A DNA stretch of 64,000 nucleotides from assembly GCA_037441385.1 (NCBI GenBank), contig JBBISH010000022.1:2-64001 (forward strand), read 5' to 3'. How positions within the stretch are numbered: position 1 is the first letter of the stretch; every line of letters starts with the position of its first letter. The DNA comes from Myxococcales bacterium (GTDB lineage Bacteria > Myxococcota_A > UBA9042). Under the pieces are notes generated by a model. The model had not been told where the DNA came from. It did not search any database and worked only from the letters and a program-made list of their open reading frames with translations. The position numbers were made by a program, and so were the translations under genes. Positions 1 through 64,000 of the stretch are shown here, in pieces.

Positions 1-14
1 CAATGAAAATGCGG

Positions 15-32
15 AGTAGAAAATGCCCCCCA
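15..32 (+). repeat. Copy 1 of conserved 18-nt intergenic motif AGTAGAAAATGCCCCCCA
   Basis: The identical 18-mer occurs at 15-32, 12255-12272 and 53094-53111, always intergenic. It has an AT-rich core in a GC-rich background. A G4 run follows the C6 run 9-30 nt later, so a stem is possible. Confidence 0.6.
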
Positions 33-68
33 TTTCCTCGGGGTCGGGCTGGTGGTAAGCTGAGCCAC

Positions 69-1796
69 ATGCGTTGGATGCTGGCCCTGTTGCTGTTCGT
101 GATTCCGCAACTGGCGGAGGCCCACACGCTGGCCATCGCCGATTTTGACGCCCACGCCAGCGACCCGCAGTTGCAGCCGTTGGCCAAGGGCATGGCCGAC
201 ATGCTGATCACGGACCTGTCGGCCGTGAAGGCGCTCCAACTGGTCGAGCGGAGCAAGCTGGCGGCGGTTGTCGCTGAGCTCAAGCTACAGCAGGGCCCGT
301 ACGTGGACCCGAACACCGCGCAAAGGCTTGGCAAATTGGTCGCGGCCGAGTGGCTGATGGTCGGCGGCCTTACCGCCTCGGGCAGCAAGTTGCGCCTCGA
401 TGCTCGCATCATCCAAGTCGAGACGGGCAAGGTGCAACTGGCCAAGGCGGTCGACGGCGACCTCTCGGACTTCTTTGCCCTGGAAAAAGACCTGGTCGAC
501 GCCGTGGTTGCGGGCCTTGCGGTCGCGGTGGACAGCAAGGAAAAGGCCGCCCTGCGGCGCAACCAGACCGAGAACCTGCGGGCCTTCACCGAGTACAGCC
601 GCGGCCTGGATGCGCGCGATCGCGGCGATGCGGCAGCCGCTCAAGCTGCCTTCGCGGCGGCGGTCGCGGCGGACCCGAATTACGCTGCTGCGGCGCAGGC
701 TTTGGCCCACTTGAACGCCAAGCTCTCTGCCCGAGCGGTGGACCATGCGCAAGGCGTCGCTGACCAGGTGGCGGCGTTGGACCCGACCGCGCCTGATTTT
801 GCAAAGGCATTCGGCAAGTTGTACGACACGGCCGGCGGCAAGGTCAGCTACCACGAGCGGGTCAAGTACCAGTTCGAGGCGCTCCGCGTCCTTGCCAAGA
901 AGGGCTGGAAGCCCGCTTTCGCAAAGGGCACACGCTGGCCCAACAACCCGGCCCATCACGAGTATCCAGAGGTAGATGAAGTCGCCTCCGCCCTCAGCGC
1001 CTGGGGCGACTGCGCCGAGATGGTCGACAAACAGGCCATCGTGCTCGACTACCTGCTCAGCAAATACGGCCCCGAGCCGTGGGTCGTCCACCGCCTCTTG
1101 CCCCTGGCCGAACGGGCGGCCCGTCCGCGCCAGTCGCCGCCGCGCCCCGTCAGCCGCTACGGCGACATGGGCGAGAAAGCCGGATGGGCGCTCGCCTATT
1201 TTGACGACCTCGTCGCCCTGCACAAACCCAAGCTCCGCGACCCGCAACCCGGCCCCCTGCTCGCCAATCTGATTGCTCTGTGCAAGACGGCCGAGCAGGC
1301 GTCCAAGGATGAGTATGAAGCTGAATTCCAGCGCCGGATCAAGGCGTTGAACCCAACCGACCGCGACTACACCGACCAGTGGCACGAGCTCCTTCTGGCT
1401 GCTGAGAACCACCCGCTGCGGGTCCGGCAACTCCCGGCCAAGATCGAGCTCCTCACCGCGACCGCCAAGCACCACGGTCGGCCGCGTCACGGCACCGAGC
1501 GCGATCCGGTGTGGATGGAGTGGAACCAGCTCAACATGCTCATGAATCGCTACACCGACGACCCCCAGTCCATCGGCCTGCTGGGCAAGGTCGCCGACTA
1601 CATCCTGGCCAAGTACCCCGACGCGCCGTACCTGGACAGCCAACTCAAGCTCACCGCCCAGGCCATCCAAAAGCACCTGGACGAGGCCGAAAGCTACCGC
1701 CGCCGCTGGGAAAATCGGCCATCCGGCGATCAAGAGAAGCAAGCAGCGCCGCAAGCGCGCGCGCTCTTTCAACTGCTGGGAACCGTCAAACCTTAG
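69..1796 (+). CDS. Secreted protein with a CsgG/LpoB-like N-terminal domain, a TPR-like segment and a large uncharacterised C-terminal region
   Basis: ORF 3..1796. The ATG at 69 gives the signal peptide MRWMLALLLFVIPQLAEA. The segment LAIADFD...MADMLITDLS...VERSKL...GKLVAAEWLMVGG...RLDARIIQVETGK resembles the CsgG-family fold. An Ala-rich TPR-like stretch follows. The last ~350 aa are unassigned. Confidence 0.6.
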   Translation: MRWMLALLLFVIPQLAEAHTLAIADFDAHASDPQLQPLAKGMADMLITDLSAVKALQLVERSKLAAVVAELKLQQGPYVDPNTAQRLGKLVAAEWLMVGGLTASGSKLRLDARIIQVETGKVQLAKAVDGDLSDFFALEKDLVDAVVAGLAVAVDSKEKAALRRNQTENLRAFTEYSRGLDARDRGDAAAAQAAFAAAVAADPNYAAAAQALAHLNAKLSARAVDHAQGVADQVAALDPTAPDFAKAFGKLYDTAGGKVSYHERVKYQFEALRVLAKKGWKPAFAKGTRWPNNPAHHEYPEVDEVASALSAWGDCAEMVDKQAIVLDYLLSKYGPEPWVVHRLLPLAERAARPRQSPPRPVSRYGDMGEKAGWALAYFDDLVALHKPKLRDPQPGPLLANLIALCKTAEQASKDEYEAEFQRRIKALNPTDRDYTDQWHELLLAAENHPLRVRQLPAKIELLTATAKHHGRPRHGTERDPVWMEWNQLNMLMNRYTDDPQSIGLLGKVADYILAKYPDAPYLDSQLKLTAQAIQKHLDEAESYRRRWENRPSGDQEKQAAPQARALFQLLGTVKP

Positions 1797-1809
1797 ATGT
1801 TCTAGTTAA

Positions 1810-3231
1810 TTACGGGCACTTGCTCGCGTCGAAGCTGCACTGCCCGGTCTTGGGGTCGCAGCTGTCCACGCTGCAGGCCTTGCCGTCGTCGCAGACCTTC
1901 GCCTTGCCGGCGCACTGGCCACTGCCGCACACGTCGCCAGCGGTGCACGCCACGCCGTCGTCGCAGGGCTGGCCGTCGTTCGCTGCCGCGTGCGTGCAGC
2001 CGGTCGTGTTGCCGCACACGTCGTCCGTGCAGGCCTTGTTGTCGTCGCACGTCAGGATCCCCGCGCATTTGCCGGCGCTCGCGCAGGTTGCGTTGCCCCA
2101 CGGGTCCGTGAACAGGATGCGCGCGTCGCCCTGCAAGTCGCCCACCACCGCCAGACCAGTCGGGACGCGCAAGATGCTGTACGGCTTGCCCAAATGCGAC
2201 TGCTGCCACAGCACGTGCCCGGCGCCGTCGATACCGAGGAGGCGCTGCCCGCCGGCCGTAAGCGCACCCACCACCCAGCCATACGGCATCGGCGCGACGA
2301 TGAACACGTCTTTGGTCTCGGGCAGCGATACGTCCCAGGTGGGCTCGCCCTGCGCATCCAACGCCACTAGCCAGCCCTGGCCGGCCTTCTTGCCGTACGC
2401 CACAAAGCCGCCCTCGGGCTGCGCCGCGGCGCGCAGGCTCCAGAACCAGTCCTCGCCGTTGCTGCCCAGGACCTTGACCCACTTCTGGTTGCCATCGCTG
2501 GCGATGCGCCAAATGCCGCCGTCCAAGCCGCCCTTGCCGCCGCTGGGCAAGGTCTCGCCGGCAACCAGGAAGTCGCCGCCCGGCAGTAGCTCCACGCCGT
2601 TCAAGCTCGTGTTGGCCGAGCCGGCGCCGCTGTCGTAGCCCGGGTTGTCGCAGCCCTGCAGGCACTTGCCCTTGCCGTCCAAGACAATCAGAAAGCCCTT
2701 GGTGCCGGTGGGCGCGGCGTGGCGACCCGTCAGCACGTAGTTCGCGCCCGCCTTGGCCAGGCCGTAGCACTGCTCGCTGCCGCCCAAGTCCACCGCGGTC
2801 ACCTGCGCAACCCCGGCCTGGCTCACGCGAATCAGCACCGGGTCGTCGTCCTTGCCAAACGCGGTGGCGTTCATCACCCAGCCGTCGCCATCCTGTAGGA
2901 CCGTATAGACCTCTTCGTTCGTCAGCGTGTCCAGCTTGATGTCCAGCTTGCCCGTCGGCCCCGCCGTATTGAATTGCATCAGGCGGCTGAAGGACTTGCT
3001 CGTCGTCTTGAGCACGTGGGCTGCAACGATGGTACCGTCGGGCTGCAGCACGCCGCTCGCGAACAGCTGCTCGTCCGGCGTGGTCATCACAATCGGTTCG
3101 GGGTATTGGGCCTTGCAGGCCGCCGAGGTACCACTGGCGTCGGCACCGGCAACCACCGCCGTCTTGTCCAGGGTCTCTACGCACGCCGCCGTGGTCAGAG
3201 CGCACACCGCAGTCAAAATCAGGTGTTTCAT
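1810..3231 (-). CDS. Lipoprotein with a propeller-like N-terminal region and C-terminal Cys-rich repeats (C-x-D-D-x-x-C-T-x-D-x-C)
   Basis: ORF 1810..3249. The ATG at 3231 gives MKHLILTAVCALTTAAC, a lipoprotein-type signal. The C-terminus reads CDDNKACTDDVCGNTTGCTH...CDDGVACTAGDVCGSGQC...CDDGKACSVDSCDPKTGQC. Confidence 0.7.
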   Translation of the reverse strand: MKHLILTAVCALTTAACVETLDKTAVVAGADASGTSAACKAQYPEPIVMTTPDEQLFASGVLQPDGTIVAAHVLKTTSKSFSRLMQFNTAGPTGKLDIKLDTLTNEEVYTVLQDGDGWVMNATAFGKDDDPVLIRVSQAGVAQVTAVDLGGSEQCYGLAKAGANYVLTGRHAAPTGTKGFLIVLDGKGKCLQGCDNPGYDSGAGSANTSLNGVELLPGGDFLVAGETLPSGGKGGLDGGIWRIASDGNQKWVKVLGSNGEDWFWSLRAAAQPEGGFVAYGKKAGQGWLVALDAQGEPTWDVSLPETKDVFIVAPMPYGWVVGALTAGGQRLLGIDGAGHVLWQQSHLGKPYSILRVPTGLAVVGDLQGDARILFTDPWGNATCASAGKCAGILTCDDNKACTDDVCGNTTGCTHAAANDGQPCDDGVACTAGDVCGSGQCAGKAKVCDDGKACSVDSCDPKTGQCSFDASKCP

Positions 3232-3404
3232 GGCTACGCTCGCTCCCACAGTGGCCTTTCCAGGGCGGACCCGGCTGGCCGCAGGGTAGGGCAGCGGGTC
3301 GTTTCGATCAACCGCCGCTCCGACGCACCCTGCAAATCTTCATTAGGTTCTGTTGAGTTCCGCGCTGGTCGACCTACTTACTGCGTCGGATTGGGTGTGA
3401 CTGC

Positions 3405-4649
3405 CTACGCGGCGTCGAGCGCCGCCAGATACTCGGCCAGCAGGTCGCGCCAGTCCTCGATGCCCACCGAGATCCGCACCAGCGCGTCCGACACGCCATA
3501 GCGCGCCAGTTCCTCGGGGCTCATCTCGCTGTGGGTGGTGCTGGCTGGGTGGCACGACAGGCTCTCGACCCCGCCCAAGCTCACCGCATTCTTGGTGATG
3601 TGCAGCGCGCGCAAGAAGTCGTACGCCGCCGCCTTGCCCCCCGCCAGCTCAAAAGCCAGGATGCCGCCCGGATAGGCGCACTGGGCGTCGCGGATGCGCT
3701 GCTGCTCGGGGTCCCGGAACTGCGACGGGTACAGCAGCCGGGCAATCTTGGGATGGCCGGCCAGTCCGTCGGCGATACGCTGCGCGTTCTTGCTCTGCCG
3801 GTACATGCGCTGGCTGACCGTGGGCAGGCGGCTGTCCAGCAGCCAGCATTCGTCGGGCTGCAAGATGTTCCCCAAGATGGCGCGCGTGCCGCGCAAGGTA
3901 TCGATCAGCGTGCGGTTCTTGGCCAAGACCACACCGCCCAGCATGTCCGAGAAACCGCCCAAGTACTTCGTCGCCGAATACACCGTCAGATCCGCGCCCA
4001 AAGTCAGCGGGTGCTGAAACACCGGGCCCATGAAGGTGTTGTCCACGCACACCAGCGGCGGCTCCGCCATGCCCTGCGCCGTCCGCACCGCCGCAGCGAT
4101 ATCGCTCATCACCAAGGTCGGGTTGGCCGGCGACTCCACAAAGATCAGCTTGCAGTCTGGACACTGGGTGATCGCCTCCACCAGCGCCGGCGTGTCGCCC
4201 GCCGCCACCGGTACGCCAATCATCCCAAGGGGTTCTAGCATCTGGTGGATCAAGTGCTGGGTGCCGCCGTAGAGCGGCGTTGTGTAGACGAAGCGCGCAC
4301 CGGGCCGGCAAAACGTCAAGAAAACGGTCGAGATGGCCGCCATGCCCGAGTTGAAGACCGCCGCGGCCTCGGCGCCTTCTTCCAGCGGCGTAATCTGGTC
4401 TTCCAGAATCTCGGCGTTGGGGTGCGACAGGCGCGAGTAGATCAGGTCCACGCTCTCGCCCGGCTCGGGGGCGGCGCGGCCCAGGGCGATGTCAAAGGCG
4501 CGCTCGGCCATTTCGGGGCTAGAAAACACATAGGTGGACGAGCGGAACACGGCCGGCCGCGCCGACCCCACCGAGAGACGCGGGTCAAAACCCCTGGTCA
4601 AGACGGCGGTATTGGGGCGGACGATGTAGGGCGGCGTGGCAGTGGGCAT
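3405..4649 (-). CDS. Cys/Met-metabolism PLP-dependent enzyme (cystathionine gamma-synthase / methionine gamma-lyase family)
   Basis: PLP-lysine motif YSATKYLGGFSDMLGG, with family-typical length and flanks. The ORF-track start at 4697 is TTG. The ATG at 4649 has AGGA 5 nt upstream. Confidence 0.8.
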   Translation of the reverse strand: MPTATPPYIVRPNTAVLTRGFDPRLSVGSARPAVFRSSTYVFSSPEMAERAFDIALGRAAPEPGESVDLIYSRLSHPNAEILEDQITPLEEGAEAAAVFNSGMAAISTVFLTFCRPGARFVYTTPLYGGTQHLIHQMLEPLGMIGVPVAAGDTPALVEAITQCPDCKLIFVESPANPTLVMSDIAAAVRTAQGMAEPPLVCVDNTFMGPVFQHPLTLGADLTVYSATKYLGGFSDMLGGVVLAKNRTLIDTLRGTRAILGNILQPDECWLLDSRLPTVSQRMYRQSKNAQRIADGLAGHPKIARLLYPSQFRDPEQQRIRDAQCAYPGGILAFELAGGKAAAYDFLRALHITKNAVSLGGVESLSCHPASTTHSEMSPEELARYGVSDALVRISVGIEDWRDLLAEYLAALDAA

Positions 4650-4763
4650 GGCGATCCTGGCGGCCGCTCCCAAGCGCGGCAAAGCCAAGATAGACAAGCC
4701 GGCCAGGGCTGTCAGGGTACGGCGCGGCTGCCGTGGCGTGGCCGTGACGTCCCGCGCCCGCCG

Positions 4764-6776
4764 TTAGAGATCGATCGCGTAGACGTGGCTCGACTTGGGC
4801 GCCCGCAGCCAGCGTTCGGTAATGATCTTACGCAAGTCGGCCCACTGACCCGCATCCTCGACCATCGCCTTCTTCAGCGCCAGAGCGGCCGGCTTGTCAC
4901 CGCGGGCCTTGATACCGGCCACCTGTGTCATGAGCGCGGCGATCGCCACGTTCAACTTGGCGCTGTCGACCTGGAAACAACCGATGTCTTTGCCGTTGGC
5001 GGCGGTCTCGGCGGCGTGCCACTGCAGGGCGCCGCTCTGGACAAAACTGCCCAATTGCACCGCGGCCAGCTGGCTGTAGGGCTTGGGCCGGCCATCGGCG
5101 TCGACCATGCCGTTGCTGATGTGGCCAAAACCCCAAGCGACATCGGCCAGATGCGCCCTGCGCGCCATGGTCTGGTCGATCACGCCTTTGCCCACCAGCC
5201 AGTCGGTCAAATAGAAGGCAATCGTCTGGGCTTTCAGCTCTTCGAGCGTCGACGCCAGCCCACCGCCAAAGACCTCGCCGTCCTTCTGGCCGTTCACGCG
5301 ATACTCGTGTGCCGGCCCCAAGTTGTGCCCCGCTTCGTGCAGCACCGTCGACATCTGCAGTGGTCCGGGGTCGGTCACAAAATCGGCCATCGTCGCCTTG
5401 CAGAACAAGCTCGCCGTCTGCTCTTGCCACTGCGCGCGCGAGTCGGCGTCGGTGCCGATGTTCGACATGGCGACCGTGCGCCCGCGGCCCTCGTTCGCCA
5501 CCGGCCCCCAATTCGGCAGACTTTGACCCACCGTAGCGCCCAGCGCCGCCCGCGCTTCGCCTTTGTTCAGCACGATTTGAATGAAGTCGGGCAGGTGGAA
5601 GTCGACCTTGCGCGCCACGTAGGGCGGCCCGGCCAGCTTGGCCAGCAGCGCCTCCATCTCGGTCTTCAGCGGGTCCAGCTTCTGCTGCCACTGCAGCGAG
5701 CCCTGGTCGATGCGCGCCAACGTAAAGGCGAATCCGGCCTTGCGCGAGCACGGTTCGTAGTACACCTCGTCGGGGGCAACCCGCAGGTACCACTTCGAGT
5801 TGGTCGCGCTCATCGCCGCCCACGCCTCGTCGGCCGGCTGCCAATTGCCGTCGCGAAAAGCCTGCGCCGCCGCCTTCAAGTAGGCCCGCAACGGCGCTTC
5901 GTCCGCGCGATCTTCGGCCGCGGCAGCCTGATCGAGCAACTCGGCCACCGCCGCCATGTCGGCGGCATACGCGACGTGGTACGGCTGGGCCGCCAGCTTG
6001 CCGGCCGCGTCGCGCACCACCACCGTGAACGGGTCCAGCAGCACCGCGTGGTCGGGGTGGGCCGCTAGTTCCTCGCAGAACTTGGGATTCTCTTGCAGAT
6101 CGCCTGGATACAGCCCCGAGCGCTTGGGCGGCCTGCTGGCCAGCGCGTGACAGTTGCGGTCCCGCTCGGTGGCCGGCGCCTCGCACCACGGACCCTGGTT
6201 GCGGTAGAGCAGGGCCCGCGACGCCGCGTCGTCTTTGGGGATTTGGTCGGCCATGCCCACCGTCCCCAACTGGCGGGCATGCAGGGCTTCGACCCGGTCG
6301 GCGGCGGCCAAAAGCTTGCCGATCATGACTTTTTCGCCAGCGCCCAGGCCGCGCAGGTCGCTGTACAGCAAGGTGGGGCGGCCCTGGCGGAGCTCCGCGC
6401 GGACGGCCGCTTTGCGCTCCCTCTCGGCCTCGGCCTGCGCCGGATCCCGGACATGTTCGGGGTGCGCCAGCCAGTGGACCGTCTCCCAAAACGCCGCAGT
6501 GGGGCCGTTCTCGCCCATCCACCGCGACCGCGGACCGCCCGGCGCCCCGTGCAGGAGCACCACTTCGTCGGCGTCCACGGCCTCGTTGTGGTTGGCGTCG
6601 TCGCGCCAGAAAAGGGGCACGCCGATTTCCGCCGCCCAGAAATTGAACTCCGCGCGCGACACCTCGACGGGCACACTGGGCCGCTTCGGCGCTGCCTCCA
6701 CCTTGTCGCTGGGTGTTTGTGCGCCCCCGCAACCTACTGCCAGGGCCGCGGCCGCAAGCCACCATTTCTCGAGCAT
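4764..6776 (-). CDS. Lipoprotein zinc metallopeptidase (HExxH; possibly DPP-III/M49-like)
   Basis: The ATG at 6776 gives MLEKWWLAAAALAVGCGG with a lipobox. The zinc motif is VLHEAGHNLGPAHEY, with LEELKAQ downstream as a possible second ligand motif. Confidence 0.65.
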   Translation of the reverse strand: MLEKWWLAAAALAVGCGGAQTPSDKVEAAPKRPSVPVEVSRAEFNFWAAEIGVPLFWRDDANHNEAVDADEVVLLHGAPGGPRSRWMGENGPTAAFWETVHWLAHPEHVRDPAQAEAERERKAAVRAELRQGRPTLLYSDLRGLGAGEKVMIGKLLAAADRVEALHARQLGTVGMADQIPKDDAASRALLYRNQGPWCEAPATERDRNCHALASRPPKRSGLYPGDLQENPKFCEELAAHPDHAVLLDPFTVVVRDAAGKLAAQPYHVAYAADMAAVAELLDQAAAAEDRADEAPLRAYLKAAAQAFRDGNWQPADEAWAAMSATNSKWYLRVAPDEVYYEPCSRKAGFAFTLARIDQGSLQWQQKLDPLKTEMEALLAKLAGPPYVARKVDFHLPDFIQIVLNKGEARAALGATVGQSLPNWGPVANEGRGRTVAMSNIGTDADSRAQWQEQTASLFCKATMADFVTDPGPLQMSTVLHEAGHNLGPAHEYRVNGQKDGEVFGGGLASTLEELKAQTIAFYLTDWLVGKGVIDQTMARRAHLADVAWGFGHISNGMVDADGRPKPYSQLAAVQLGSFVQSGALQWHAAETAANGKDIGCFQVDSAKLNVAIAALMTQVAGIKARGDKPAALALKKAMVEDAGQWADLRKIITERWLRAPKSSHVYAIDL

Positions 6777-6858
6777 GTTCCCCGTCCCGCGCACCCCATG
6801 AATCCCGGTGCCAGGGCGCATCATGCCGCGCCGTGACAGCGCCGTGAAGGGCCGCTGA

Positions 6859-6990
6859 TACGCACCCCACCTGATTCACGCCGATACGCTTCTTCTGACC
6901 CGTTATGCAACTGGCGAGAATCAGGCGGGGACCCCGGTTCGGGCCCTGAGAATTGCCCGAGTTTTCGATCTGATTCGGACGGAACTGGTA
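6859..6990 (-). mobile_element. 132-bp structured non-coding repeat (MITE/PATE-like), copy 1, inverted orientation
   Basis: Reverse complement of the copies at 28699, 57523 and 59693. It is exactly 132 bp, with TA at both ends, and is flanked by TGA at 6856-6858 and 6991-6993. It lies 73 nt upstream of the 7064 gene. Confidence 0.8.
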
Positions 6991-7063
6991 TGACCGATGC
7001 CTTGACGCCACCGCAAGCTCCCGAAAAACTAGGACAGGCGCGCTCTGCGCCCGCGAGGCAGCG

Positions 7064-10000
7064 ATGGCGATTCTCAAGGCGAGCGCAGGACTGGGCCGTC
7101 TAGGTCTGTTTACTTGTAGTATTGCGACCTTGCTGGCCATTGGCTGTGACAGCACCCCTGGGCCGGCCGCCACAGCGCCGGTCGACGCCAAGGCCGACAG
7201 CGTCAGCGACACCAACATTCTCTTCGACACAGGCGGCAGCGACCTCTTTGGCGGCGAATTTGGCGTTTGGGACGAGGTTGAGCTCGACATCCCCGCGGTC
7301 GACGCCACGGACACCAACCTGGCCGATGCCGCCACCACGGACACCGCCGACGTCGTGGCCAACTGCCCCGGCGGCCCCGGTTGCCCGTGCACGGACAACA
7401 AGGAGTGCGACCTGCTGGTCTGCCTGGACACGCCCGACGGCAAAGTCTGTGCGCAGAACTGCGCCACCACCTGCCCCAAAGACTACGTCTGTACTCAGTT
7501 TTCGGGCGGCGGCGGCGATACCACCAACCTGTGCGCACCGCAGTACGGCTGGCGCTGCGAACCGTGCACGGCGTCGAGCCAATGCAGCGCCCCCGGTCAG
7601 GCCGCCGCCGCGTGCGTGGTCTACGGAAGTCAGGGCGCGTTCTGTGGCAGCGCCTGCAGCCAAGACAGCGACTGCGGCGCCGGCTTTGTGTGCCAGACCG
7701 CAAAAACTGTAGAAGGCACCAGCAGCAAGCAGTGCGTCGTGATCGACGACAAGAACGCGTTGCCGCAGTGCCCGTGCTCCAAGCGCGCCGTCCAGCTAGG
7801 CCTGTCGACGATCTGCAGCAATCCCACCGGCACGTCGGCGGTCTGCAGCGGCAAGCGGGTCTGCACGGTGGCCGGTCCCGGCGGTCTGTCGGCCTGCGAC
7901 GCTCCCGCCCCTGCGACCGAGACGTGCAACGGCGTCGACGACGACTGTAACGGCGCCACCGACGAGATTGGCTGCGACGACGGCAACCCGTGCACCAAAG
8001 ACGGTTGCGACGCGGCCCAGAAGGCCTGCACCCACACCGCGGAGGTGGGCATCGTCTGCGACGACGGCGACCCGTGCACCCTGGGCGACCTGTGCAAAAA
8101 CGGCAGCTGCGCCGGCGGCTTGAAGGCCTGCGAGTGCCAGCTCGACGCGGACTGCGCCAGTCAAGAAGACGGCAACCTGTGCAACGGCACGCTGTATTGC
8201 GACACGGCGACCGTGCCGTACAAGTGCAAGCCCAAGCTGAACAGCGCGGTCGTCTGCGACACCCAAGCGGATACGGCTTGCGTCAAGGCCAATTGCGTGC
8301 CAAGCACCGGCCTGTGCCAGCCCACCCCGGTGCCTGACGGCGGTTTGTGCGACGACGGCAGCCCCTGCACCCAGGGCGACAGCTGCGAGGGCGGCACGTG
8401 CAAGCCGGGGATCAACGTCATGGCCTGCTGCGCCGACGCCGACTGCGTGGGCAAAGAGGACGGCAACCTGTGCAACGGCACCTTGTACTGCGACATGACC
8501 TCAATGCCGTATATGTGCAAAGTCAAGCCGTCCACAGTGGTCACCTGCGACACCAGCGGCGACACCGCGTGCCTCAAGACCACCTGCGACCAAAGCAGCG
8601 GCAAGTGCGGCCCGACGCCCGTCAATGGTGTGGTCTGCGACGACGGCAACGCCTGCACGGTGGGCGACGCCTGCAAGGCAGGTGCTTGCGAGTCGGGTAC
8701 CAACATCTGCGGCTGCCAGCAGGACAGCGACTGCGCCCCCAAAGAAGACGGCGACCTGTGCAACGGCACGCTTTATTGCGACAAGGGCAAGGTCCCGTAC
8801 CAGTGCCAGATCGACCCCAAGACGGTCGTCACGTGCGACACGACAGGCGACACCACTTGCGCCAAGGCCGCCTGCGACGCCAAGACCGGCAAGTGCGCGG
8901 CCAAGCCAGTCCCCGACGGCGTCAATTGCAGCGACGGCAGCGCCTGCACCGGACCCGACCAGTGCGCGACGGGCCAGTGTGCCGGTCCAGCGGTCAGCTG
9001 CGACGACAAGAACCCTTGTACCAGCGATAGTTGTGACCCAAAGGACGGCTGCCTGCACGCCAGCAACACCGCCCCGTGCAGCGATGGCAACGCCTGTACC
9101 TTGGGCGACGTCTGCGCCAATGGCGCGTGCAGCGCCGGCCCGCCGCCGTCGTGCACGGATGGCACCAAGAACGGTGGCGAGACCGACAAAGACTGTGGCG
9201 GCGTAAGCACTTGCGGCCTGCCCGCCTGCCCAAGCTGCCCCACCAGCGCAGCATGCACGAGCGGCAGCGACTGCGCCAGCAAGGTCTGCTCGGGCGGCTA
9301 CTGCTCTAGCCCCACGTGCAAAGATGGCTTCCAGAACGGCGACGAAACCGGCCTGGACTGCGGCGGAGGCATGTGCAACGCCTGCCCCACCCTGTTGCTG
9401 GTCGCGACCGGCGGTGCCACCGTAGCCGGCGAGTTGGGCAAGGCGGGCACCTGGAAGACCCAGACCTTCGCTGCCCCCAGCGTCGACGCGCCCAGCATCA
9501 TTGCTGGCCCTTCGTACAGTTTGGCGGCGCTGCGCTACACCAAGACCTCGGACTTGCAGGACAATCAGGTGCAGGTTCTGAAGTGGAACTACGCCGGCTG
9601 GACCGTGCCTAGTGCACTGGGGACCGACATCGTCACCCAGAGTCGCCCCAGCTTGGCGTGGCTCGGCAGCAACGCCCTGCTCGTGTATCATGGTAGTGAT
9701 TTCAAGTACTACAGTATGGTCTACTCGGGCAGCTGGACGCCGGTCGCCTGGGTCGGGTCGCCGCAATCCTACGGTCCGCGGGGACCGGCCTTGGCGACGC
9801 TGGGCGGCTCGGCGCTGCTGACCTACATCGACGGCGGCAACAGCAACCACTTGGCAGGCAAGGTCTATACCAGCAGCTGGGATGCCACGCTCGACGGCGG
9901 CGCCGGCCCCGACTACACCATTGCGCCTGCCGTGGTCGGGACCGGGACGGGCACGGCGCTGGCGGCCTACAGCAAATCGGGCGGCGCGGTGGCGGCTCAG

Positions 10001-10360
10001 GCCTTTGCGAGCGGCACTTGGTCGGGGCCCAGCGATGTGCCGCAAGTGTGGAGCAAGTACCCGGTCAGCATGGCGCGCGACATCAGCGGCAACGTGTGGA
10101 TGGCGTTCCACGGCACGGACGAAAAGCTATATGTCGCCATGCTTTCCAAGGGCACCTGGAGCTCGCCGACCCAAGTCGCCGCGGCTGGGGTCATCGCCAG
10201 CACGCCGGCCGTGGCACCGGGTTTGCTGGGGACGCTCGAACTCGCCTGGGTCGACACCACCGGTACGGTCTGGCACAGCACGCTCACGGGCTCGAGCTGG
10301 TCCACGCCCAAGCAGGTGGCGACCGGGGCGAAGCATGTGGCCCTTGGTCGCGTTCCCTGA
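7064..10360 (+). CDS. Large secreted lipoprotein with Cys-rich repeat arrays and a C-terminal Cys-free repeat (lectin/propeller-like) domain
   Basis: Signal/lipobox LLAIGC. There are dozens of C-x-D-G-N-x-C-T-x-D-x-C units and three tandem ~97-aa modules. The last ~330 aa carry seven ~45-aa units ending in G-T/S-W-S/T-x-P. Confidence 0.8.
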   Translation: MAILKASAGLGRLGLFTCSIATLLAIGCDSTPGPAATAPVDAKADSVSDTNILFDTGGSDLFGGEFGVWDEVELDIPAVDATDTNLADAATTDTADVVANCPGGPGCPCTDNKECDLLVCLDTPDGKVCAQNCATTCPKDYVCTQFSGGGGDTTNLCAPQYGWRCEPCTASSQCSAPGQAAAACVVYGSQGAFCGSACSQDSDCGAGFVCQTAKTVEGTSSKQCVVIDDKNALPQCPCSKRAVQLGLSTICSNPTGTSAVCSGKRVCTVAGPGGLSACDAPAPATETCNGVDDDCNGATDEIGCDDGNPCTKDGCDAAQKACTHTAEVGIVCDDGDPCTLGDLCKNGSCAGGLKACECQLDADCASQEDGNLCNGTLYCDTATVPYKCKPKLNSAVVCDTQADTACVKANCVPSTGLCQPTPVPDGGLCDDGSPCTQGDSCEGGTCKPGINVMACCADADCVGKEDGNLCNGTLYCDMTSMPYMCKVKPSTVVTCDTSGDTACLKTTCDQSSGKCGPTPVNGVVCDDGNACTVGDACKAGACESGTNICGCQQDSDCAPKEDGDLCNGTLYCDKGKVPYQCQIDPKTVVTCDTTGDTTCAKAACDAKTGKCAAKPVPDGVNCSDGSACTGPDQCATGQCAGPAVSCDDKNPCTSDSCDPKDGCLHASNTAPCSDGNACTLGDVCANGACSAGPPPSCTDGTKNGGETDKDCGGVSTCGLPACPSCPTSAACTSGSDCASKVCSGGYCSSPTCKDGFQNGDETGLDCGGGMCNACPTLLLVATGGATVAGELGKAGTWKTQTFAAPSVDAPSIIAGPSYSLAALRYTKTSDLQDNQVQVLKWNYAGWTVPSALGTDIVTQSRPSLAWLGSNALLVYHGSDFKYYSMVYSGSWTPVAWVGSPQSYGPRGPALATLGGSALLTYIDGGNSNHLAGKVYTSSWDATLDGGAGPDYTIAPAVVGTGTGTALAAYSKSGGAVAAQAFASGTWSGPSDVPQVWSKYPVSMARDISGNVWMAFHGTDEKLYVAMLSKGTWSSPTQVAAAGVIASTPAVAPGLLGTLELAWVDTTGTVWHSTLTGSSWSTPKQVATGAKHVALGRVP
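8129..8997 (+). repeat. Three tandem in-frame ~94-99-aa modules inside the 7064 gene
   Basis: Modules start at 8129, 8426 and 8708. Each reads C-x-C-x-x-D-x-D-C-x-x-x-E-D-G-x-L-C-N-G-T-L-Y-C-D...V-P-Y-x-C...C-D-T-x-x-D-T-x-C...C-D-D-G-x-x-C-T. Confidence 0.8.
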
Positions 10361-10371
10361 ACGGGCGGCGG

Positions 10372-11202
10372 CTACTCGGTTACAACCTTGAACTTGCTGC
10401 TGCCGATGTCGATCTCGTCGCCGTCGCGCAGCAGAGCCTCTTTGACCGGTTTGCCGTTTACCTGCACGCCGCCGAACTTGAGCTCGTTCGTCAGCTGCCA
10501 GCGCCGCCCGGTCCAGGCGATCTTGATCCGGCCAAACACAAAGCCGCGCAGCTTCAACTCGAATGCGCGGCCAATGTACAAGGGCTCGGTTTCGCTCAGG
10601 TCTTGGCGTTCGCCGCCGTCGCTCCACTTGTCCATGCGCTCTACGTGGCTGCGCTTGGCGGTCTTGAGTTGGCGTAGCGACGCGCGCACCTGGTCCAGGT
10701 CCATCGCCGACGTCGCGTCGTTGGCGACAAAGTCGTTGGTGGCCGCTGCTACGTAGGCGTCGGCGGCGTGCAGGCTCTTGCTGCCGCATTTGGGGCAGAT
10801 CGCGTCGCGGCGCAAAGCGCTGATCATGCCCGACCACTGGCACGAACTGCAGACGTTCTTGACGAAGCGGGCCTGTCCCGCCTGATAGCCGGCGGCGCGC
10901 TGCTCGTTTTCCGAAAACAGAATCAAGTGATCGCTGCCGATCAGGATCTCGCTGCCCTCGCGCACCCAGGCCGTCTGGGTAACGAGTTGACCGTCGACGA
11001 CCACCGGATTGGTCTGCGACACACACGAAATGAACCAGTTGCCGGTGGCCGCGTCCATGCGGATCAAGGCGTGCTCGCGCGACACGGTGGGGCTGGACAG
11101 CACCAATTCGTTGTGGGAATCGCGGCCAATGCGGAATGATTTCACCAAGAAGGGCGCCTTGCGCGCGGGCTGATTGAGCTCGTGAACGATGAGGGTCGGC
11201 AA
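10372..11202 (-). CDS. FHA / zinc-ribbon / FHA domain protein
   Basis: There are two FHA-like segments, FRIGRDSHNELVLSSPTVSREHALI...GSEILIGSDHLILF and LYIGRAF...VNGKPV...DGDEIDIGSSKFKV, flanking CSSCQW...CPKCGS. The ATG at 11562 would overlap the upstream gene by 80 nt. The TTG at 11202 is preceded by GGAGG, but the start remains uncertain. Confidence 0.6.
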   Translation of the reverse strand: MPTLIVHELNQPARKAPFLVKSFRIGRDSHNELVLSSPTVSREHALIRMDAATGNWFISCVSQTNPVVVDGQLVTQTAWVREGSEILIGSDHLILFSENEQRAAGYQAGQARFVKNVCSSCQWSGMISALRRDAICPKCGSKSLHAADAYVAAATNDFVANDATSAMDLDQVRASLRQLKTAKRSHVERMDKWSDGGERQDLSETEPLYIGRAFELKLRGFVFGRIKIAWTGRRWQLTNELKFGGVQVNGKPVKEALLRDGDEIDIGSSKFKVVTE

Positions 11203-11482
11203 GGGGCCTCCAGGCGGCTGCGGTCCGCGGTGCGCGCAAGTTTGGCGTTTCCGCTGCCGCCGCGCAAGATTTGCCGGGTCCAGCCCTGCCTGGACACTGC
11301 AGTCTTTGGCGCCCGCCACGCTGCCCGCGGGCCTCGCGAAAAACGTGCGCGGGGCGATCCGCCTTGCTGCCGACCGCCCCGCTGCACAGTTCAGTAGCCC
11401 GCAAAATCCTCTGAATCGGCTCGACAATTCTGGCCATTCTTTGGGTGAGAGCCGGGGTTTGCAGGGTTGCCCACCGCTTCGG

Positions 11483-12127
11483 CTACTTTGGCGCGCCCTT
11501 GCCCGGCCGCGGCGACGGCGGGGGCGGCGGCGGCGGTCCCGGAGGCGGCGGTTCGTCGCCATCGTCGCCTTCCATGCGGTCCAACTCGGCTTTGAGCCAG
11601 GCCTTGCGGACCTTCTTCATTTCTTGGCGCATCACCTGCTGCATCCGTTCCAGCGAGAGGATGACCTTGGCCGTTTCGCGCTGCGACAGCACCTTGCGGA
11701 GTTCGTCCAGCTCGCGGCTGCGCAGGTCTTGCTGGGCCCGGTTGGCCGCGATCAGGGCGTCTAGCGCCTTCTTGTAGGCGCCCTCGTCCTTGGAGTCCCC
11801 CTGCGCCAGTTCACCCAGCGAGCGCCGCGCCTCGCCCACCTCGTGGTGGCCCTTTTGCCGCTCGGTGTCGAAGCCGTCGAGCACCTTCTCCGCCTTCTGC
11901 GCCGAGGCCTCGTCCAGTCCCGCTTCGCGCCGCAGCAGCTGCCCGCGCATTTCCTTCATCTTCTGCTGCATTTGCGCGCGGTGCTGCTCGCCACCCGGCC
12001 CGCCCGGACCAGGGCCCATGCCGCCGGGACCGTGGGGGCCGTGCGGCGGCGGCGGCGGAGGTTCGGCCAGCGCAACGCCGGTCAGCAGCGAGGTGGCCAG
12101 CAGGCTCGTCAACAGCAACTTCTTCAT
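11483..12127 (-). CDS. Spy/CpxP/ZraP-like helical periplasmic protein with polyproline termini
   Basis: The ATG at 12127 has AAGGAG upstream and gives the signal peptide MKKLLLTSLLATSLLTGVALA. The core is helical and rich in K/E/Q/R. The ends are Pro/Gly-rich (EPPPPPPHGPHGPGG..., ...DEPPPPGPPPPPPPSPRPG). Confidence 0.55.
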   Translation of the reverse strand: MKKLLLTSLLATSLLTGVALAEPPPPPPHGPHGPGGMGPGPGGPGGEQHRAQMQQKMKEMRGQLLRREAGLDEASAQKAEKVLDGFDTERQKGHHEVGEARRSLGELAQGDSKDEGAYKKALDALIAANRAQQDLRSRELDELRKVLSQRETAKVILSLERMQQVMRQEMKKVRKAWLKAELDRMEGDDGDEPPPPGPPPPPPPSPRPGKGAPK

Positions 12128-12254
12128 CGTGTACTCCTTTCGGGCCCGCGGTCTGCTGCGCGCCGTCAACCTACCAATGCCGCGGCGGCCGTGGACGTCA
12201 GGGCGACCCGCGAAGAATTGCGCTGCCAAAAAAGAAAGTGACGTAATATTGGGC

Positions 12255-12272
12255 AGTAGAAAATGCCCCCCA
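12255..12272 (+). repeat. Copy 2 of the 18-nt motif AGTAGAAAATGCCCCCCA
   Basis: Lies in the divergent intergenic region between the 12127 (-) and 12383 (+) starts. Confidence 0.6.
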
Positions 12273-12382
12273 ACCGTATGCGCAGGCGCTTGCCCCGGGG
12301 TGCGTTGAATCCTGCGGCCGAGCCGTGCGTCATGGGGGGCAGCCAGATGCTGAACTGGCGATCACATTCAGGGGAGGGAACG

Positions 12383-12838
12383 ATGGAACAATCAAGGTCT
12401 TGGCGGCGCTGGGCGGCGGTGGCGTTACTGCTTGGGACGATGGGGGTGTCGATGCCGGCGGCCGCGGACATTCCCCCGCCGCAGCGGTCGCTGCCCAAAC
12501 GGCCCGATCCCGGCCCGGCGGAGTTGAACGCGGGCGAGTACAAGTGCGAATTCACACAGGGCGGGTACAAGTACCCGGCGTTCCGCTGCGTGATTCGCAA
12601 GCAGATGACCGCCGCCGGCACGGCCAAGTTCACGCTCGAGAAACTGACCGGCTCGCAGCGCATCAAGGGCACCATGCAGCCCACGCCAGACGGTTTCCAC
12701 TTTGATGGCAAGTACTTCTGCCCCTATGGCGACTGCACAGAGGCCACTCAGGGCGATTTTCGGCGCGTGGGGCGCGACACATACCAGGGCTCGCTCAAGA
12801 CCAGCGTGGGCGAAACCAAGGTCAAGCTCTACAAGTAG
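12383..12838 (+). CDS. Small secreted hypothetical protein (4 Cys)
   Basis: The ATG at 12383 has GGGAGGGAA upstream. The N-terminus MEQSRSWRRWAAVALLLGTMGVSMPAAA looks like a signal peptide. No family was recognised. Confidence 0.5.
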   Translation: MEQSRSWRRWAAVALLLGTMGVSMPAAADIPPPQRSLPKRPDPGPAELNAGEYKCEFTQGGYKYPAFRCVIRKQMTAAGTAKFTLEKLTGSQRIKGTMQPTPDGFHFDGKYFCPYGDCTEATQGDFRRVGRDTYQGSLKTSVGETKVKLYK

Positions 12839-12852
12839 CCATCCAAAATCGG

Positions 12853-14568
12853 CTAGTTCTGCGGCTTGTAGAGGATCTGCACCACCGCCAGGCACATCTC
12901 GTCTAAGGTCTGCTCGCCCAACCACACGTCCTGTGGCTGTGATTTCCCCTGTGCTTTCAGGGCGCTGACCACTGCCGGGTTGCCCAAGCTGTTGTCGTAG
13001 GTGCAGCGCATCCGCAGCTTGTCGCCAGCGCTCAGGGTCGGCAGCTGCTCAATCGGCGCGTCGTACACATAGATGCGCTGCCAGTCAAAATCCCATTGCG
13101 GCGTCTCGACCAGGCACTCCTTTGCGGGGCCCGCCAGCGTCTTGGGCGTGACGGTCGTACAGGTCAGCAGGATGGAGTCGGCGGTGCCGCCCTTGAGGAC
13201 CTCGGCCTTGAGACACTCGCCGCAGCTCGCGCTGATCGTGCCCGCGGCGCTCGCGCAGGCTGTCTGCGCACAATTGGCAAGGGGCAAACCTGCAAGACCT
13301 TGGCACTTCTCTGACAGGCACTGGCCCAGCGGTGTCAGCTCGGCCGATCCACACGGTTGGTTCTGGGTCGCCCGTTCGACCGCAATCCGCATGCCCTTGC
13401 CCACGTAGTGCATGTGGGTGCCCACGGCGTAGATCTTCAGCTCGGGCATGGTCTTGCCGTTCAGACTGGGCGGCAGGGTAAACACCATCTCCTCGGTGTG
13501 GGTCGCCTTGCCCGCCGGAATCACAAACGCTGGGCCGCTGGCCGGATCGTCGGGACCGGGCAACAGGCCGTTGGTGCCGTCAAAGCCGTCGAAATTGCCC
13601 ACCAGCACGGTCTCGCCGCGCAGCGTGGGCGTGCCTTGGACAAAGCGCATCTGCACCGTGGTCAGGTCGGGCGCGGCCGTCTTGCCGGCCGGGTGGTAGT
13701 GGATCTGCATGACCAGCTTGGAACCCTTGGGGATTTTTGAGCCCACGCCCACCGGATATTCCAGCGGCACCGCGCCGGGCGCCCACGCCGCCAGCAGGTT
13801 CTGGCCTTCGACGTCGGCCGAGCCAAAGCACGGATAACTCCCGTCTGCGTTGGCCTTTTTCAACGATTGCGCCTTGGGGTCCAAGAAGAGCAGCGCGTGG
13901 TGGACCACCGCCGGGTTGCCGGGCTGCACCTGCACGCCGTTCAAGAACTTGTCCTGGGCGAAATCGGCATCCAGTACAAAGCATTGCAGCTGGTCTTGCT
14001 CGCCCGCGCTGACAAAGGGCTTGGCCGGCTTGGCCACCACGTCCACATTGGCAAGCTCCATGATCTTCTCGCTCGCACCCGTTTCGCCCGGTTGCTCCGC
14101 TCCCTCGGGCATCCCCGCTTTGATCCAGGCCGCGATGGCGTCCACCTCGGCCGGCTTGAGGCGCAGGTCGTGCTTCCAGCCAAAACGCGGTTGGCACTCT
14201 GGAGTTTCGCGCGCACCCCACGGCGGCATCGCCAGGTTGGCGATCGGCTCTAGCCACGACGGGGCGGTGGCCTTGGCCTCTGCGTAACTGTCGATGGAGA
14301 ATGGGGCAATCCCGCCCTTGGTGTGGCAGCCGCCGCACTTGGCGCGCACGATCGGCAAGATCGTGGCGTGCCAGCTGGGGCCGGCCGCACTGCTGTCGGC
14401 GCCGACGTCGCTGGAGCTGGCTGCGTCGCTCGCCGAGGGGCCGGAGTCGGTTGGTCCTGTGGCGTCGGTGGCGGCGGAACTGCTTGAAGTGCTTGCCGAA
14501 CTGGCGCAGCCGCCGACTACGGCGAGCAGGACGAACAGCGGGAGGCAACGCGACACAGAGGTGGGCAT
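12853..14568 (-). CDS. Lipoprotein with an N-terminal CxxCH motif and a copper type II (PHM/DBH-like) monooxygenase-like domain
   Basis: The ATG at 14568 gives a signal ending LAVVGGC. CGGCH is a haem-c type motif. Copper-ligand-like motifs are VVHHALLF, MQIHYHP, GTHMHYVGKGM and TLDEMC. It starts 154 nt downstream of tadC on the same strand. Confidence 0.55.
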   Translation of the reverse strand: MPTSVSRCLPLFVLLAVVGGCASSASTSSSSAATDATGPTDSGPSASDAASSSDVGADSSAAGPSWHATILPIVRAKCGGCHTKGGIAPFSIDSYAEAKATAPSWLEPIANLAMPPWGARETPECQPRFGWKHDLRLKPAEVDAIAAWIKAGMPEGAEQPGETGASEKIMELANVDVVAKPAKPFVSAGEQDQLQCFVLDADFAQDKFLNGVQVQPGNPAVVHHALLFLDPKAQSLKKANADGSYPCFGSADVEGQNLLAAWAPGAVPLEYPVGVGSKIPKGSKLVMQIHYHPAGKTAAPDLTTVQMRFVQGTPTLRGETVLVGNFDGFDGTNGLLPGPDDPASGPAFVIPAGKATHTEEMVFTLPPSLNGKTMPELKIYAVGTHMHYVGKGMRIAVERATQNQPCGSAELTPLGQCLSEKCQGLAGLPLANCAQTACASAAGTISASCGECLKAEVLKGGTADSILLTCTTVTPKTLAGPAKECLVETPQWDFDWQRIYVYDAPIEQLPTLSAGDKLRMRCTYDNSLGNPAVVSALKAQGKSQPQDVWLGEQTLDEMCLAVVQILYKPQN

Positions 14569-14722
14569 GGGCGGTGAACTCCGGCGGGACTGCGCGGTCC
14601 CAGCGTGGACAGAGCCCACAAGGTTGAAGCGGCGGCCACGGCCAGGCAAGTTCCTGCGGGCTAACCTGCAGATTAGCGAAGGGGTTGGCCGGCAGCGTCG
14701 TTGGCTTGGCTGTGGGCGCTTG

Positions 14723-15670
14723 CTACGGCATCGGCGGCGCACCCGTCATGTTGGGCAGCAGCAGCCGATAGACACTGACGAACGCCGGCCCCAGCAGGAC
14801 CATCAGCATCGACGGAAAGATGCAGAAAATGACCGGGAACAGCAGCTTGACCGGGATCTTGGCGGCCATCTCTTCGGCGCGCTGGCGCCGCTTGACGCGC
14901 AAGCTTTCCGAGTGCACCCGCAGCGCCGTCGCCACGCTGGTGCCAAAGCGATCACTCTGCACCAGCAGCGACACCAGCAGATCGACTTCCTCTACGCCTG
15001 TCCGCAGGGCCAGGTTGCGCAACGCCGACTCGCGGCTGGCGCCCGCGCGCAACTCCAGGTTCACCAAGTGCAACTCTTCGGCCAGGATCGGGCTGGCCAA
15101 CGTCATTTCGCTGCCCACCCGCGCCAGCGCCGCATCCAGGCCCAGGCCCGCTTCCACGCAGACCGTCATCAGGTCGATGGCGTCGGGGAAGTGCTCAAAA
15201 ACCTCTAGCTTGCGCTTGGCGATCTGGTGCTCCAGCCACGCATTGGGCGCCAAATAGCCCATGGCAGCCAGGACCAGCAAACCGCCCAAGAACACGTGCG
15301 ACGGCAGGCCCAGGTAGTACACGCTCGCCAAGATCAGGGCGATTCCAGGCAGGGCAAAGGTCAGCAACGTCTTGGTGGCAAAGAAGATTATCGGCGCGTT
15401 GGCGCTGCGGTAGCCCGCGTTCATGAAGCGGACGCGCAAACGCGAGTCCTCCCAATTGCCGGCGGGGAGCGACAGCTTGGCCAAGGGACCCGAGACCTCG
15501 GCCAGCTTGCGCATCCAGCCGCTGCGGTCCTCCTGCTCGGGAGTGGGCGTGGTGAGGCGGCGGAGGCGTTCGGCCAGCGGGCGACGGCGCGCCTGCCAGG
15601 CGATCACCAGCGTCACCGCCACCACCACCAAGAAGATTCCGACCAGGTACAGCGTTTGGCCTTGCAACAT
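14723..15670 (-). CDS. tadC: Flp pilus assembly inner-membrane platform protein TadC (GspF family)
   Basis: T2SS-F family topology and position after tadB. The ATG at 15670 has GAGGTG upstream. Confidence 0.8.
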   Translation of the reverse strand: MLQGQTLYLVGIFLVVVAVTLVIAWQARRRPLAERLRRLTTPTPEQEDRSGWMRKLAEVSGPLAKLSLPAGNWEDSRLRVRFMNAGYRSANAPIIFFATKTLLTFALPGIALILASVYYLGLPSHVFLGGLLVLAAMGYLAPNAWLEHQIAKRKLEVFEHFPDAIDLMTVCVEAGLGLDAALARVGSEMTLASPILAEELHLVNLELRAGASRESALRNLALRTGVEEVDLLVSLLVQSDRFGTSVATALRVHSESLRVKRRQRAEEMAAKIPVKLLFPVIFCIFPSMLMVLLGPAFVSVYRLLLPNMTGAPPMP

Positions 15671-15688
15671 GGCGTCACCTCGTCGCAA

Positions 15689-16660
15689 CTACACGTGCAC
15701 GTGGACGATCTTGCGAATCCACACGATGCCCATCGCCATCGCGGTCAGCGCGGCGCCGATCACGTACGCACCCACAGAATCGTTCCACAATACCGACAGA
15801 AAGGTTGGGTTGATCACCTGCAGCACGCCGGCCAGCACAAACGGGAGCACCACCAGGATCCCCGCCGACAGCCGGCCCTCGGCCGACAGCACCCGCACGG
15901 TACCCTGTAACCGCAGGCGCGCACGGATCAATTGGCCGATCGTTTCCAGCAGTTCGCCCAGGTTGCCGCCCGTCTCGCGCTGGATGAGCACCGAAATGAC
16001 GAAATAGCGGATGTCGTCGGTGGGCACACGCCGGCTCAAGTTGCCCAGTGCGGTCGCCACATCCACGCCGTAGTTCACCTCTTGGAAGACGACCCGGAAC
16101 TCGTCGCAAACCGGTGCCGGCATCTCGTCGGCCACCATCTTCAGCGCACCTGGGAAGGCGTGACCGGCCAGCATGGCGCGCGCCATCAGGTCCAGCGCGT
16201 CGGGCAGGGTGCGCTCGATCGCGCCCAGGCGCTTCTTTCGCGAGTGCAGGACCAGCCACAAGGGCAGGAACAGCGCCGCGCTACCGCTGGCCAGCGACAC
16301 CCAAATCGGCGCCCCGACCAGCGCCAACGCCACGGCCGGTACCAGCGCACTCACCACACTGAAGCCAAAGAAATCACTGGCCTTCCAGGTCAAGCCGGCC
16401 TGCTGAAGCAGCGCGTGAACCTGCTCGGCCCGCGGCAAGTGCGCCCACCAGCCCGCCTCGCCCACGTTGTCGGTGCGGAGCAGGCTGTGCTCGGTCGCCG
16501 CCGGAGTCGCGCCGCCGCTGTGCGCCACGGCCTTGAGTCGGCGCTCGATGCGGCTCGCCTCGGGCCCGCGGCTGGCATTCCAGGCCAGGTACGCGCCCTC
16601 GACGAACAGCGCGGCCGACAAAAACCCCAGGATCGCAAAGAGGGAATAGGTGAGATCCAT
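15689..16660 (-). CDS. tadB: Flp pilus assembly inner-membrane platform protein TadB (GspF family)
   Basis: T2SS-F family membrane protein immediately after the ATPase gene. GGAGGG lies upstream of the ATG. Confidence 0.8.
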
Positions 16661-16669
16661 GGCGCCCTC

Positions 16670-18043
16670 CTACTCGTACAGGCGGCGCGGGTCAAAAAGC
16701 TCGTTGGGCACCGAGATGCCGGACACCCGCAGTCGCTCCAAGAACTTGGGCCGGATGCCCGTGGCGCGGAAGTGCCCCATCACACTGCCGTCTGGCGAGA
16801 TGCCGACCTGCTCGAAGCAGAAGATCTCCTGCGTCGTGATCATGTCGCTTTCCATGCCGGTAATCTCTTGCACACTGACGACCTTGCGCTTACCGTCCGA
16901 CAACCGCTGGATCTGCACCAACGCCGTCAAGGCCGACGCGATCTGCTGCCGCATCGACTTGGCCGGCAAGTTCATGCCCGCCATGCCGATCATGATCTCC
17001 AAGCGGGCCAACGCGTCGCGCGGCGTGTTGGCGTGGATGGTGCCCATCGAGCCTTCGTGGCCCGTGTTCATCGCCCACAGCATGTCGATCGCTTCGGCGC
17101 CGCGCAGCTCGCCCAAGATGATGCGGTTCGGGCGCATGCGCAGGCTGTTGCGGACCAATAGGCGCTGCGGCACTTCGCCTTTGCCCTCGATGTTCGGCGG
17201 CCGCGTCTCCAGCCGCACCACGTGGGGCTGCTGCAGCTGCAGCTCGGCCGCGTCTTCGATGGTGATGATGCGCTCGGTCGCCGGGATGTAGCGCGACATG
17301 GCGTTCAGCAGCGTGGTCTTGCCGGTGCCGGTACCGCCCGAGATCAGCACGTTGCACTTGGCCCGCACCAACCCCGCCAGCAGCTCGGCCATCTCGGGCG
17401 TCAGCGTCTTGAGCCGCACCAGGTCTTCCATCTGCAACGGAATTACCGAGAAACGCCGAATCGACAGCGCCGGCCCGTCCACCGCCAGCGGCTTGATGAT
17501 CGCATTGACGCGCGAACCATCCGGCAGGCGAGCGTCGACCATCGGGCTCGACTCGTCGACGCGCCGCCCTACTGTCGAGACGATCTTGTCAATGATCTTC
17601 ATCAGGTGTGCATCCGATTCAAAATGCACGTCGGTCAGTTCCAGCTGGCCGGCGCGCTCGACGTACACCTGCTTGTGGGTGTTGACCAAGATGTCCGAAA
17701 TGGTTGGATCGGCCAGCAGCGGCTCCAGCGGCCCCAGGCCCAGCACCTCGTGCTGGATGTCGGACTGCAGCGCACGCCGCTCCACCTCGTTCAGGGGCAC
17801 CGATTCTTCGCCCAGTAGCCGCTCCACGGCCGTCTGCAACTCGGCGCGTACCTGCTCGGCCGTCATGGTCTCCATGGCCCGCAAGTCGATGCGATCCAAA
17901 AGCTTCTTGTGGATGCGCGACCGCAGTTCGTGGTAGCGGCGCAGGTCGCCCGCCAGTGCGCCGCGCACCATGGTGGGTGGGATCTCGATCTCGCCGGGCA
18001 TCGATTGCAGTGATCCGCTTTGGAGTTGTGCGCGCAGTGACAT
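16670..18043 (-). CDS. tadA: Tad/Cpa secretion ATPase (CpaF/TadA)
   Basis: Walker A motif [11 protein letters not shown] and GELRGAEA, typical of the CpaF/VirB11-like family. AGGAGGGG ribosome-binding site. Confidence 0.9.
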
Positions 18044-18097
18044 GGTCCCCTCCTTGATCCCTGGCGACCGCCGGCACGGCTGCGAATGGCTCGGCGC

Positions 18098-19366
18098 CTA
18101 GTGGTGGTGCCAAAGGCCGCTGAGCCAGCCGTGCTTCTTGGATTCCTGGCGCTCCAGCAAATCGATGGCCATCGCGTCCAGCGCCTTGGCCACGGGGTCC
18201 CGCGGGGCAAAAGCCGCCAGAGGCGTACCCTGGTTGACGGCCGCCGAGACCGCTGCATAGCTGTTGGGCACCGTGGTCCAGACCTTGGCACCCACAGCCA
18301 GCTCAATGTCTTCGTTGGTGATCTCGCCGCTCTTCTGGTAGCGGTTCACCACGATCCGCAGCCGATCCGAGCCGTAGCCCAGCCCGCGCAGCGCCTCGTA
18401 CGAGCGCTTGGCGTCGCGGATGAACGGCAGCGTCTGCTGCATGACCAGATAGATATAGTCCGCACAGTCCAGGGCCTTTACGCTCACCGCATCCAAGCTG
18501 CGCCCCATGTCCAAGATGACGTATTCGTAGCGATGCGCCGCCAGCCGGACCAGCACATCCACTTGATCTGGGCGGACTTGCGCGGCGCGTTCCAGATCCT
18601 CGGGCGCCGCCAACACCGAGTAGGTGGGCAGCACTTCGCACATCGAGGCCTGCAGGAACGCCCCGTCCAGGCGCGCCATGTTGTCGCTGACCACATCGGC
18701 CAGGTTGCTCTGCGGCACCCGGTCGGTGACGAACAGCGCCGCGTCGCCAAACTGCAGGTTCAGGTCGATGAGCGCAGTCTTGGCGCCGGCCTTGCCCAGG
18801 GCATAGCCCAAGTTGGTGGCCAAGAACGTGGAACCGCTGCCGCCTTTGCCCGCCATGAACGCGACCACTTTGCGCTTTTCTTGCGGCGTAGGCACGTGCA
18901 CCACTTGGTTCTCGATGTGGTTCACGGCGTCGCGCAGGGCATCGGGCGCCACGGGCAGCTTCAGCACGTCGCGTACGCCCGTGCGCATGGCCGCAATCAA
19001 GAAGCCAGGCTCTACGTTGCCTGACAACAGCACCACGGGCAGCGCCCCGCGGTCGGACAGCACTTGCTCCAGGCGCGCCAGATCGGTCTCGGTCTGGCAC
19101 ACGCTGTGGATCACCAGCAAATCGAACTGGTTGCGATCCAGCACGCTGGAGAGCGTCTGCAGGCCGCCGTTGAAAAGCGACAAAGTGCGTCGGGTTGCGT
19201 CGTTCAGGTCCAGGATTTGGCGAACCTCTTCCATTTGGCTCTGATCGTGGGCCAGCACGCCGATCCGCTCGGGTTGCGGCGCCGGCACGCTGCCACTGAC
19301 CGGACGCGCCGTCGCTGCGCCGGTGTGGTTGCTGCCCTTGGCTTCATGGGTTTCGGTGGGCGTCAT
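18098..19366 (-). CDS. tadZ: CpaE/TadZ: atypical receiver domain plus MinD/ParA-type ATPase
   Basis: Deviant Walker A AGKGGSGSTFLATNL. The N-terminal receiver-like fold has DLLVIHS, with His where the phospho-Asp is expected. Confidence 0.85.
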   Translation of the reverse strand: MTPTETHEAKGSNHTGAATARPVSGSVPAPQPERIGVLAHDQSQMEEVRQILDLNDATRRTLSLFNGGLQTLSSVLDRNQFDLLVIHSVCQTETDLARLEQVLSDRGALPVVLLSGNVEPGFLIAAMRTGVRDVLKLPVAPDALRDAVNHIENQVVHVPTPQEKRKVVAFMAGKGGSGSTFLATNLGYALGKAGAKTALIDLNLQFGDAALFVTDRVPQSNLADVVSDNMARLDGAFLQASMCEVLPTYSVLAAPEDLERAAQVRPDQVDVLVRLAAHRYEYVILDMGRSLDAVSVKALDCADYIYLVMQQTLPFIRDAKRSYEALRGLGYGSDRLRIVVNRYQKSGEITNEDIELAVGAKVWTTVPNSYAAVSAAVNQGTPLAAFAPRDPVAKALDAMAIDLLERQESKKHGWLSGLWHHH

Positions 19367-19399
19367 GGTGTGCCTCCTGTAGGCGTGGCGCGGCGCAGT

Positions 19400-19696
19400 T
19401 CAGCGTCCGCTGCCAAGGCCACCCGTGTTGCCGGCGGCGGGCTTGGGTGGATCCTCAAAGGACTTGTAGTAGCGATTCATCAAGGCCTCGGCGGCGCGGC
19501 CATCCATGCCCTCTGGGTCGTCGTGCTCGCTCCGCAGCAGCGGGTGCAGCGTCTGGTGGCGCTGGGCATTCCGCACCGATTCACCCCAGTGGGCGTCGAG
19601 GTGCGGGGTCAGCGCGCAGCCGCTGAGTCCCGTGGCCAGCGCCAGCAGCAACAGCCAGAAGATGATTCGCGAATTGGCCCTGAGCGTGGTGTTCAT
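19400..19696 (-). CDS. Small Tad-locus lipoprotein (CpaD/DUF3613-like by position)
   Basis: MNTTLRANSRIIFWLLLLALATGLSGC contains a lipobox. GGAGGA ribosome-binding site. It sits between the secretin and tadZ genes. The family assignment is tentative. Confidence 0.6.
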   Translation of the reverse strand: MNTTLRANSRIIFWLLLLALATGLSGCALTPHLDAHWGESVRNAQRHQTLHPLLRSEHDDPEGMDGRAAEALMNRYYKSFEDPPKPAAGNTGGLGSGR

Positions 19697-19741
19697 GATG
19701 TCCTCCCCTAGCGGCCCATGGCCACTGGGCTGCCGGCGTGG

Positions 19742-21265
19742 CTACTTGGCAGGCGCGGCCTTGTCTGGCGTGCGCGGTCCCCTGTCCGCGGGGTGGTCCG
19801 CCGTTGACTTCTTGTCCGCGTCCCCCTTGCCCTCCTCGTCGCGGTGGCCTTCCAACTTCCCACCCAGCAAGAAGCGGGCGCGGCTCGGCTCGACAAAGCT
19901 GTCGGTCGGCAGCTGCGGCAGGTGGCCTAGCGGCCGGGCCAGCCGCGGCGTGACCACGATCAGCAACTCGGTCTTGTTCTTCTGGAAGTCGCTGCTGCGG
20001 AACAGCGGCCCCAGCAGCGGCAACTCGCCCAGGATCGGGAAGCGCTGGATGCTCGAGCGGTAGCTGTCTTGCAGCAGTCCGCCGATGGCCAGCGATTGCC
20101 CTTCGCGCAGTTGCACGGTGGTCGAAACCGAGCGCGTGGTCAGGGTGGGCACCACCACCGACGCGCCCAGCGCGGTATTGGCCACAGGCGAGAAGCTGAC
20201 CAGCGACGAAACGGCGGACGTCACGCGGAGATGCACGTTGCCGTTGTCCAGCACCGTGGGGACGAACCGCAGCTCGACACCAAACTGCTTGGCCTGCAGC
20301 ACGGTGGTGCCGCCTGGTTGGGGCACGGGGATCAGGATCTCGCCGCCCGCCAAGAAGCTGCCCTCTTGGCCGCTGATCGCCGTGAGCGTCGGCTCGGCCA
20401 GGATCTTGATCAGTCCGTCGGTCTTTTGCGCGTCGATGATGAAGCTGCCGCCGTCTTGCGAACCCAGCGGGGTCGTGGTGGGTTGCAGCACGCCGCGCGG
20501 AAGGTCCGCCGTGGTCGCGGCAAAGGGCGCCACCTTCTGCGTGGCGTTGAAATTCGCGCCCATGCTGGTCTTGCCGCCGCCCAACAGACCCAGCAGGGTC
20601 CCGGTCCAGCGACCACTTGCCGCGCTCCACGCGCCCGAAAAGTCGAAGCCCAATTTTTCGCCCATGGTGCGGTTGATTTCGGCGACCTTGACCTCGAGCA
20701 TCACCTGCTGCGTCGAGCCGACCTGAAGGAAGTTGAGGACTTTCTTGCCCACATAGGCGTTGGCGAGCTCCACCGCCTTTTCCAGACGGGCGGCGCTCGA
20801 CACCGTGCCGGTGAGCACCAGCGATTCGCCCGCGGCTTGGACCTTGAGCTCGGACTCGCCCGGCAGAACTGCGAGCAGTTTCTCTTGGAGTCCAGCGGGA
20901 TCCACGCCCACAGAGACGTCGATGACGCGCGACTCGTTGTTCTTGCCCCACACGACGATGTTGGTCGAGCCCACGCCCTTGGCCACCACGTAGACTTCGC
21001 CGGGGCCCAGCAGGATCACGTCGGCAATCGCGGGGTTTCCTACCGAGAGGCGCGCAACCTGTGTGCCGATGCGCAATACGGTCGACTTGCCCAGCGCCAA
21101 GTGTAGAAATTGCGTCGCGTCACTGGCCGAGGGCGCGGCCACGGGCGGCTCGCTGGTGGCAGGCTCGGCCGCCACCGACACGACCGGGCTGATGACCAGC
21201 GCCACCGCGCTCAGCACCTGGGCGCTGCGCGAAACTAGAAACCGAAGCGGGTAGTTGGCGTTCAT
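19742..21265 (-). CDS. rcpA: Tad secretin (CpaC/RcpA)
   Basis: Signal peptide, a BON-like N-domain and the secretin C-domain (GGLLQD...PILGELPLLGPLFRS...ELLIVVTPRL). Confidence 0.9.
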   Translation of the reverse strand: MNANYPLRFLVSRSAQVLSAVALVISPVVSVAAEPATSEPPVAAPSASDATQFLHLALGKSTVLRIGTQVARLSVGNPAIADVILLGPGEVYVVAKGVGSTNIVVWGKNNESRVIDVSVGVDPAGLQEKLLAVLPGESELKVQAAGESLVLTGTVSSAARLEKAVELANAYVGKKVLNFLQVGSTQQVMLEVKVAEINRTMGEKLGFDFSGAWSAASGRWTGTLLGLLGGGKTSMGANFNATQKVAPFAATTADLPRGVLQPTTTPLGSQDGGSFIIDAQKTDGLIKILAEPTLTAISGQEGSFLAGGEILIPVPQPGGTTVLQAKQFGVELRFVPTVLDNGNVHLRVTSAVSSLVSFSPVANTALGASVVVPTLTTRSVSTTVQLREGQSLAIGGLLQDSYRSSIQRFPILGELPLLGPLFRSSDFQKNKTELLIVVTPRLARPLGHLPQLPTDSFVEPSRARFLLGGKLEGHRDEEGKGDADKKSTADHPADRGPRTPDKAAPAK

Positions 21266-21283
21266 GATGGTGTCCCCCTTGGC

Positions 21284-22243
21284 CTAGAGGTCCTCGTGGC
21301 TGCGCGAGCCGCCCTTGATGATCTCGACCTTGTCGCGCTGCTTGACGGGAGCCGGGGCCGGCTTGTCGACGACCGGCACCTTGCGGACGATGTACTTGTA
21401 TTTCTTGGTCACAACCGGAGCCGGCGGCGGCGGCGGCGGAGCAACCTCTACCGTGGTCGGCGTGGGCAGCGCCGGCAGGGGCGCCGCTTGCGGGGCAGCC
21501 GGCATCACGACGGGCTCGGGCGGCAGGCTGTCATCGCCGTGCAGCATGAACAGCTTGTTGGCGCCCAGGGTCGACAGGCTGGCGTTGTCCACCTGATTGC
21601 GCAGGACCAGCGAGAGGTTGCCCACGCTGCGCGCCAGGTCCAGCACCTCGGCCTGCTCGGGGGTGACTTCTAGCGTCACCGCGTTGACTACCTTGGGTTT
21701 GGTCTCGTCGCGGCTAGCGACCTGCGCCACCGCCAGCACCAAGATGTGCTCCAGCACGATCTTGGACACGCTGCGGCTTTTGCCGGTCTGCTCTTTGATG
21801 CTGTCGTCCTCTGTGTTGACGACGATGTCCACGTAGTTGCCCGGCAAGGCGAAACCGGCCACGCCGACCACGTCGTTCACGCGCACCGTCATGGCGCGCT
21901 TGCCGGGGCCAATCACGGCCGACAGCCCGCCTTTGCTGCCCACCGGCGCCAGCTTGGACTCCAGCAAGGGCTCGCCGCGCAGCACCGTGCTGTTCACGAC
22001 GCGAGTGTCCAGCGTCTTGACGTCGGTAAATGCGCCAGCCGGCACGTGATTCGACGGCCAATCGGCAATCTTGACCATGTTCGGCGCGATGCGGGCACCC
22101 AGCTCGATATCGGTGGCGGCGACCACCACCTTGGCTGTAGCAAGGGGCGCCTGCTCGGCCAACCAGCGCGAAGCCAGCACCACCGCGGCCAAACCGACGA
22201 CGATCGACAAGACGATCATCAAGATGGCTCGAGGGCTCTTCAT
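21284..22243 (-). CDS. rcpC: CpaB/RcpC pilus assembly protein with a Pro-rich C-terminal extension
   Basis: The ATG at 22243 has GGGAGAA upstream and gives MKSPRAILMIVLSIVVGLAAVVLA. The fold is SAF/CpaB-like. The tail reads PPEPVVMPAAPQAAPLPALP...APPPPPPAP. The ORF-track N-terminal extension to 22801 is rejected. Confidence 0.8.
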   Translation of the reverse strand: MKSPRAILMIVLSIVVGLAAVVLASRWLAEQAPLATAKVVVAATDIELGARIAPNMVKIADWPSNHVPAGAFTDVKTLDTRVVNSTVLRGEPLLESKLAPVGSKGGLSAVIGPGKRAMTVRVNDVVGVAGFALPGNYVDIVVNTEDDSIKEQTGKSRSVSKIVLEHILVLAVAQVASRDETKPKVVNAVTLEVTPEQAEVLDLARSVGNLSLVLRNQVDNASLSTLGANKLFMLHGDDSLPPEPVVMPAAPQAAPLPALPTPTTVEVAPPPPPPAPVVTKKYKYIVRKVPVVDKPAPAPVKQRDKVEIIKGGSRSHEDL

Positions 22244-22474
22244 GGCGTTCTCCCATCTTGGGGGGCAAGCCTGCCGGGGATGCCTGTACCCGACTGCGCT
22301 GGCCCTGCGGCGCCTCGGCCAACTGCGCTGGGCGCGGTGGTCGTGGCGATGCGTCTGAGCACGACTCGCTTGGGTGAGCCACGATCCGGGCGGACACACC
22401 GCCGCGGCTTGGGGTGGCCACCAGCCGCCAGATTGCGCCACGGTCTGCTGTGGCATCTGGGTACCTGGAGGTTT

Positions 22475-22490
22475 AGCAAGAGCCGTGCCA
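22475..22490 (-). promoter_or_regulatory. sigma54 (-24/-12) promoter upstream of rcpC
   Basis: The minus strand reads TGGCACGGCTCTTGCT, matching the consensus TGGCAC-N5-TTGCW. It lies ~230 nt upstream of the 22243 start and is identical to the element at 26892-26907. Confidence 0.7.
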
Positions 22491-22592
22491 AGCACTGGCC
22501 GCAGCGAGGGCCAGAAAACACTGCATAAATGCACCGAGAATTCGCCGCACGAACGGGAAGTGGTGCGCGGCCGGCCAAAAATGACGACGCAT

Positions 22593-22604
22593 CCGGGGAA
22601 TTTT
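22593..22604 (+). promoter_or_regulatory. CCGGGGAATTTT motif, candidate enhancer (UAS) for the rcpC sigma54 promoter
   Basis: The same 12-mer occurs at 27010-27021. Related CGGGGAAATT copies occur at 23797 and 23817. Each lies ~85-130 nt upstream of a sigma54 promoter. Confidence 0.4.
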
Positions 22605-22682
22605 ACCACCCGTTGCCCGCACGGCCGTCCGGTCGATGGCTCGCAACTGACGGTAAGTAGGAGTTTTCGGCAATATGGGAAT

Positions 22683-23258
22683 CTACGGAACCGCACCGCT
22701 GGCCCACAGCAGGTAGGCCGCCGTGCCGGTCGCGATGGCCACTGCGTAGGGCAGTTGGCCCGCCGAGGCGGGCGCCCCGGACAGTTCCGGCAGTTCGCCA
22801 ATGCCCAGGCGGGCCACGCCGGTCGCGAGCATGGTGCGAACGTTGCGCAGCAGGGCCGGGGCGACGTGCCAGTGCAAGGCTGCCACCACGGCCAGCACGC
22901 CGCCCGCGACCAACGTCGCCAAAGCCGCGCCGATGGCCGCGCGCGGACCCAGGAATGCCCCCACGACGGCCATCAGCTTGACGTCGCCAGCGCCCATGGC
23001 GCCAATTCCGTAGAGCGGGACCAGGGTCCCAAAGCCGACCACCGCGCCCGCCACGCAGGGGCCAAAGCCAAGCGGGCCTGCCAGCGCGGGATTTCCATGC
23101 GCGGCGACCCCGTTGCAGAGCAGCGCCAGCAGAAATCCAACGAGAATCAGTTTGTTGGGAATCTTTCGCGCACGCACGTCGGTCACGACCGCCGTGCCCA
23201 GAATACCGGCCAGGCACAGACCTTGCCACAGTGCATAGGTGCCAAAGTCGAGTCGCAT
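22683..23258 (-). CDS. tadV: Prepilin peptidase CpaA/TadV (A24 family, peptidase domain only)
   Basis: Motifs VVTDVRARKIPN and GAGDVKLMAVVGAFLG. The ATG at 23258 has GAGGTG upstream. An alternative ATG lies at 23273. Confidence 0.8.
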   Translation of the reverse strand: MRLDFGTYALWQGLCLAGILGTAVVTDVRARKIPNKLILVGFLLALLCNGVAAHGNPALAGPLGFGPCVAGAVVGFGTLVPLYGIGAMGAGDVKLMAVVGAFLGPRAAIGAALATLVAGGVLAVVAALHWHVAPALLRNVRTMLATGVARLGIGELPELSGAPASAGQLPYAVAIATGTAAYLLWASGAVP

Positions 23259-23411
23259 GGCCACCTCGTGCATGTTGCCCCGGTGGACCGGACTGCGCGA
23301 AGTCCAAGGCGGAACACCTGATCCCCAGTTGGGCCGCCAAATGCGTGGGGCAGTGGGCAGCGGCCGCAACTGGGGCAGGGGGTGTGCGGCGCGAGCACCG
23401 CGAGCCGGCCG

Positions 23412-23600
23412 CTACGGCACAGAGACACCGCCAAGCTTGTTGGCGATGGCGGTAAACAAACCGCCGATCTTGGTGCCCAAGAGCGCCGCGGCGGTGATAA
23501 TCGCCACGCCAACCAGGGCCGCGAGCAGGCCGTACTCGATGGCAGTCACGCCGTCTTCGTCCCGAACAAAGCGCTTAGCGCTCAGAATCAAGGCCTTCAT
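23412..23600 (-). CDS. flp: Flp-family type IVb pilin
   Basis: 62 aa with the Flp motif DEDGVTAIEYGLLAALVGVAII. AGGAG ribosome-binding site. Confidence 0.9.
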   Translation of the reverse strand: MKALILSAKRFVRDEDGVTAIEYGLLAALVGVAIITAAALLGTKIGGLFTAIANKLGGVSVP

Positions 23601-23697
23601 GGTAGTCTCCTAAGTGACACAGTGCACCTTGGTGGCCTTCAGGCTGACCCGCAGCCAGCGGCAGCAGAAATCATCCCGGGGCGCTGTCCATGGGATG

Positions 23698-23713
23698 TGC
23701 AAGCGGCGTGCCA
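23698..23713 (-). promoter_or_regulatory. sigma54 (-24/-12) promoter upstream of the promoter-distal flp gene
   Basis: The minus strand reads TGGCACGCCGCTTGCA, a consensus match. It lies ~100 nt upstream of the ATG at 23600. An AT-rich tract sits immediately upstream (23715-23760). Confidence 0.75.
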
Positions 23714-23796
23714 ACCTGAAATGCAATACAATATCCGGTAAATAAATGATTATTGTACTCATGGTGTGCGGCAGAGTGCCGGTGCGCAACACCGTG

Positions 23797-23826
23797 CGGG
23801 GAAATTCGCGGGCGCTCGGGGAAATT
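23797..23826 (+). promoter_or_regulatory. Two direct CGGGGAAATT repeats 20 nt apart, candidate UAS for the flp sigma54 promoter
   Basis: CGGGGAAATT occurs at 23797-23806 and 23817-23826, ~85-115 nt upstream of the -24 element. Confidence 0.4.
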
Positions 23827-23880
23827 GCCGACTGGTCGCTTGGCGCAACGAGCTGCCCCAGGGCGACGCCGCCGGGCGCC

Positions 23881-23925
23881 CCAAAAATCCGAACCCGGCC
23901 GCGGGCGCTGGGGTCCGCGGTCGGG
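23881..23925 (-). terminator. Rho-independent terminator after the upstream flp gene
   Basis: The minus strand reads CCCGACCGCGG-(10 nt loop)-CCGCGGCCGGG, an 11-bp stem with one mismatch, followed by TTCGGATTTTTGG. It lies ~25 nt after the flp stop at 23948. Confidence 0.65.
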
Positions 23926-23947
23926 CTCGAGGTGCGTCGAGGGGCGA

Positions 23948-24136
23948 CTACGAAGCGGAGGCGCCGCCAAGCTTGTTGGCGATGGCCGTGAACAAGTCGC
24001 TGATCTTGGTGCCCATCAGCGCGGCAGCCGTGATGATGGCGACGCCGACCAAGGCGGCCAGCAGGCCGTATTCGATCGCAGTCACGCCGTCTTCGTCGCG
24101 CGCGAAGCGGGCAATGGCGTTGGTAATCGTCTTCAT
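23948..24136 (-). CDS. flp: Flp-family type IVb pilin (second paralogue)
   Basis: 62 aa with DEDGVTAIEYGLLAALVGVAII. AGGAGG ribosome-binding site. The mature part differs from the other paralogue at only a few positions. Confidence 0.9.
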   Translation of the reverse strand: MKTITNAIARFARDEDGVTAIEYGLLAALVGVAIITAAALMGTKISDLFTAIANKLGGASAS

Positions 24137-24171
24137 GATGTCCTCCTATTCTGCCGGAGCCTTGCCCCGAC

Positions 24172-24717
24172 CTACCTACCCAGACTCTCGGCAGCCATGA
24201 CTACCGACGAGGGTGGAATTCGCAGCGTGACTCCAAAAATGCTCTCGAATTCCACAGGAACGCACGGCGAGGCCTGGGTGCGGCACACCGCGGCCTCTAC
24301 ATAGCGAATACAGGTGGTCTGGCGCGCCGCATCCAAGCACGCCGACAGGTTGTCGTCTGGATCGGCGGGCATCGCCTCCACCTCGTTCAGACTGGCGTCC
24401 AGATAGCGCAACCGCACTTGCTGACTAGAGACTTGCGGAGCGCCCGGCACCGTCACGGACCCGCCCTCGCCGGCATGGAACACGGCATAGCGCTGCACGG
24501 CGTCCACCTCGGCGGCCGAGAAGCCCTGCACTACGGCAAAGCGCGCGGCCCGGCGCGTAACTTCCTGCACCGTATTCCACATGTACAGGTAGCGGCCCAT
24601 CTCGGTCACACCGGTCAGCAGCGCCGAAAACGCACCGACGACCAGCGCAAATTCCAACGCCGCGGCGCCGCGTTGCAGTCGATTCGGGCGGCGGATTCGG
24701 TGTTCGATGCTCGGCAT
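24172..24717 (-). CDS. tadE: TadE-like pseudopilin
   Basis: TadE N-terminal motif RGAAALEFALVVGAFSALL. AGGAGG ribosome-binding site. Confidence 0.8.
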   Translation of the reverse strand: MPSIEHRIRRPNRLQRGAAALEFALVVGAFSALLTGVTEMGRYLYMWNTVQEVTRRAARFAVVQGFSAAEVDAVQRYAVFHAGEGGSVTVPGAPQVSSQQVRLRYLDASLNEVEAMPADPDDNLSACLDAARQTTCIRYVEAAVCRTQASPCVPVEFESIFGVTLRIPPSSVVMAAESLGR

Positions 24718-24747
24718 GACCGCCTCCTTTGCCCCTGGTTTGGGCCG

Positions 24748-25242
24748 CTAGGGCAGGTACGGCATCACGGTGTGGGGCCCCACGGCCAGGTCTTGGCTGC
24801 TCGTCGAGCCATCGGGCCCCCAAAGTGCCATCCAGCCGCCCAGTTTCAAGCTGTAGCCCGTGATGGCCACGCGCACATAGGCGGGCGACACGCCATCTTG
24901 GCAGGCGATCGTCGCAAAGCTGGCATTGAGGCAGCTGACCGCGACGTTGCCGCGCACCAGACCCGGCACGCCCGCGGCGGTGGCTTCCTGGACCACCGTG
25001 TCTTGCGCCAGCGGGACCACGGCGGTCAGGGTCTCTGCGTCGGCCAGCGACATCATGCGCGCAGCGTCGCGGGTGGCCCGGGTCAGGCTGTTGTAGTACC
25101 AAAAGGACCTGCCGAACTCGATCGTCCCAGAGAGCACCACGAGTAGCAGCATCACCACCAAAGCGAATTCGACCACGGCGACGCCGCGCTGGCTGGAGCG
25201 CGTTCGCCATGGGGTGCAGCTCGGGCAAGGTGGTGTCGTCAT
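24748..25242 (-). CDS. TadE/TadF-like pseudopilin
   Basis: Motif QRGVAVVEFALVVMLLLVVL. The ATG at 25242 sits immediately after the tadG stop. Confidence 0.75.
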   Translation of the reverse strand: MTTPPCPSCTPWRTRSSQRGVAVVEFALVVMLLLVVLSGTIEFGRSFWYYNSLTRATRDAARMMSLADAETLTAVVPLAQDTVVQEATAAGVPGLVRGNVAVSCLNASFATIACQDGVSPAYVRVAITGYSLKLGGWMALWGPDGSTSSQDLAVGPHTVMPYLP

Positions 25243-25246
25243 GGCA

Positions 25247-26611
25247 TCACCGGAACAGGCGCACTGCGCCGCGGGGGAACGAGGTGGGCAGCAAACCACC
25301 AAATTCCAGGTAAATGTTCTTGTCGCCCGGCACGTTGGCCTTGCGCTCCATCAAGAACTTGCCGTAGCCCGCCACCCGCACCGGCCGACACGAGCCGCCC
25401 GCCACGCCTTCGCAGTTGACGATGGCCACGTTCAAGCTGCGCCGCCCGGCCTTGCCGCGATGCCCCACCGCGGGTGCCTGGAAATACGGCCCACTGGTTT
25501 GGGCGTAGGGCGACGGTTCGGGGTAGCTGGTGGCACTGCCGCCGTACAGGCTCAGGCCTGCGCCGGTGGGCCAATCGGCTACCGTCGCGCCCCTTTGCCG
25601 CGACCCAGTCCACAGCACGCCGTAGTCCAAGAACGTGCGCGCCGACAGCGGGATCGGCGCGTGCTTGCCCGCCACCGTGGTGAAGCCAATGCTCTGCTGG
25701 CGCGGGTCCGGGTTCATCCAGTTGGCCGGGTTGCCGCCGCCAGCGCCGTTCCAATAGTACTCTTTGATGTTGGTGTCTGGGCGCGCCGTGGTGGGGCTGC
25801 AGCGGTTCTTGGGGTTGTACACGTCAAAACGCGAGTCCAACGCGGAAAGCTGTGGGTCGGAAACGCCTGTGTTGGTATAGACATTGCTGCCGACTGGGAT
25901 GGTGTTGGCGGTCTTGCCCACACAGGCAAACGGCAGAGAATCGCTGGTGTTGTTGAAGCACTCGCCCGCGCGGCCCTTGCCGGCGATCCAATACAGGGTG
26001 CCGGGCGAAATGGGGTTCATATCTGCCACGTTGTACGACACGCCGCGCTCGTAGCCCAACTCTTGGTCGCGCGGGTTGGCGGGATCGTCGGGCAGCACGC
26101 ACACCGCCACCAGCGCCATCTCCGACTCCGCTTGACCGGCGGTGGCGTCGCCAAAGGTGTGGGTACCGCGGATGCCCCACAGGCCGGCGAACCAAGCGCC
26201 CACCTGGCGATCGCCTGTGGTGACGCGCAGAAAGGTCTTGTCGCTCGCCTCGGCGTCGCTGTCGACCGTGGCGGCGTCGACCAAGGCGTCTGGGCTGCTG
26301 CCGACTTGAATCACCAGCCCGCCGTCGCCGGCCGCGCTGCCCACCGGAGTGCCAAAATCGTAGGAGTTTTGCCTTGCTACTGCCACCGCCTTGTTGACGG
26401 CCCGCGTCACGCCCGCCGCCGAACCGTCGAGCTCGCCCGCACCGGCCAAGGCGGCTGCGTCTGCGGCGTTTTGCAGTGCAGTCTTGGAGACATAGAGGTG
26501 TCCCAGGTCTACCACCAGCGCCAGCACCCCAATCACGACGACCAGGAACAGGCTCATCACGATGACGACCGCGCCGCGTTGATGCGATCCAACGGCTCGC
26601 TTGGCTCTCAT
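25247..26611 (-). CDS. tadG: TadG-like pilus-associated protein
   Basis: The ATG at 26611 has GGGAGAA upstream. The N-terminus HQRGAVVIVMSLFLVVVIGVLALVVDLGHLY...QNAADAAALAGA is typical of the TadG family. Confidence 0.75.
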   Translation of the reverse strand: MRAKRAVGSHQRGAVVIVMSLFLVVVIGVLALVVDLGHLYVSKTALQNAADAAALAGAGELDGSAAGVTRAVNKAVAVARQNSYDFGTPVGSAAGDGGLVIQVGSSPDALVDAATVDSDAEASDKTFLRVTTGDRQVGAWFAGLWGIRGTHTFGDATAGQAESEMALVAVCVLPDDPANPRDQELGYERGVSYNVADMNPISPGTLYWIAGKGRAGECFNNTSDSLPFACVGKTANTIPVGSNVYTNTGVSDPQLSALDSRFDVYNPKNRCSPTTARPDTNIKEYYWNGAGGGNPANWMNPDPRQQSIGFTTVAGKHAPIPLSARTFLDYGVLWTGSRQRGATVADWPTGAGLSLYGGSATSYPEPSPYAQTSGPYFQAPAVGHRGKAGRRSLNVAIVNCEGVAGGSCRPVRVAGYGKFLMERKANVPGDKNIYLEFGGLLPTSFPRGAVRLFR

Positions 26612-26891
26612 CGCAATTCTCCCAGGCGCCGCGAGGCGCCCTTCCAGGCGCTGGGGCCGCTGTCCACGCAGCGTGGCGCCGGATGGTAGACCCAGGAACA
26701 CCCTGATCTTCCTCCACGGATTTCGCCGACAACGGGACTGGCACATCATGGCCAGCGGCGCGCTGAGGGGACATGTGATTGGCCGCCAAACCATGTGCTC
26801 ACACAGCTACCGGATGTGCTGGCCCATTGGGGGCGTAGTCCTCCCTGCGGTCCTTGCAAACCCGCTGCTCTGAACCGCTGCCCCAAAGCAA

Positions 26892-26907
26892 AGCAAGAGC
26901 CGTGCCA
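26892..26907 (-). promoter_or_regulatory. sigma54 (-24/-12) promoter upstream of tadG
   Basis: The minus strand reads TGGCACGGCTCTTGCT. It lies ~280 nt upstream of the 26611 start. Confidence 0.7.
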
Positions 26908-26995
26908 AGGCCTTGGCGACAGAAATAGCGTGCAAAAGCAGGGCATTGTGCTGTGTCGGCCCGGAGTCGGCCAGGCGACGCGCGGGGCTGGCGGG

Positions 26996-27021
26996 GCGAA
27001 ATTCCCAGTCCGGGGAATTTT
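26996..27021. promoter_or_regulatory. Inverted repeat GCGAAATTCCC-N3-CCGGGGAATTTT, candidate UAS for the tadG sigma54 promoter
   Basis: AAATTCCC and GGGAATTT are reverse complements. It lies ~90-115 nt upstream of the -24 element and shares the CCGGGGAATTTT 12-mer with 22593. Confidence 0.4.
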
Positions 27022-27057
27022 GCGGGTCGTCCAGCGGCGCCAGACGTGCGGCCGATG

Positions 27058-27717
27058 CTACGGAACTTGCGGGCCGGTATACGTGCGCGACGCCATCGCG
27101 AGTTGCCCCGACTCGCTCACGCGCGCTTGCGCTAGCCATCCTGGGCCGCGCGCCGTCAACTGCCAGTAGCCGGGCACCCGCTCGACTTGCACTTCGCCCG
27201 CCGAAATCAGCCCCGGTGGCGTCCACTTACCCATGGTCAGCGACAGGACCGCCGCACCAATCCGCGCCGCCTCGGCCTTGTTGCTGGCCACCAGACGGCC
27301 CATCTCGGGGTGTCCCGCGCTGATGCGACCCGCGACGTCCACCTCGACCAGCGCCGACAGAGGTGGCTTGCGGGGCTGTTCACCCGTCGCCACGGGCTCG
27401 GCTGGCGGCGCGACGGCCCCGTTTGGCAGCGGCGGCGAGGAGTGGACCGCCCAGAACTGCCGATTCGGATAGGTGGCACTCAACTCGGCGCTGACTAGGG
27501 GATCGGGCCCCATCTGCCAGGTCCGCCCCGGGTAGTGCGCCGTGAGCCAGGCCACGATGTCGGCAAGGCGCGTCTTGCCCGGCTGAACCACCGCTGCGGC
27601 GGGCTTCTTGGTCGCCTTCTTGGCCCGGCGTTTGGCGGCCTGCGCCGGTTGCGCCAACAGGGTCACGACGAGCGTGCCCGCCACCAGCCACCGCGTCGCG
27701 AGCATGTGCGCGGCCAT
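27058..27717 (-). CDS. Secreted hypothetical protein
   Basis: The ATG at 27717 gives MAAHMLATRWLVAGTLVVTLLAQPAQA, followed by a Lys-rich stretch. No family was recognised. The ORF-track extension to 28089 is rejected. Confidence 0.5.
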   Translation of the reverse strand: MAAHMLATRWLVAGTLVVTLLAQPAQAAKRRAKKATKKPAAAVVQPGKTRLADIVAWLTAHYPGRTWQMGPDPLVSAELSATYPNRQFWAVHSSPPLPNGAVAPPAEPVATGEQPRKPPLSALVEVDVAGRISAGHPEMGRLVASNKAEAARIGAAVLSLTMGKWTPPGLISAGEVQVERVPGYWQLTARGPGWLAQARVSESGQLAMASRTYTGPQVP

Positions 27718-27959
27718 AGCGCCTCCCAGTCCATTGCGCCATCCGGCATCGACGCCAGGGTGTGGTAGCGCAATGGCGCAGATTTGGCAAACCCGAGCCA
27801 TCGCGCGGGCGAAACTCGTCTGCCGGCCGCAGGTTGACAGGGGCCCGCCCCTCTCGCATCCTCCCCGTGCGGTGCACCCGCCGCTGCTGCCCGCCGCCGT
27901 TCGGGACTTTGGCCGCCGTGGCCATCCCGTTGCGCGGGCGCGTCCCGACCCTTGCGAGG

Positions 27960-28658
27960 ATGCCCATGTTTTCGCGAATCCTGCCCCTGCTGCCCGCGGC
28001 GGCCGTCCTATTGGCGACAAATTCTGTCGCATTGGCGCTTGAGCCGCCGCCTGCCGAAGAACCGCCCGCCGAATCCGCTCCGGCCGCACCGGCGTACGCC
28101 GCTCCTGGTCGCATTGGCGGCTACCTCGTGTTGGCCGGCCCGGTGGGCAACTACGGCCTCTCGGTGGCCTACCAGCTGCTGCCGATGCTCGAATTGCAGG
28201 CGGGCGCCGTCACCCAGTCCCCAGAGGCCTCGCAACAGTCGGGGACCGCCACCGCGCACGCGTCCATCACCGCCGCGACCCCGTTCGTGCGCGGCCGGCT
28301 TTGGCCCATGCGCCGCCACAACGTCATTGCCGAGGCCGGGTTTGCCGCCATGTACTACAACCTGCAGGCCGATGGCAGCGACACCTTTGGCAACTCGATC
28401 CACTACAACCGCTCGTCCACCGTCCCTCTGGCCTTTGCCGGGGCCGGCTATGGCTACCGCACCGACGTGGGCTTCCGGCTCGCCGTGTTGATGGGCTGGA
28501 TGCAGTACCTGGGCTCGGCGGGCGGATCCACGGTCTCGACCACCGGCGCCTTCAGCGCCCAAGACCGCGCCGACATGCAAAAGCAATTCGACACCACCAC
28601 CAACCGCATGACCGAGTCGCGCCCCTACGTCGAACTCAGTGCCGGCTGGGTTTTCTAG
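27960..28658 (+). CDS. Putative small outer-membrane beta-barrel protein
   Basis: The ATG at 27960 has GAGGA upstream. It has a signal peptide, alternating hydrophobic strands and a C-terminal ELSAGWVF (terminal Phe). Confidence 0.5.
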   Translation: MPMFSRILPLLPAAAVLLATNSVALALEPPPAEEPPAESAPAAPAYAAPGRIGGYLVLAGPVGNYGLSVAYQLLPMLELQAGAVTQSPEASQQSGTATAHASITAATPFVRGRLWPMRRHNVIAEAGFAAMYYNLQADGSDTFGNSIHYNRSSTVPLAFAGAGYGYRTDVGFRLAVLMGWMQYLGSAGGSTVSTTGAFSAQDRADMQKQFDTTTNRMTESRPYVELSAGWVF

Positions 28659-28698
28659 TCTCTGTAGGGACTCCGTTTGAATCGGCTCGACGACCTCA

Positions 28699-28830
28699 TA
28701 CCCATTCCGTCCGAATCGGATCGAAAACTCGGGCAATTCTTCGGGCCCGAACCGGGGTCGCCGCCTGATTCTCGCCAGTTGCAGAACGGGTCAGAAAGGC
28801 TGTACAGGCGCGAATCAGGTGGGGTGCGTA
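28699..28830 (+). mobile_element. 132-bp structured repeat, copy 2
   Basis: Exactly 132 bp with TA...TA ends. It is flanked by TCA at 28696-28698 and 28831-28833. Confidence 0.8.
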
Positions 28831-28836
28831 TCAGCA

Positions 28837-28932
28837 GTTCCTCGGGCCCGAATCGGGGCCCCGCCTGGTCCTTGCCAGTTGCAGATCGGGTCAGCGAAGC
28901 CGTCCAGGCGTGAATCAGGTGGGGTTCGCACT
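28837..28932 (+). mobile_element. 5'-truncated, diverged copy of the 132-bp repeat
   Basis: Aligns to the right ~95 nt of the element (TTCNTCGGGCCCGAA...CCAGTTGCAGA.CGGGTCAG...GAATCAGGTGGGGT). It ends directly at the ATG of the next gene. Confidence 0.65.
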
Positions 28933-29778
28933 ATGCCCAGTTCGTTGCTGGCGCTCGTCCTGCTGTCGGCGCTGTTGCACGCCGTGTGGAACGCCCTCGT
29001 CAAGGGGCGCCCGGACCCAGGTGCGGCGGGCGTGTGGCTGGTGGCCGGGGCCGCGGCGATCAGTCTGACCATCGCGCTGGTGCGCGGGGAGCTGGTCCTG
29101 GCGGTCGCTTCGCTGCCGTGGGTGGGCGCGGCCGGTCTGATCGAGGGCCTCTACTTTTCGTCGCTGCTGGTGGCCCTGGCGCGGTTGCCCCTGCAGCAGG
29201 CCTACGGGGTCAGCCGCGGCCTGGGCGTGCTGCTGGCGTGGCCGCTGGCGATGGTCTGGCAGGCCGAGGCGGTGACGGCGTCGGCCCTTCTCGGCGCGGG
29301 ATTGCTCAGCGTGGCTCTCCTTTCCATGGCTTGGCAACAGGCGGTCCAGCCGCGGCCCCCGTCGGATGCGGTAGGCTGGCTGGCGACGATGGTGTGCGCT
29401 GCCAGCATCGCCTTGTATCCGCTGGTGTATAAGCAGGCCTTGGCGTTTGGGGCCCAGCCGTACGCGCTGTTTGCGGCCTCGCTGGGGCTGTCGTTGCCGA
29501 TCCAGATCGCCTGGCTTGGCCGCGACCGCGTGGGCCGGCTGACGCGCGAAGTCCGCGTCCGGCCAAGTATTTTACTGGCGTGTTCGGGCCTGTGCGCGGC
29601 GTCGTTCTTGGCCCTCTTGCTGGCCCTGCGCACCGGTGGGGCCGCGCATTTGTCGGCGCTGCGCAACACCAGCGTGCTCATGGCGACCGCGCTCGCCGCT
29701 CGTCAGCAGCATCTGGCCGCTGCGGAATGGTGGCGTGCTGCCGCGGTGACGCTGGGAGCCGTGCTGGTGGCCCTCTAG
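28933..29778 (+). CDS. EamA/DMT-superfamily transporter
   Basis: About ten hydrophobic helices with a duplicated EamA-like layout. The ATG at 28933 gives MPSSLLALVLLSALLHAVWNALVKG. Confidence 0.7.
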   Translation: MPSSLLALVLLSALLHAVWNALVKGRPDPGAAGVWLVAGAAAISLTIALVRGELVLAVASLPWVGAAGLIEGLYFSSLLVALARLPLQQAYGVSRGLGVLLAWPLAMVWQAEAVTASALLGAGLLSVALLSMAWQQAVQPRPPSDAVGWLATMVCAASIALYPLVYKQALAFGAQPYALFAASLGLSLPIQIAWLGRDRVGRLTREVRVRPSILLACSGLCAASFLALLLALRTGGAAHLSALRNTSVLMATALAARQQHLAAAEWWRAAAVTLGAVLVAL

Positions 29779-29807
29779 TACTGCCAGCGAGAGGAGGGGC
29801 CAATCGA

Positions 29808-30638
29808 ATGCAGAATCCGCGCGACGCCTTGTCGGGGCTCTTCAATGTCGCTGGTGGCCTGCCATACCATGCGTTGGCGCGGCGCTACCACTCTATGCTT
29901 TGGAGCGACTATGCTAGGCAAGTAGAGCAAGCTCTGGTGCAGTGGGCGCCGCCCGGCGACGAGCTAGTCGTGGTCGGGCCCAGTGGCGGCTGGCTGCTGC
30001 CGAATCGCTTGCTAAAGCGCTATGTTCACGTCACCGCCATCGAGCCCGACCCCATGGCGCGCTGGCTGCTGCGACGCCGTTTCCCCCAAGTGGTGTGGAG
30101 TTTTGATGTTCACGATTATTTCACTCCCTACGGCGATCGCCCATGGCGCGAGGGCTTGCATCACTTGGCGCAGCAGTATCCCAGTCAACCGATCTACTTC
30201 GCAGAGTTCCTGGGTCAGTTCATAGGTTTGTATCCCGACGCCGTCGCGCGCGAAGAGGCTGGAGTCGTCGTCGCGACCTCCGCCTATTCGGCGTGGAAAG
30301 AGGAATTCCAGCAGGTGTTTCGCCATCGGCCAGTATTCAGCAGCCATGACCGACTGGTGGCCCGCGAGGCGCCGCATACCGCGGTGGTGGACCTGAGCGA
30401 CGAACTGCCCGCGGCCGATTTGGCGCTGCGGCTGTGGCAGCCCGCGGTAGCGGCTGCGGACCCCTTGTCGGGCCAGCTATTTCCCGGGCGACCGCGGCAA
30501 GTGGCCATCTGGCAGCGCCAGCCCGGCTATTGGCATGCGATGGAATTGGTTTCGAATTGGCCCGAACCGAAACCGGACAGTGGCACCGCGCGCTTGGGCA
30601 CGAATACAGGCGTTGACGTCGCTGGCAGACCGGCGTAG
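29808..30638 (+). CDS. Hypothetical protein, no recognised family
   Basis: The ATG at 29808 has GAGGAGGGG upstream. The codon pattern is consistent with coding. VVVGPSGGW...VTAIEPDP faintly suggests a Rossmann-type fold. Confidence 0.5.
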   Translation: MQNPRDALSGLFNVAGGLPYHALARRYHSMLWSDYARQVEQALVQWAPPGDELVVVGPSGGWLLPNRLLKRYVHVTAIEPDPMARWLLRRRFPQVVWSFDVHDYFTPYGDRPWREGLHHLAQQYPSQPIYFAEFLGQFIGLYPDAVAREEAGVVVATSAYSAWKEEFQQVFRHRPVFSSHDRLVAREAPHTAVVDLSDELPAADLALRLWQPAVAAADPLSGQLFPGRPRQVAIWQRQPGYWHAMELVSNWPEPKPDSGTARLGTNTGVDVAGRPA

Positions 30639-30673
30639 AAAGAAGCTGGGCGGATCATGTTGGAGAGTCGCGA

Positions 30674-31753
30674 GTGGAGCCAACGACCAAAGACGCATCC
30701 CGCCGGCAAACGGTGCTACTGGTCGACGACGCACCAGAGAACCTTAGTATTCTAAGCGCTTTCCTCTCTGGGCAGTATCGCATCAAGGCTGCCAATTCCG
30801 GTGCGAACGCGCTGCGTATTTGTTCTTCCAACGAGCTGCCCGACCTGATCCTCCTGGACCTGATGATGCCCGAGCTCGACGGCTTCGAGGTCTGCAAACG
30901 GCTCAAGGACGACCCGCGCACCCGCGAAATTCCCGTCATCTTCGTCACGGCTGCCACCGACTCGGTCGACGAAGCCCACGGCTTGGCCGTGGGCGCGGTG
31001 GACTACATCACCAAACCGTTCAGTCCGGCAGTCGTGCTCGAACGAGTCCGCGTGCACCTGGAGCTCAAGCGCGTCCGCGATCGCCTCAACCGGCTTGGCC
31101 GGCACTTCTCGTCGTACCTGTCGTCCGAGGTGGCGAGCGGCATCCTGCGCGGCGCGATCACGCAAGGTGTGGTCAACCAACGCAAACCACTGACGATCTT
31201 CTTCTCCGACATCGTCGAGTTCACCAAGCAAACGGCGGCCCTGCCCCCCGAGCGCATGGCGCGGATGCTCAACGGCTACTTTGACGCGATGGCCGACATC
31301 GTCAGCCAGCACCATGGCACGCTGGACAAGTACATTGGCGACGCTTGCATGGTGTTCTTTGGCGATCCCACCTCGCGCGGCGCCGCCGAGGACGCCCGCT
31401 CGTGCGTGCGGATGGCGCTGGAAATGCAGTGTAAGATCGACGAGTTGCAAACATTTTGGAAAGGCCATGGCAGCGGCGCCCCGCTGTCGGTGCGCATGGG
31501 GATTGCCACGGGGCTGTGCGCCGTCGGCAACTTTGGCAGCACCCACCAGTTGGCCTACACCGTCATGGGGACGGCAGTGAACTTGGCAGCCCGGCTGCAG
31601 GCGCACGCCATGCCGGGGCGAGTGCTCATCTCGGAAGAAACCTATGCCCTTGTAGGTGCGGACTTTCCCTGCCGGGCCTTGCCCGAGATCCGGGTCAAGG
31701 GACTGGACGAGCCCGTCGTCGCCTACGAGGTTGAGGACGCTGGTCCGCGATGA
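30674..31753 (+). CDS. Response-regulator receiver fused to a class III adenylate/guanylate cyclase
   Basis: Receiver motifs VLLVDDAPENL...DLILLDLMMPELDG...PVIFVTA. Cyclase motifs LTIFFSDIVEFT...KYIGDACMVFFG...GNFGS...YTVMGTAVNLAARL. GTG start with GGAGAG upstream. Confidence 0.85.
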   Translation: MEPTTKDASRRQTVLLVDDAPENLSILSAFLSGQYRIKAANSGANALRICSSNELPDLILLDLMMPELDGFEVCKRLKDDPRTREIPVIFVTAATDSVDEAHGLAVGAVDYITKPFSPAVVLERVRVHLELKRVRDRLNRLGRHFSSYLSSEVASGILRGAITQGVVNQRKPLTIFFSDIVEFTKQTAALPPERMARMLNGYFDAMADIVSQHHGTLDKYIGDACMVFFGDPTSRGAAEDARSCVRMALEMQCKIDELQTFWKGHGSGAPLSVRMGIATGLCAVGNFGSTHQLAYTVMGTAVNLAARLQAHAMPGRVLISEETYALVGADFPCRALPEIRVKGLDEPVVAYEVEDAGPR

Positions 31754-33855
31754 CACTGCTCCTTTGGCTCTTGGCCGGATCGGCACTCACCGCGCTGATC
31801 GCGCTGGCCCTGTGGCGGCAGCGGTCCCAGGTCCTGCAGCGCGCCGCCGATCAGGTTCAACAGAGCCTCAGCCAGGCCCAGGCCGACAACGCCCAGCTCA
31901 AACAAGCCCTTGAAGCCGCCGTCCAAGAAGCTGCCGCAGCACGGACCAGCGAGGTCGCGCAACTGGAGCAGTGCCGCGACGACTTGGAAAAGAAAGTCGC
32001 CGAGCGCACTTCGGAACTAGCGGCGGCGCAACGGTTGGCCGAGGCCGCGAATCAGGCCAAGAGCGCGTTCTTGGCCAACATGAGCCACGAAATCCGCACG
32101 CCGCTCAACGCCATCATCGGTCAGGCGCACGTGCTCGGCACCCAGTCGATGCCGCCAAAGCAGGCCGAGCGGCTGCAAAAGATCGAGCGGTCGGCCCGCC
32201 ACCTGCTGTCGATCGTCAACGATGTGCTGGACCTGTCGAAGATCGAGGCGGGCAAGCTGCAGGTCACCCAGGCAGATTTCGACCTGCACGACTGCTTGGT
32301 AGCCGTGCGCGATCTGGTGGTGGGGCAAGCGGCCGACAAAGGTCTGCAAGTTCATATGGACGTCCAGGCGGGCGTGCCGCAGTTCGTCTCTGGCGATGGG
32401 TTGCGCATCAGCCAGGTCATGCTCAATTTCGCCAGCAATGCTGTGAAATTCACTCAGCACGGCAGCGTGACGCTCCGCGTGCGGCGCTTGGCCGTCGATG
32501 GGCCCAAGGTCTGGCTCCGTTTCGAGGTCCAAGACACGGGCATCGGCATCCCGCCCGCCGAAAAAGAGCGCTTGTTTCAGCCGTTTGAGCAGGCAGACCT
32601 TACCATTGCGCGCAAGTACGGCGGAACTGGCCTGGGTTTGGCCATCTCGCATCGCCTGGTCGACATGCTGGCCGGCAAGCTGGGTCTGGAAAGCCAAGAA
32701 AATGATGGCAGTACGTTTTGGTTCGAGGTTCCGTTGGGAGTCGCGTCGCCGCTCGCCGCCGCCGAGCTCCGCCGCCGCCAGTCCTACCCCCGACTTCCGC
32801 CGGTGCGCGCCGACATGGTGCGCATCCTCGTCGTCGAGGACGACCTGTTCAACCAAGAGGTGGCCGTCGATCTGCTGCAACCGCAGGGTTTTGTGGTCGA
32901 CGTGGCCGGCAATGGCGCGGTCGCCGTCGAGATGGCAACCAAGCAACAGTATGCCTTGATCCTGATGGACATTCAGATGCCGGTCATGGACGGCCTGGCG
33001 GCGACGCGGGCGCTCCGTGCGCTGGCCAACTATGCCCGAACCCCCATCGTCGCGATGACGGCCAACACCTTTGCCGACGACCAGGCGGCCTGTAGTGCCG
33101 CGGGAATGAATGACTTTGTGGCCAAGCCCATCGACCCGCGCGCCCTGCTCGAGACGGCGTGCCGCTGGACTGGCGTTGACCTGCCCGACAACTTGGAGAC
33201 GCGCACGCCCGCTGCGCAGCAAGGCACCCAAGAATTGCGCGCTCAGCTGGGCTCCATTGCCGGGCTGACGGCCGAGGCCGGGCTGGCGGTGCATCAGGGC
33301 GATTGGCGGCGCTATGCCAGGTTCCTCCAGCGGTTTTCGACCGAACGTGCCGACACCGTGGTCAAGCTGCGGGCCGAGATTGCTGGACAGCAATGGTTGG
33401 ATGCGCGCCGCACCGTCCACACCCTAAAGGGCCTGGCCGGGACGCTGGGGGCCCTGCGCCTGCAACACGCCGCGGCTACGGTCGAATCGGCCCTGCTGGA
33501 TCCGCACCAGCGCACCGACTTGACCGGACAGCTGGCCGACCTGGACGTCGAGCTGTCGGCTCTGATCCATGCGCTGCAAGTGCACCTGCCCGAACGCGAA
33601 GAGGAACTGCGGCCGGCCAGCGTTGACTGGGCCCAGGCGGCGCATGTGTGCGAAGAGCTTGCGAATCTGCTGGCACAAGACGACACGGGTGCGATCGACC
33701 TGTACAACGAGCACGCCGAACTGCTGCGCAACGCGCTGACCACCGCGGCCCCGCGCATCGAAGCGGCACTGCAAGGCTTTGACTTCGAGCGTGCGGCCGG
33801 GCTGCTCCGGGTAGCCCGCCTGTCGCAGTATCAGCTACAGAGCAAGACTTCGTGA
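31750..33855 (+). CDS. Hybrid sensor histidine kinase (TM, coiled coil, HisKA, HATPase, receiver, HPt)
   Basis: Motifs FLANMSHEIRTPLN, GGTGLGLAIS, ILVVEDDLFNQ...LILMDIQMPVMDG and HTLKGLAGTLG. ATGA start/stop overlap with the cyclase gene. Confidence 0.85.
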   Translation: MTLLLWLLAGSALTALIALALWRQRSQVLQRAADQVQQSLSQAQADNAQLKQALEAAVQEAAAARTSEVAQLEQCRDDLEKKVAERTSELAAAQRLAEAANQAKSAFLANMSHEIRTPLNAIIGQAHVLGTQSMPPKQAERLQKIERSARHLLSIVNDVLDLSKIEAGKLQVTQADFDLHDCLVAVRDLVVGQAADKGLQVHMDVQAGVPQFVSGDGLRISQVMLNFASNAVKFTQHGSVTLRVRRLAVDGPKVWLRFEVQDTGIGIPPAEKERLFQPFEQADLTIARKYGGTGLGLAISHRLVDMLAGKLGLESQENDGSTFWFEVPLGVASPLAAAELRRRQSYPRLPPVRADMVRILVVEDDLFNQEVAVDLLQPQGFVVDVAGNGAVAVEMATKQQYALILMDIQMPVMDGLAATRALRALANYARTPIVAMTANTFADDQAACSAAGMNDFVAKPIDPRALLETACRWTGVDLPDNLETRTPAAQQGTQELRAQLGSIAGLTAEAGLAVHQGDWRRYARFLQRFSTERADTVVKLRAEIAGQQWLDARRTVHTLKGLAGTLGALRLQHAAATVESALLDPHQRTDLTGQLADLDVELSALIHALQVHLPEREEELRPASVDWAQAAHVCEELANLLAQDDTGAIDLYNEHAELLRNALTTAAPRIEAALQGFDFERAAGLLRVARLSQYQLQSKTS

Positions 33856-33988
33856 CCGCAGTTCCGCTCGAATCGGCACGAAAAACTTGGGCAGGTCTTC
33901 GGGTCCAAACCGGGGTCCCCGCCAGATTTTCGCCAGTTGTAGACCAGGCCACAGCAACCGTACACGCGTGAACCAGGCGGGGTGCGCA
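33856..33988 (+). mobile_element. Degenerate copy of the 132-bp repeat
   Basis: Co-linear with the family (GTTCCG.TCGAATCGG.ACGAAAAACT.GGGCA...CGGGGTCCCCGCC.GATT.TCGCCAGTTG.AGA...CAGGCGGGGTGCG), but the ends and arms are eroded and there are no TCA flanks. Confidence 0.55.
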
Positions 33989-34182
33989 GCGGGCCGGTTC
34001 CGGCAGATTCCGCATGTCGCGTGCAGTGTGCCCGCGGCTCAGCAGCAGGATGCCCAACCGGCCGCGGCGGCTTGCAGGCCAAAACTGCGACCTTTTTGAC
34101 GAAAGGCCACCGACACCGTAGCTTTGCACGAGCGTTGCCGTGCGCGCCCACTGCTTTTGGGTGTGGCCGGGCAGCGCAGGGG

Positions 34183-35010
34183 ATGCCCTTGAACCCGTTT
34201 GCCGCCAACCCGCAGCGCTTTTTCAAGCACCACACGCCGCGCTGCGAATTCAAGTACCAAATTACTGCAGAGCAGATGCCGGCGATCAAGGCAGCGATCT
34301 CGGCGTATTGCGATGTGGACCCGTTTGTGGGCGACGCCGGCCGCTACACCATCACCAGTCTGTACTTGGACTCCGCCGACCGGCGGTTCTACTGGGCGAC
34401 CGAAAACCAGGTCCACGCGCGCATGAAGCTGCGGGTGCGCACCTATGGGTTGGCTTGCGAGGGGCCCGTCTTCTTGGAGATCAAACGACGTTTTGGCGAC
34501 GCCCAAAGCAAAAGTCGCGTGCAGGTGCCGCGGGATCAGTGGCAAGCCGCCGCAGTGCCCGGCGGGAGCGAGGTCTTCAAGCACTGGAAGCTGGACGGCA
34601 AAAGGATGGGGATCGTCAAGGACTTCTCTGCCATCACCGCCGGCTATGCCCTGGAGCCGGTTTGCTGTGTCCGCTACGACCGTGACCCCTATGTCGGCCG
34701 GCTGAATCCCGACATTCGCATCACCTTTGACCAGCGGATTCGCACCGTTGCCTCAAGCGACTGGACGTTGCACCCGCACGAAGTCGACTATTTGCCGGTG
34801 GACTATCCGTACAACTTTGGCGCTCCGGAGCCCCGCTTGGTGCTCGAAATCAAGTTCGATATGCAGTTGCCAATTTGGCTCATCGATCTGGTGCGCACGT
34901 TTGACTTGAAGCGCGAGTCGTACGCCAAGTACGTGACCTGCGTGAACCGTTTGCAGGACGACCACCTGCGCTATCGCACGGACCTGCGCGGCCCGCGGTG
35001 GGAGGCGTGA
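34183..35010 (+). CDS. VTC-domain protein (polyphosphate-polymerase-like tunnel domain)
   Basis: CEFKYQI...YTITSLYLDS...RMKLRVRTY...VFLEIKRR...RITFD...LEIKF matches the VTC/CYTH-like pattern. The ATG is at 34183. Confidence 0.7.
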   Translation: MPLNPFAANPQRFFKHHTPRCEFKYQITAEQMPAIKAAISAYCDVDPFVGDAGRYTITSLYLDSADRRFYWATENQVHARMKLRVRTYGLACEGPVFLEIKRRFGDAQSKSRVQVPRDQWQAAAVPGGSEVFKHWKLDGKRMGIVKDFSAITAGYALEPVCCVRYDRDPYVGRLNPDIRITFDQRIRTVASSDWTLHPHEVDYLPVDYPYNFGAPEPRLVLEIKFDMQLPIWLIDLVRTFDLKRESYAKYVTCVNRLQDDHLRYRTDLRGPRWEA

Positions 35011-35696
35011 TGGAAGACCTGCTCCGCCTTGCTTTGGCCCCCGATCCCGCATTGCCGTGGCAGACCGTCACGTTCTGCGTGTTGATGTCGTTCATCCTGT
35101 CGACGGTGCTGGCCCAGGTCTACATTTGGACCCATCGCGGCCTGTCGTACTCGCGGTCGTATGTCCAGACGCTCATTTTGGGAGCTGTGGTGTCGGCCAC
35201 GTTGATGACGGCGGTGGGCAACAACCTGGCCCGCGGCATTGGTATTTTGGGCACCCTGGCGCTGATTCGCTTTCGCTCCACGGTCAAGGACCCGCGCGAC
35301 ATGGTGTTCATCTTTGCCTCGCTGGCCACGGGCATTTCGATGGGCGTGCGCTCTTACGGCGCGGGCGTCACCGGGTCGCTGATCTTTGCCGCGGTGGCCC
35401 TGGCTTTGCACTGGTCCGAGTACGGGGCGCGAGTGCGCTACGACGGCCTGCTGCGTTTTGCCATCGCCGCCCATCCCGACAACGACAGTCGCTTGCGGAA
35501 TCTGCTGGACCGGCACTGCCAACGGTTCGTGCTCGTGTCGCTCCGCGAGGTGGAACAAGGGCATCGCGCCGAGCACAACTATCACGTCAAACTCCGCGAC
35601 CCTGCGCAGCAATCCCTGTTCGTTCAAGAGGTCATGGCGGTGCCTGGGGTGCGCGGGGTGTCCTTCTACCTGAACGATGCGACCGAGGAGGTCTAG
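35010..35696 (+). CDS. DUF4956-family membrane protein
   Basis: N-terminal TM helices, then the IRFRSTVKDPRDMVFIF signature. ATGA overlap with the VTC gene. Confidence 0.7.
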   Translation: MEDLLRLALAPDPALPWQTVTFCVLMSFILSTVLAQVYIWTHRGLSYSRSYVQTLILGAVVSATLMTAVGNNLARGIGILGTLALIRFRSTVKDPRDMVFIFASLATGISMGVRSYGAGVTGSLIFAAVALALHWSEYGARVRYDGLLRFAIAAHPDNDSRLRNLLDRHCQRFVLVSLREVEQGHRAEHNYHVKLRDPAQQSLFVQEVMAVPGVRGVSFYLNDATEEV

Positions 35697-35702
35697 CACG
35701 CC

Positions 35703-38021
35703 GTGGCCGACGAAGTGACCCAGCTCCAGGCCGACGCGCCGTATCAGCCCCCAACAGGGCGGATTCGGCCGCGGATGCGGTTGCCTACGGGCTGGCTCCT
35801 GTGGCTGGTCTTCGCCGCGGCGATGGCGGTGTCGTTCAAGATCTACTTTGAGTCGCCCGATTTTTCGAGCATTCCTGGCATGGGCGAGGTGCTCGAGAGT
35901 CACGCCGCCGCCGCGGAAGTGGCGCGCGTGCAAGAAGTTCGGGTGTCGGTGGGCCAGCGGGTGCGGGTGGGCCAGGTCATGGTGATGTTCGATCCGGCGC
36001 CGCTGGACCTAGAGCTCGCCCAAGCCCGCGACGAATTGGGCAAAGCTCAGGCCCAGTTGGCAGCGACTACCCTGGCCCTGCGGCGCGATTACCTCAGCGA
36101 AGAGCGCCAGTTCGAGAAATCGATCGACGTGACCGACATGGGCCGGATTGCCGCGGCGGTCGAGGCCGAGGTTGACCGCGCCGAAGCCGCGAGCCTGAAA
36201 CTCCGTGTGCACTGGTGGGAGGGGCTGGTCGCCCAGAAACTGGTGACTGAACAGGCGCTTGTCGATCTCAAGGCGCAGCTGGCCGGGGTCGAGAGCCGCA
36301 TCAAAGCCCGCGAAAGCGCGATTTCGGCATGGCAAGAGCGCCTGGCCCGCGTCGAAAAGCGCTGGAAAGACTGGCGCTTGGCGATTCCGTCGGCCGATGC
36401 CGACCCCGAGCAGCGCGACCTGGGGCCCCTGCGGGCCAACGTGGCGGTGGCGCAGGCGGCCTTGGCGCGGGTCGAGGCGCGCCGCCAGCACATGGTGGTT
36501 CGCTCGGCGGTAGACGGCGTGGTGTCGCGCGTGCTGATGCAGCCGGGCGACGTGGCGACGCCGGGACAGACGGTGGTGGTGCTGCGCCCGCCATCGGTGC
36601 GGCGCGTGATCGCCTATGCCCTGGACACTGTGGCGCGTCGGCTGCGGGTGGGGGCGATGGTCCAGGTGCAGCGCCGCGACGGTACGGGCCGGATGCTCAA
36701 GGGCCATGTCGAAGGCTTTGGCGGTGTGGCGCCGATTCCGCTGCAGTTGCAAGCAGTTCCCGAACGTGCGCCGCTGGCGGCCGAAGAGATTGTGGTCGTG
36801 CTCGAAGAGGGGACGCTGCTGCCGGGCGAGCCTGTGGATGTCGCGTTCATGAGCGGTGTCTTGAGCTACCCCGTCGATCAGCCGTCCGAGGCCGCTTCCG
36901 TCGAGCCCGCCACCACGCCAGCGCCTGCGGCCGAGCCGACCCAGCCGACCGCCAGTGCGCTGCCCGCAGCCGAACCTGCGGCGGCCACGGCGACGGCCCC
37001 TGCGCCTGGTCCTGGCAGCGCGGCCGTGCCAACTCCGGCTCCGGCCACGGCCGAGGCGGCGGCCGAGGCACTCGAAGTGCCTGCAGCGCTTCGGCAAATG
37101 TCACGTCTGGAGCCGTCTGGCCTGCTATGGCTGCCCGAGCGGCAGAATTACCTGGTGATCAGCGACGACACGGGCTTCCACGCTCAAAACGACCGCGCGC
37201 CGTGGTTGTTCGAGGTGGACACGAAGGGCCATTTTGCGGCAGCGCCGGTCGTTCTGGCCGGAGCGCCGGAATTCACCGACCTGGAGTCCATCGCCCGCGG
37301 GCCCGACGGGACCATCTGGATCCTGGCGTCGCAGTCGGTCAGCCGCAAGGGCAAGCGGTCCGAGGCGCGCAGTCAGTTGATGCGGGTGCGAGTGCACGGC
37401 AACGCGCTGGAAGTCGAAGGGCATGCCGCCCTGGCGGTGGCTCTGGGGCGCGCGCGCGACCCGCAATGGCTCGATAGTCTGGGCCTGGCTGCCCGCGATC
37501 CCCACTACCGCGAAGGCGCCGCCGGCTTTGACCGGACTTTGGACATCGAGGGCTTGGCCGTTGATGGCCCGGCGCTGCTGCTGGGCCTAAAGCGGCCGCT
37601 GGATAGTCAAGGGCGGGCCCTGATCCTGCGCCTTGAGCATCCCGAGCGGCTGCTGACCACGGGCCGGCTGCACAAAGACGACCTGCGCATTTGGGGGCGC
37701 GTGCCGCTGCAAGCCGGGCCGCCCAGCGCCGGCATGGCCGCGGGTATCGCTGATCTTTTGCCCTTGCCGGATGGTCGGTTGGCCGTGCTGGCGACCGCGC
37801 TGGGCGACGCCGACGAGGGCCGCGCCGAAATCGGGATGCACAGCGCTCTTTACCTGGTCGATCGGCCGGGTGCTGACGGCGCGATGCAGCCGCACTTGCT
37901 TAGGCGGATCATAGGGTTTCATGCCGAAGGCGTGGCTCTGGAACCCGATGGCCGCGGTCTGCGCCTCATCTTTGACGAGGGCGAGGCCCTGCCGCATTGG
38001 CTGCGGGCGCCGTTGCCCTGA
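35703..38021 (+). CDS. Membrane-anchored HlyD-type membrane-fusion domain fused through an Ala/Pro linker to a propeller-like (DUF3616/phytase-like) domain
   Basis: It has a TM helix, a lipoyl-like hairpin (VSVGQRVRVGQVMVMFD / VVSRVLMQPGDVATPGQTVVVL), a long coiled coil and a ~70-aa A/P linker. Repeated motifs follow: DLESIARGPDGTIWIL, LDIEGLAVDG and FHAEGVALEPDG. Confidence 0.65.
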   Translation: MADEVTQLQADAPYQPPTGRIRPRMRLPTGWLLWLVFAAAMAVSFKIYFESPDFSSIPGMGEVLESHAAAAEVARVQEVRVSVGQRVRVGQVMVMFDPAPLDLELAQARDELGKAQAQLAATTLALRRDYLSEERQFEKSIDVTDMGRIAAAVEAEVDRAEAASLKLRVHWWEGLVAQKLVTEQALVDLKAQLAGVESRIKARESAISAWQERLARVEKRWKDWRLAIPSADADPEQRDLGPLRANVAVAQAALARVEARRQHMVVRSAVDGVVSRVLMQPGDVATPGQTVVVLRPPSVRRVIAYALDTVARRLRVGAMVQVQRRDGTGRMLKGHVEGFGGVAPIPLQLQAVPERAPLAAEEIVVVLEEGTLLPGEPVDVAFMSGVLSYPVDQPSEAASVEPATTPAPAAEPTQPTASALPAAEPAAATATAPAPGPGSAAVPTPAPATAEAAAEALEVPAALRQMSRLEPSGLLWLPERQNYLVISDDTGFHAQNDRAPWLFEVDTKGHFAAAPVVLAGAPEFTDLESIARGPDGTIWILASQSVSRKGKRSEARSQLMRVRVHGNALEVEGHAALAVALGRARDPQWLDSLGLAARDPHYREGAAGFDRTLDIEGLAVDGPALLLGLKRPLDSQGRALILRLEHPERLLTTGRLHKDDLRIWGRVPLQAGPPSAGMAAGIADLLPLPDGRLAVLATALGDADEGRAEIGMHSALYLVDRPGADGAMQPHLLRRIIGFHAEGVALEPDGRGLRLIFDEGEALPHWLRAPLP

Positions 38022-38048
38022 CCGGCCCGACCGCCAGTCGCGGCGCCG

Positions 38049-38741
38049 CTACGGCTGGTTGGCCGCGCCGGGCGTTGGGCTGGCGAGCTGGAACGGCCCC
38101 GAGCCATTTGGCACGCGAGCCCAGCTTTGCGTATCCGCGGTGAGCACGCCAGCCGGCAGCGGCGCGCTATCCAGGATCGTCTTGCCCGAAAGGAGGAAGA
38201 TCGTGTCGCCCGCGCCCGCGCTGACTTTGAAGGCGGCCTGGAAGCAGGTCGCGGGGCCGGTGGTCAGGCACTTGGCCTGCAGACCGACAGCGGGCGTCTT
38301 CTTGCCGCCCACGATGAGCAAGTGTTCGCCGGCCGCCAGCGAAGTGCCGCTGGGGAAAGTCAGCGCTTCGGCCAGACGGGCGCAGCCCGCGTCGTCGCGG
38401 TCGGCCACGATCATGCCGGATAGGTCGGTGGCTTTGCTGCCGTTGTTGCGCAGTTCGACCCAGTCGCTGCCTTTGCCTTGGATTTCGTTGATGACCACGT
38501 TGCTGGGATTGGCCGCGGGCACAAACGCGCAGCCGCTCACTTCGGAAGTGGTGTCTTTGCCGGCGGTGTCGCTGCTGCCGCTGTCCGAACCGGCGGTGTC
38601 CGCAGGCGCGGTGTCCAAAGTTGCGGCGTCGCCGGCGGATGCGTCGGCGCTACTGGCGGTCGTCGTGGAGCTGCAGCCGGCGATCTGCGCGGCGCCGAGC
38701 AGGGCGGCCAGCAAGTAGGCAAGGGCAGGGCGAGCGGGCAT
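38049..38741 (-). CDS. Lipoprotein with a lamin-tail domain (LTD)
   Basis: Lipobox AQIAGC and a Ser/Asp/Ala-rich linker. The LTD signature is VVINEIQGKGSDWVELRNNGSKATDLSGMIV. Confidence 0.7.
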   Translation of the reverse strand: MPARPALAYLLAALLGAAQIAGCSSTTTASSADASAGDAATLDTAPADTAGSDSGSSDTAGKDTTSEVSGCAFVPAANPSNVVINEIQGKGSDWVELRNNGSKATDLSGMIVADRDDAGCARLAEALTFPSGTSLAAGEHLLIVGGKKTPAVGLQAKCLTTGPATCFQAAFKVSAGAGDTIFLLSGKTILDSAPLPAGVLTADTQSWARVPNGSGPFQLASPTPGAANQP

Positions 38742-38915
38742 GGGACACCGACCAACTGGGCGAGCTTGCCCACACCCAACTGCTTACCTTTTGTGGCAGC
38801 CCAACGCAACCTGCCGGGGCCGTCTGCGTGCCAAATCCGGCATCTGCCGTTGCAGGCGCGCCTGCGCAGTGCCATCCTGGCGGCCATCTGTCCGGGTGAT
38901 TGCGAGGTGCTGGCC

Positions 38916-39938
38916 ATGCTCGACGTCGGTTCGATTGCCAAGGTGGAACTGCATCGCCATCTAGAGGGTTCGCTTCGCCTGGCCACCGTGGCCGAGATTG
39001 TGACCAAGCTGCGCCTGCCCGAAGCGGCGTTGACCGCCGACCAGTTGGCACAGCGCGCCCAGGTGCTGCAGCCGATGGAGTCGCTGGAAGCGGTGCTCGC
39101 GGCGTTCGACGTGTTCCAACGCTGCTTTGCCTCCCTCGAGTTGGTCGAGCGGCTGGCCTACGAGGCCGTGCAAGACGCGGCGCGCGACCATGTGCGGCTG
39201 CTCGAGCTGCGGTTTTCGCCCGACTTCATGACGCGGACTGCCCGCTTGGACTGGGACAAGGCCATGGCGGCGCTGGTGCGCGGGGTACGGCGGGCGGCGG
39301 CCGAGTTCGACGTGGCGGTGGGCCTCATTGCCATCGCCAGCCGTGGCTACGGCCTGCAATCGGCTATGCAGACTGCGGAATTTGCTGTGCGCTGGCGCCA
39401 CGAGCTGGTGGGCTTCGATTTGGCCGACAACGAAGTGCGCTATGCTTCGGCGGAATTTGCGCCGGCCGTGGATCGCGTGCGCGCCGCCGGCCTGCCCGTG
39501 ACCGTGCATTCGGGTGAGTCCACCGGGCCCGATCATGTGGCCGACACCCTGAATGCCCTGCGCGCCCGCCGGATTGGCCATGGGGTCGCCGTGGGCCAAG
39601 ATGCGCAGCTGGCCGAGCGGATGATCCGCGAGCGCGTCACGATCGAGTCGTGCCCCACCTCGAACGTGCGGACTCGGGCGGTGCCCAGCTTTGCCGAGCA
39701 CCCGGCGCGGCGCCTGTTGCGAGCTGGCGTGCCGCTGACGCTGTGTTCGGACGATCCGGGGCTGTTTGCGATTACGCTGTCGGACGAGCTGCGGGTGGCG
39801 CGCGATGAGCTGGGCTTTACCGACGTGGACCTAGCGCGGGCCACGCAACATGGCTTGGCGGCGTCCTTTCTGCCAGCCGAGCAAGTGGCGGCAGTCAGGC
39901 GACGGCACTTTGGCTGGGTGGCAAAGCTGCTTCCGTAG
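38916..39938 (+). CDS. add: Adenosine deaminase
   Basis: Motifs KVELHRHLEGS, TVHSGE and SDDPGLF. The ATG at 38916 has GAGGTG upstream. Confidence 0.85.
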   Translation: MLDVGSIAKVELHRHLEGSLRLATVAEIVTKLRLPEAALTADQLAQRAQVLQPMESLEAVLAAFDVFQRCFASLELVERLAYEAVQDAARDHVRLLELRFSPDFMTRTARLDWDKAMAALVRGVRRAAAEFDVAVGLIAIASRGYGLQSAMQTAEFAVRWRHELVGFDLADNEVRYASAEFAPAVDRVRAAGLPVTVHSGESTGPDHVADTLNALRARRIGHGVAVGQDAQLAERMIRERVTIESCPTSNVRTRAVPSFAEHPARRLLRAGVPLTLCSDDPGLFAITLSDELRVARDELGFTDVDLARATQHGLAASFLPAEQVAAVRRRHFGWVAKLLP

Positions 39939-42900
39939 GCTCGGCGGCGGCGTGCTCGGCGTCGCGGCGCTTCATCAGCATGAACACCGCCGGATAGACC
40001 AGCAATTCCAACACGAACGACGTCGCCAGCCCGCCCACCATCGGCGCGGCGATGCGCTTCATCACGTCCGCACCCGCGCCCGTCGACCACATGATCGGCA
40101 GCAGGCCCATGAACGCCGCCGTCACCGTCATGGCCTTGGGCCGCACACGCTTGACTGCGCCGTGGACGATGGCCTCGACCAGGCCGCCGGGCTTGCGCAG
40201 CTCGCCGTTCTGCTTGGCCTCGTCGTACGACAGCTCCAGGAACAGCAGCATGAACACGCCGGTCTCGGCGTCCAGGCCCATCAGCGCGATCATCCCCACC
40301 CACACCGCGATCGACAGGTTGTAACCCAGCACGTACAGGAGCCAAATCGCGCCGATGGCCGAGAAGGGTACCGCCAGCATCACCAGCGTCGCCTTGGCCG
40401 CCGACTTGGTGTTGGCGTACAGCAGGCCAAAGATCAACAGCAGGGCAAACGGTACCACCAGGCGCAGGCGCTCGCTGACCCGCTCCATGTTCTCGAATTG
40501 GCCGCTCCAGCCCAGGGTGTAGCCGGGCGGCACCTTCACGGCGTTCTTGACCGCCGCCTGCGCCGCGGCCACAAACCGGCCCACGTCGTACTTGCTGGTG
40601 TCGAAGTCCAAGAAGACGTAACCGGTCAGCAGCCCACCGTCGTCGCGGATCATCGACGCGCCCTCGGCCAGACGAACGTCAGCAATTTCAGACAGTAGAA
40701 TTTGCCCCCCACTTGGCAAGTTGACCAGCACCCTACGCAATGAGTCAAGGTCCTCGCGGAAGTCGCGGGCGTAGCGCACGTTGATCCCGTAGCGGGCGCG
40801 CCCCTGCACCGCCACGCCTTGGGCATCGCCGCCGATCGCAGTCATGACCAGCAGGTTGGCGTCGTCGACGGACAGGCCGTAGCGGGCCAGTTGGTCGCGC
40901 TTGACGGCAAAGTCCAGGTAATAGCCGCCGGCGGTGCGCTCGGCAAACACGCTGCGGGTGCCCTCGACCTTGCGGAGCGCCGCCTCGATCTGCTGCGAGA
41001 GTTTGTCGATCACCGCCAGATCGGCGCCACTGACCTTGATGCCCACTGGCGTGCGAATCCCCGTCGACAGCATGTCCAGGCGCGCCTTGATCGGCATGGT
41101 CCAGGCATTGGTCACGCCGGGCATCTGCAGGGCCTTGTCCAGTTCGGCCACCAACTCGTCTTGGCTGATGTGCTCGGGCCAAATCGGTCGCAGCAGCGGC
41201 TTGCACCAGTCAGGCACGATATCGCTGTACCAGCGCGGCTTTTCGCGCCATTGCGACTCGGGCTTCAGGACGATGGTGGTCTCCATCATCGAAAACGGCG
41301 CCGGGTCCGTGGCGGTCTCGGCCCGGCCGGCCTTGCCAAACACGGTCTCGACCTCGGGGAACACCTGGATCACGCGGTCCTGGATCTGCAGGGCCCGCAG
41401 CGCCTCGGTCGACGACATGCCCGGCAGCGACGACGGCATGTACAGCAGCGAGCCCTCGTTCAGCGGCGGCATGAATTCGCTGCCCAATTTCAGGTAGATC
41501 GGCACCGTCGCCGCCACCAGCGCCAGCGACAGCGCCACCGTCGTCTTGGGCCAGCGCAGCACCAACCGGCACGGACCGTCGTACAGTTTCTGCAGAATGC
41601 GGCTGATCGGGTGCAATTCCTCGGCGTAATAGGTGCCCACCAAGATCTTGGTCGCCAACCAGCGCAGCGGCCGCGGCCCGCGGCCAAATGGCCTCATGCG
41701 CGAAAACAACATGCGCAACGCCGGATCCAGCGTGATGGCCAGCAGCGCGGCGATCGCCATCGCTAGGTTCTTGGACCAGGCCAACGGCTTGAAAAGGCGC
41801 CCCTCTTGGTCCACCAGCGTGAACACGGGCAAGAACGCCGCCGCAATCACCAGCAGCGAGAAGAAGACCGACGGCCCCACCTCCAGCAGCGCCTCCAAGC
41901 GCACCTTGTGGAAGTCGCCCTTGCTGCCCTCGGCCTGCCAAATCTGCAGCTTTTTGTACGCGTTCTCTACCTCGACGATGGCGCCGTCGACCAACACGCC
42001 CACCGAGATGGCGATGCCGGCCAGCGACATCACGTTGGCCGTCAGCCCCATCGCCGCCATGGGCACGAACGCCAGCGCCACGCTGACCGGAATGGTGATG
42101 ATCGGCACCACTGCCGAGGGAATGTGCCACAAAAACAGCAAGATAATCGCCGAAACGATCAGGATCTCTTCGATCAGCTTGTCGCTCACCGTGTCGATGG
42201 CGCGCTCGATCAGCTCGGAGCGGTCGTAGGTCGTGACGATCTCGGTGCCGGCCGGCAGCGAAGGCTTGATCTCGTCCAGCTTTTTCTTGACGCGATCGAT
42301 GACCTGCAGCGCGTTCTCGCCCTGGCGCATCACCACGATGCCGCCCACCACGTCGCCGTCGCCGCCCAGATCGGCCACGCCGCGCCGCAGATCCGGGCCC
42401 AGCTCCACCTTGGCCACGTCGCGCAGTTGCACCGGAGTGCCGTTCTTGGCGCGCAGGGCGATCTGCTCCAAGTCCGCCTTCTGCTTGACATAACCGCGCC
42501 CGCGCACCATGTATTCGCGCCCGGCCATCTCCACCAGCCGGCCGCCCACGTCGCGGTTGCTGCCGCGCACGGCCTGCACCACCTCGGCCATCGACACGCC
42601 GTAGTTGTTCAGCGCCTCTGGGTTCACGTTGACCTGGTACTGCATGACCTGGCCGCCGATGCTGGCGACCTCGGCCACGCCCGGCACCGCGCCGATGGTG
42701 TAGCGCAGGAACCAGTCTTGGTAACTCCGCAGTTCGTCGTTGCTTTTGTGGCCCGACTTGTCCACCAGCGCGTACTCGAACACCCAGCCGACACTGGTGG
42801 CATCGGGGCCCAGCTCGGTCTGCACGCCCTCTGGCAATTTCGATTGGATCTTGGACAGGTACTCCAGCACGCGGCTGCGCGCCCAGTAGATGTCGGTACC

Positions 42901-43194
42901 GTCCTCGAAGATCACGTACACGTAGCTGTAGCCGAAGTCAGAAAACCCGCGCACTGCCTTGACTTTGGGCGCGCCCAGCAGCGACGTGACCAGCGGGTAG
43001 GTGACCTGATCCTCCAGAATGTCCGGGCTGCGGTCCCACTTGCTGTACAAGATCACTTGCGTGTCGCTCAGATCCGGGATGGCGTCCAGCGGCATGGACC
43101 GCATCGTCCACAGCGAATACACCAGCGCCACCACGGTCACGGCGATGACCAAGAAGCGGTTGTTGGCCGAAAAGGTAATGATACTGCGGATCAC
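39895..43194 (-). CDS. cusA: Heavy-metal efflux RND transporter (CusA/CzcA, HME family)
   Basis: 1099 aa. The N-terminus MIRSIITFSANNRFLVI...AIPDLSDTQVI is typical of CusA. GTG start in a GTGA overlap with cusB. Confidence 0.9.
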   Translation of the reverse strand: MIRSIITFSANNRFLVIAVTVVALVYSLWTMRSMPLDAIPDLSDTQVILYSKWDRSPDILEDQVTYPLVTSLLGAPKVKAVRGFSDFGYSYVYVIFEDGTDIYWARSRVLEYLSKIQSKLPEGVQTELGPDATSVGWVFEYALVDKSGHKSNDELRSYQDWFLRYTIGAVPGVAEVASIGGQVMQYQVNVNPEALNNYGVSMAEVVQAVRGSNRDVGGRLVEMAGREYMVRGRGYVKQKADLEQIALRAKNGTPVQLRDVAKVELGPDLRRGVADLGGDGDVVGGIVVMRQGENALQVIDRVKKKLDEIKPSLPAGTEIVTTYDRSELIERAIDTVSDKLIEEILIVSAIILLFLWHIPSAVVPIITIPVSVALAFVPMAAMGLTANVMSLAGIAISVGVLVDGAIVEVENAYKKLQIWQAEGSKGDFHKVRLEALLEVGPSVFFSLLVIAAAFLPVFTLVDQEGRLFKPLAWSKNLAMAIAALLAITLDPALRMLFSRMRPFGRGPRPLRWLATKILVGTYYAEELHPISRILQKLYDGPCRLVLRWPKTTVALSLALVAATVPIYLKLGSEFMPPLNEGSLLYMPSSLPGMSSTEALRALQIQDRVIQVFPEVETVFGKAGRAETATDPAPFSMMETTIVLKPESQWREKPRWYSDIVPDWCKPLLRPIWPEHISQDELVAELDKALQMPGVTNAWTMPIKARLDMLSTGIRTPVGIKVSGADLAVIDKLSQQIEAALRKVEGTRSVFAERTAGGYYLDFAVKRDQLARYGLSVDDANLLVMTAIGGDAQGVAVQGRARYGINVRYARDFREDLDSLRRVLVNLPSGGQILLSEIADVRLAEGASMIRDDGGLLTGYVFLDFDTSKYDVGRFVAAAQAAVKNAVKVPPGYTLGWSGQFENMERVSERLRLVVPFALLLIFGLLYANTKSAAKATLVMLAVPFSAIGAIWLLYVLGYNLSIAVWVGMIALMGLDAETGVFMLLFLELSYDEAKQNGELRKPGGLVEAIVHGAVKRVRPKAMTVTAAFMGLLPIMWSTGAGADVMKRIAAPMVGGLATSFVLELLVYPAVFMLMKRRDAEHAAAEPTEAALPPSQSAVA

Positions 43195-44561
43195 GGTGCG
43201 CTCCCTGGGGATGCGCTCGGCGAACTGGCCAGCGAGCTGAGCGCGGCTTTCAACCGACTCTCTGAGTCCAGCAAGAACGCCGCGCGCGTAACCACCCGCT
43301 CACCCGCCTGCAAACCACTGACGACTTCGGTGAAATCGCCTGTCGCCGCGCCGGTCTTGATCACGCGGGGCTCGAACTGCCCGCCGTCGCGCTCGACAAA
43401 GACCACCTGCTGGCGGCCCGAGTCCAAGATCGCGTCGCTGGGCACCACCAGCGCCGTGCGGGCCTCGCTCAGCAGTTCGATCTCGCCAAAGGCCTCGGGG
43501 TGCAAGCTTCCGTCCTCGTTGCTGATTTGCACGCGCACCCGCAGCGTGCGGGTCTTGGGGTCCATGGCTGGCTCGATCAGCTTGACCTCGCCTGGATAGG
43601 GCGCATGTCCGCTGCCGGTCAGGCGAAACTGCGCCTTCATGCCCAACTGCACGCGGTCGACGTCGGGGGCGCGCACATCTGCGATCGCCCACAGCTGGCC
43701 CAGGTCGGTCAGATCGAACAAGGGCTCGCCCGCCGCCACCTTGCTGCCCAGGACCGCCGAGGCCGAGGTCACCGTGCCGCTCATCGGGGCGTAGATGGTC
43801 AGTTCGCGTTGCGGTTTGCCCGCTTTGAGCACCGCGGCCACCGTGCCACCGCCCACATCCCACAGAGCTAGGCGCTGACGCGCCGCCTCGCCGAGCTTGC
43901 TGCTCGCCGAACCCGTCGCGGCACTGTCGGCATCGCTCTGCTGCGCCACCAGCAATTCCGTTTCCGCCGCAACCACTTCGGGGCTGTACACGGCCAGCAG
44001 CGGCTGGCCCTTCTTGACAGTCTGGCCCACGGTAGTGATGTGGAGCTTCTCGATGAACCCGTCGAATTTGATGGTCACTCGCCGCACCCGACTTTCGTCC
44101 GCGGCCACGCGCGCGGTGGTGCGCAGCCCGCCGGTCAGGGTCTGCTCGGCAGCCGGCACGGTCCGCACCCCCAGCAACTGCCGGCGCTCGGTCGAGATCT
44201 CCACCGTCTCCAGGCCTTCCGCCGGCGTCGGCGCGCCAGAAAGCGCTGTGGGGGTCGCGTCCAGGGCCGAGTCCTTCGCCACGCCCTTGCCGGCACCCTT
44301 GGTAGGGCCTGACGGGATCGGCACCAACTTCATCCCGCAGATCGGGCAGTTCGAGGCGTGATCGTCGGTATAAGTGGGGTGCATCGGGCAGTGGAAGCGC
44401 GGGCCCGCCGACGCCTCGCCCGCCTTGGCCGCTTCGGTCGCCGCGGTGGGCGCGTGGCCCAAGCGGTACCAGCCCAAGGCGCCCGCGCCCGCGCCCAGCA
44501 GGAACACCAGCACCACCACGAATCCCGGGACGCCGCCTCGTTTTTCGTTTGCCGCAGCCAT
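43191..44561 (-). CDS. cusB: Efflux RND periplasmic adaptor (CusB-like) with an N-terminal heavy-metal-binding domain
   Basis: FHCPMHPTYTDDHASNCPICGMKLVP is the CPMHP...CPxCGM motif. A membrane-fusion-protein core follows. Confidence 0.85.
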   Translation of the reverse strand: MAAANEKRGGVPGFVVVLVFLLGAGAGALGWYRLGHAPTAATEAAKAGEASAGPRFHCPMHPTYTDDHASNCPICGMKLVPIPSGPTKGAGKGVAKDSALDATPTALSGAPTPAEGLETVEISTERRQLLGVRTVPAAEQTLTGGLRTTARVAADESRVRRVTIKFDGFIEKLHITTVGQTVKKGQPLLAVYSPEVVAAETELLVAQQSDADSAATGSASSKLGEAARQRLALWDVGGGTVAAVLKAGKPQRELTIYAPMSGTVTSASAVLGSKVAAGEPLFDLTDLGQLWAIADVRAPDVDRVQLGMKAQFRLTGSGHAPYPGEVKLIEPAMDPKTRTLRVRVQISNEDGSLHPEAFGEIELLSEARTALVVPSDAILDSGRQQVVFVERDGGQFEPRVIKTGAATGDFTEVVSGLQAGERVVTRAAFLLDSESRLKAALSSLASSPSASPGSAP

Positions 44562-44569
44562 CCGTCCCC

Positions 44570-45970
44570 CTACATTGCGCCCATGCCGCTTGCCGGGGCG
44601 TTGCCGCCGCCGTCGCTCGCCGCCGGGGCGCTGGTCGCGCTGGAATTCCCTTTGCCGCCCGCGGATCCGCCCGCCATCGTCGAACCGCCGATCGCCGCCG
44701 TGGCCATGCTGGCGCCGCCGCCGATGCCCTTGGTCGCGCCCAGATCGCCTTCGCGGAGCGCGATCGCCTCAGCGTGCCACTGCACCAGCGTGCCCAAGTA
44801 GCCGCCGCGGTCGGCGTGGACGGCGTTGGCTGCCTGCAGCACCGCCGCCAGCGGAGCCTTGCCTTGCGCGTACTGGCTCAGGGTCGCCTGCAGCGCCGCC
44901 TGGTCGTCTTCGATGATTTGGCTGTACAAGTACAGGGTTTCGCTAGCAGTCCGCAGCTGGGCGATCCGCTCGCGGGTGCGCCAGACCGCCGCTTGCTCCA
45001 CCGACTCCACCGCGCGCTGGGCAGCCGCCCGCTGGTGCATCGCCTCGGCCACCACCCGGTTCTGCCGCGCCCCGCTATGAATCGGTAGGGTAGAGCTGAA
45101 CGAAATCAACCACATCGGCTCCATCATCCCACGGGGCATCAGCCCTGCCGTTACGGCAAAGTCGGGCTCGCGCTCGATCTCGGCCAGGGCGCGTCGCCGC
45201 TCGGCCTGGTCCACGCCCGCCTGCGCAATCGCCAACTCGGGGAGATCCTTGGTCAGAGCCGTCACATCGCCGCCCAGCGGCACCTCGCGCGCCAGCGAGG
45301 CCAGCGTCGCCGGACCCTCCACCGGCTGCTGCCACGGGCGCTGAGCCCAGCGGTTGAGCTCGATGCGCCGCAGTTCCACCTGCGATTTTAGGGCAAGCCG
45401 CTGCTGGATCAGGCGCTTTTGCTCGATGCGCGTGCGTAGCACGTCTGCCACGCTGCCCTGGCCGGTCGCCAGCCGCGCCTCGGCCGACTTCTCGGCGTCC
45501 TTCCAAGTCTTCTCTTGCAGATCCAGCAGGCTCAGCTGGTCATTGGCCAAGCCCAGGGCGACCCAGGCCCGCTCGACGTCGGCCTTCAGCGTGCGCTTGA
45601 GGCGATCGGCCTGCGCCCGTAGTCCTGCAAGTCCAGCTTGGGCCAACTGCACCCGCGCCGCCCGTTTGCCTGGAAAGGGCAGGCTCTGCGTCCCCATGAT
45701 CGAGAAGTACGTGGTCATCGACGAGCCGTAGGGCAGCGACGTCAGACCATCGTTCTGGTAGCCGATCGACAAGGTGGGATCCGGCAGCGCCGTCGCCTGC
45801 CCCGGCCGCTCGGCCTCGGCGTGCCAAAGCTCAGTCAGCGCGGCCAGTTCGGGGCTGTGCTCCACCGCATCGCGCATCAGGTCGGCCAGTTCGCCGGCCT
45901 GGGCCGGAACCGCTGTCACCAGCGCGACAGTCGCGGCCAACCACCGGCCCAAGCTAGTGGCCCGCTTCAT
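44570..45970 (-). CDS. cusC: Outer-membrane efflux protein (TolC/CusC family) with a Gly/Ser/Ala/Met-rich C-terminal tail
   Basis: The ATG at 45970 has GGAG upstream. It has a signal peptide and a two-repeat OEP layout. The tail reads GIGGGASMATAAIGGSTMAGGSAGG...APASGMGAM. Confidence 0.8.
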   Translation of the reverse strand: MKRATSLGRWLAATVALVTAVPAQAGELADLMRDAVEHSPELAALTELWHAEAERPGQATALPDPTLSIGYQNDGLTSLPYGSSMTTYFSIMGTQSLPFPGKRAARVQLAQAGLAGLRAQADRLKRTLKADVERAWVALGLANDQLSLLDLQEKTWKDAEKSAEARLATGQGSVADVLRTRIEQKRLIQQRLALKSQVELRRIELNRWAQRPWQQPVEGPATLASLAREVPLGGDVTALTKDLPELAIAQAGVDQAERRRALAEIEREPDFAVTAGLMPRGMMEPMWLISFSSTLPIHSGARQNRVVAEAMHQRAAAQRAVESVEQAAVWRTRERIAQLRTASETLYLYSQIIEDDQAALQATLSQYAQGKAPLAAVLQAANAVHADRGGYLGTLVQWHAEAIALREGDLGATKGIGGGASMATAAIGGSTMAGGSAGGKGNSSATSAPAASDGGGNAPASGMGAM

Positions 45971-46653
45971 GGTTGCTCCGTGCGACTGGCAACACCCAAG
46001 TCCTCGCCGCAGCTCAGCATTTCGTCGCCATAGTAGGGGTTGCGCAACGGCCCGGCCTTCTGCAGCCAGCGGCCCTTGTACATGTCGCAGCTCATCACGT
46101 GGATGCCGCTGAAGTCGTTGGGGTTGTTCTTGGCGTGGGCGATCAACGCCTCCGAGATCGCCACAAAGCGCTGCCGTTGCCCAGGCAGATCCTTGGGGAA
46201 GTCTTGCAGCGCCTTGGCCAAGGCCGGCACTCCCGCCCCTGCTTGCGCCAGTGCCGCTGCGGCGGTCGCGGCTCCGTCCGCTTGGCCGGCGACCAGCGCC
46301 TCGTACAAATCGGCATACGACAGCATGGCTTGCGCGCCTGGGCCCGCCTTGGCTGCTGGCGCCGGTGCCGCCTTGGCGACCGCAGTCTGGCCGGGTTGGC
46401 GGCGCATCAGGAACATGCCGTCGGCCGGGCATTGCCCCGGCTTGTCGCTCACCACGGTGGGATGCCACGGGCACACATACTCGGCGTGCGCGGCTTGTTG
46501 GGCGACCTGGCCGGCTTTGAAGCCAAAACTCCACGCCAGCCAGGCGCTGGCGGCGATCGCGCCGGCAAAGGCCAACAGCGTGGTCAGCCACAACAGCGCC
46601 GAGGATTTGCGCCGCGGCTCGGCTGAATGGAGATGGGTCTGCTGCTCGTCCAC
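45967..46653 (-). CDS. Membrane-anchored variant heavy-metal-binding motif plus DUF3347 domain protein
   Basis: YVCPWHPTVVSDKPGQCPADGM is a variant of CPMHP...CPxCGM. The DUF3347-type C-terminus reads HVMSCDMYKGRWLQ...NPYYGDEMLSCGE. The GTG at 46653 has GGAGGT upstream. ATGA overlap with cusC. Confidence 0.65.
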   Translation of the reverse strand: MDEQQTHLHSAEPRRKSSALLWLTTLLAFAGAIAASAWLAWSFGFKAGQVAQQAAHAEYVCPWHPTVVSDKPGQCPADGMFLMRRQPGQTAVAKAAPAPAAKAGPGAQAMLSYADLYEALVAGQADGAATAAAALAQAGAGVPALAKALQDFPKDLPGQRQRFVAISEALIAHAKNNPNDFSGIHVMSCDMYKGRWLQKAGPLRNPYYGDEMLSCGEDLGVASRTEQP

Positions 46654-46824
46654 GGCTACCTCCGGCGGCGGTGGGGAAGGGTGCTCCGCGCGGTGGCGGG
46701 GCACTCCAGGCGGCGCAACTCGGGTCGCGCCAAGATCATTTCGGGTGATGTGCAAAAACGGCGCCCGTGCCGCTCTGCAGTCAAGCCAACACGGGCCCAG
46801 GAACGGCCGTGCGGCGCAGCGGAG

Positions 46825-47289
46825 CTAGATCAGCAGCGAAGCGTTGCGGAGATACAGCGACGCGTGGGTCGGACCAGGCGGGCCGCGGCTCCAGGTCCAC
46901 GTGCCGCGCAGCGCTGGCGGTGGCAGTGCCGGGGCTTGCAGGCTTGGTTGGGCGGCATCTGCAATCTGCACCAACGGTTGCGGCACATGCGGCGGCGACG
47001 GAGCCTCGGCCTGGGTGCGCACCAACTCGTGACTGCCGGCACAGCAGGACTCGTGGGCGGCCCACATCGGCTTGCCCGCGGCGGCTTTGGCCAGCTCATC
47101 TTGGTGCTGCTTGCAGCAAGCGTGCAGCTGTTCGCCGGGGTCGGCGACCATGCCAAGCGCCGCGCTAGTTGGGCAATGTCCGCAGAAGCACAGCAGACTC
47201 ACGCCCAGCGCCTGCATCAACCACATCCAGGCCGCGCCAAGGCCCAGGGCCTTGAGAACGGGATGGGTGGTGGGACGGGCGCTCCGCAT
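46825..47289 (-). CDS. Small membrane protein with a Cys/His-rich segment (hypothetical metal-binding)
   Basis: The ATG is at 47289. It has a TM helix (LGLGAAWMWLMQALGVSLLCFCGHC), then HACCKQHQDE...HESCCAGSHE and a Pro-rich tail. Third-codon-position GC is high. No clear ribosome-binding site. Confidence 0.45.
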   Translation of the reverse strand: MRSARPTTHPVLKALGLGAAWMWLMQALGVSLLCFCGHCPTSAALGMVADPGEQLHACCKQHQDELAKAAAGKPMWAAHESCCAGSHELVRTQAEAPSPPHVPQPLVQIADAAQPSLQAPALPPPALRGTWTWSRGPPGPTHASLYLRNASLLI

Positions 47290-47355
47290 GGTTACCAGTG
47301 TAAGGGGCAGGTGGGCGCACCGCAAGCACTTCGATGTTGCGAGCGCCCGTCCGCG

Positions 47356-48585
47356 TCAGCCGGCGATGGCCATGGTCTGCACGGCCGGCCGACCTTCGCG
47401 CTTGGCCTGTTGGGCGTTGGCGACCACCCGGCCCAGACGGCCCATGCCCTCGCGGATCGCTTCGGGGCCGCAATTCGAGAAGTTCAGGCGCATGAAGTCG
47501 TTGCGCTTTTCGCCTGCAAAGAAGCCCGCGCCGGGCACGAACGCCACGCGCTCAGCGATCGCCAGCGGGAACAGGTCCTCGGCGCGGAGCAGGTCGGGCA
47601 ACTGCAGCCAAATGAACATGCCGCCTTCGGGGTCGGTCCACTTGGTGCCCTCGGGCATCGAGCTGCTCAGAGCGTCCAACATGGTCTGGCAGCGTTCGCC
47701 GTACACGCCGCGAAGCATCTCCAGGTGAGACTCGTAGTCGAACGTCTGCAACAACGTCGCAACCGCGCGCTGCGCCAGCGTCGCCGTCTGCAGATCGCAG
47801 GCCTGCTTGGCCACGGTCATGGCGCGAATCACGTCTTTGGCCCCGGTGGCAAAGCCGAGGCGCATCCCGGGTGCCAGTGTCTTGCTGAACGAGCCGAGCC
47901 GGACCACCACGCCTTCGGTGTCCAGCGCGGTCAGGCTCTTGATGTGCTCGCCGCGGAAGCGCAATTCGCCGTACGGATCGTCTTCGATCACCGCGATGCC
48001 ATGGCGCGCCGCCACTTCGAGCAGCTGGATCCGCCGCGGCAGCGACAGCGTGGTACCCTTGGGGTTCTGGAAGCACGGCACCAGATAGATGACGCGAACG
48101 TTTTCGCGCGTGCAGATCGCTTCGAGCAGGTCGGTGCGCATCCCCTCTTGGTCGCTGGGGATCGTGACGATGCGGGCTTCGTAGCCGTGGAAGGCCTGCA
48201 GCGCCGCCAGGTAGCTGGGATCTTCGACGAGCACGGCGGTGCCGGGATCGATGAGTACGCGCGAGGCCAGATCGATGCCCTGCTGCGAACCCGCCGTGAC
48301 CAAACACGTTTCTACGTCCACCGCCATGCCGTGGCTGCGCAAGCGGTCGACAATCCACTGCCGCAGCGGCAGCAGGCCTTCGGTGGCCGAGTATTGCAGC
48401 GCCGAGCGGGCGTAGTGGCGGAACACCTCGGCGTGGGCGGCCGCGATGGCGTCGACCGGGAACAGTTCGGGCGCCGGCAGACCGCCCGCGAACGACAAGA
48501 CTTCAGGCCGCTCGGCGATCTTCAGGATCTCGCGGACGACGGAGGGTTGCGCATTCAGCGCCCGTTGCGACAGGGTCAGGCTCAC
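47356..48585 (-). CDS. PLP-dependent aminotransferase (class I/II)
   Basis: SFSKTLAPGMRLGF contains the PLP lysine, and the N-terminus reads GGLPAPELFP. The GTG at 48585 has GGAGGAG upstream and forms a GTGA overlap with the Lrp gene. The ORF-track start at 48597 is TTG. Confidence 0.8.
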   Translation of the reverse strand: MSLTLSQRALNAQPSVVREILKIAERPEVLSFAGGLPAPELFPVDAIAAAHAEVFRHYARSALQYSATEGLLPLRQWIVDRLRSHGMAVDVETCLVTAGSQQGIDLASRVLIDPGTAVLVEDPSYLAALQAFHGYEARIVTIPSDQEGMRTDLLEAICTRENVRVIYLVPCFQNPKGTTLSLPRRIQLLEVAARHGIAVIEDDPYGELRFRGEHIKSLTALDTEGVVVRLGSFSKTLAPGMRLGFATGAKDVIRAMTVAKQACDLQTATLAQRAVATLLQTFDYESHLEMLRGVYGERCQTMLDALSSSMPEGTKWTDPEGGMFIWLQLPDLLRAEDLFPLAIAERVAFVPGAGFFAGEKRNDFMRLNFSNCGPEAIREGMGRLGRVVANAQQAKREGRPAVQTMAIAG

Positions 48586-49058
48586 TTGCTCCTCCAATGG
48601 GCCGTCGCGGGGGCGACGCGAACCAGCGTCTCCTCCTTGATGGACCGCAGCACGATGGTCGTATAGGTGCGGGTCACGCCAGGCAAAAGCCGGAGCTTGC
48701 CAACCAGAAGATCATCCAAAGACGCCGGGCTCGCCGACTTGACCTTGAGCAGGTACGAGTCCTCGCCCGCGACGCGGTGGCACTCGAGCACGTCGTCCAT
48801 GCTCAGCACGGCGTCGGTGAATTCTTCAAAGTAACGGGGATGTTCGATCGACACGCCGACAAAGGCCGTGATCTCTTTGCCCAGCATGGTGGCGTCGACC
48901 TTGGCGACGTAGCCGCGAATCACGCCGCTGTGCTCTAGCTTGCGGATACGTTCAGCCACGGTGGGCTGCGCCAGCCCCACTTCGCGTGCCAGCTCTTGCT
49001 GGGTGACGCGGCTGTCGTGCTGCAGGCGTTCCAGGATCAGTTGGTCGGCGACGTCCAT
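48582..49058 (-). CDS. Lrp/AsnC-family transcriptional regulator
   Basis: HTH segment ILERLQHDSRVTQQELAREVGLAQPTVAERIRKLE followed by a RAM/ACT-like C-domain. Confidence 0.85.
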   Translation of the reverse strand: MDVADQLILERLQHDSRVTQQELAREVGLAQPTVAERIRKLEHSGVIRGYVAKVDATMLGKEITAFVGVSIEHPRYFEEFTDAVLSMDDVLECHRVAGEDSYLLKVKSASPASLDDLLVGKLRLLPGVTRTYTTIVLRSIKEETLVRVAPATAHWRSK

Positions 49059-49134
49059 GGGTCCATGATAATATCGGCCTGGAGCCCCGTCTACCTATAA
49101 TTCATCGGTTCGCCCTGGTCGCTGGCTGCTTCTG

Positions 49135-50460
49135 TCACGGATTCGCAGGATCGGCGGCGATGGGTGCAACTGATTTGAAGGTAAGGACTTTGTAGAGCCC
49201 GACCAGCAGGGAAACCCCGGTCACGCCGGCCGCGATGCCCGCCAGCCGCACCAACCAGTCGGATTGCAGCCCAATCGCCGCCAGCCCCAGGACCAGCAAG
49301 GCTGCGTGACCTGCCATGCCCAGCCGCGACCAGCGCTCGGGCCAAAGGCGGTTCATCGGCGGCACCGCCTGCAGGCCCACTAGGTGCGAAAACCGATGAA
49401 ACCAGACCAAGAAAGGCACGATCCGCGTGAGCATGCCGTGGATCGTGCCGGCCGCCCAGCCCGCCGCGGCCAGCCAGGCGGTCGCCAGCAAAAGGCGTTC
49501 GTCGTCGGCGGGCAGCGCCAGCGCGGCGCACACCACGGCCGCAAGGGCCGCTGCTTGGCTGCCGTACCAGAACGTCAAGCTGGCGTCTTTGCGCGGGCGC
49601 CTGCGTTGGCGCAGGGCGCGCAACACCCCCAGCGGCGCCGCGATCCACACGGCCGCCACGGCCGGCGCCCCAGCTGCGGCGACCCACAGGTGCGGCGGCC
49701 ATCCGGGCAGTTCCGTGCCCAGCAGCGCCAACACGGCCACCACCAGCGACGCGGTCAGCGAGGCCGCCACCACCACCAGAAAGAGCTTCTGCCAGGGCAG
49801 CGAGGGCGCCTGCGCCAAGTAGAACATCGGCAAGACCTGCCAACTGACCGCGACCACCAACACACCGACCCAGCCGACCCCGCCCAGCAGCGCGTGCAGC
49901 GTCAAAAGCGGTGCCCGCTGCGGCGTGTAGAGGCCCGTGGCGTACTGCCACGCCAGCAGCAGGCCGGCACCCAGCAGGGCCGTCAGCGCCAGCAGCGCCA
50001 GTCGCATGCCCGTCACGGTTGGCGACCGCGTGGGGGCGCGCGCCAACGCCAGCGCAACTGGGACCAAGAACGTCAGCACGGCCGGGCCAAGTGTCCATTC
50101 CGCCACGTGGAAGAGCCATTGCTCTTGGGGTTGCAGCAGCCCGGTCACCAGCGCCCCCAGGCCCAGGCAGAGCAGGGCGTGGACCACCTTGGCCAGGCCC
50201 GTCTTCGGCACGGGCACGCCCGCGACGACGGGAATCATTTGGTAGAGCGCGCCGATCATGGCCATAGCCGCCACGCCCAGCGTCCACAGGTGCGTCAGCG
50301 CCACGCTGGCCGGAGCCCAGCGGGTGGCCACGACGGCCTGGCCCTGGGTCAGCAGCAGTGCGCCAATCGCGGCAAGAGCCACTGGGATCGTGACAAAAAA
50401 GCGCGCCGGAATGGCCAGGGGCGGCGCTTGGTCCAGGCGCAGGCCCTCTTGGCCGGGCAT
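49135..50460 (-). CDS. Polytopic inner-membrane protein (~12 TM), family unassigned (NnrS-like context only)
   Basis: Continuous hydrophobic helices. The start is either the ATG at 50460 or the GTG at 50469 (GTGA overlap with the upstream regulator gene). The ORF-track extension to 51069 is rejected. Confidence 0.6.
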   Translation of the reverse strand: MPGQEGLRLDQAPPLAIPARFFVTIPVALAAIGALLLTQGQAVVATRWAPASVALTHLWTLGVAAMAMIGALYQMIPVVAGVPVPKTGLAKVVHALLCLGLGALVTGLLQPQEQWLFHVAEWTLGPAVLTFLVPVALALARAPTRSPTVTGMRLALLALTALLGAGLLLAWQYATGLYTPQRAPLLTLHALLGGVGWVGVLVVAVSWQVLPMFYLAQAPSLPWQKLFLVVVAASLTASLVVAVLALLGTELPGWPPHLWVAAAGAPAVAAVWIAAPLGVLRALRQRRRPRKDASLTFWYGSQAAALAAVVCAALALPADDERLLLATAWLAAAGWAAGTIHGMLTRIVPFLVWFHRFSHLVGLQAVPPMNRLWPERWSRLGMAGHAALLVLGLAAIGLQSDWLVRLAGIAAGVTGVSLLVGLYKVLTFKSVAPIAADPANP

Positions 50461-50465
50461 CAAGC

Positions 50466-51545
50466 TCACGGTTGCCTCCCGACCCACAAGAGGGCTGAGC
50501 CGTCGGGCTCTTGTCGGGCACAGTACGCCACTCCCCGCGCCGCCAAGTGGGGCAGGACCAGCGTCGGCAGGCGCGGCACGCGAAACACTTGGGTCTCGCC
50601 TTGCCGCAGCTGCGCCGCCACGGTCAAGACGTGCTCCAGCGGCAAAGGCGCCTCCAGGTCGCGCAAGTCTTGGATAGGAGGGGAGTCCGTGGCCGCGATC
50701 TCCACGTGGAAGACGCCGCCGCCTTCGTCGCGATCGCGCACGGCGTGGCCCCGGCCCGCCAGCAGCGCCAGCAGCGGCTTGGGCCGGAACGGCGCGATGA
50801 CCTGGAGCACGCCGCCCGTGGGCAGCCGGCCCAGGTGGTCCAGGATGCTCTGCAGCGGGTCGCGGCCGCTGGCGAGGATCGGCCGCACGTCCAGCACGGC
50901 CAGCGGCGTCAGCGGCTCGGGTTGGGCGCGGGGAGGCGGCGCGGGCATGGCGAGAGTCGCCAAGCCGGCCAACCACAGCTGCAGGGCCTGGCGCAGGGCG
51001 TGGGTCAGTGAGTGGCGGCGATCGGCAACTTGCCATTGCAAAATCGTACCTTGCATGAGCGCGACCCACAGTCCCGCCGCCGTGTCCAGATTCAGGTGCG
51101 CTTGGGGAAGCTCTTGCCGGGCGTAGAGTTCGAGCAGTGTGCGCATCATCGCCTGTTGGCGCGACTGCATCGCCTGCACCGCCGCGTGGACGGCCGGTTC
51201 GCTGCCCTCGGCCACGTCGGCAAACAACAAGCGCGGCAACCCCGGATGCGCGCTGACGTAGTTGCCCAGGCCGGCGACAAAGTGCTCGATCGCGTCGCGG
51301 GGCGGCGCACCCCGGCGCAGCTCGTCCTCCAAGATCGCGCCCAGGTCGGCGCGGGCCTGATCCAGCACCGCGAGCAAGATCGCTTCGCGGTTGGCAAAGT
51401 GGCGGAACAGCGCGGGCTGGCTGACACCGACGCGCTCGGCAATTTGGCGGGTGCTCAGACTCGCGACCGGCTGATTGGCCAGCAGGTCCAGGGCCACCTC
51501 GGTGATTTGCCGCTGGCGCTGGTCGGTGGGCAAGTGTTCGTTCAC
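50466..51545 (-). CDS. TetR-family HTH domain fused to two DUF2249-like domains
   Basis: The N-terminus ITEVALDLLANQPVASLSTRQIAERVGVSQPALFRHF is a TetR HTH. The C-terminal units are LDVRPILASGRDPLQSILDHLGRLPTGGVLQVIAPFRP and LDLRDLEAPLPLEHVLTVAAQLRQGETQVFRVPR. GTG start. Confidence 0.7.
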   Translation of the reverse strand: MNEHLPTDQRQRQITEVALDLLANQPVASLSTRQIAERVGVSQPALFRHFANREAILLAVLDQARADLGAILEDELRRGAPPRDAIEHFVAGLGNYVSAHPGLPRLLFADVAEGSEPAVHAAVQAMQSRQQAMMRTLLELYARQELPQAHLNLDTAAGLWVALMQGTILQWQVADRRHSLTHALRQALQLWLAGLATLAMPAPPPRAQPEPLTPLAVLDVRPILASGRDPLQSILDHLGRLPTGGVLQVIAPFRPKPLLALLAGRGHAVRDRDEGGGVFHVEIAATDSPPIQDLRDLEAPLPLEHVLTVAAQLRQGETQVFRVPRLPTLVLPHLAARGVAYCARQEPDGSALLWVGRQP

Positions 51546-51557
51546 GGCTTGCTCGCG

Positions 51558-51577
51558 ATGTTATCGGGTGATAACAT
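51558..51577. promoter_or_regulatory. Perfect palindrome ATGTTATC-GGGT-GATAACAT, candidate TetR operator
   Basis: 8-bp perfect inverted repeat with a 4-bp spacer. It lies in the 69-bp divergent region between the TetR-fusion and hemerythrin genes. Confidence 0.6.
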
Positions 51578-51614
51578 TGCCCACGGTAGCACGCTTGCTG
51601 CCCAAAGGAAAGAC

Positions 51615-52076
51615 ATGGAAGCCACGAGTTTGCCGCCCACTACGGGTCTGCTGGCCTTCTTCACCCACGACCACCGCGAGTGCGATGGGCTGTGGACCCA
51701 GGTCGAGGGGCTGGATGGCCGCGACAAAGCTGCCGCGCGCGGCGCCCTGGCGACCTTCGACGCGGCGATGCGCCGCCACTTGGCGTGGGAAGAAGATGTC
51801 CTGTTCCCGGCCTTCGAGTCGGCGACGGGCATGACCCACGGCCCCACGACCGTGATGCGGATGGAACACGCGCAGATGCGCGGCGTACTGGACCAGATGG
51901 CGCGGGCCAGCGATTGGCAAGAGGTCCTGGACCACGGCGACACGCTGATGATGCTCATCGGCCAGCACAACGCCAAAGAGGAGGGGATGTTGTATCCGAT
52001 GTGCCAGGCGCACTTGGCCGGGCAGTGGTCCGGGCTGCGGGCCCAGTTGGTCCCTGCCTTACCGGATAGCTACTAG
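51615..52076 (+). CDS. Hemerythrin HHE cation-binding domain protein
   Basis: Motifs FFTHDHRECD, MRRHLAWEEDVLFP, MRMEHAQM and QHNAKEEGMLYP. AGGAAA lies upstream of the ATG. Confidence 0.75.
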   Translation: MEATSLPPTTGLLAFFTHDHRECDGLWTQVEGLDGRDKAAARGALATFDAAMRRHLAWEEDVLFPAFESATGMTHGPTTVMRMEHAQMRGVLDQMARASDWQEVLDHGDTLMMLIGQHNAKEEGMLYPMCQAHLAGQWSGLRAQLVPALPDSY

Positions 52077-52117
52077 CGCCGTAAATGTGTTGGAAATCTG
52101 TGCGATCCTTGGTACTT

Positions 52118-52246
52118 GGCCCTCACCCCGCCGCCTGCGGCGGCAGCCCCTCTCCCAACGCTTTGGGCGAGGGGCAATGCAATTTCCCTTTACCCCTCGC
52201 CAACTTCAGTGGGAGAGGGGTCGGCCGCAGGCCGGGGGTGAGGGCC
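52118..52246. repeat. Compound palindrome (REP-like), with outer ~40-nt arms enclosing an inner hairpin
   Basis: GGCCCTCACCCC..CCTGCGGC..GCCCCTCTCCCA pairs with TGGGAGAGGGG..GCCGCAGG..GGGGTGAGGGCC. The inner hairpin is GGGCGAGGGG-loop-CCCCTCGCC (52165-52201). It lies downstream of the hemerythrin gene. Confidence 0.7.
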
Positions 52247-52295
52247 ATTCGACGCTGCGGCAGAGTAAGCAACCGGTAAGGCAGGCAGTTGGTCT

Positions 52296-52320
52296 GAGGG
52301 TCAGGTATTGACACTTGACA
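52296..52320. repeat. Left copy of the ~25-nt inverted repeat flanking the methyltransferase gene
   Basis: GAGGGTCAGGTATTGACACTTGACA is the reverse complement of 53132-53158, apart from a 2-nt indel. Confidence 0.6.
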
Positions 52321-52366
52321 TCTTTTTGACCGAAACCGGAACCGGAACCTGTTCCTGAACCTGCAC

Positions 52367-53029
52367 CTACCGCGGCACGCCAGCGCGCTCCCCTGTGACC
52401 CGACACAAGCAGTACACGAACTGCTGGGCGCTCCCCCACGGCGTGGCGTGCACCTCGGTCAACGCGTCCAAGCGCTGAAACTCCGACCCAAACTCGCTGT
52501 GCAAACCGTCGGCGTCGTAGCGGCAAACATCCAGCCCGCTGCACTGTTGCGGCCCGTCGGGCCCAAAGGTCGCCACCAGCACATGGCCGCCTGGCCGCAC
52601 CGCCCGCCGCACCGCCGCCACATAGCGGGCGCGATCCTGCGGGTCCGTCAAGAAGTGGAAAACCGCGCGATCGTGCCAGAAATCGTAGGCGTGCTCGGGC
52701 AGTTCCACCTGGGTGATGTCGCCCACGATCCACCGGACTTGGGCCGCGCCGGCTCCCAGGCGCTGTTTCACTGTGTTCAGACTGGCTTCGGCGATGTCCA
52801 GCACCGTCACGTTGTGGAATCCGCGCGCAAGCAAGTCGTCCACCAGGGTCGCCGCGCCGCCGCCCACGTCCAAGATCGCAGCATCCTTGCCTAGTTGCAG
52901 CGCCGCGATGGTCGCTAGCGACTGGTCCAGGTGGGCGCGGTACCAACTGACCTGCTCCGGCGACTTTCGCGTGTAGACACCCTGCCAATGCTCGCTGCCG
53001 GCTGCCATGGCCGCCTCACTCCACGGCAT
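52367..53029 (-). CDS. Class I SAM-dependent methyltransferase
   Basis: Motif I ILDVGGGAATLVDDLLARGFHNVTVLDIAE. About 220 aa, consistent with a small-molecule methyltransferase. Confidence 0.8.
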   Translation of the reverse strand: MPWSEAAMAAGSEHWQGVYTRKSPEQVSWYRAHLDQSLATIAALQLGKDAAILDVGGGAATLVDDLLARGFHNVTVLDIAEASLNTVKQRLGAGAAQVRWIVGDITQVELPEHAYDFWHDRAVFHFLTDPQDRARYVAAVRRAVRPGGHVLVATFGPDGPQQCSGLDVCRYDADGLHSEFGSEFQRLDALTEVHATPWGSAQQFVYCLCRVTGERAGVPR

Positions 53030-53093
53030 CGCCTGCCGCGAATCCAGTCTAGGCTCGCCGGGGTGCTCGCGTCAAAACCCTTTAATGCCAACG

Positions 53094-53111
53094 AGTAGAA
53101 AATGCCCCCCA
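53094..53111 (+). repeat. Copy 3 of the 18-nt motif AGTAGAAAATGCCCCCCA
   Basis: On the minus strand it reads CCCC-loop-GGGGGGCATTTTCTACT, which resembles a terminator. It starts ~7 nt after the RND pump stop codon. Confidence 0.6.
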
Positions 53112-53131
53112 ACCTGATCCGGGGCAAAAGG

Positions 53132-53158
53132 TGTCAAGTGTCAATACCTGACACCCTC
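53132..53158. repeat. Right copy of the inverted repeat, overlapping the last codons of the RND gene
   Basis: TGTCAAGTGTCAATACCTGACACCCTC. It is internally palindromic (GGTGTCA...TGACACC) and has a TGTCAA direct repeat. Confidence 0.6.
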
Positions 53159-56100
53159 CTCGTCCTCGTAACCACCCGGTCGGCCACCACGTAGAAGCAC
53201 GGGACCACCAGTAGGCTCAGCGCCGTGGACACCACCAGACCGCCAATGATCGCCAGCGCCATCGGCCCGCGCACCTCGGCACCGGGACCCAGGGCCAGCG
53301 CCGACGGCATCGCCGCCATCAAGGTCGCCAAGGAAGTCATGAGGATCGGCCGCAGCCGCACCGGCCCCGCCGCCAGCATCGCGTCCTTGGCCGTGGCGCC
53401 GCGCTCGCGCACCTGGTTGGCGTAGTCCACCAGCAGGATCGAGTTCTTCTTGACGATGCCCATCAGCAGCAGTAGGCCAATCATCGAGAAAATGTTCAAG
53501 GTTTTGCCCGACCACCACAGCGCCAGTGCCGCCCCCGCCACCGACAGCGGCAGAATGGTCAGCACCGTGACCGGGTGCAGCAGCGAGTTGAACTGCGCCG
53601 CCAGGATCATGTACGCCACCGCAATCCCCAGGATCAGCGCAAAGATCAGGCTCTGCATCGACTCACGAAACGCGATCGACGCGCCCGACATCACCACCCG
53701 CGTCCCCTGCGGCAGCTCGCCGCCCAGCTTCTCGACCAGGCGCAGCGCCTCGTCCTGGGCGTGCCCAGGCGCGATGTTGCCGGTAATGGTGATGGCGCGC
53801 TCGCGGTCTTTGCGGGTGATGGCCTGCAGTGCCGGCTTCTCGGACATCGTCACCAGCGACGAGATCGGGATGAGCTGCCCGGCCTTGTTGCGCACCCGCA
53901 GCGTATTGAGCGCCTCGGGGCGGCTGCGCTGGGCCTGCAGCAGGCGCACGCGCGTGTCCACCCGCCGGCCCGACTGGGTAAATTTCCCCACCTTGACGCC
54001 GCCGACCAGGGCGTTCAGCGTCGTGGCCACGTCCTCGATCGACACGCCCACGTCGCTGCAGCGGGCGCGGTCCGGCTCGATCTGCAGCTCGGGCTGGCCC
54101 AGTTGGTAGTCGCTGTCCACGTCGACCACCACGCCACCCTCGCGCAACTTGCGCAGCATCTCTTGGCTCGCGCCCACGAGTTGGTTCCAATCGGCGCCGC
54201 GCACGCTGAATTCGACCGGGTAGCCGCGGCTGGCGGCAAAGCCGGTCTGCGACACGTCCAGCGGCATGGCACGCAACCCAGGGATCGCGTTCAGCTCTTT
54301 GCGCAGCCAGCCGATGATGTCGTTTTGCGTGGCGCTCCGCTCCTTGGGGTCGGTCAGGGTCACGAAAAGCATCGCGCCGTTGACCGCGGTGGTGCCAAAC
54401 CCGCCGATGACGCCAAAGTAGCGCTCTACCTCGGGCCGGCCCGAGATCTTCTGCTCGGCCTTGCGCACGATGGTTTCGGTGGTCGGCAGATCCATCCCGA
54501 CGGCGGTCTGCATCCGCACCATGATCCGCGACTGGTCCTGGCTGGGCACCATCTCGGCCGGCAGTTGGCTCAACAGCTGCACGGCAAAGTACGTCACCGT
54601 CGCCGCCACCAGCACCACCACCAGCGGAATCTTCAGCACCGACCGCAGTTGCCACGCGTACACGCGCTGCAGCAGCTCGAAGCCGCGGTCCACCTGCCGA
54701 CCCAGCCAGGTGCGGTCGTGCTTGCCCACCTTGAGCAGCTGCGCACAGCGCGCCGGCGCCAGGGTGATCGCCTCCAGGTACGACAGCAGCACCGCGATCG
54801 ACAGCGCCACGCCAAACTGCAGGAAAAACTTGCCAATGATGCCCTGCATGAAGGCCACCGGCAGGAAGATCGCCACTACCGCCAGGGTCGCAGCCAGCGC
54901 CGCAAACGTGATCTCGCGGGTGCCCTCGCGCGAGGCTGTGACGTTGTCCGAGCCTTCCTCGGCGTGGCGGAAGATGTTCTCCAGCACCATGATGGCGTCG
55001 TCGACCACGATGCCCACCGCCAGCGACATTGCCAACAGCGTAAAAGTATTGAGGGTCCACCCCAAGAAATACATCACCGCCACGGTGCCCAGCAGCGACA
55101 TCGGGATCGCCAGCACCACGTTGACGGTCGACGTCAGCGACCCCAAGAACATCCAGCACACCAGCGCCGTCAGCGCGATGGCCAGGGCCAGCTCGAATTC
55201 GATCTCGTGCACCGAGTCTTCAACGAACACCGAAGTGTCAAAATTCACGCCCAGTTGCATCCCCGCCGGCAGCGTCTTCTTGATCTCCTCGATCATCGCT
55301 TTGACTTCGCGCGCCACCGCGACGGTGTTGGCGCCGCGCTGCTTTTTGATACCCATGCCCTGCGACGGCTCGCCGTTCACGCGACCGATGCGGCGCACGT
55401 CCTCGAAGCCGTCTTCGACCAGCGCCACATCGCGCAGCCGCACGGGGGTATTGCCTTGGGTCTTGATGGTAAGTCCGCGCAGCGTCTCTAGGTTTAGGGC
55501 TTCGCCCATCACCCGCACCGTCACTTCGCGCCCACCAGTTGACAGATAACCAGCCGGCAGCTCCACGTGCTCGCGCTTGAGCGCCGTCATCACCTCGGCC
55601 ACCGTCACGCCGCGCTCGTCCAGCTTCTCGGCGTCGATCCACACCCGCACCGAGCGGTCCAGGTAGCCGCCCAGCATCACCTCGCCCACGCCGGGCACCG
55701 TCTGCAGTTTCTCTTTGACGCGGTAGCGCGCGTAGTCCGACAGCGTCGCCCGCGGCAAGGGGCCAGACAGGCCCAACCACAGGATCGGATTGTCTTCTGG
55801 GTTGCTCTTGCTGATGACGGGCGGGTCCAAGTCACGCGGCAACCGTTGCTGCGCTTGGCTCACCTTGCTTTGCACCTCTTGCATCGCCACGTCGACGTTG
55901 CGCGAGATGTCGAGTTCCAGCGTGACGGTGGCTTGGCCCTGGCGCGAGACGGACGTGATGCTGCGCACGCCCTCGACCTGCATCAGATTTTCTTCTACGA
56001 TTTCAGAAACATCGTTCTCCATCACCTCCGGCGCGGCGCCCTCGCGGGTCAGCGAGACGGTGATGGTGGGGTAGTCCACATCGGGGAACTGGCTGACGCC

Positions 56101-56196
56101 GATGCGCTGCCCGGCCACCAGGCCAAACAGGATCAGCGCCGCCATGATCATCCAGGCGAGCACCGGGTTCTTGATGCAGATTTCCGTGATGTTCAC
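53134..56196 (-). CDS. RND multidrug-type efflux transporter (AcrB/HAE1-like)
   Basis: 1020 aa. The N-terminus is MNITEICIKNPVLAWMIMAALILFG...FPDVDYPTITV, with the 12-TM RND layout. GTG start in a GTGA overlap with the adaptor gene. Confidence 0.9.
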   Translation of the reverse strand: MNITEICIKNPVLAWMIMAALILFGLVAGQRIGVSQFPDVDYPTITVSLTREGAAPEVMENDVSEIVEENLMQVEGVRSITSVSRQGQATVTLELDISRNVDVAMQEVQSKVSQAQQRLPRDLDPPVISKSNPEDNPILWLGLSGPLPRATLSDYARYRVKEKLQTVPGVGEVMLGGYLDRSVRVWIDAEKLDERGVTVAEVMTALKREHVELPAGYLSTGGREVTVRVMGEALNLETLRGLTIKTQGNTPVRLRDVALVEDGFEDVRRIGRVNGEPSQGMGIKKQRGANTVAVAREVKAMIEEIKKTLPAGMQLGVNFDTSVFVEDSVHEIEFELALAIALTALVCWMFLGSLTSTVNVVLAIPMSLLGTVAVMYFLGWTLNTFTLLAMSLAVGIVVDDAIMVLENIFRHAEEGSDNVTASREGTREITFAALAATLAVVAIFLPVAFMQGIIGKFFLQFGVALSIAVLLSYLEAITLAPARCAQLLKVGKHDRTWLGRQVDRGFELLQRVYAWQLRSVLKIPLVVVLVAATVTYFAVQLLSQLPAEMVPSQDQSRIMVRMQTAVGMDLPTTETIVRKAEQKISGRPEVERYFGVIGGFGTTAVNGAMLFVTLTDPKERSATQNDIIGWLRKELNAIPGLRAMPLDVSQTGFAASRGYPVEFSVRGADWNQLVGASQEMLRKLREGGVVVDVDSDYQLGQPELQIEPDRARCSDVGVSIEDVATTLNALVGGVKVGKFTQSGRRVDTRVRLLQAQRSRPEALNTLRVRNKAGQLIPISSLVTMSEKPALQAITRKDRERAITITGNIAPGHAQDEALRLVEKLGGELPQGTRVVMSGASIAFRESMQSLIFALILGIAVAYMILAAQFNSLLHPVTVLTILPLSVAGAALALWWSGKTLNIFSMIGLLLLMGIVKKNSILLVDYANQVRERGATAKDAMLAAGPVRLRPILMTSLATLMAAMPSALALGPGAEVRGPMALAIIGGLVVSTALSLLVVPCFYVVADRVVTRTRRVSGIDT

Positions 56197-57386
56197 GGTC
56201 GCCCCGTTGGCGTGACCGCGCCGGGGCCGCCGACTTCGCCGCTGGCCGGCCGATCGCGCGCCGTACCGGGCACTGCCGCAGGTACCACCTTGACTTGAGC
56301 GCCCTCGCGCAGGGCTTCGCCGCCGATCGTCACCAGCTGCTCACCGCCGTTGAGGCCCGCCACGACTTCGACCAAGTTGTCGCCCGTGCGCATGCCCAAC
56401 TGCAGGATCCGCTCTTTCGCCTTGCCGCCTTCGACCGTGAAAGCCAGGAAGCCCTTTTCGCTAGGACGAATCGCCGTTTCGGGCACCACCGGCGCGGGCC
56501 GCTTGCCGCCCACCGGGACCACCACTTCGGCAAATGCGCCGGGACGCAGGTCGTCGCTGGCGCCCTCGATGACCGCCAGCACCTCGACCAGGCGCGAGGT
56601 CTCGTCGGCCCGGCCGCCAATGTGGCGAATCACAGCGGTATGCGTGCCCTCTACGCCGCGCACTCGGAAGCGGACGGTCATCTCGCGCTGCAGCCGCTGG
56701 GCGTCGGTCTCGCTCACCGCAAACCGCACCCGCAGCGGGTCCAAGCGGAGCAGGGTGGCGACGATCGCGCCCGGCTGCACATAACTGCCCGTCTGCACAC
56801 GCCTTGCCTCGATGCGACCCGCCGCGGGCGCTCGCACGCGCGCGTCGTGCAGGTTCAACTGCGCCAAATCCAGCGCGGCCTTGGCTTGGGCCAGCTCGGC
56901 TTCGCTGATCCGGTACTTGGCTTCGGCCGACTCGATCTCCTCGCCCGCCGCTACCTCGGGCCCCAAGGCTTTGCGCCGTTGCAGGATTTTCTTGGCGTCG
57001 GCCAGGTTGGCCTCTGCGCGCCGCAAAGTGGCGGTCGCCTGCTCCACGGCGATGCGATAGCGCTTCGGTTCGATCTCGGCCAAGACGTCGTCGGCCTGGA
57101 CGCGATCGCCCTCGACGAAGCTGACCTTTTCGACCGTACCGGCGACGCGGGCGGTGACTTGGGCCTCTTCAAAGGCGATGACTGTGCCCACGGCCGCCAG
57201 CGAATATTCCAGCTCGCGCACGGCCACGGTCTGAGTTTCGACCGGGAAGGCGCTGGGCGGCTTCTTGGCGCCGCCGCTGCCCGGCCCGCTGGCGGCTTTG
57301 TCAGCGCCGCCCTTGCAGGTCGTCAGGGCCGCCAGGCAAGTCGCAAGCGCAAGGAATTTGCTCAGCATGCTTGCCTGAATCGGCAT
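56193..57386 (-). CDS. RND efflux periplasmic adaptor lipoprotein
   Basis: Lipobox LTTC. It has a membrane-fusion hairpin and barrel. An alternative ATG lies at 57368. Confidence 0.85.
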   Translation of the reverse strand: MPIQASMLSKFLALATCLAALTTCKGGADKAASGPGSGGAKKPPSAFPVETQTVAVRELEYSLAAVGTVIAFEEAQVTARVAGTVEKVSFVEGDRVQADDVLAEIEPKRYRIAVEQATATLRRAEANLADAKKILQRRKALGPEVAAGEEIESAEAKYRISEAELAQAKAALDLAQLNLHDARVRAPAAGRIEARRVQTGSYVQPGAIVATLLRLDPLRVRFAVSETDAQRLQREMTVRFRVRGVEGTHTAVIRHIGGRADETSRLVEVLAVIEGASDDLRPGAFAEVVVPVGGKRPAPVVPETAIRPSEKGFLAFTVEGGKAKERILQLGMRTGDNLVEVVAGLNGGEQLVTIGGEALREGAQVKVVPAAVPGTARDRPASGEVGGPGAVTPTGRP

Positions 57387-57522
57387 TCACGGTCCGCTGC
57401 CGCCCGTCGCGGGCGCCCCGCAATGTACCATCCCCGACGCCTGCGGCAAATCGATGCCGCGGCCATGCCGGCGAGCTTGCAAGTATTTCACAATTGGCGC
57501 GCCTGCTGCTGGCGCCACCTCA

Positions 57523-57654
57523 TACCGGTTCCGTCCGAATCGGATCGAAAACTCGGGCAATCCTTCGGGCCCGAACCGGGGCCCCCGCTTGATTCTCGCC
57601 AGTTGCAGGAGGGGTCACTAAAACCGTACAGGCGTGAATCAAGTGGGGTGGGTA
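57523..57654 (+). mobile_element. 132-bp structured repeat, copy 4
   Basis: Exactly 132 bp with TA...TA ends. It is flanked by TCA at 57520-57522 and 57655-57657. Confidence 0.8.
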
Positions 57655-57708
57655 TCAGAACCATTGGCCGGCCTGCGCGCTTCTGGCAGACTGATCGCGG
57701 AGGGGTCC

Positions 57709-59514
57709 TTGCCGCGCTTCTGCTTCCCATTCCACGTCCGCCGCCACACCGCGGCCCTGTTGCTGGCGCTGGCGGCGTGGCAATGCAGCGATCCGGGCCG
57801 CGCCGATTCGGCCGACACGCTGGCCAACGGTGTAGCCGATGTGGCCGTATTCTTCGACGTGGCCGCGGCAAGCGACGCCAAGGGCCCCGGCGCGGCCGAC
57901 ACCCAAGTCGCCCCAGACGGAGCGCTTGGCGACGCCCACCTGGGCGATACCGCCGCGGGCGACGCAGGCCACGACGCCGACGCGGCGGCGGATGTCTCGT
58001 GCATCCCCAAGCCAGAGGCCTGCAACGGGCTCGACGACGACTGCGACGGCAAGACCGACAACAGCGCCTGCGACGACGCCAACAGCTGCACGATCGACAC
58101 GTGCAAGGGGGCGAGCGGCACCTGCGCCCACGCCGCCAAGGTGGGCGCCTGCGACGATGGCAACCCGTGCAGCCAAGACGATCAGTGCCAGTCCAGCCAA
58201 TGCGTCGCGGGCGTGCCCGCCACCTGCGACGACGAGAACCCTTGCACGGCCGACAGTTGTGACCCCGCCAGCGGCTGCAAATCGCTGCCGGTCGCCGCGA
58301 CGGCCTGCAGCGACGACGGCGACACCTGCACCGCCGACGTGTGCGACGCTGGCCTATGCACGCACCCCGTCATCGCCGGCCACTGCAAGATAGGCGGGGT
58401 CTGCGTGGCGGCCGGCACGCCAAGCGACAAGAATCCTTGCATGTTCTGCGATCCGGCCGTCACGCCGCTGCAGTACGCGCCCAAGGACGGCGCCGCGTGC
58501 GAAGACGGCAACCCATGCACCATGGGCGAGACCTGCCTGGGCGACCAATGCAAAGGCTCGCAAAAAGACTGCTCGTCGCTCGACGCAGCCTGCGTGGTCG
58601 GCGCCTGCAGCCCCGCCAGCGGCACCTGCGCCCCCTCGCCCAAGGCCAGCGGCACCGCTTGCGACGACGGCAACCCGTGCACCAGCCAAGACACATGCGA
58701 CGGCAACGGTCTCTGTGCCGCCCAACCGCTCAGCTGCGCCACGTTGGACGACGCCTGCCATACCGGTGTGTGCAATGGCGGCCAATGCTTGCAGCAAAAC
58801 AAGTCGAACGGTGTCGACTGCTCCGACGGCGACGCATGCACCGTGAGCGACAGCTGCAAGGCGGGCGCATGTACAGGGGTTCCCATGGATTGCAGCAGCC
58901 AAGCGGACCCATGCCACACCGGCGCCTGCGCGGCCGGCAAGTGCGGCCCGCTCGCCAAGCCCAACGGCACCAGCTGCGACGACGCAAGCCCGTGCACATC
59001 CAACGATATCTGCACCGGCGGCGTCTGCTCTGGCACGCTCGCCCAAGACAGCTACGAACCCAACAACAGCTCCAGCAGCTCGGCCACGCTGGCTGCCAAG
59101 AGCGACTGCGATCCCGAGTCGAGCCTGTCGGCCCTGGTCAGCCCGGCCGGCGACACCGACTGGTACACCTACGAAGTCAGCGACGACACGTTCTGCACCA
59201 TCAAGCCCAGCGTCACGCTCGACAACCTGGGCGGCGACTACGATGTGTGCATCTACTTTGTCTGCAAGGGCAAATCGGCGGCCTCTGACCAGGTTAGCTG
59301 CACCGCGGGGAGCAAGACGGCGGGGAACGGCCCTGGCGGCGCCTTCGGCTGCTGCTCGAGCAACCCAGGCACCGACCTGGAGTTCGCCAAAATCGACCCC
59401 TTGTGCTCGTTCTTGGCCACCGGCAGCGAGTCCGGGACGGTGTGGGTGCAGGTGACCAGCAAGTCGGGCGCCACCTGCGGTAGCTACAAAATGAACTGGA
59501 GCGCGCAGGATTAG
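57709..59514 (+). CDS. Secreted Cys-rich repeat protein with a C-terminal PPC-like (pre-peptidase C-terminal) domain
   Basis: Repeated C-x-D-G-N-P-C-T-x-D-x-C units. The C-terminus reads YEPNNS...SPAGDTDWYTYEV...GDYDVCIY. The ORF-track start at 57634 lies inside the repeat element. The TTG at 57709 has GGAGGGG upstream, but the start remains uncertain. Confidence 0.7.
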   Translation: MPRFCFPFHVRRHTAALLLALAAWQCSDPGRADSADTLANGVADVAVFFDVAAASDAKGPGAADTQVAPDGALGDAHLGDTAAGDAGHDADAAADVSCIPKPEACNGLDDDCDGKTDNSACDDANSCTIDTCKGASGTCAHAAKVGACDDGNPCSQDDQCQSSQCVAGVPATCDDENPCTADSCDPASGCKSLPVAATACSDDGDTCTADVCDAGLCTHPVIAGHCKIGGVCVAAGTPSDKNPCMFCDPAVTPLQYAPKDGAACEDGNPCTMGETCLGDQCKGSQKDCSSLDAACVVGACSPASGTCAPSPKASGTACDDGNPCTSQDTCDGNGLCAAQPLSCATLDDACHTGVCNGGQCLQQNKSNGVDCSDGDACTVSDSCKAGACTGVPMDCSSQADPCHTGACAAGKCGPLAKPNGTSCDDASPCTSNDICTGGVCSGTLAQDSYEPNNSSSSSATLAAKSDCDPESSLSALVSPAGDTDWYTYEVSDDTFCTIKPSVTLDNLGGDYDVCIYFVCKGKSAASDQVSCTAGSKTAGNGPGGAFGCCSSNPGTDLEFAKIDPLCSFLATGSESGTVWVQVTSKSGATCGSYKMNWSAQD

Positions 59515-59571
59515 AGACGCGGCCAATTACTGCTCATTCGTTCAGTAATTGCCGCTTCGGGCCGCGTCTCT
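59515..59571. repeat. Uninterrupted hairpin unit (the empty site) after the 57709 gene
   Basis: AGAGACGCGGCCAATTACTG-ctcattcgtt-CAGTAATTGCCGCTTCGGGCCGCGTCTCT. The same arms recur at 59669-59689 and 59834-59862, with the 132-bp element in the loop. Confidence 0.75.
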
Positions 59572-59692
59572 AGTCCCAAGTGGGGCGCAAGCGAGCGCCT
59601 GCGGCGACTCGCCGCGCCGAGTTCGAAGGTTCGGATGTGCGGAGAATGTCTGGCTTGAGCCGCGTTCTAGAGACGCGGCCAATTACTGCTCA

Positions 59693-59824
59693 TAGCCGTT
59701 CCGTCCGAATCGGATCGAAAACACGGGCAATTTTTCGGGCCCGAACCGGGGTCCCCACCTGATTCTCGCCAGTTGCAGAACGGGTCAGAAAAGCCGTACA
59801 GGCGCGAATCAGGTGGGGTGCGTA
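59693..59824 (+). mobile_element. 132-bp structured repeat, copy 5, inserted in a hairpin loop
   Basis: Exactly 132 bp with TA...TA ends. It is flanked by TCA at 59690-59692 and 59825-59827. The paralogous empty site has a single TCA at 59534-59536. Confidence 0.85.
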
Positions 59825-59966
59825 TCATTCGTTCAGTAATTACCGCTTCGGGCCGCGTCTCTAGCCCCAAGTGGGGCGCAAGCGAGCGCCTGCGGCGACT
59901 CGCCGCGCCGAGTTCCAAGGCCCGGACGCACAGAGAAGTTCGAAATTGATCGGGGATCTGCCCGGC

Positions 59967-62900
59967 CTACTTGATCCGCAGCAGTAGTCCGGTCTGGCCG
60001 GCGCTGGTCTGGCCCGATGGCACCATCGTTGCGCCTGTCGCCGCCGTTGCGGCCGAGCCCGCAAGGTAGATCGAGCCGTCGGTCGGGTTGGCCCAGGCCC
60101 GGCTCAGGGTCAGGCGGCCTGCGTTGTTGCTGTCGCAGGTGTACAGGGTCGCGGCCGTCACTTTCAGGTGGTCCCAGGCCCAGCCGCTGCTGGTGCGCGT
60201 GCCGTGCAACACGAACAAGTAGCGGCAGCCATTCAGTGTCGTATGGCCGCCGACAAACGCTTCCTTGTCCAGCACCGCTACCGCTTGCGGCACGTAGTTG
60301 TTGCTCGACCAGCTGCTGTTCACGCCGGATGCCTTCAGGCTGGGGGATTCAGCGCTCCAGCTGGTGCCGTTGAAACTCCAGATGACGGGGCTGCCCGACG
60401 CTGCCGGCGTGCCCACGGCTAGGATGTTGCTGGCCGACGAACCGTCGACCGCGGCCACGTAGGCGTTGCTGTTCGTTAGCAATTTGGTGTTGTTGGACGA
60501 CAGGTCCACGGTGCCGCCGGGCGCGACGCCGCTGCATAGGCCATTCAACGAATTCGAAGCGTTCCAATAGGCGACGTAGCCGGTGGTGTTCTGTGGCCGG
60601 TACACGACCATGAACGCTTCGCTGAGCGAGGGCCGGTAGATGCCCAAGACGTGGGCGTTGATCATGGCCGCACCACATCCAATCGCGAAGGTAGGCGGCG
60701 ACGCCACCACGCCCATCTCGCCCAGCTTGGCCGAGCTTGCGTCCCAAGTGTTGCTGGTTGGCGAATACTTGTATCGATACAAGGTACTCGCGGGCGTCAT
60801 GGTCGCGCCGTCGCCTGCACCGCCGCTCATGTAGTCTTCGCTCGACGACTGGGCGTCCAGCACCATCGCCGTGGTCCGCAACACCCGCGCAAGGTTGCTC
60901 AGCAGGGGACCGCCCGCGGTGTAGGGCGGATTGCCCGAATAGACCGCCGTGTACCCCGCAGAATCGGACGCGCTGCTGCCGATGGTGGCATGGCCGCCCG
61001 TGAGCAAGCGACTGCGGATGCTCCACAACTCTTCCGTCGCGCTCCAAGCCGTAGAGAGCGTGATCGGGGTAGCGCCCGTGTTGACGGTGAACGCGCCGCC
61101 GATCGGCGAACCGCCCGTGCTTGCGCTGACCGCTTGGCCGACCGCGGTGATTCCGCCGGCCTTGTCGGGGTTGATGTCCAACAGGCGCGTCAGGGTGCCG
61201 CCGCTGGCGGCGATGGTGGCCTGCTCGATGCCCGTGCACACCGCATTGCGGCACATGCCGTAGGCGGTGCCTGCGGGCGCGCTGCAGGCCGTGTCGGAAC
61301 CAAGTGCGGAATAGGCGCACAGGAAGCTGCCGTCGGGCTGCGCCGAGCAGCTGTCGGCCGTGCACGGGTTTTTGTCGTCGCAGGCGTTGCTGCCCGTGGG
61401 CACCTGGCATTCGCCGTACATGCAGCTTTCGCCCACCGTGCAGGGGTTGCCGTCGCTACACGCCGCGACGTTGAAGGCAAAGTTGCAGGTTCCGCCCGTC
61501 ATCGCGTCGCATGTGTCGTCGGTGCAGACGTTGCCGTCGTTGCAGTTCAGGGTTTGACCCGAGCAAGCGCCCGTGCCGCTGCAAGTTTCGCCCGAAGTGC
61601 ACAGCAACCCATCGGTGCACGACGATCCGGCCGCGCGGGCCGTAAAGCTGCTGCCGCCCTGGCAGCTCTTGCAGGGCTCGTTTGCGGCGATCATGCCGTA
61701 CGTGTAGCACACGCCGCCAACGGTGCACGGGTTGCCCGTGTCGCGGATGCGGCGAATCAGGTGGTTGTACGAGTCCGCTACATACAGGTAGCCCGACAGG
61801 TCCGAGGTGATGCCCCCCGGCATGTTGAACGACGCTTGCAGCGCGGGTCCAGGCGAGACGCTGCTGCCGCCGCCCGCAAAAGTGCCCACGCCGTTGGCAC
61901 CGCCGCGCCGCACCCTAGCGTTGTTGGTGTCGGCAATGAACACAGGGCCCCAGCTTGGCATCGTGATGCCGCTGGGGTAGTTGAACTCGACCGCCGCGAG
62001 GTTGGTCGAGTCGACGAGGCCGGCCTTGCCATCGCCCGCCACGGTGGTAACGACGCCGGCCGCGGTCACTTTACGCAGCTTGTGGTTGTTGGTGTCCACC
62101 ACATACAGCACGCCGTTGCCATCAAAGGCCAGGGCGGTCGGCTTGTTGAACGTGGCCTTGCCGCCGGTTCCCGTGCCGGTGTCGCCCGAGCCCGCCACGC
62201 CCGTGCCGGCCAGCGTGGTGACCAGGTTCGTGTTGGGATTGTAAAGGCGGATCGCGTGGTTGCCACTGTCGGCGATCGCGACCAAGCCGGACGAGCTGAC
62301 GGCGACGCCCATCGGCTTGCTGAATTGCGCCTCTTTGACTGCGCTGCCGTCGGTAAAGCCCTCGGTCCCGCCCGCCAGAGTGCTCACTGCGCCGCTGGTC
62401 ACGTCGACCAAGCGCAACGCGTGGTTGTTCGTGTCCACCACGTACAGATTGCCCTTGACGGCCGCGGCCACGCCCATGGGCAGGTTGAACATCGCCCCGG
62501 CGCCGGTGCCGTCCGAGAATCCGGCCGCAGTCCCGCCCGCCACCGTCGCCACCTTGCCGTCCAGCGTCACTGCGCGGATGGCGTGATTGTATGCGTCTGC
62601 CACGTAGATTTTCTGGTCGTAGGCCATAAAGGCCAAGCCGGCAGGGGTGTTGAACTTGGCTGCCGCGCCCGTGCCATCGGCCAGCGCACCGCCGCCCGAG
62701 CCGCTGTTGGGGTTGGGGATCTGGCCGGCCAACACATCGACCCACACTTGATTGCCGGGCTTGCACACACCGCTTTGGCAATTGTCGCCCACGGTGCACG
62801 CGTTGCCATCGCTGCAGGCCGTGCCCGCGGCGGCGTTGGTGTAGACGCAGCCGCTCGCCTTGCTGCAGGTGTCGACCGTGCAATCGTTCTTGTCGTCGCA

Positions 62901-64000
62901 GACGATGGCCGTGCCCGCGCAGACGCCGCCGGCGCACACGTCGCCGCTCGTGCACGCGTCGTTGTCGCTGCAGGTTTGCGTGGTGTTCGTGTGGAGACAG
63001 CCCTGAGTTTTGTCGCAGCTGTCCGCGGTGCAAACGTTGTTGTCTTCGCAGTTTGCGGGCGTTGGGCCGGTGCACTTGCCGCCGCTGCAGACGTCGCCGG
63101 TGGTGCAGGCGTCGTTGTCGTTGCACGGCACGCTGTTGTTCACGTGCTGGCAGCCGTTGGATTTGTCGCAGCTGTCGTTGGTGCACAAGTTGCCATCCAC
63201 GCAGTCCAGGATGCCGGGGCCCGCACACTTTCCGCCGCTGCACACGTCGCCGGTGGTGCAGGCGTCGCTGTCGTTGCACGGGCTGGTGTTGTTGGTGAAC
63301 GCGCACTTGCCGTTGGTGCACGCGTCGCTGGTGCAGGCGTTGCTGTCGTTGCAGTCTGCGGTGCTGGCACAGTTGCCGCCGCAGCCGATGATGGGTGTGT
63401 GGGTGCAATTGCCGCTGGCCGGGTCGCACGAGTCGTTGGTGCAGTTGTCGGTATCGCTGCAGTTCTTGGCCAATCCGGGCTTGCACACGCCGGCCGCGCA
63501 CGCATCGCTCAGCGTGCAGGTGTTGCCGTCCTCGCATGGCGCGGTATTTGCGGTGTACTTGCAGCCGCTGGCCGGGTCGCAACTGTCGGTGGTGCAAACG
63601 TTGTTGTCGTTGCAGACCAGCGCCGGCCCTGGGGCGCACGCGCCGCCCGCGCACGTGTCGTTGTTGGTGCAGGCGCTGCCGTCGCTGCAACTCGCGCTGT
63701 TGTTGACGTTCTTGCAGCCCGTGGCCGGGTCGCAACTGTCGGTGGTGCACAGGTTGCCGTCGTCGCAGTTGGGGGCCGCGCCGCCCTTGCAACTGCCTCC
63801 GCTGCAGACGTCTTGGGTCGTGCAGGCGTTGTTGTCGGTGCAGGCCGCGGTGTTGTTGGCATAGGTGCAGGTACCGGTGGCCGGGTTGCAGGTGTCGTTG
63901 GTGCAAGGGTTGCTGTCGTTGCACACGACGGGTTGGCTGGCGATGCACTTGCCGCCGCTGCACGTATCCACCTTGGTGCAGGCATCGTTGTCGGTGCATG
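59967..64000 (-). CDS. Giant secreted protein (5' end outside the window) with Cys-rich repeats, six NHL repeats, more Cys-rich repeats and a ~500-aa Cys-poor C-terminal domain
   Basis: The frame is open to the window edge. The NHL motifs are YVADAYNHAIRAV, YVVDTNNHALRLV, IADSGNHAIRLY, YVVDTNNHKLRKV, FIADTNNARVRR and YVADSYNHLIRRI. The stop is at 59967. Confidence 0.8.
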   Translation of the reverse strand, partial: CTDNDACTKVDTCSGGKCIASQPVVCNDSNPCTNDTCNPATGTCTYANNTAACTDNNACTTQDVCSGGSCKGGAAPNCDDGNLCTTDSCDPATGCKNVNNSASCSDGSACTNNDTCAGGACAPGPALVCNDNNVCTTDSCDPASGCKYTANTAPCEDGNTCTLSDACAAGVCKPGLAKNCSDTDNCTNDSCDPASGNCTHTPIIGCGGNCASTADCNDSNACTSDACTNGKCAFTNNTSPCNDSDACTTGDVCSGGKCAGPGILDCVDGNLCTNDSCDKSNGCQHVNNSVPCNDNDACTTGDVCSGGKCTGPTPANCEDNNVCTADSCDKTQGCLHTNTTQTCSDNDACTSGDVCAGGVCAGTAIVCDDKNDCTVDTCSKASGCVYTNAAAGTACSDGNACTVGDNCQSGVCKPGNQVWVDVLAGQIPNPNSGSGGGALADGTGAAAKFNTPAGLAFMAYDQKIYVADAYNHAIRAVTLDGKVATVAGGTAAGFSDGTGAGAMFNLPMGVAAAVKGNLYVVDTNNHALRLVDVTSGAVSTLAGGTEGFTDGSAVKEAQFSKPMGVAVSSSGLVAIADSGNHAIRLYNPNTNLVTTLAGTGVAGSGDTGTGTGGKATFNKPTALAFDGNGVLYVVDTNNHKLRKVTAAGVVTTVAGDGKAGLVDSTNLAAVEFNYPSGITMPSWGPVFIADTNNARVRRGGANGVGTFAGGGSSVSPGPALQASFNMPGGITSDLSGYLYVADSYNHLIRRIRDTGNPCTVGGVCYTYGMIAANEPCKSCQGGSSFTARAAGSSCTDGLLCTSGETCSGTGACSGQTLNCNDGNVCTDDTCDAMTGGTCNFAFNVAACSDGNPCTVGESCMYGECQVPTGSNACDDKNPCTADSCSAQPDGSFLCAYSALGSDTACSAPAGTAYGMCRNAVCTGIEQATIAASGGTLTRLLDINPDKAGGITAVGQAVSASTGGSPIGGAFTVNTGATPITLSTAWSATEELWSIRSRLLTGGHATIGSSASDSAGYTAVYSGNPPYTAGGPLLSNLARVLRTTAMVLDAQSSSEDYMSGGAGDGATMTPASTLYRYKYSPTSNTWDASSAKLGEMGVVASPPTFAIGCGAAMINAHVLGIYRPSLSEAFMVVYRPQNTTGYVAYWNASNSLNGLCSGVAPGGTVDLSSNNTKLLTNSNAYVAAVDGSSASNILAVGTPAASGSPVIWSFNGTSWSAESPSLKASGVNSSWSSNNYVPQAVAVLDKEAFVGGHTTLNGCRYLFVLHGTRTSSGWAWDHLKVTAATLYTCDSNNAGRLTLSRAWANPTDGSIYLAGSAATAATGATMVPSGQTSAGQTGLLLRIK

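Follow-up and report, generated by a model that had tools for sequence, protein, structure and literature searches.

A VTC, DUF4956, and adaptor-propeller gene cassette conserved across diderm bacteria, and its derived form in a Myxococcales genome

Where do bacteria make polyphosphate, and where do they keep it? By the usual view, PPK enzymes make it and it stays in the cytoplasm. In yeast, the VTC complex (Vtc4/Vtc3/Vtc1; structures 3g3q, 7ytj, and 8i6v) is a polyphosphate polymerase coupled to membrane translocation. Bacterial VTC genes have been described as accessory genes—annotated "polyphosphate polymerase" and accompanied by CotH and DUF4956—in Gram-positive Pel loci (10.1101/768473; PMC12345266), and Clostridium perfringens carries an accessory locus of the CotH-VTC-DUF4956 type, NELoc-2 (PMC2879425). 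Mutants of Streptococcus intermedius in DUF4956 and CotH show reduced Pel-dependent aggregation; a VTC mutant is not named (PMC12345266). As the first-pass annotation of the DNA studied here had stated, bacterial VTC plus DUF4956 pairs are uncharacterized and known mainly beside CotH (10.1101/768473; PMC12345266). We found no assay of any bacterial VTC-domain protein in the literature searched, and export of a phosphate polymer by a cassette such as the one below has not been described in print.

Here we analyze a VTC plus DUF4956 pair in a 64,000-nucleotide stretch of a Myxococcales genome (hereafter the window), where it is followed by the gene for an adaptor fused to a propeller. The Pel loci and NELoc-2 contain the same pair; they are, however, monoderm and have no adaptor, propeller, or TolC-like OEP, whereas the present cassette is centered on an envelope-spanning adaptor, and CotH, which the source genome does encode, is unlinked to it.

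Gene layout and the signaling pair

How are the genes of this cluster organized? All six open reading frames of the first-pass annotation are present with the domains it had assigned (Pfam), and only small corrections were needed. Five lie on the forward strand: a receiver-cyclase gene (30674-31753), a hybrid histidine kinase gene (31750-33855), a VTC-domain gene (34183-35010), a DUF4956 gene (35010-35696), and the gene for a 772-residue adaptor-propeller fusion (35703-38021). The sixth, encoding an LTD lipoprotein, is on the reverse strand (38049-38741), convergent with the fusion gene across a 27-nt spacer. The sequence also bears out the ATGA overlap of the cyclase and kinase genes (31750-31753) and the 6-nt gap ahead of the fusion gene (35697-35702). 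The junction between the VTC and DUF4956 genes, formerly taken for another ATGA overlap, actually reads GTGATG; DUF4956 could start at GTG 35007, giving a GTGA overlap, or at ATG 35010, giving a 1-nt overlap, and the latter, which stands behind a GGAGG, is the more likely start. Four proteins tested against the PADLOC defense-system models gave no matches.

The five same-strand genes are two units—the signaling pair and the VTC-DUF4956-fusion operon—with a 327-nt gap between them. The gap does contain the suspected eroded repeat, at positions 33863-33987. It shares 78% identity with a ~132-bp element that gives 374 blastn hits across 144 contigs in the source genome, and 79% identity with positions 28724-28828. 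Judged by this identity, it is a decayed copy of a dispersed intergenic element.

Does the signaling pair control the genes that follow it? The first-pass annotation had read all five genes as one system under two-component/cNMP control, with the kinase and the receiver-cyclase acting on the VTC cassette through a cyclic nucleotide. The receiver-cyclase matches Response_reg (E 5e-26) and Guanylate_cyc (E 5.6e-29) in Pfam; its cyclase domain is of class III, with a K...T specificity pair that suggests an adenylate cyclase. The hybrid kinase has an N-terminal TM helix followed by HisKA, HATPase_c, receiver (Response_reg), and Hpt domains (Pfam), and is BarA/TorS-like by NCBIfam, with scores under the cut-offs. 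The genes are close together on one strand, and the arrangement of pair plus cassette is kept in the nearest relatives (L002, L026, L028, and L029) at 67-88% identity. However, the pair stands upstream of the cassette only there and in the window; it does so in none of five other same-genus species (L027 and L066-L069) and at none of the distant loci mapped. The gap with its mobile repeat divides the units, and the cluster contains no cNMP-binding regulator. Because other species of the genus lack the pair, control of the cluster by it is unsupported, and we consider the one-system reading very unlikely. The pair is a lineage-specific, unrelated neighbor outside the conserved cassette. At one of the loci without the pair upstream, a kinase homologue lies downstream of the cassette and convergent with it.

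A cassette shared by diderm lineages

How widely does the linkage of VTC, DUF4956, and the fusion extend? We examined 35 propeller-bearing loci from Myxococcota, Binatia, Thermodesulfobacteriota, Bdellovibrionota, Calditrichota, KSB1, and Ignavibacteriota. DUF4956 neighbors the fusion in 32 of them, VTC in 30, and a TolC-like OEP lipoprotein in 29; besides Myxococcota, six or more further diderm lineages show the linkage, and it is also found in class-level relatives and a JGI contig. The cassette occurs in two gene orders, so the linkage has been kept through rearrangement, and since these genes turn up side by side at dozens of unrelated loci, their grouping is far beyond chance. At one cassette (G029) the VTC gene is unlinked. 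Within the genus, six species carry the VTC-DUF4956-fusion trio intact, with identities of 47-91% (DUF4956, 82-91%; VTC, 56-87%; fusion, 49-83%), and a seventh, incomplete genome has DUF4956, the fusion, and an OEP. The proposed gene co-occurrence holds genus-wide for these three genes but not for the cyclase-kinase pair.

The usual fourth partner of the cassette is a TolC-like outer-membrane lipoprotein. Its gene is absent from the window cluster and from most of the genus, and no cassette-OEP orthologue turns up in the source genome by tblastn at E<=1e-5; the 22 OEP half-domain matches in that genome, in roughly 11 proteins, are unlinked to the cluster. Together with the LTD gene, positions 34183-38021 make up a derived form of this conserved envelope cassette, one without its own outer-membrane duct gene. 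Could it be a decaying, nonfunctional remnant, left in the genus after loss of the duct and CotH partners? Besides the missing OEP, at the cluster and in cassette type genome-wide, the restriction of LTD within the genus to cassettes of the nearest relatives would fit such decay. Yet in all six species the three genes remain intact, closely coupled, and conserved, the invariant site residues are kept in VTC, DUF4956, and the fusion, and OEP-less cassettes have arisen three times or more, in scattered cases that include the window. We judge a remnant extremely unlikely.

The accessory proteins point outward. The LTD assignment stands (Pfam PF00932, 51.5 bits against a cut-off of 34.3, E 1.5e-13), and the translation shows a signal peptide with the lipobox IAGC. 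The gene occupies the slot that LTD or LTD-CotH lipoproteins hold in related cassettes; LTD genes adjoin about 20 of the 35, several of them as LTD-CotH fusions. Cross-phylum gene neighborhoods thus bear out the placement of the adaptor-propeller and LTD proteins in one conserved envelope system. CotH, reported as missing, is indeed missing from the cluster but not from the genome, where contigs C113 and C161 encode two exported members of the family. CotH is adjacent to the cassette, or fused with LTD there, in at least 9 of 48 mapped cassettes, and among 41 relatives 30 genomes have both VTC and CotH and six have neither. The adaptor-propeller fusion had been taken to be present instead of CotH; it does not stand in for CotH but is the adaptor that cassettes of this type normally have. 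The OEP, LTD, u351, u332, PPDK_N, and CotH accessory proteins are all lipoproteins.

Does a conventional pump accompany the cassette? Like EmrAB-TolC, MacAB-TolC, and HlyBD-TolC, the cassette has an HlyD-family adaptor that is anchored at its N terminus and has a long hairpin, beside a TolC-like OEP lipoprotein gene in the 29 loci counted above. Unlike these tripartite exporters, it has no linked ABC, RND, or MFS inner-membrane pump, its adaptor ends in a C-terminal five-bladed propeller, and the window cluster lacks the OEP gene. No ABC, RND, or MFS transporter is present in the window cluster. At 47 of 48 loci the surrounding 5 kb are free of RND genes; the remaining one has a Cus operon, beside the window's closest relative. 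ABC signature motifs occur in a single ORF at one of the 48 (L043); this ORF is unrelated and is encoded on the opposite strand at a distance of 3 kb. Proteins with at least eight TM helices are near only 8 of the 48 loci; the two examined are an NrfD and an Na/H antiporter.

The VTC and DUF4956 proteins

What kind of enzyme is the VTC protein? It has 275 residues, no signal peptide, and the VTC domain alone, a domain call that Pfam confirms (PF09359, 128.7 bits against a cut-off of 23, E 3e-37, profile positions 2-233 of 235). A profile built from 22 cassette VTCs matches Vtc4 (3g3q) across the whole catalytic domain (E 7.6e-18). With invariance judged on these 22 proteins and residues paired with yeast Vtc4 by profile alignment, the invariant positions correspond to Vtc4 R196, K200, Y201, R264, R266, K281, K294, R296, Y359, R361, R373, E426, K428, and K458. 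Among them, window residues K24, R84, R86, K101, Y165, R167, E222, and K249 align to Vtc4 K200, R264, R266, K281, Y359, R361, E426, and K458, respectively; some of the Vtc4 tunnel residues were reportedly tested catalytically by Hothorn et al. 2009. By family membership, the window protein is a predicted triphosphate-tunnel enzyme of the Vtc4 polyphosphate-polymerase family. The gene is single-copy in the source genome, and because that genome also encodes a classical PPK1, the VTC protein would be an extra, specialized enzyme.

The cassette shares with the yeast complex the Pfam catalytic tunnel family, the Vtc4 residues, and the obligatory pairing of the tunnel enzyme with a membrane protein. 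It differs in that the window VTC protein has no SPX domain (Pfam), in that its partner, DUF4956, is a separate protein in which no similarity to the Vtc1-type (DUF202) three-helix channel is detectable, and in that its product would be passed across a diderm envelope by adaptor and duct, not into a vacuole.

The DUF4956 call likewise held up (Pfam PF16316, 49 bits against a cut-off of 30.6, E 7.5e-13). This inner-membrane protein has five predicted helices and a C-terminal ACT-like domain, and its cytoplasmic RFR...DPRD loop is conserved in an alignment of 24 cassette members. With the AF2 model (pLDDT 83) as query, the top Foldseek match is an ACT domain, followed by 2lqj, the C-terminal domain of MgtC (E 3-4e-3), and there is no match to the yeast VTC chains 7ytj and 8i6v, which were in the searched library. 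In the model, the architecture looks MgtC-like, with a membrane domain plus an ACT-like C-terminal domain, and unlike the yeast VTC channel. MgtC is known as a regulator of ATP synthase and PhoR and is not known as an adaptor partner. DUF4956 has no Pfam MgtC sequence match. A streptococcal DUF4956 homologue has been described with the same MgtC-like architecture, and MgtC itself as a regulator, not a pore (PMC12345266).

Need the VTC protein be a polymerase? In a real envelope system, it could instead act as a hydrolase of the triphosphate-tunnel type or as a sensor of nucleotides or polyphosphate, with DUF4956 as an MgtC-like regulator and the adaptor, propeller, and OEP serving another cargo or as a periplasmic enzyme scaffold. 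The likeness of DUF4956 to MgtC (TM bundle plus ACT-like domain) rather than to a Vtc1-type channel would suit such a role. VTC tunnel residues are largely common to hydrolytic triphosphate-tunnel enzymes, and bacterial cassette VTCs have Glu where Vtc4 has T198, as in those enzymes, which restores half of the hydrolase ExExK motif. The cassette persists without a linked duct in the genus and with VTC unlinked in G029, and the S. intermedius homologues reported to affect Pel are those of DUF4956 and CotH, with no VTC homologue named (PMC12345266). Set against this, the VTC protein is the sole cytoplasmic enzyme and is linked at 30 of the 35 loci; the cassette conserves no transporter and no second enzyme that would make a cargo; and the sequence falls in the VTC family, not CYTH, with K200 kept. 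We give a nonpolymerase role real weight but think it unlikely. One example would be an adaptor-propeller-OEP assembly that modifies surface polysaccharide or protein together with CotH.

The adaptor-propeller fusion and a possible route for polyphosphate

In the fusion, a TM anchor (35787-35852) is followed by an HlyD-type adaptor (about 35880-36887) that has a long helical hairpin, then by an Ala/Pro linker (36888-37064) and, last, by the five-bladed propeller (37065-38018). Pfam supports the adaptor call (HlyD_3, 31.6 bits against a cut-off of 22.2), with the barrel-sandwich/lipoyl and β-barrel domains typical of such adaptors, and NCBIfam adaptor subfamilies cover residues 61-343, all under their own cut-offs. 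The anchor and hairpin were read from the sequence and alignment, and the alignment shows the hairpin region fully kept even where no OEP is linked. Homologues of the fusion form 72 clusters; the propeller is found at E<=1e-30 in 381 representative clusters, mostly fusions of 640-770 residues.

The domain first described as propeller-like is a propeller. In isolation it matches Phytase-like PF13449 best (E 1.4e-10, 42 bits against a cut-off of 27.6), while the match to DUF3616, a family that the first-pass annotation had listed for checking, is marginal (21.9 against 20.6) and confined to a single 40-residue stretch. The AF2 model (pLDDT 93, pTM 0.92) has ~20 strands in five blades, whereas canonical β-propeller phytases have six. 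In alignments, every blade opens with a conserved acid, and the invariant residues—R468, E470, S472, S487-D488-D489-T490, D526, E528, R552, R556, E616, K630, E742, and D758—are located at strand-A starts and B-C loops; on the model, the acidic and basic ones should lie on one face, round the central tunnel. The best PDB fold is the human calcium-dependent apyrase CANT1/SCAN-1 (1s18, E 4.6e-7), of a type with a central Ca2+ site and a top face that binds nucleotides. It likewise has five blades with a conserved acid at each blade entrance, but the match is weak (TM-score 0.49, 14% sequence identity) and comes without a sequence-family match. The remaining fold matches are mostly generic propellers, and no solved sequence relative was found, the apyrase family included. 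Stand-alone versions of the propeller have signal peptides or lipoboxes, which places the domain outside the cytoplasm. As the sole periplasmic part with an enzyme-like conserved site, the propeller is the most direct handle on the cargo.

What might the cassette transport? We favor, tentatively and at a little under an even chance, a reading in which polyphosphate is made at the inner membrane, passed across the envelope, and handled by the propeller. The observations behind it are the domain identities, the residue conservation, the cross-phylum linkage, the lack of a conventional pump, and the extracytoplasmic signals of the accessory proteins. The cytoplasmic, Vtc4-type VTC protein would polymerize phosphate from ATP at the inner membrane, working on DUF4956, whose conserved basic cytoplasmic loop and ACT-like domain may receive or gate the product. 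The TM-anchored adaptor would bring the product into the periplasm and, in most relatives, on to the dedicated TolC-like lipoprotein; in the window, the product would pass to one of the ~11 unlinked OEP proteins or go no further than the periplasm. With no OEP in the cluster and no cassette-OEP orthologue in the genome, trans-envelope export in the window's genus is an assumption. The propeller, on its flexible linker from the adaptor, would sit near the inner-membrane face, where its metal-and-anion-type conserved site may bind, trim, or transfer the polymer. Exported lipoproteins would be likely downstream users or binders: LTD here, and LTD-CotH, CotH, and PPDK_N in relatives or elsewhere in the genome.

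A bolder version, which strikes us as distinctly improbable, has the VTC polymerase and the MgtC-like protein replacing the pump of a tripartite duct, as a dedicated diderm polyphosphate secretion system whose polymer acts as a periplasmic phosphoryl or energy donor. The recipients would be CotH kinases, lipoprotein PPDK_N dikinase-like proteins, and the adaptor's own propeller as a calcium-dependent, apyrase-like domain. The duct gene having been dropped in the window's genus, the system there would supply the periplasm only.

If polyphosphate export is correct, a second, yeast-type synthase would be tied to an envelope-spanning adaptor, and bacteria would deliberately place phosphate polymer outside the cytoplasm. 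This would bear on the open question of how exported kinase-fold proteins (CotH) work without ATP, and it may also bear on biofilm matrix chemistry, metal/calcium handling, and myxobacterial predation. The cassette is carried by cultured strains—Nannocystis pusilla, N. radixulma, and Nannocystis sp. RBIL2—which makes the export idea testable.

The cassette and its neighbors

Which genes around the VTC gene form a unit? In a Pfam search of the window, where the region has a G+C content of 62–70%, the domain list of the first-pass annotation was borne out for all six ORFs: a receiver plus class III cyclase (30674–31753, + strand), a hybrid kinase with HisKA, HATPase_c, receiver, and Hpt domains (31750–33855, +), a 275-aa VTC protein (34183–35010, +; 128.7 bits), DUF4956 (35010–35696, +; 49 bits), a 772-aa protein joining HlyD_3 to a C-terminal Phytase-like propeller (35703–38021, +), and a convergent lamin-tail-domain (LTD) lipoprotein (38049–38741, −). 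Read from the sequence, the junctions include the ATGA overlap of the cyclase and kinase genes (at 31750) and the 6-nt gap before the fusion gene, both as annotated, and a convergent spacer of 27 nt ahead of the LTD gene. A second ATGA overlap, claimed for VTC and DUF4956, is not there; the junction reads GTGATG (35007–35012), so DUF4956 starts at either GTG 35007 or ATG 35010, and the latter, behind GGAGG, appears the more likely start. Rfam returned no match in the window and PADLOC none for the four proteins submitted to it, and promoter and terminator scans scored no better than in shuffled sequence.

The five same-strand genes had been read as one system under two-component/cNMP control. 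The four nearest relatives (L002, L026, L028, and L029), whose fusion proteins are 73–87% identical, show the same layout throughout, with cyclase, kinase, and a convergent LTD gene all in place. We also mapped six further species of the window's genus (L027, L066–L069, and L070). The first five of these loci keep VTC, DUF4956 (82–84% identical), and the fusion, and none of the five has the signaling pair upstream of the cassette; one has a kinase homolog downstream, in convergent orientation. At L070, from a genome that is 61% complete, DUF4956, the fusion, and an outer-membrane efflux protein (OEP) gene were seen and VTC was not found. The pair is also missing from the more distant loci mapped. 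Because it is confined to the nearest relatives, the signaling pair is a species-level neighbor. The comparison does not support a role for it in controlling the cassette, though such control is conceivable, if unlikely, in this lineage; the five genes are two units.

How widespread is the cassette? A large protein collection contains 72 clusters homologous to the fusion protein, most of them 690–780 aa long and most of Myxococcota metagenome origin. Among relatives the fusion occurs patchily: it is full length in 7 of 10 other genomes of the window's genus (and in pieces in two more), present in seven genomes from other families of the class, and missing from all 13 other genera of its own family. 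Twelve of those 13 (G011–G024) do have VTC genes, at weaker scores (E 1e-20 to 1e-33); thus, the cassette type of the window's genus differs from that of the rest of the family, a pattern that suggests transfer or differential loss. Scanning species-representative genomes yielded 36 loci, with Nannocystis pusilla, N. radixulma, and Nannocystis sp. RBIL2 as cultured carriers and with further loci in Binatia, Thermodesulfobacteriota, Bdellovibrionales, Caldithrix, KSB1, and Ignavibacteriaceae.

Co-occurrence of VTC and DUF4956, for which a gene-neighborhood survey had been proposed, is well conserved. When reference proteins were mapped by tblastn onto the 35 propeller-bearing loci, DUF4956 adjoined the fusion in 32, VTC in 30, a TolC-like OEP in 29, and an LTD gene in about 20; most loci without an expected partner sit at contig ends. 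Two gene orders occur (VTC, DUF4956, fusion, OEP, LTD; or DUF4956, fusion, OEP, VTC, LTD); by and large, each belongs to one of the propeller tree's two major clades. Within this cassette branch, the adaptor-propeller is the standard form of adaptor. One Myxococcales genome, G029, has DUF4956, fusion, and OEP together on contig C37 (L021/L038) and its sole VTC gene elsewhere (C61:35229–35936); an NrfD-family membrane protein occupies the usual VTC place.

The adaptor-propeller fusion

The N-terminal part of the fusion has a transmembrane anchor with arginines on the cytoplasmic side, followed by the lipoyl/barrel-sandwich and beta-barrel elements of HlyD-type adaptors. About 150 helical residues stand at the expected place of the hairpin, with no shortening in the OEP-less genus. 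The propeller, a 318-residue domain (residues 455–772) after an Ala/Pro linker, was modeled with high confidence (pLDDT 93, pTM 0.92) as about 20 strands in five blades. A conserved acid opens each blade (E470, E528, E616, the nearly invariant D690, and E742), and in the alignments the loops after the second strands bear SDDTG, SQS...R552...R556, LKxP (K630), and FD758. Propeller enzymes usually have their active site on the face around the central tunnel, and the strand map of the model leads us to expect all of these conserved positions on that face. Invariant acids together with arginines or a lysine suggest a putative metal-dependent site that would bind an anionic, phosphate-rich ligand. 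Among solved folds, the human calcium-dependent apyrase, also five-bladed, matches best (1s18; E 4.6e-7, TM 0.49); other PDB matches are mostly generic propellers, plus some propeller enzymes (PhoX and lactonases). No solved structure was a sequence relative of the propeller profile, and a fold search against viral structures gave generic propellers only.

Does the domain occur outside the fusion? At E ≤ 1e-30 it was found in 381 clusters among 1.84 billion representative proteins. The fusion is its main form, with 85 fusions of at least 600 aa among 139 newly listed top matches. Short propeller proteins are either fragments or stand-alone forms with signal peptides or lipoboxes, and these stand-alone forms argue that the domain is extracytoplasmic. 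On a 3.9-kb metagenome contig (L006, 454–2973), an adaptor-propeller runs in frame into VTC as one 839-aa ORF, followed by a PLD-like exported protein. We set this aside as a true fusion, as it would join a periplasmic propeller to a cytoplasmic enzyme without a transmembrane helix; a lost stop codon is the probable explanation. If real, it would challenge the assumed topology.

A putative route for a phosphate polymer

What might the cassette make and move? The single VTC protein gave no phmmer match to PDB sequences. A profile of 22 cassette VTCs, however, matches yeast Vtc4 (3g3q; E 7.6e-18) across its entire catalytic domain. Invariant across the 22, in Vtc4 numbering, are R196, K200, Y201, R264, R266, Y268, E279, K281, K294, R296, Y359, R361, R373, D377, E426, K428, and K458; K200 corresponds to K24 in the bacterial protein. 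In Vtc4, K200, R264, R266, E426, and their neighbors reportedly form the tunnel lining and are required for synthesis of the polymer. At the T198 position the bacterial proteins carry an invariant Glu; it brings back part of the ExExK motif seen in hydrolytic tunnel enzymes and calls for caution over the polymerase reading. The main rival explanation draws on this residue: the module would be real, with a VTC that has no polymerase activity and with no polymer export. We consider it less likely than the polymerase reading. The window's own genome has a single VTC gene and, separately, a classical PPK1.

Is there a dedicated pump? Neither a search for ABC motifs, nor tblastn for RND genes, nor a tally of proteins predicted to have at least eight transmembrane helices revealed a conserved pump within 5 kb of the core across 48 loci. 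The sole RND gene belongs to a Cus operon beside the window's closest relative; the sole ORF with ABC motifs lies 3 kb off, on the opposite strand, at one locus; and proteins with at least eight predicted helices, near 8 of the 48 loci, are heterogeneous (the two inspected were an NrfD and a Na/H antiporter). At the inner membrane, only DUF4956 accompanies the adaptor, and VTC is the sole cytoplasmic enzyme.

Twenty-four cassette DUF4956 members align around a highly conserved block, GIGIxGxLAxIRFRTxLRDPRDxxFxF; in the AF2 model (pLDDT 83), five helices lead into a beta-alpha-beta-beta-alpha-beta domain. The positive-inside rule would put both this C-terminal domain and the RFR...DPRD loop on the cytoplasmic side, where VTC would dock. 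Foldseek against the PDB gave weak matches only, all to the C-terminal domain (E 3–4e-3 for the top two, an ACT domain and the MgtC C-terminal domain 2lqj); yeast VTC chains did not match the model, and no MgtC family appeared in Pfam, even at E values up to 1. We therefore rejected DUF4956 as a counterpart of the yeast Vtc1 channel and place it beside the VTC enzyme. The fold matches agree with the description of the streptococcal homolog SIR_1592 as an MgtC-like membrane domain plus an ACT domain (PMC12345266); mutants of SIR_1592 and of the CotH gene (SIR_1594) had changed Pel levels and reduced aggregation (PMC12345266).

The TolC-like gene is absent from the window's cluster, and tblastn found no cassette OEP ortholog in the genome, which is 91% complete and has 22 OEP half-domain matches (roughly 11 proteins, one inside the neighboring Cus operon). 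In the tree, the OEP-less forms (the window's genus, one Polyangiaceae locus, and one Binatia locus) are interspersed with OEP-bearing ones, a pattern suggesting that the duct gene was lost or became unlinked at least three times independently. About 2 kb downstream of the cassette lies a convergent Cus/Czc-type RND efflux operon (39895–47289) with an RND pump, a CusB-like adaptor, an OEP, and HMBD proteins; its OEP (at about 44817–45890) is the nearest candidate duct.

The best-supported reading, which we hold tentatively, is an envelope machine exporting a VTC-made phosphate polymer, with VTC chemistry and the DUF4956 role both putative. VTC would make the polymer at the membrane; DUF4956, together with the anchored adaptor, would move it beyond the cytoplasm; a TolC-like duct, whose gene adjoins the cassette in most lineages but is unlinked or missing in the case of the window, would carry it further; and the tethered propeller and exported lipoproteins would bind or use it. 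In the literature searched, the VTC/DUF4956/CotH trio appears solely among accessory genes of Gram-positive bacteria, without an explanation, and no paper ties VTC to an adaptor or duct. What is new here is the characterization of the propeller, the place of the adaptor-propeller in its cassette branch, the apparent repeated loss of the duct gene, the predicted lipoprotein nature of the accessory partners, and the demotion of the signaling pair.

Exported partners and a dispersed repeat

All accessory partners are predicted lipoproteins. A lipoprotein gene trio recurs in seven loci, two members without a Pfam family and one with PPDK_N (an ATP-grasp, dikinase-type nucleotide-binding domain), all with lipoboxes. 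The PPDK_N protein is cassette linked at L004 (6440–8488); in the window's genome it is an unlinked lipoprotein (C98:14629–16500; L065 7617–9599, minus), with one of its partners also on C98. The lipoprotein signal peptides would place this ATP-using fold outside the cytoplasm. The gene next to PPDK_N on C98 encodes a 986-aa protein that carries an SGL-type propeller.

At several loci, LTD and CotH are fused in one gene or the LTD gene adjoins CotH. The window's genome encodes two exported CotH lipoproteins, at C113:143–1897 (−) and C161:6816–11027 (+); in the latter, about 900 residues of Cys-rich repeats precede the CotH domain. Among 41 related genomes, 30 have both VTC and CotH, 6 have neither, and 5 have a single one (Fisher P = 3e-4, not corrected for phylogeny); three of the five discordant genomes are incomplete or fragmented at the locus.

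The eroded repeat noticed in the 327-nt gap 5' of VTC proved to be a decayed copy (33863–33987, 78% identity) of a ~132-bp intergenic element with 374 blastn matches on 144 of the genome's 221 contigs. Other copies in the window lie at 28696–28828 (the reference), 6862–6994, 57521–57651, and 59691–59823. Many copies in the genome are 90–98% identical, which suggests a recently active MITE/REP-like element.

Follow-up and report, generated by a model that had tools for sequence, protein, structure and literature searches.

The DNA analysed here, referred to throughout as the window, is a 64-kb stretch of a metagenome-assembled contig from an uncultured Myxococcota lineage. Two of its genes, one for a Cys-rich secreted-type protein (601 aa as called in the database, with the longest ORF starting at 57634) and one for a Cys-rich/NHL-repeat protein, converge on a spacer that holds two related units, here called A and B (Table 1). 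In unit A a long hairpin is followed by a GC-rich REP-like hairpin and then by a tail that has diverged and runs straight into the start of unit B; the unit opens with the three bases TAG, which serve the upstream gene as its stop codon. The long hairpin of unit A (host hairpin A) is formed by a stem of ~25 bp and a 10-nt loop that reads CTCATTCGTT, and its predicted fold (-46.3 kcal/mol, z = -4.8) leaves an unoccupied TCA in the loop at 59534-59536. Unit B corresponds to unit A with a 135-bp insert in the loop of the equivalent hairpin. A scan of the A/B spacer for promoters and terminators found none, ARAGORN detected neither tRNA nor tmRNA in the whole window, and an exact look-up of the neighbouring RND adaptor protein returned no record. 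The idea that the unit tail is a copy of the 3' end of the upstream gene was rejected, as the alignment scores fell below the shuffle mean.

Table 1. Features of the A/B spacer and members of the 135-bp element family in the window
Feature	Position	Strand	Remarks
Upstream Cys-rich secreted-type protein gene	57709-59514	+	601 aa as called in the database
Host hairpin A	59508-59576	+	5' arm 59508-59532, loop 59533-59542, 3' arm 59543-59576
Unit A, empty state	59512-59668	+	157 nt; long hairpin, GC-rich REP-like hairpin, diverged tail
GC-rich REP-like hairpin, unit A	59580-59619	+	From repeat comparison
Unit B, filled state	59668-59959	+	292 nt; unit A plus 135-bp insert in hairpin loop
Element copy in loop of host hairpin B	59693-59827	+	Covariance model 163.5 bits; ends in TATCA (59823-59827)
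Large subterminal hairpin of the 59693 copy	59753-59818	+	21-nt arms, 24-nt spacer; 9 nt before the 3' end
GC-rich REP-like hairpin, unit B	59871-59910	+	Identical to the unit A copy
Convergent Cys-rich/NHL-repeat protein gene	59967-63971	-	Gene call
Family copy	57523-57657	+	Flanked by divergent genes; start of the Cys-rich gene lies 52 nt downstream
Family copy	28699-28833	+	94% identical to the 59693 copy
Internal-deletion variant (95 nt)	28834-28928	+	Head-to-tail with the 28699 copy, following its terminal TCA directly
Family copy	6856-6990	-	Between divergent genes; sole minus-strand copy
Diverged family copy	33856-33986	+	78% identical; abuts the stop codon of a hybrid histidine kinase gene
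Degenerate relic	11399-11476	+	Left half of a family member; covariance model E = 0.002

Once the 135-bp block is removed from unit B, the two units are colinear and identical at 138 of 157 positions (repeat search and single-gap scan), which bears out the proposal of the initial annotation that they are homologous outside the element. That annotation had also recognized both units correctly, but their ends lie further out than it placed them, at 59668 and 59959. The identity is distributed unevenly, with 111 of 113 positions (98%) shared over the long and GC-rich hairpins and 27 of 44 (61%) in the tail. The GC-rich hairpin, moreover, is a dispersed repeat: a 97.5% identical copy occurs in a non-orthologous place in the related sequence L091 (894-933, minus strand). 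Because of this very uneven divergence and the dispersed nature of the GC-rich hairpin, the origin of the units by simple tandem duplication is uncertain.

The empty site in unit A reads GCTCATTCG and contains a single TCAT, while in unit B TCAT is found at both junctions. The junction is therefore ambiguous over 4 nt, and the insert can be delimited anywhere from 59690-59824 to 59694-59828. We adopted the register in which the element occupies 59693-59827, preceded by a left-flank TCA (59690-59692) and ending in a second TCA (59825-59827) as its last three bases; the earlier description of 132 bp plus TCA is another valid register of the same junction. The sequence comparison supports the proposal that some mobility event separates the filled from the empty state at these units.

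Six copies and one relic of the element family were found in the 64 kb, every one of them between genes, which corresponds to a density of about one copy per 10 kb. The copies at 28699, 57523, 6856 and 59693 are identical at 117 to 127 of 135 positions in pairwise comparison (BLAST E 1e-47 to 1e-58), and the insert in unit B is thus a full member of the family, as had been stated. The three further copies named at that time are real, but the diverged copy at 33856-33986, the 95-nt variant at 28834-28928 and the relic at 11399-11476 had been overlooked. Three copies sit 10-52 nt upstream of co-oriented start codons. Five of the six copies and the relic lie on the plus strand, a bias (six of seven on one strand) that is not significant; GC skew is slight and reverses its sign within the window, and the sample is too small for a comparison of strand with replication.

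The element is a 135-bp, non-coding and asymmetric sequence that begins with TAGCCG and ends in ...GCGTATCA. Terminal inverted repeats are absent: when one end was aligned locally with the reverse complement of the other, the score was 4 against a shuffle mean of 5.7, and a repeat search listed no end-to-end inverted pair. Folded as single-stranded DNA, it reaches -33.9 kcal/mol (z = -4.6), a value equalled by none of 200 shuffles, and its predicted hairpins, a small one on the 5' side, one in the middle and a large one with its foot 9 nt short of the 3' end, all lie on the same strand. The left and right hairpins are dissimilar. A CGAATC(G/A)G motif is common to the left and right parts of the element. 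The consensus fold of the plus strand contains 27 G.T pairs against 3 A.C pairs, a weak strand hint, as the count is biased by the prediction of the fold on that strand. Covariation support for the fold was not significant with six sequences, as 184-218 of 500 shuffles reached the observed values.

The insertion sites share very little. The left flank reads CTCA in three and GTCA in one of the well-preserved copies and ATCA in the 95-nt variant, so that [C/G/A]TCA precedes all copies, a motif that becomes TCAT in a register moved by one base. The right end is GTATCA in the four intact copies. TCA consequently occurs on both sides of all four, and once in the paralogous and orthologous empty sites. 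Beyond TCA(T) the flanks differ (GCTCA/TTCG, CCTCA/..., GGTCA/GCGG and CCTCA/GAAC, the slash marking the position of the element). Insertion into a hairpin loop, as originally described, holds for unit B, where the element does sit in the loop, but it is not general: the reconstructed empty sites of four other loci fold no better than shuffled sequences (z -1.6 to +0.9). We therefore rejected the hairpin loop as a target rule for the whole family, and TCA(T) is the only target feature common to all sites.

Related genomes provide independent examples of unoccupied sites. In L091 the site orthologous to the 57523 copy is empty and carries one TCA (...GCCACTGTCA/CAA..., compared with ...GCCACCTCA(element)GAA... 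in the window), the corresponding spacer of L097 and L098 lacks the 33856 copy, and no copy of the element was detected in ~130 kb of syntenic sequence taken from MAGs of related Myxococcota. The mobility claimed in the initial annotation is thus upheld by the filled and empty states together with the absences in L091, L097 and L098, but "recent" can be taken only in a relative sense, as the units differ at 2 of 113 positions in their conserved part and identity between element copies in the window never exceeds 94%.

The databases searched yielded no relative of the element, and the window no partner enzyme for it. None of ~40 ORFs in the window matched a transposase family in Pfam, and no Y1 gene, IS110-type DEDD recombinase or serine recombinase is encoded in the 64 kb. 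The element had no match among JGI metagenome contigs (patterns with 29 and 26 specified bases), neither the element nor the host hairpin arm matched viral contigs, and blastn of the whole spacer against a plasmid collection was likewise negative. Its two open reading frames, searched as a four-row alignment against 5.8 billion proteins in order to catch spurious ORFs called over other copies, found no match. At gathering thresholds the whole window had no match in Rfam 15, including the IS605-associated, omega-RNA and HEARO motifs, and relaxed thresholds produced only chance matches to miRNA-like hairpins, all far below threshold. A 17-mer (GATTYTCGCCAGTTGYA) was found at 90 loci of a 596-Gb genome collection, all of them chance matches to a pattern that was too short.

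Our preferred reading, which we put forward tentatively and at somewhat less than even confidence, is that the 135-bp block represents a lineage-restricted, non-coding and non-autonomous mobile family, similar to the palindrome-associated transposable elements (PATEs), derived from IS200/IS605 insertion sequences and moved in trans by single-strand transposition. It builds on a family with defined boundaries, found exclusively between genes and devoid of inverted ends, and on empty sites that exist both in a paralogous and in an orthologous position. Under this reading, the genome would encode, outside the window, a Y1 (HUH) transposase that peels the top strand out as a single-stranded circle and pastes it 3' of TCA(T) in a single-stranded target, with no duplication of that target. 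An exposed TCA of this kind could be offered by the long host hairpin in its loop, and the same enzyme might also excise the element without leaving a scar. IS200/IS605 elements are defined by a 4-5-nt transposon-adjacent motif on their left flank, with a related one at their right end (e.g. TTCAT and TTCAC); they cause no target duplication and are excised scarlessly, and PATEs are gene-less derivatives of them that are mobilised in trans (PMC10055086). The right cleavage site of IS608 lies 10 nt 3' of its subterminal hairpin (PMC3201880). The guide rule of IS608 is not evident in the element, since the tetranucleotides 5' of the left and right hairpin feet (TTCC and GGGT) are unlike despite the similarity of the two cleavage motifs. 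As no cognate transposase or full-length element was found in the 64 kb, we infer the type of transposase, and with it the single-strand chemistry and the absence of a true target duplication; formally, TCA on both sides would also fit a 3-bp target duplication.

The history of the A/B locus can be considered separately from the class of the element. If excision is scarless, the empty unit A may be either a paralogue that was never occupied or an excision product. The insertion after unit duplication that was first proposed is plausible, but the sequence agrees just as well with a precise loss from unit A. It is quite possible that the filled state is ancestral, and that a unit already bearing the element was duplicated before unit A lost it precisely, through transposase-mediated scarless excision or through replication slippage between the flanking TCAT repeats. 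The empty site has exactly the form that either process would leave, the strong hairpins of the element would favour slippage, and IS200/IS605 excision is orders of magnitude commoner than integration (PMC10055086). Two steps are needed under both histories, however, no sequence feature polarises the event, and other loci show gains with respect to related genomes, so that insertions do occur in this lineage. The closest relative cannot serve to polarise the event, because the entire 452-bp spacer holding the two units is missing there.

Among other explanations of the element itself, the TCA that flanks every intact copy on both sides and appears once in the empty site could be the 3-bp target duplication of a cut-and-paste (DDE) MITE, comparable to the IS5/IS1031 or Harbinger types with their TNA duplications, and the 132 bp plus TCA register is compatible with such an origin. 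We consider this unlikely, as the element lacks terminal inverted repeats, its ends are strongly asymmetric, and the supposed duplication is an invariant TCA, which would require an unusually strict 3-bp target. It is equally doubtful that a solo module is moved by a site-specific recombinase, either an IS110/IS1111 DEDD enzyme with its bridge RNA or an IS607-type serine recombinase, with TCA as a crossover core present in element and target alike. IS110-family insertions have at least 10 conserved nucleotides around a 2-nt core, whereas the flanks here have only TCA(T) in common; serine recombinases also use cores of 2 nt. Moreover, four of the five sites lie outside hairpins or REPs, and the window encodes no such enzyme. 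What speaks for a recombinase is the combination of a structured module of ~135 nt, free of inverted ends, with a short identical core at both junctions and the CGAATC(G/A)G motif in its left and right parts. There is also a precedent in ISPpu9, which moves solo small-RNA modules (ssr9) into REP hairpins and has an AG core at both ends (PMC12288879).

With a somewhat lower probability still, the element could be, rather than an IS200/IS605 relic, a module of an undescribed end-asymmetric kind, an interpretation kept in view by the 135-nt multi-stem fold and by the absence both of twin hairpins at the ends and of a database relative. Such a module may be a free-standing gene of the guide-RNA type (like omega- or bridge RNAs) that propagates on its own and whose 3' flank is read as a guide, or it may be acted on by a new transposase of single-stranded DNA for which TCA and one large 3' hairpin are sufficient. 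An assembly artefact, in which filled and empty population alleles of a single unit were laid out in tandem by the metagenome assembler, is improbable: although the contig is metagenome-assembled from an uncultured lineage and the first 113 nt of the units are 98% identical, the tails are only 61% identical and the tail of A joins the start of B, unlike two collapsed alleles, and even an artefact of this kind would display an empty and a filled allele. Finally, an immobile family, made up of structured regulatory or small-RNA genes whose similarity is maintained through selection or gene conversion, would agree with the strong multi-hairpin fold and with the three copies located shortly upstream of co-oriented start codons, yet it is very improbable in view of copies 87-94% identical beside unrelated genes, their absence from orthologous spacers of relatives, the nested and tandem arrangements, deletion variants and relics, and the lack of an Rfam match and of significant covariation.

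The adjacent empty and filled sites, together with the empty site in L091, offer self-contained evidence for the past mobility of a small non-coding repeat in an uncultured Myxococcota lineage, and the locus sets both the boundaries of the element and its minimal target, TCA(T). Copies immediately precede start codons or immediately follow stop codons, so that the family is likely to influence untranslated regions and the length of spacers in this genome. Were the partner enzyme a Y1 transposase, the insertion in the hairpin loop would be a natural instance of single-strand target capture, and were the element to carry a guide RNA, every copy would amount to a ready-made programmable RNA. On the best reading the family is new and lineage-restricted, and the element is of a rather ordinary type among the small transposon relics of bacteria; describing it is useful for annotation and adds modestly to the non-autonomous elements catalogued in bacteria.

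Several known systems resemble the element in part. IS1397 and ISKpn1 are IS3-family elements that insert into the loops of REP/BIME hairpins, the position that the element occupies in unit B; both are DDE insertion sequences of full length that have inverted ends, produce 3-4-bp duplications and are strictly palindrome-specific, whereas the present family is not. REPs and REPINs, which are thought to be moved on single-stranded DNA by a Y1 HUH enzyme (RAYT, TnpA-REP), are likewise dense intergenic repeats with a core of two inverted arms forming a long hairpin. The element differs from them in that its arms are neither palindromic nor tagged with GTAG or CGTC, in its asymmetric conserved 60-nt 5' part outside the hairpin, and in the lack of a RAYT gene in the window. 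The solo ssr9 modules of ISPpu9 in Pseudomonas putida are, like the element, small structured non-coding modules without inverted ends; they are moved in trans, lie inside hairpin-forming extragenic repeats, as the element does in unit B, and show a short core at both junctions, one copy of which is target-derived (PMC12288879). ISPpu9 needs a long conserved REP target, however, while the sites of the element have only TCA(T) and mostly no hairpins.

The closest parallels are with the PATEs of IS608, ISDra2 and ISGst. The element departs from these in its right hairpin, which is much longer (21-nt arms) and dissimilar to the left one, unlike the near-identical subterminal palindromes of IS608, and in having no evident guide tetranucleotides; in addition, no tnpA or tnpB bearing the element ends was found in the 64-kb window, and the element has no similarity to the IS605-associated or omega-RNA families of Rfam. 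With PATEs it shares a short, non-coding sequence without terminal inverted repeats. It would also resemble them in its subterminal hairpins on one strand and in insertion 3' of a 3-5-nt motif with a related motif at its own 3' end, where [C/G]TCA(T) and ATCA may correspond to TTCAT and TTCAC in ISGst. The distance from the right hairpin to the end is 9 nt in the element and 10 nt in IS608, and, as in PATEs, the empty site would be exactly regenerated and the family is intergenic, multi-copy and in part arranged in tandem.

Between the stop codons of the convergent Cys-rich genes (59512-59514 and 59967-59969) lie two copies of a unit, one empty and one filled. A repeat search returned two direct repeats in this spacer, the first of 26 nt and 100% identity (59512-59537 vs 59668-59693; spacing 156 nt) and the second of 135 nt and 86% identity (59534-59668 vs 59825-59959; spacing 291 nt), whose spacings differ by 135. 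In a single-gap scan, unit B (59668-59959) is accounted for by unit A (59512-59668) with a single 135-bp block added, at 138 of 157 identical positions; since TCAT is present at both junctions, five placements of the gap are equivalent. Folded as single-stranded DNA, unit A, whose empty site reads GCTCATTCG, forms a ~25-bp hairpin whose 10-nt loop, CTCATTCGTT, contains TCA (-46.3 kcal/mol, z = -4.8). The long hairpin and the GC-rich hairpin following it match between units at 111 of 113 positions (98%), the tails at 27 of 44 (61%); this divergence of the tails weakens the view that the pair is an assembly artefact. The empty/filled pair and the hairpin loop of the initial annotation thus stand; its unit ends shift to 59668 and 59959, and its 132 bp against 135 bp is a matter of how the junction is counted. 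Whatever the origin of the units, these are two near-identical hairpins, one filled and one empty.

That origin may be more than a simple duplication. The 40-nt GC-rich hairpin, GTGGGGCGCAAGCGAGCGCCTGCGGCGACTCGCCGCGCCG (59580-59619 in unit A, 59871-59910 in unit B), has a 97.5% identical match at 894-933 (-) of L091, a syntenic locus from a related Myxococcota MAG (GCA_016218865.1, 71% protein identity), in a non-orthologous spacer and on the other strand, whereas proteins of that MAG are only 71-77% identical to those of the window. The hairpin resembles a dispersed repeat of the REP type, common to both lineages, and part of the unit would therefore itself be dispersed. Given this and the uneven divergence (98% then 61%), a one-step tandem duplication is not certain; the units could instead reflect gene conversion, or a composite host element that inserted more than once. 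Unit A opens with TAG, which serves as the stop codon of the upstream Cys-rich gene (59509-59514 region), two codons before the stop of the L091 orthologue (…AQDPP*; L091 2895-2916). In L091 the convergent genes end 5 bp apart, stop to stop, and the whole 452-bp spacer is absent; gain of the spacer therefore reshaped the 3' end of the Cys-rich gene.

A search of the 64 kb by BLAST and with R1, a covariance model of the element family built here, run without filters, revealed six family copies, along with a relic.

Members of the element family in the window, with the searches that detected them
Feature	Position	Strand	Detected by
Copy in unit B	59693-59827	+	BLAST, R1
Copy	28699-28833	+	BLAST, R1
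Copy	57523-57657	+	BLAST, R1
Copy	6856-6990	-	BLAST, R1
Copy, 78% identical	33856-33986	+	BLAST, R1
95-nt internal-deletion variant, head-to-tail directly 3' of the 28699 copy	28834-28928	+	BLAST, R1
Relic of the element's left half	11399-11476		R1

The four intact copies share 117-127 of 135 positions pairwise. All copies are intergenic: two lie between divergent and one between convergent genes, another abuts a stop codon, and the tandem pair ends ~15 nt upstream of a start codon. A further fragment resembling the left end lies in the sequence that flanks the 28699 copy on its left (28672-28695), and it and the left-half relic carry their own variant, TGAATCGGCTCGAC, which suggests an older sister subfamily and new copies that land beside relics.

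At the site of the 57523 copy, L091 (...TGGCGCCACTGTCA/CAATCG...) aligns with the window (...CTGGCGCCACCTCA[element]GAACCATTGG...) and is an unoccupied site with one TCA. The kinase-VTC spacer measures 131 nt in L097 and 125 nt in L098 (syntenic loci, 77% and 67% identity) vs ~330 nt in the window, and the 33856 copy is absent from both. No family members were found in ~130 kb of related loci (L091-L098), in JGI metagenome or viral contigs (exact-pattern scans) or in plasmids, and the protein database yielded no translated fragments; within reach of exact-pattern scans, the family appears restricted to this lineage. This absence of copies at orthologous sites, together with the tandem, deleted and relic copies, weakens the alternative that the family consists of non-mobile RNA genes.

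TCA lies directly 5' of every well-preserved copy (CTCA in three, GTCA in one, ATCA in the short variant), and the four intact copies end in GTATCA. An end-vs-end comparison found no terminal inverted repeats. The plus strand is predicted to fold into three stems, the largest of which, with arms of 21 nt around a 24-nt spacer, stops 9 nt short of the 3' end; against shuffles, z is -4.6 as DNA and -2.8 and -3.3 for the two strands as RNA. Covariation among the six sequences was not significant (one compensatory pair, equalled in 184-218 of 500 shuffles). In the plus-strand fold, G.T pairs outnumber A.C pairs 27 to 3, which hints at strand-specific structure, but the count is biased because the fold was predicted on the same strand. 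Rfam gave no match for the element, no tRNA-like feature was found, and a scan for promoter and terminator consensus sequences in the spacer holding both units was negative.

For the other four loci, the empty sites were reconstructed, folded as DNA and compared with shuffles. None folded better (z -1.6 to +0.9), in contrast to the 59693 site (z = -5.7), so the proposed insertion into a hairpin loop holds for that event alone and not as a family rule. A preference for exposed single-stranded DNA would fit this event but is not proven by it. As to direction, the sequence does not distinguish insertion into unit B from precise loss from unit A; because scarless excision is frequent under the favoured IS200/IS605-type mechanism, the two histories are about equally likely. 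Either history implies that element activity postdates the origin of the two hairpins; the earlier proposal of insertion after unit duplication is plausible.

The source organism belongs to the Myxococcota and is uncultured; without exception, the neighbouring proteins have their best homologues in MAGs of Myxococcota or 'Deltaproteobacteria'. A Pfam scan of ~40 window ORFs identified a Tad pilus cluster, RND and heavy-metal efflux, two-component signalling and Cys-rich repeat proteins. It detected no transposase, RAYT or TnpB, so that locally, at least, the element is non-autonomous.

Several other features were observed in the window. The Tad cluster contains tandem 62-aa Flp-type pilin genes (23412-23600 (-) and 23948-24136 (-); DNA 83.5% identical over 152 nt). 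The hybrid histidine kinase (31750-33855) has 701 aa vs 803 and 794 aa in its two closest orthologues, and Pfam reported in it none of the N-terminal PAS domains that both possess, which suggests internal deletion or divergence in the sensor part. Upstream of the VTC-domain gene, a motif, TTTTTGACGAA…CGTAGCTT, is kept in 3/3 genomes (window 34090-34125, L097 4368-4400, L098 10962-10995) and may be its promoter; only in the window is it set apart from the stop codon of the kinase gene by the 33856 copy plus ~100 nt of additional sequence. Between the hemerythrin-domain gene and the next gene lies a nearly perfect 131-nt palindrome, present once in the window (52117-52247; -53.7 kcal/mol as DNA, z = -6.9), possibly a further hairpin-type repeat, REPIN-like or MITE-like. 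In the more distant L092 and L094, the Cys-rich gene follows a hemerythrin gene (cf. window 53134-57386), while the window and L091 have RND efflux genes in between or immediately 5' of the Cys-rich gene, a local rearrangement beside element-rich spacers.

Taken together, the pair of filled and empty sites is real, and it documents a non-autonomous, lineage-restricted element that is new and specific for TCA(T) targets; the kind, a small bacterial mobile repeat, is already known, and the family itself is new. As to its mechanism of movement, we infer that the element is plausibly, if not quite probably, an IS200/IS605-type, gene-less PATE-like derivative. The total absence of inverted ends weakens the case for a DDE MITE with strict TCA duplication, and the lack of an extended conserved target around the copies weakens that for a module which, like those of ISPpu9 (PMC12288879), moves by core-sharing recombination. 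Two features speak against IS200/IS605 membership: the two end hairpins are unlike each other, and no guide tetranucleotides are evident. Four others agree with how IS200/IS605 elements and their PATE derivatives are defined; these use transposon-adjacent and transposon-encoded motifs (e.g. TTCAT and TTCAC in IS200/IS605), make no duplication, excise without scars and are mobilised in trans (PMC10055086). The ends are asymmetric, a short, invariant left-flank motif has a related counterpart at the right end (a pattern that a 3-bp TCA duplication would also give), the empty site is regenerated exactly, and the subterminal hairpin lies 9 nt from the 3' end, compared with the 10 nt between the hairpin foot and the right cleavage site 3' of it in IS608 (PMC3201880).
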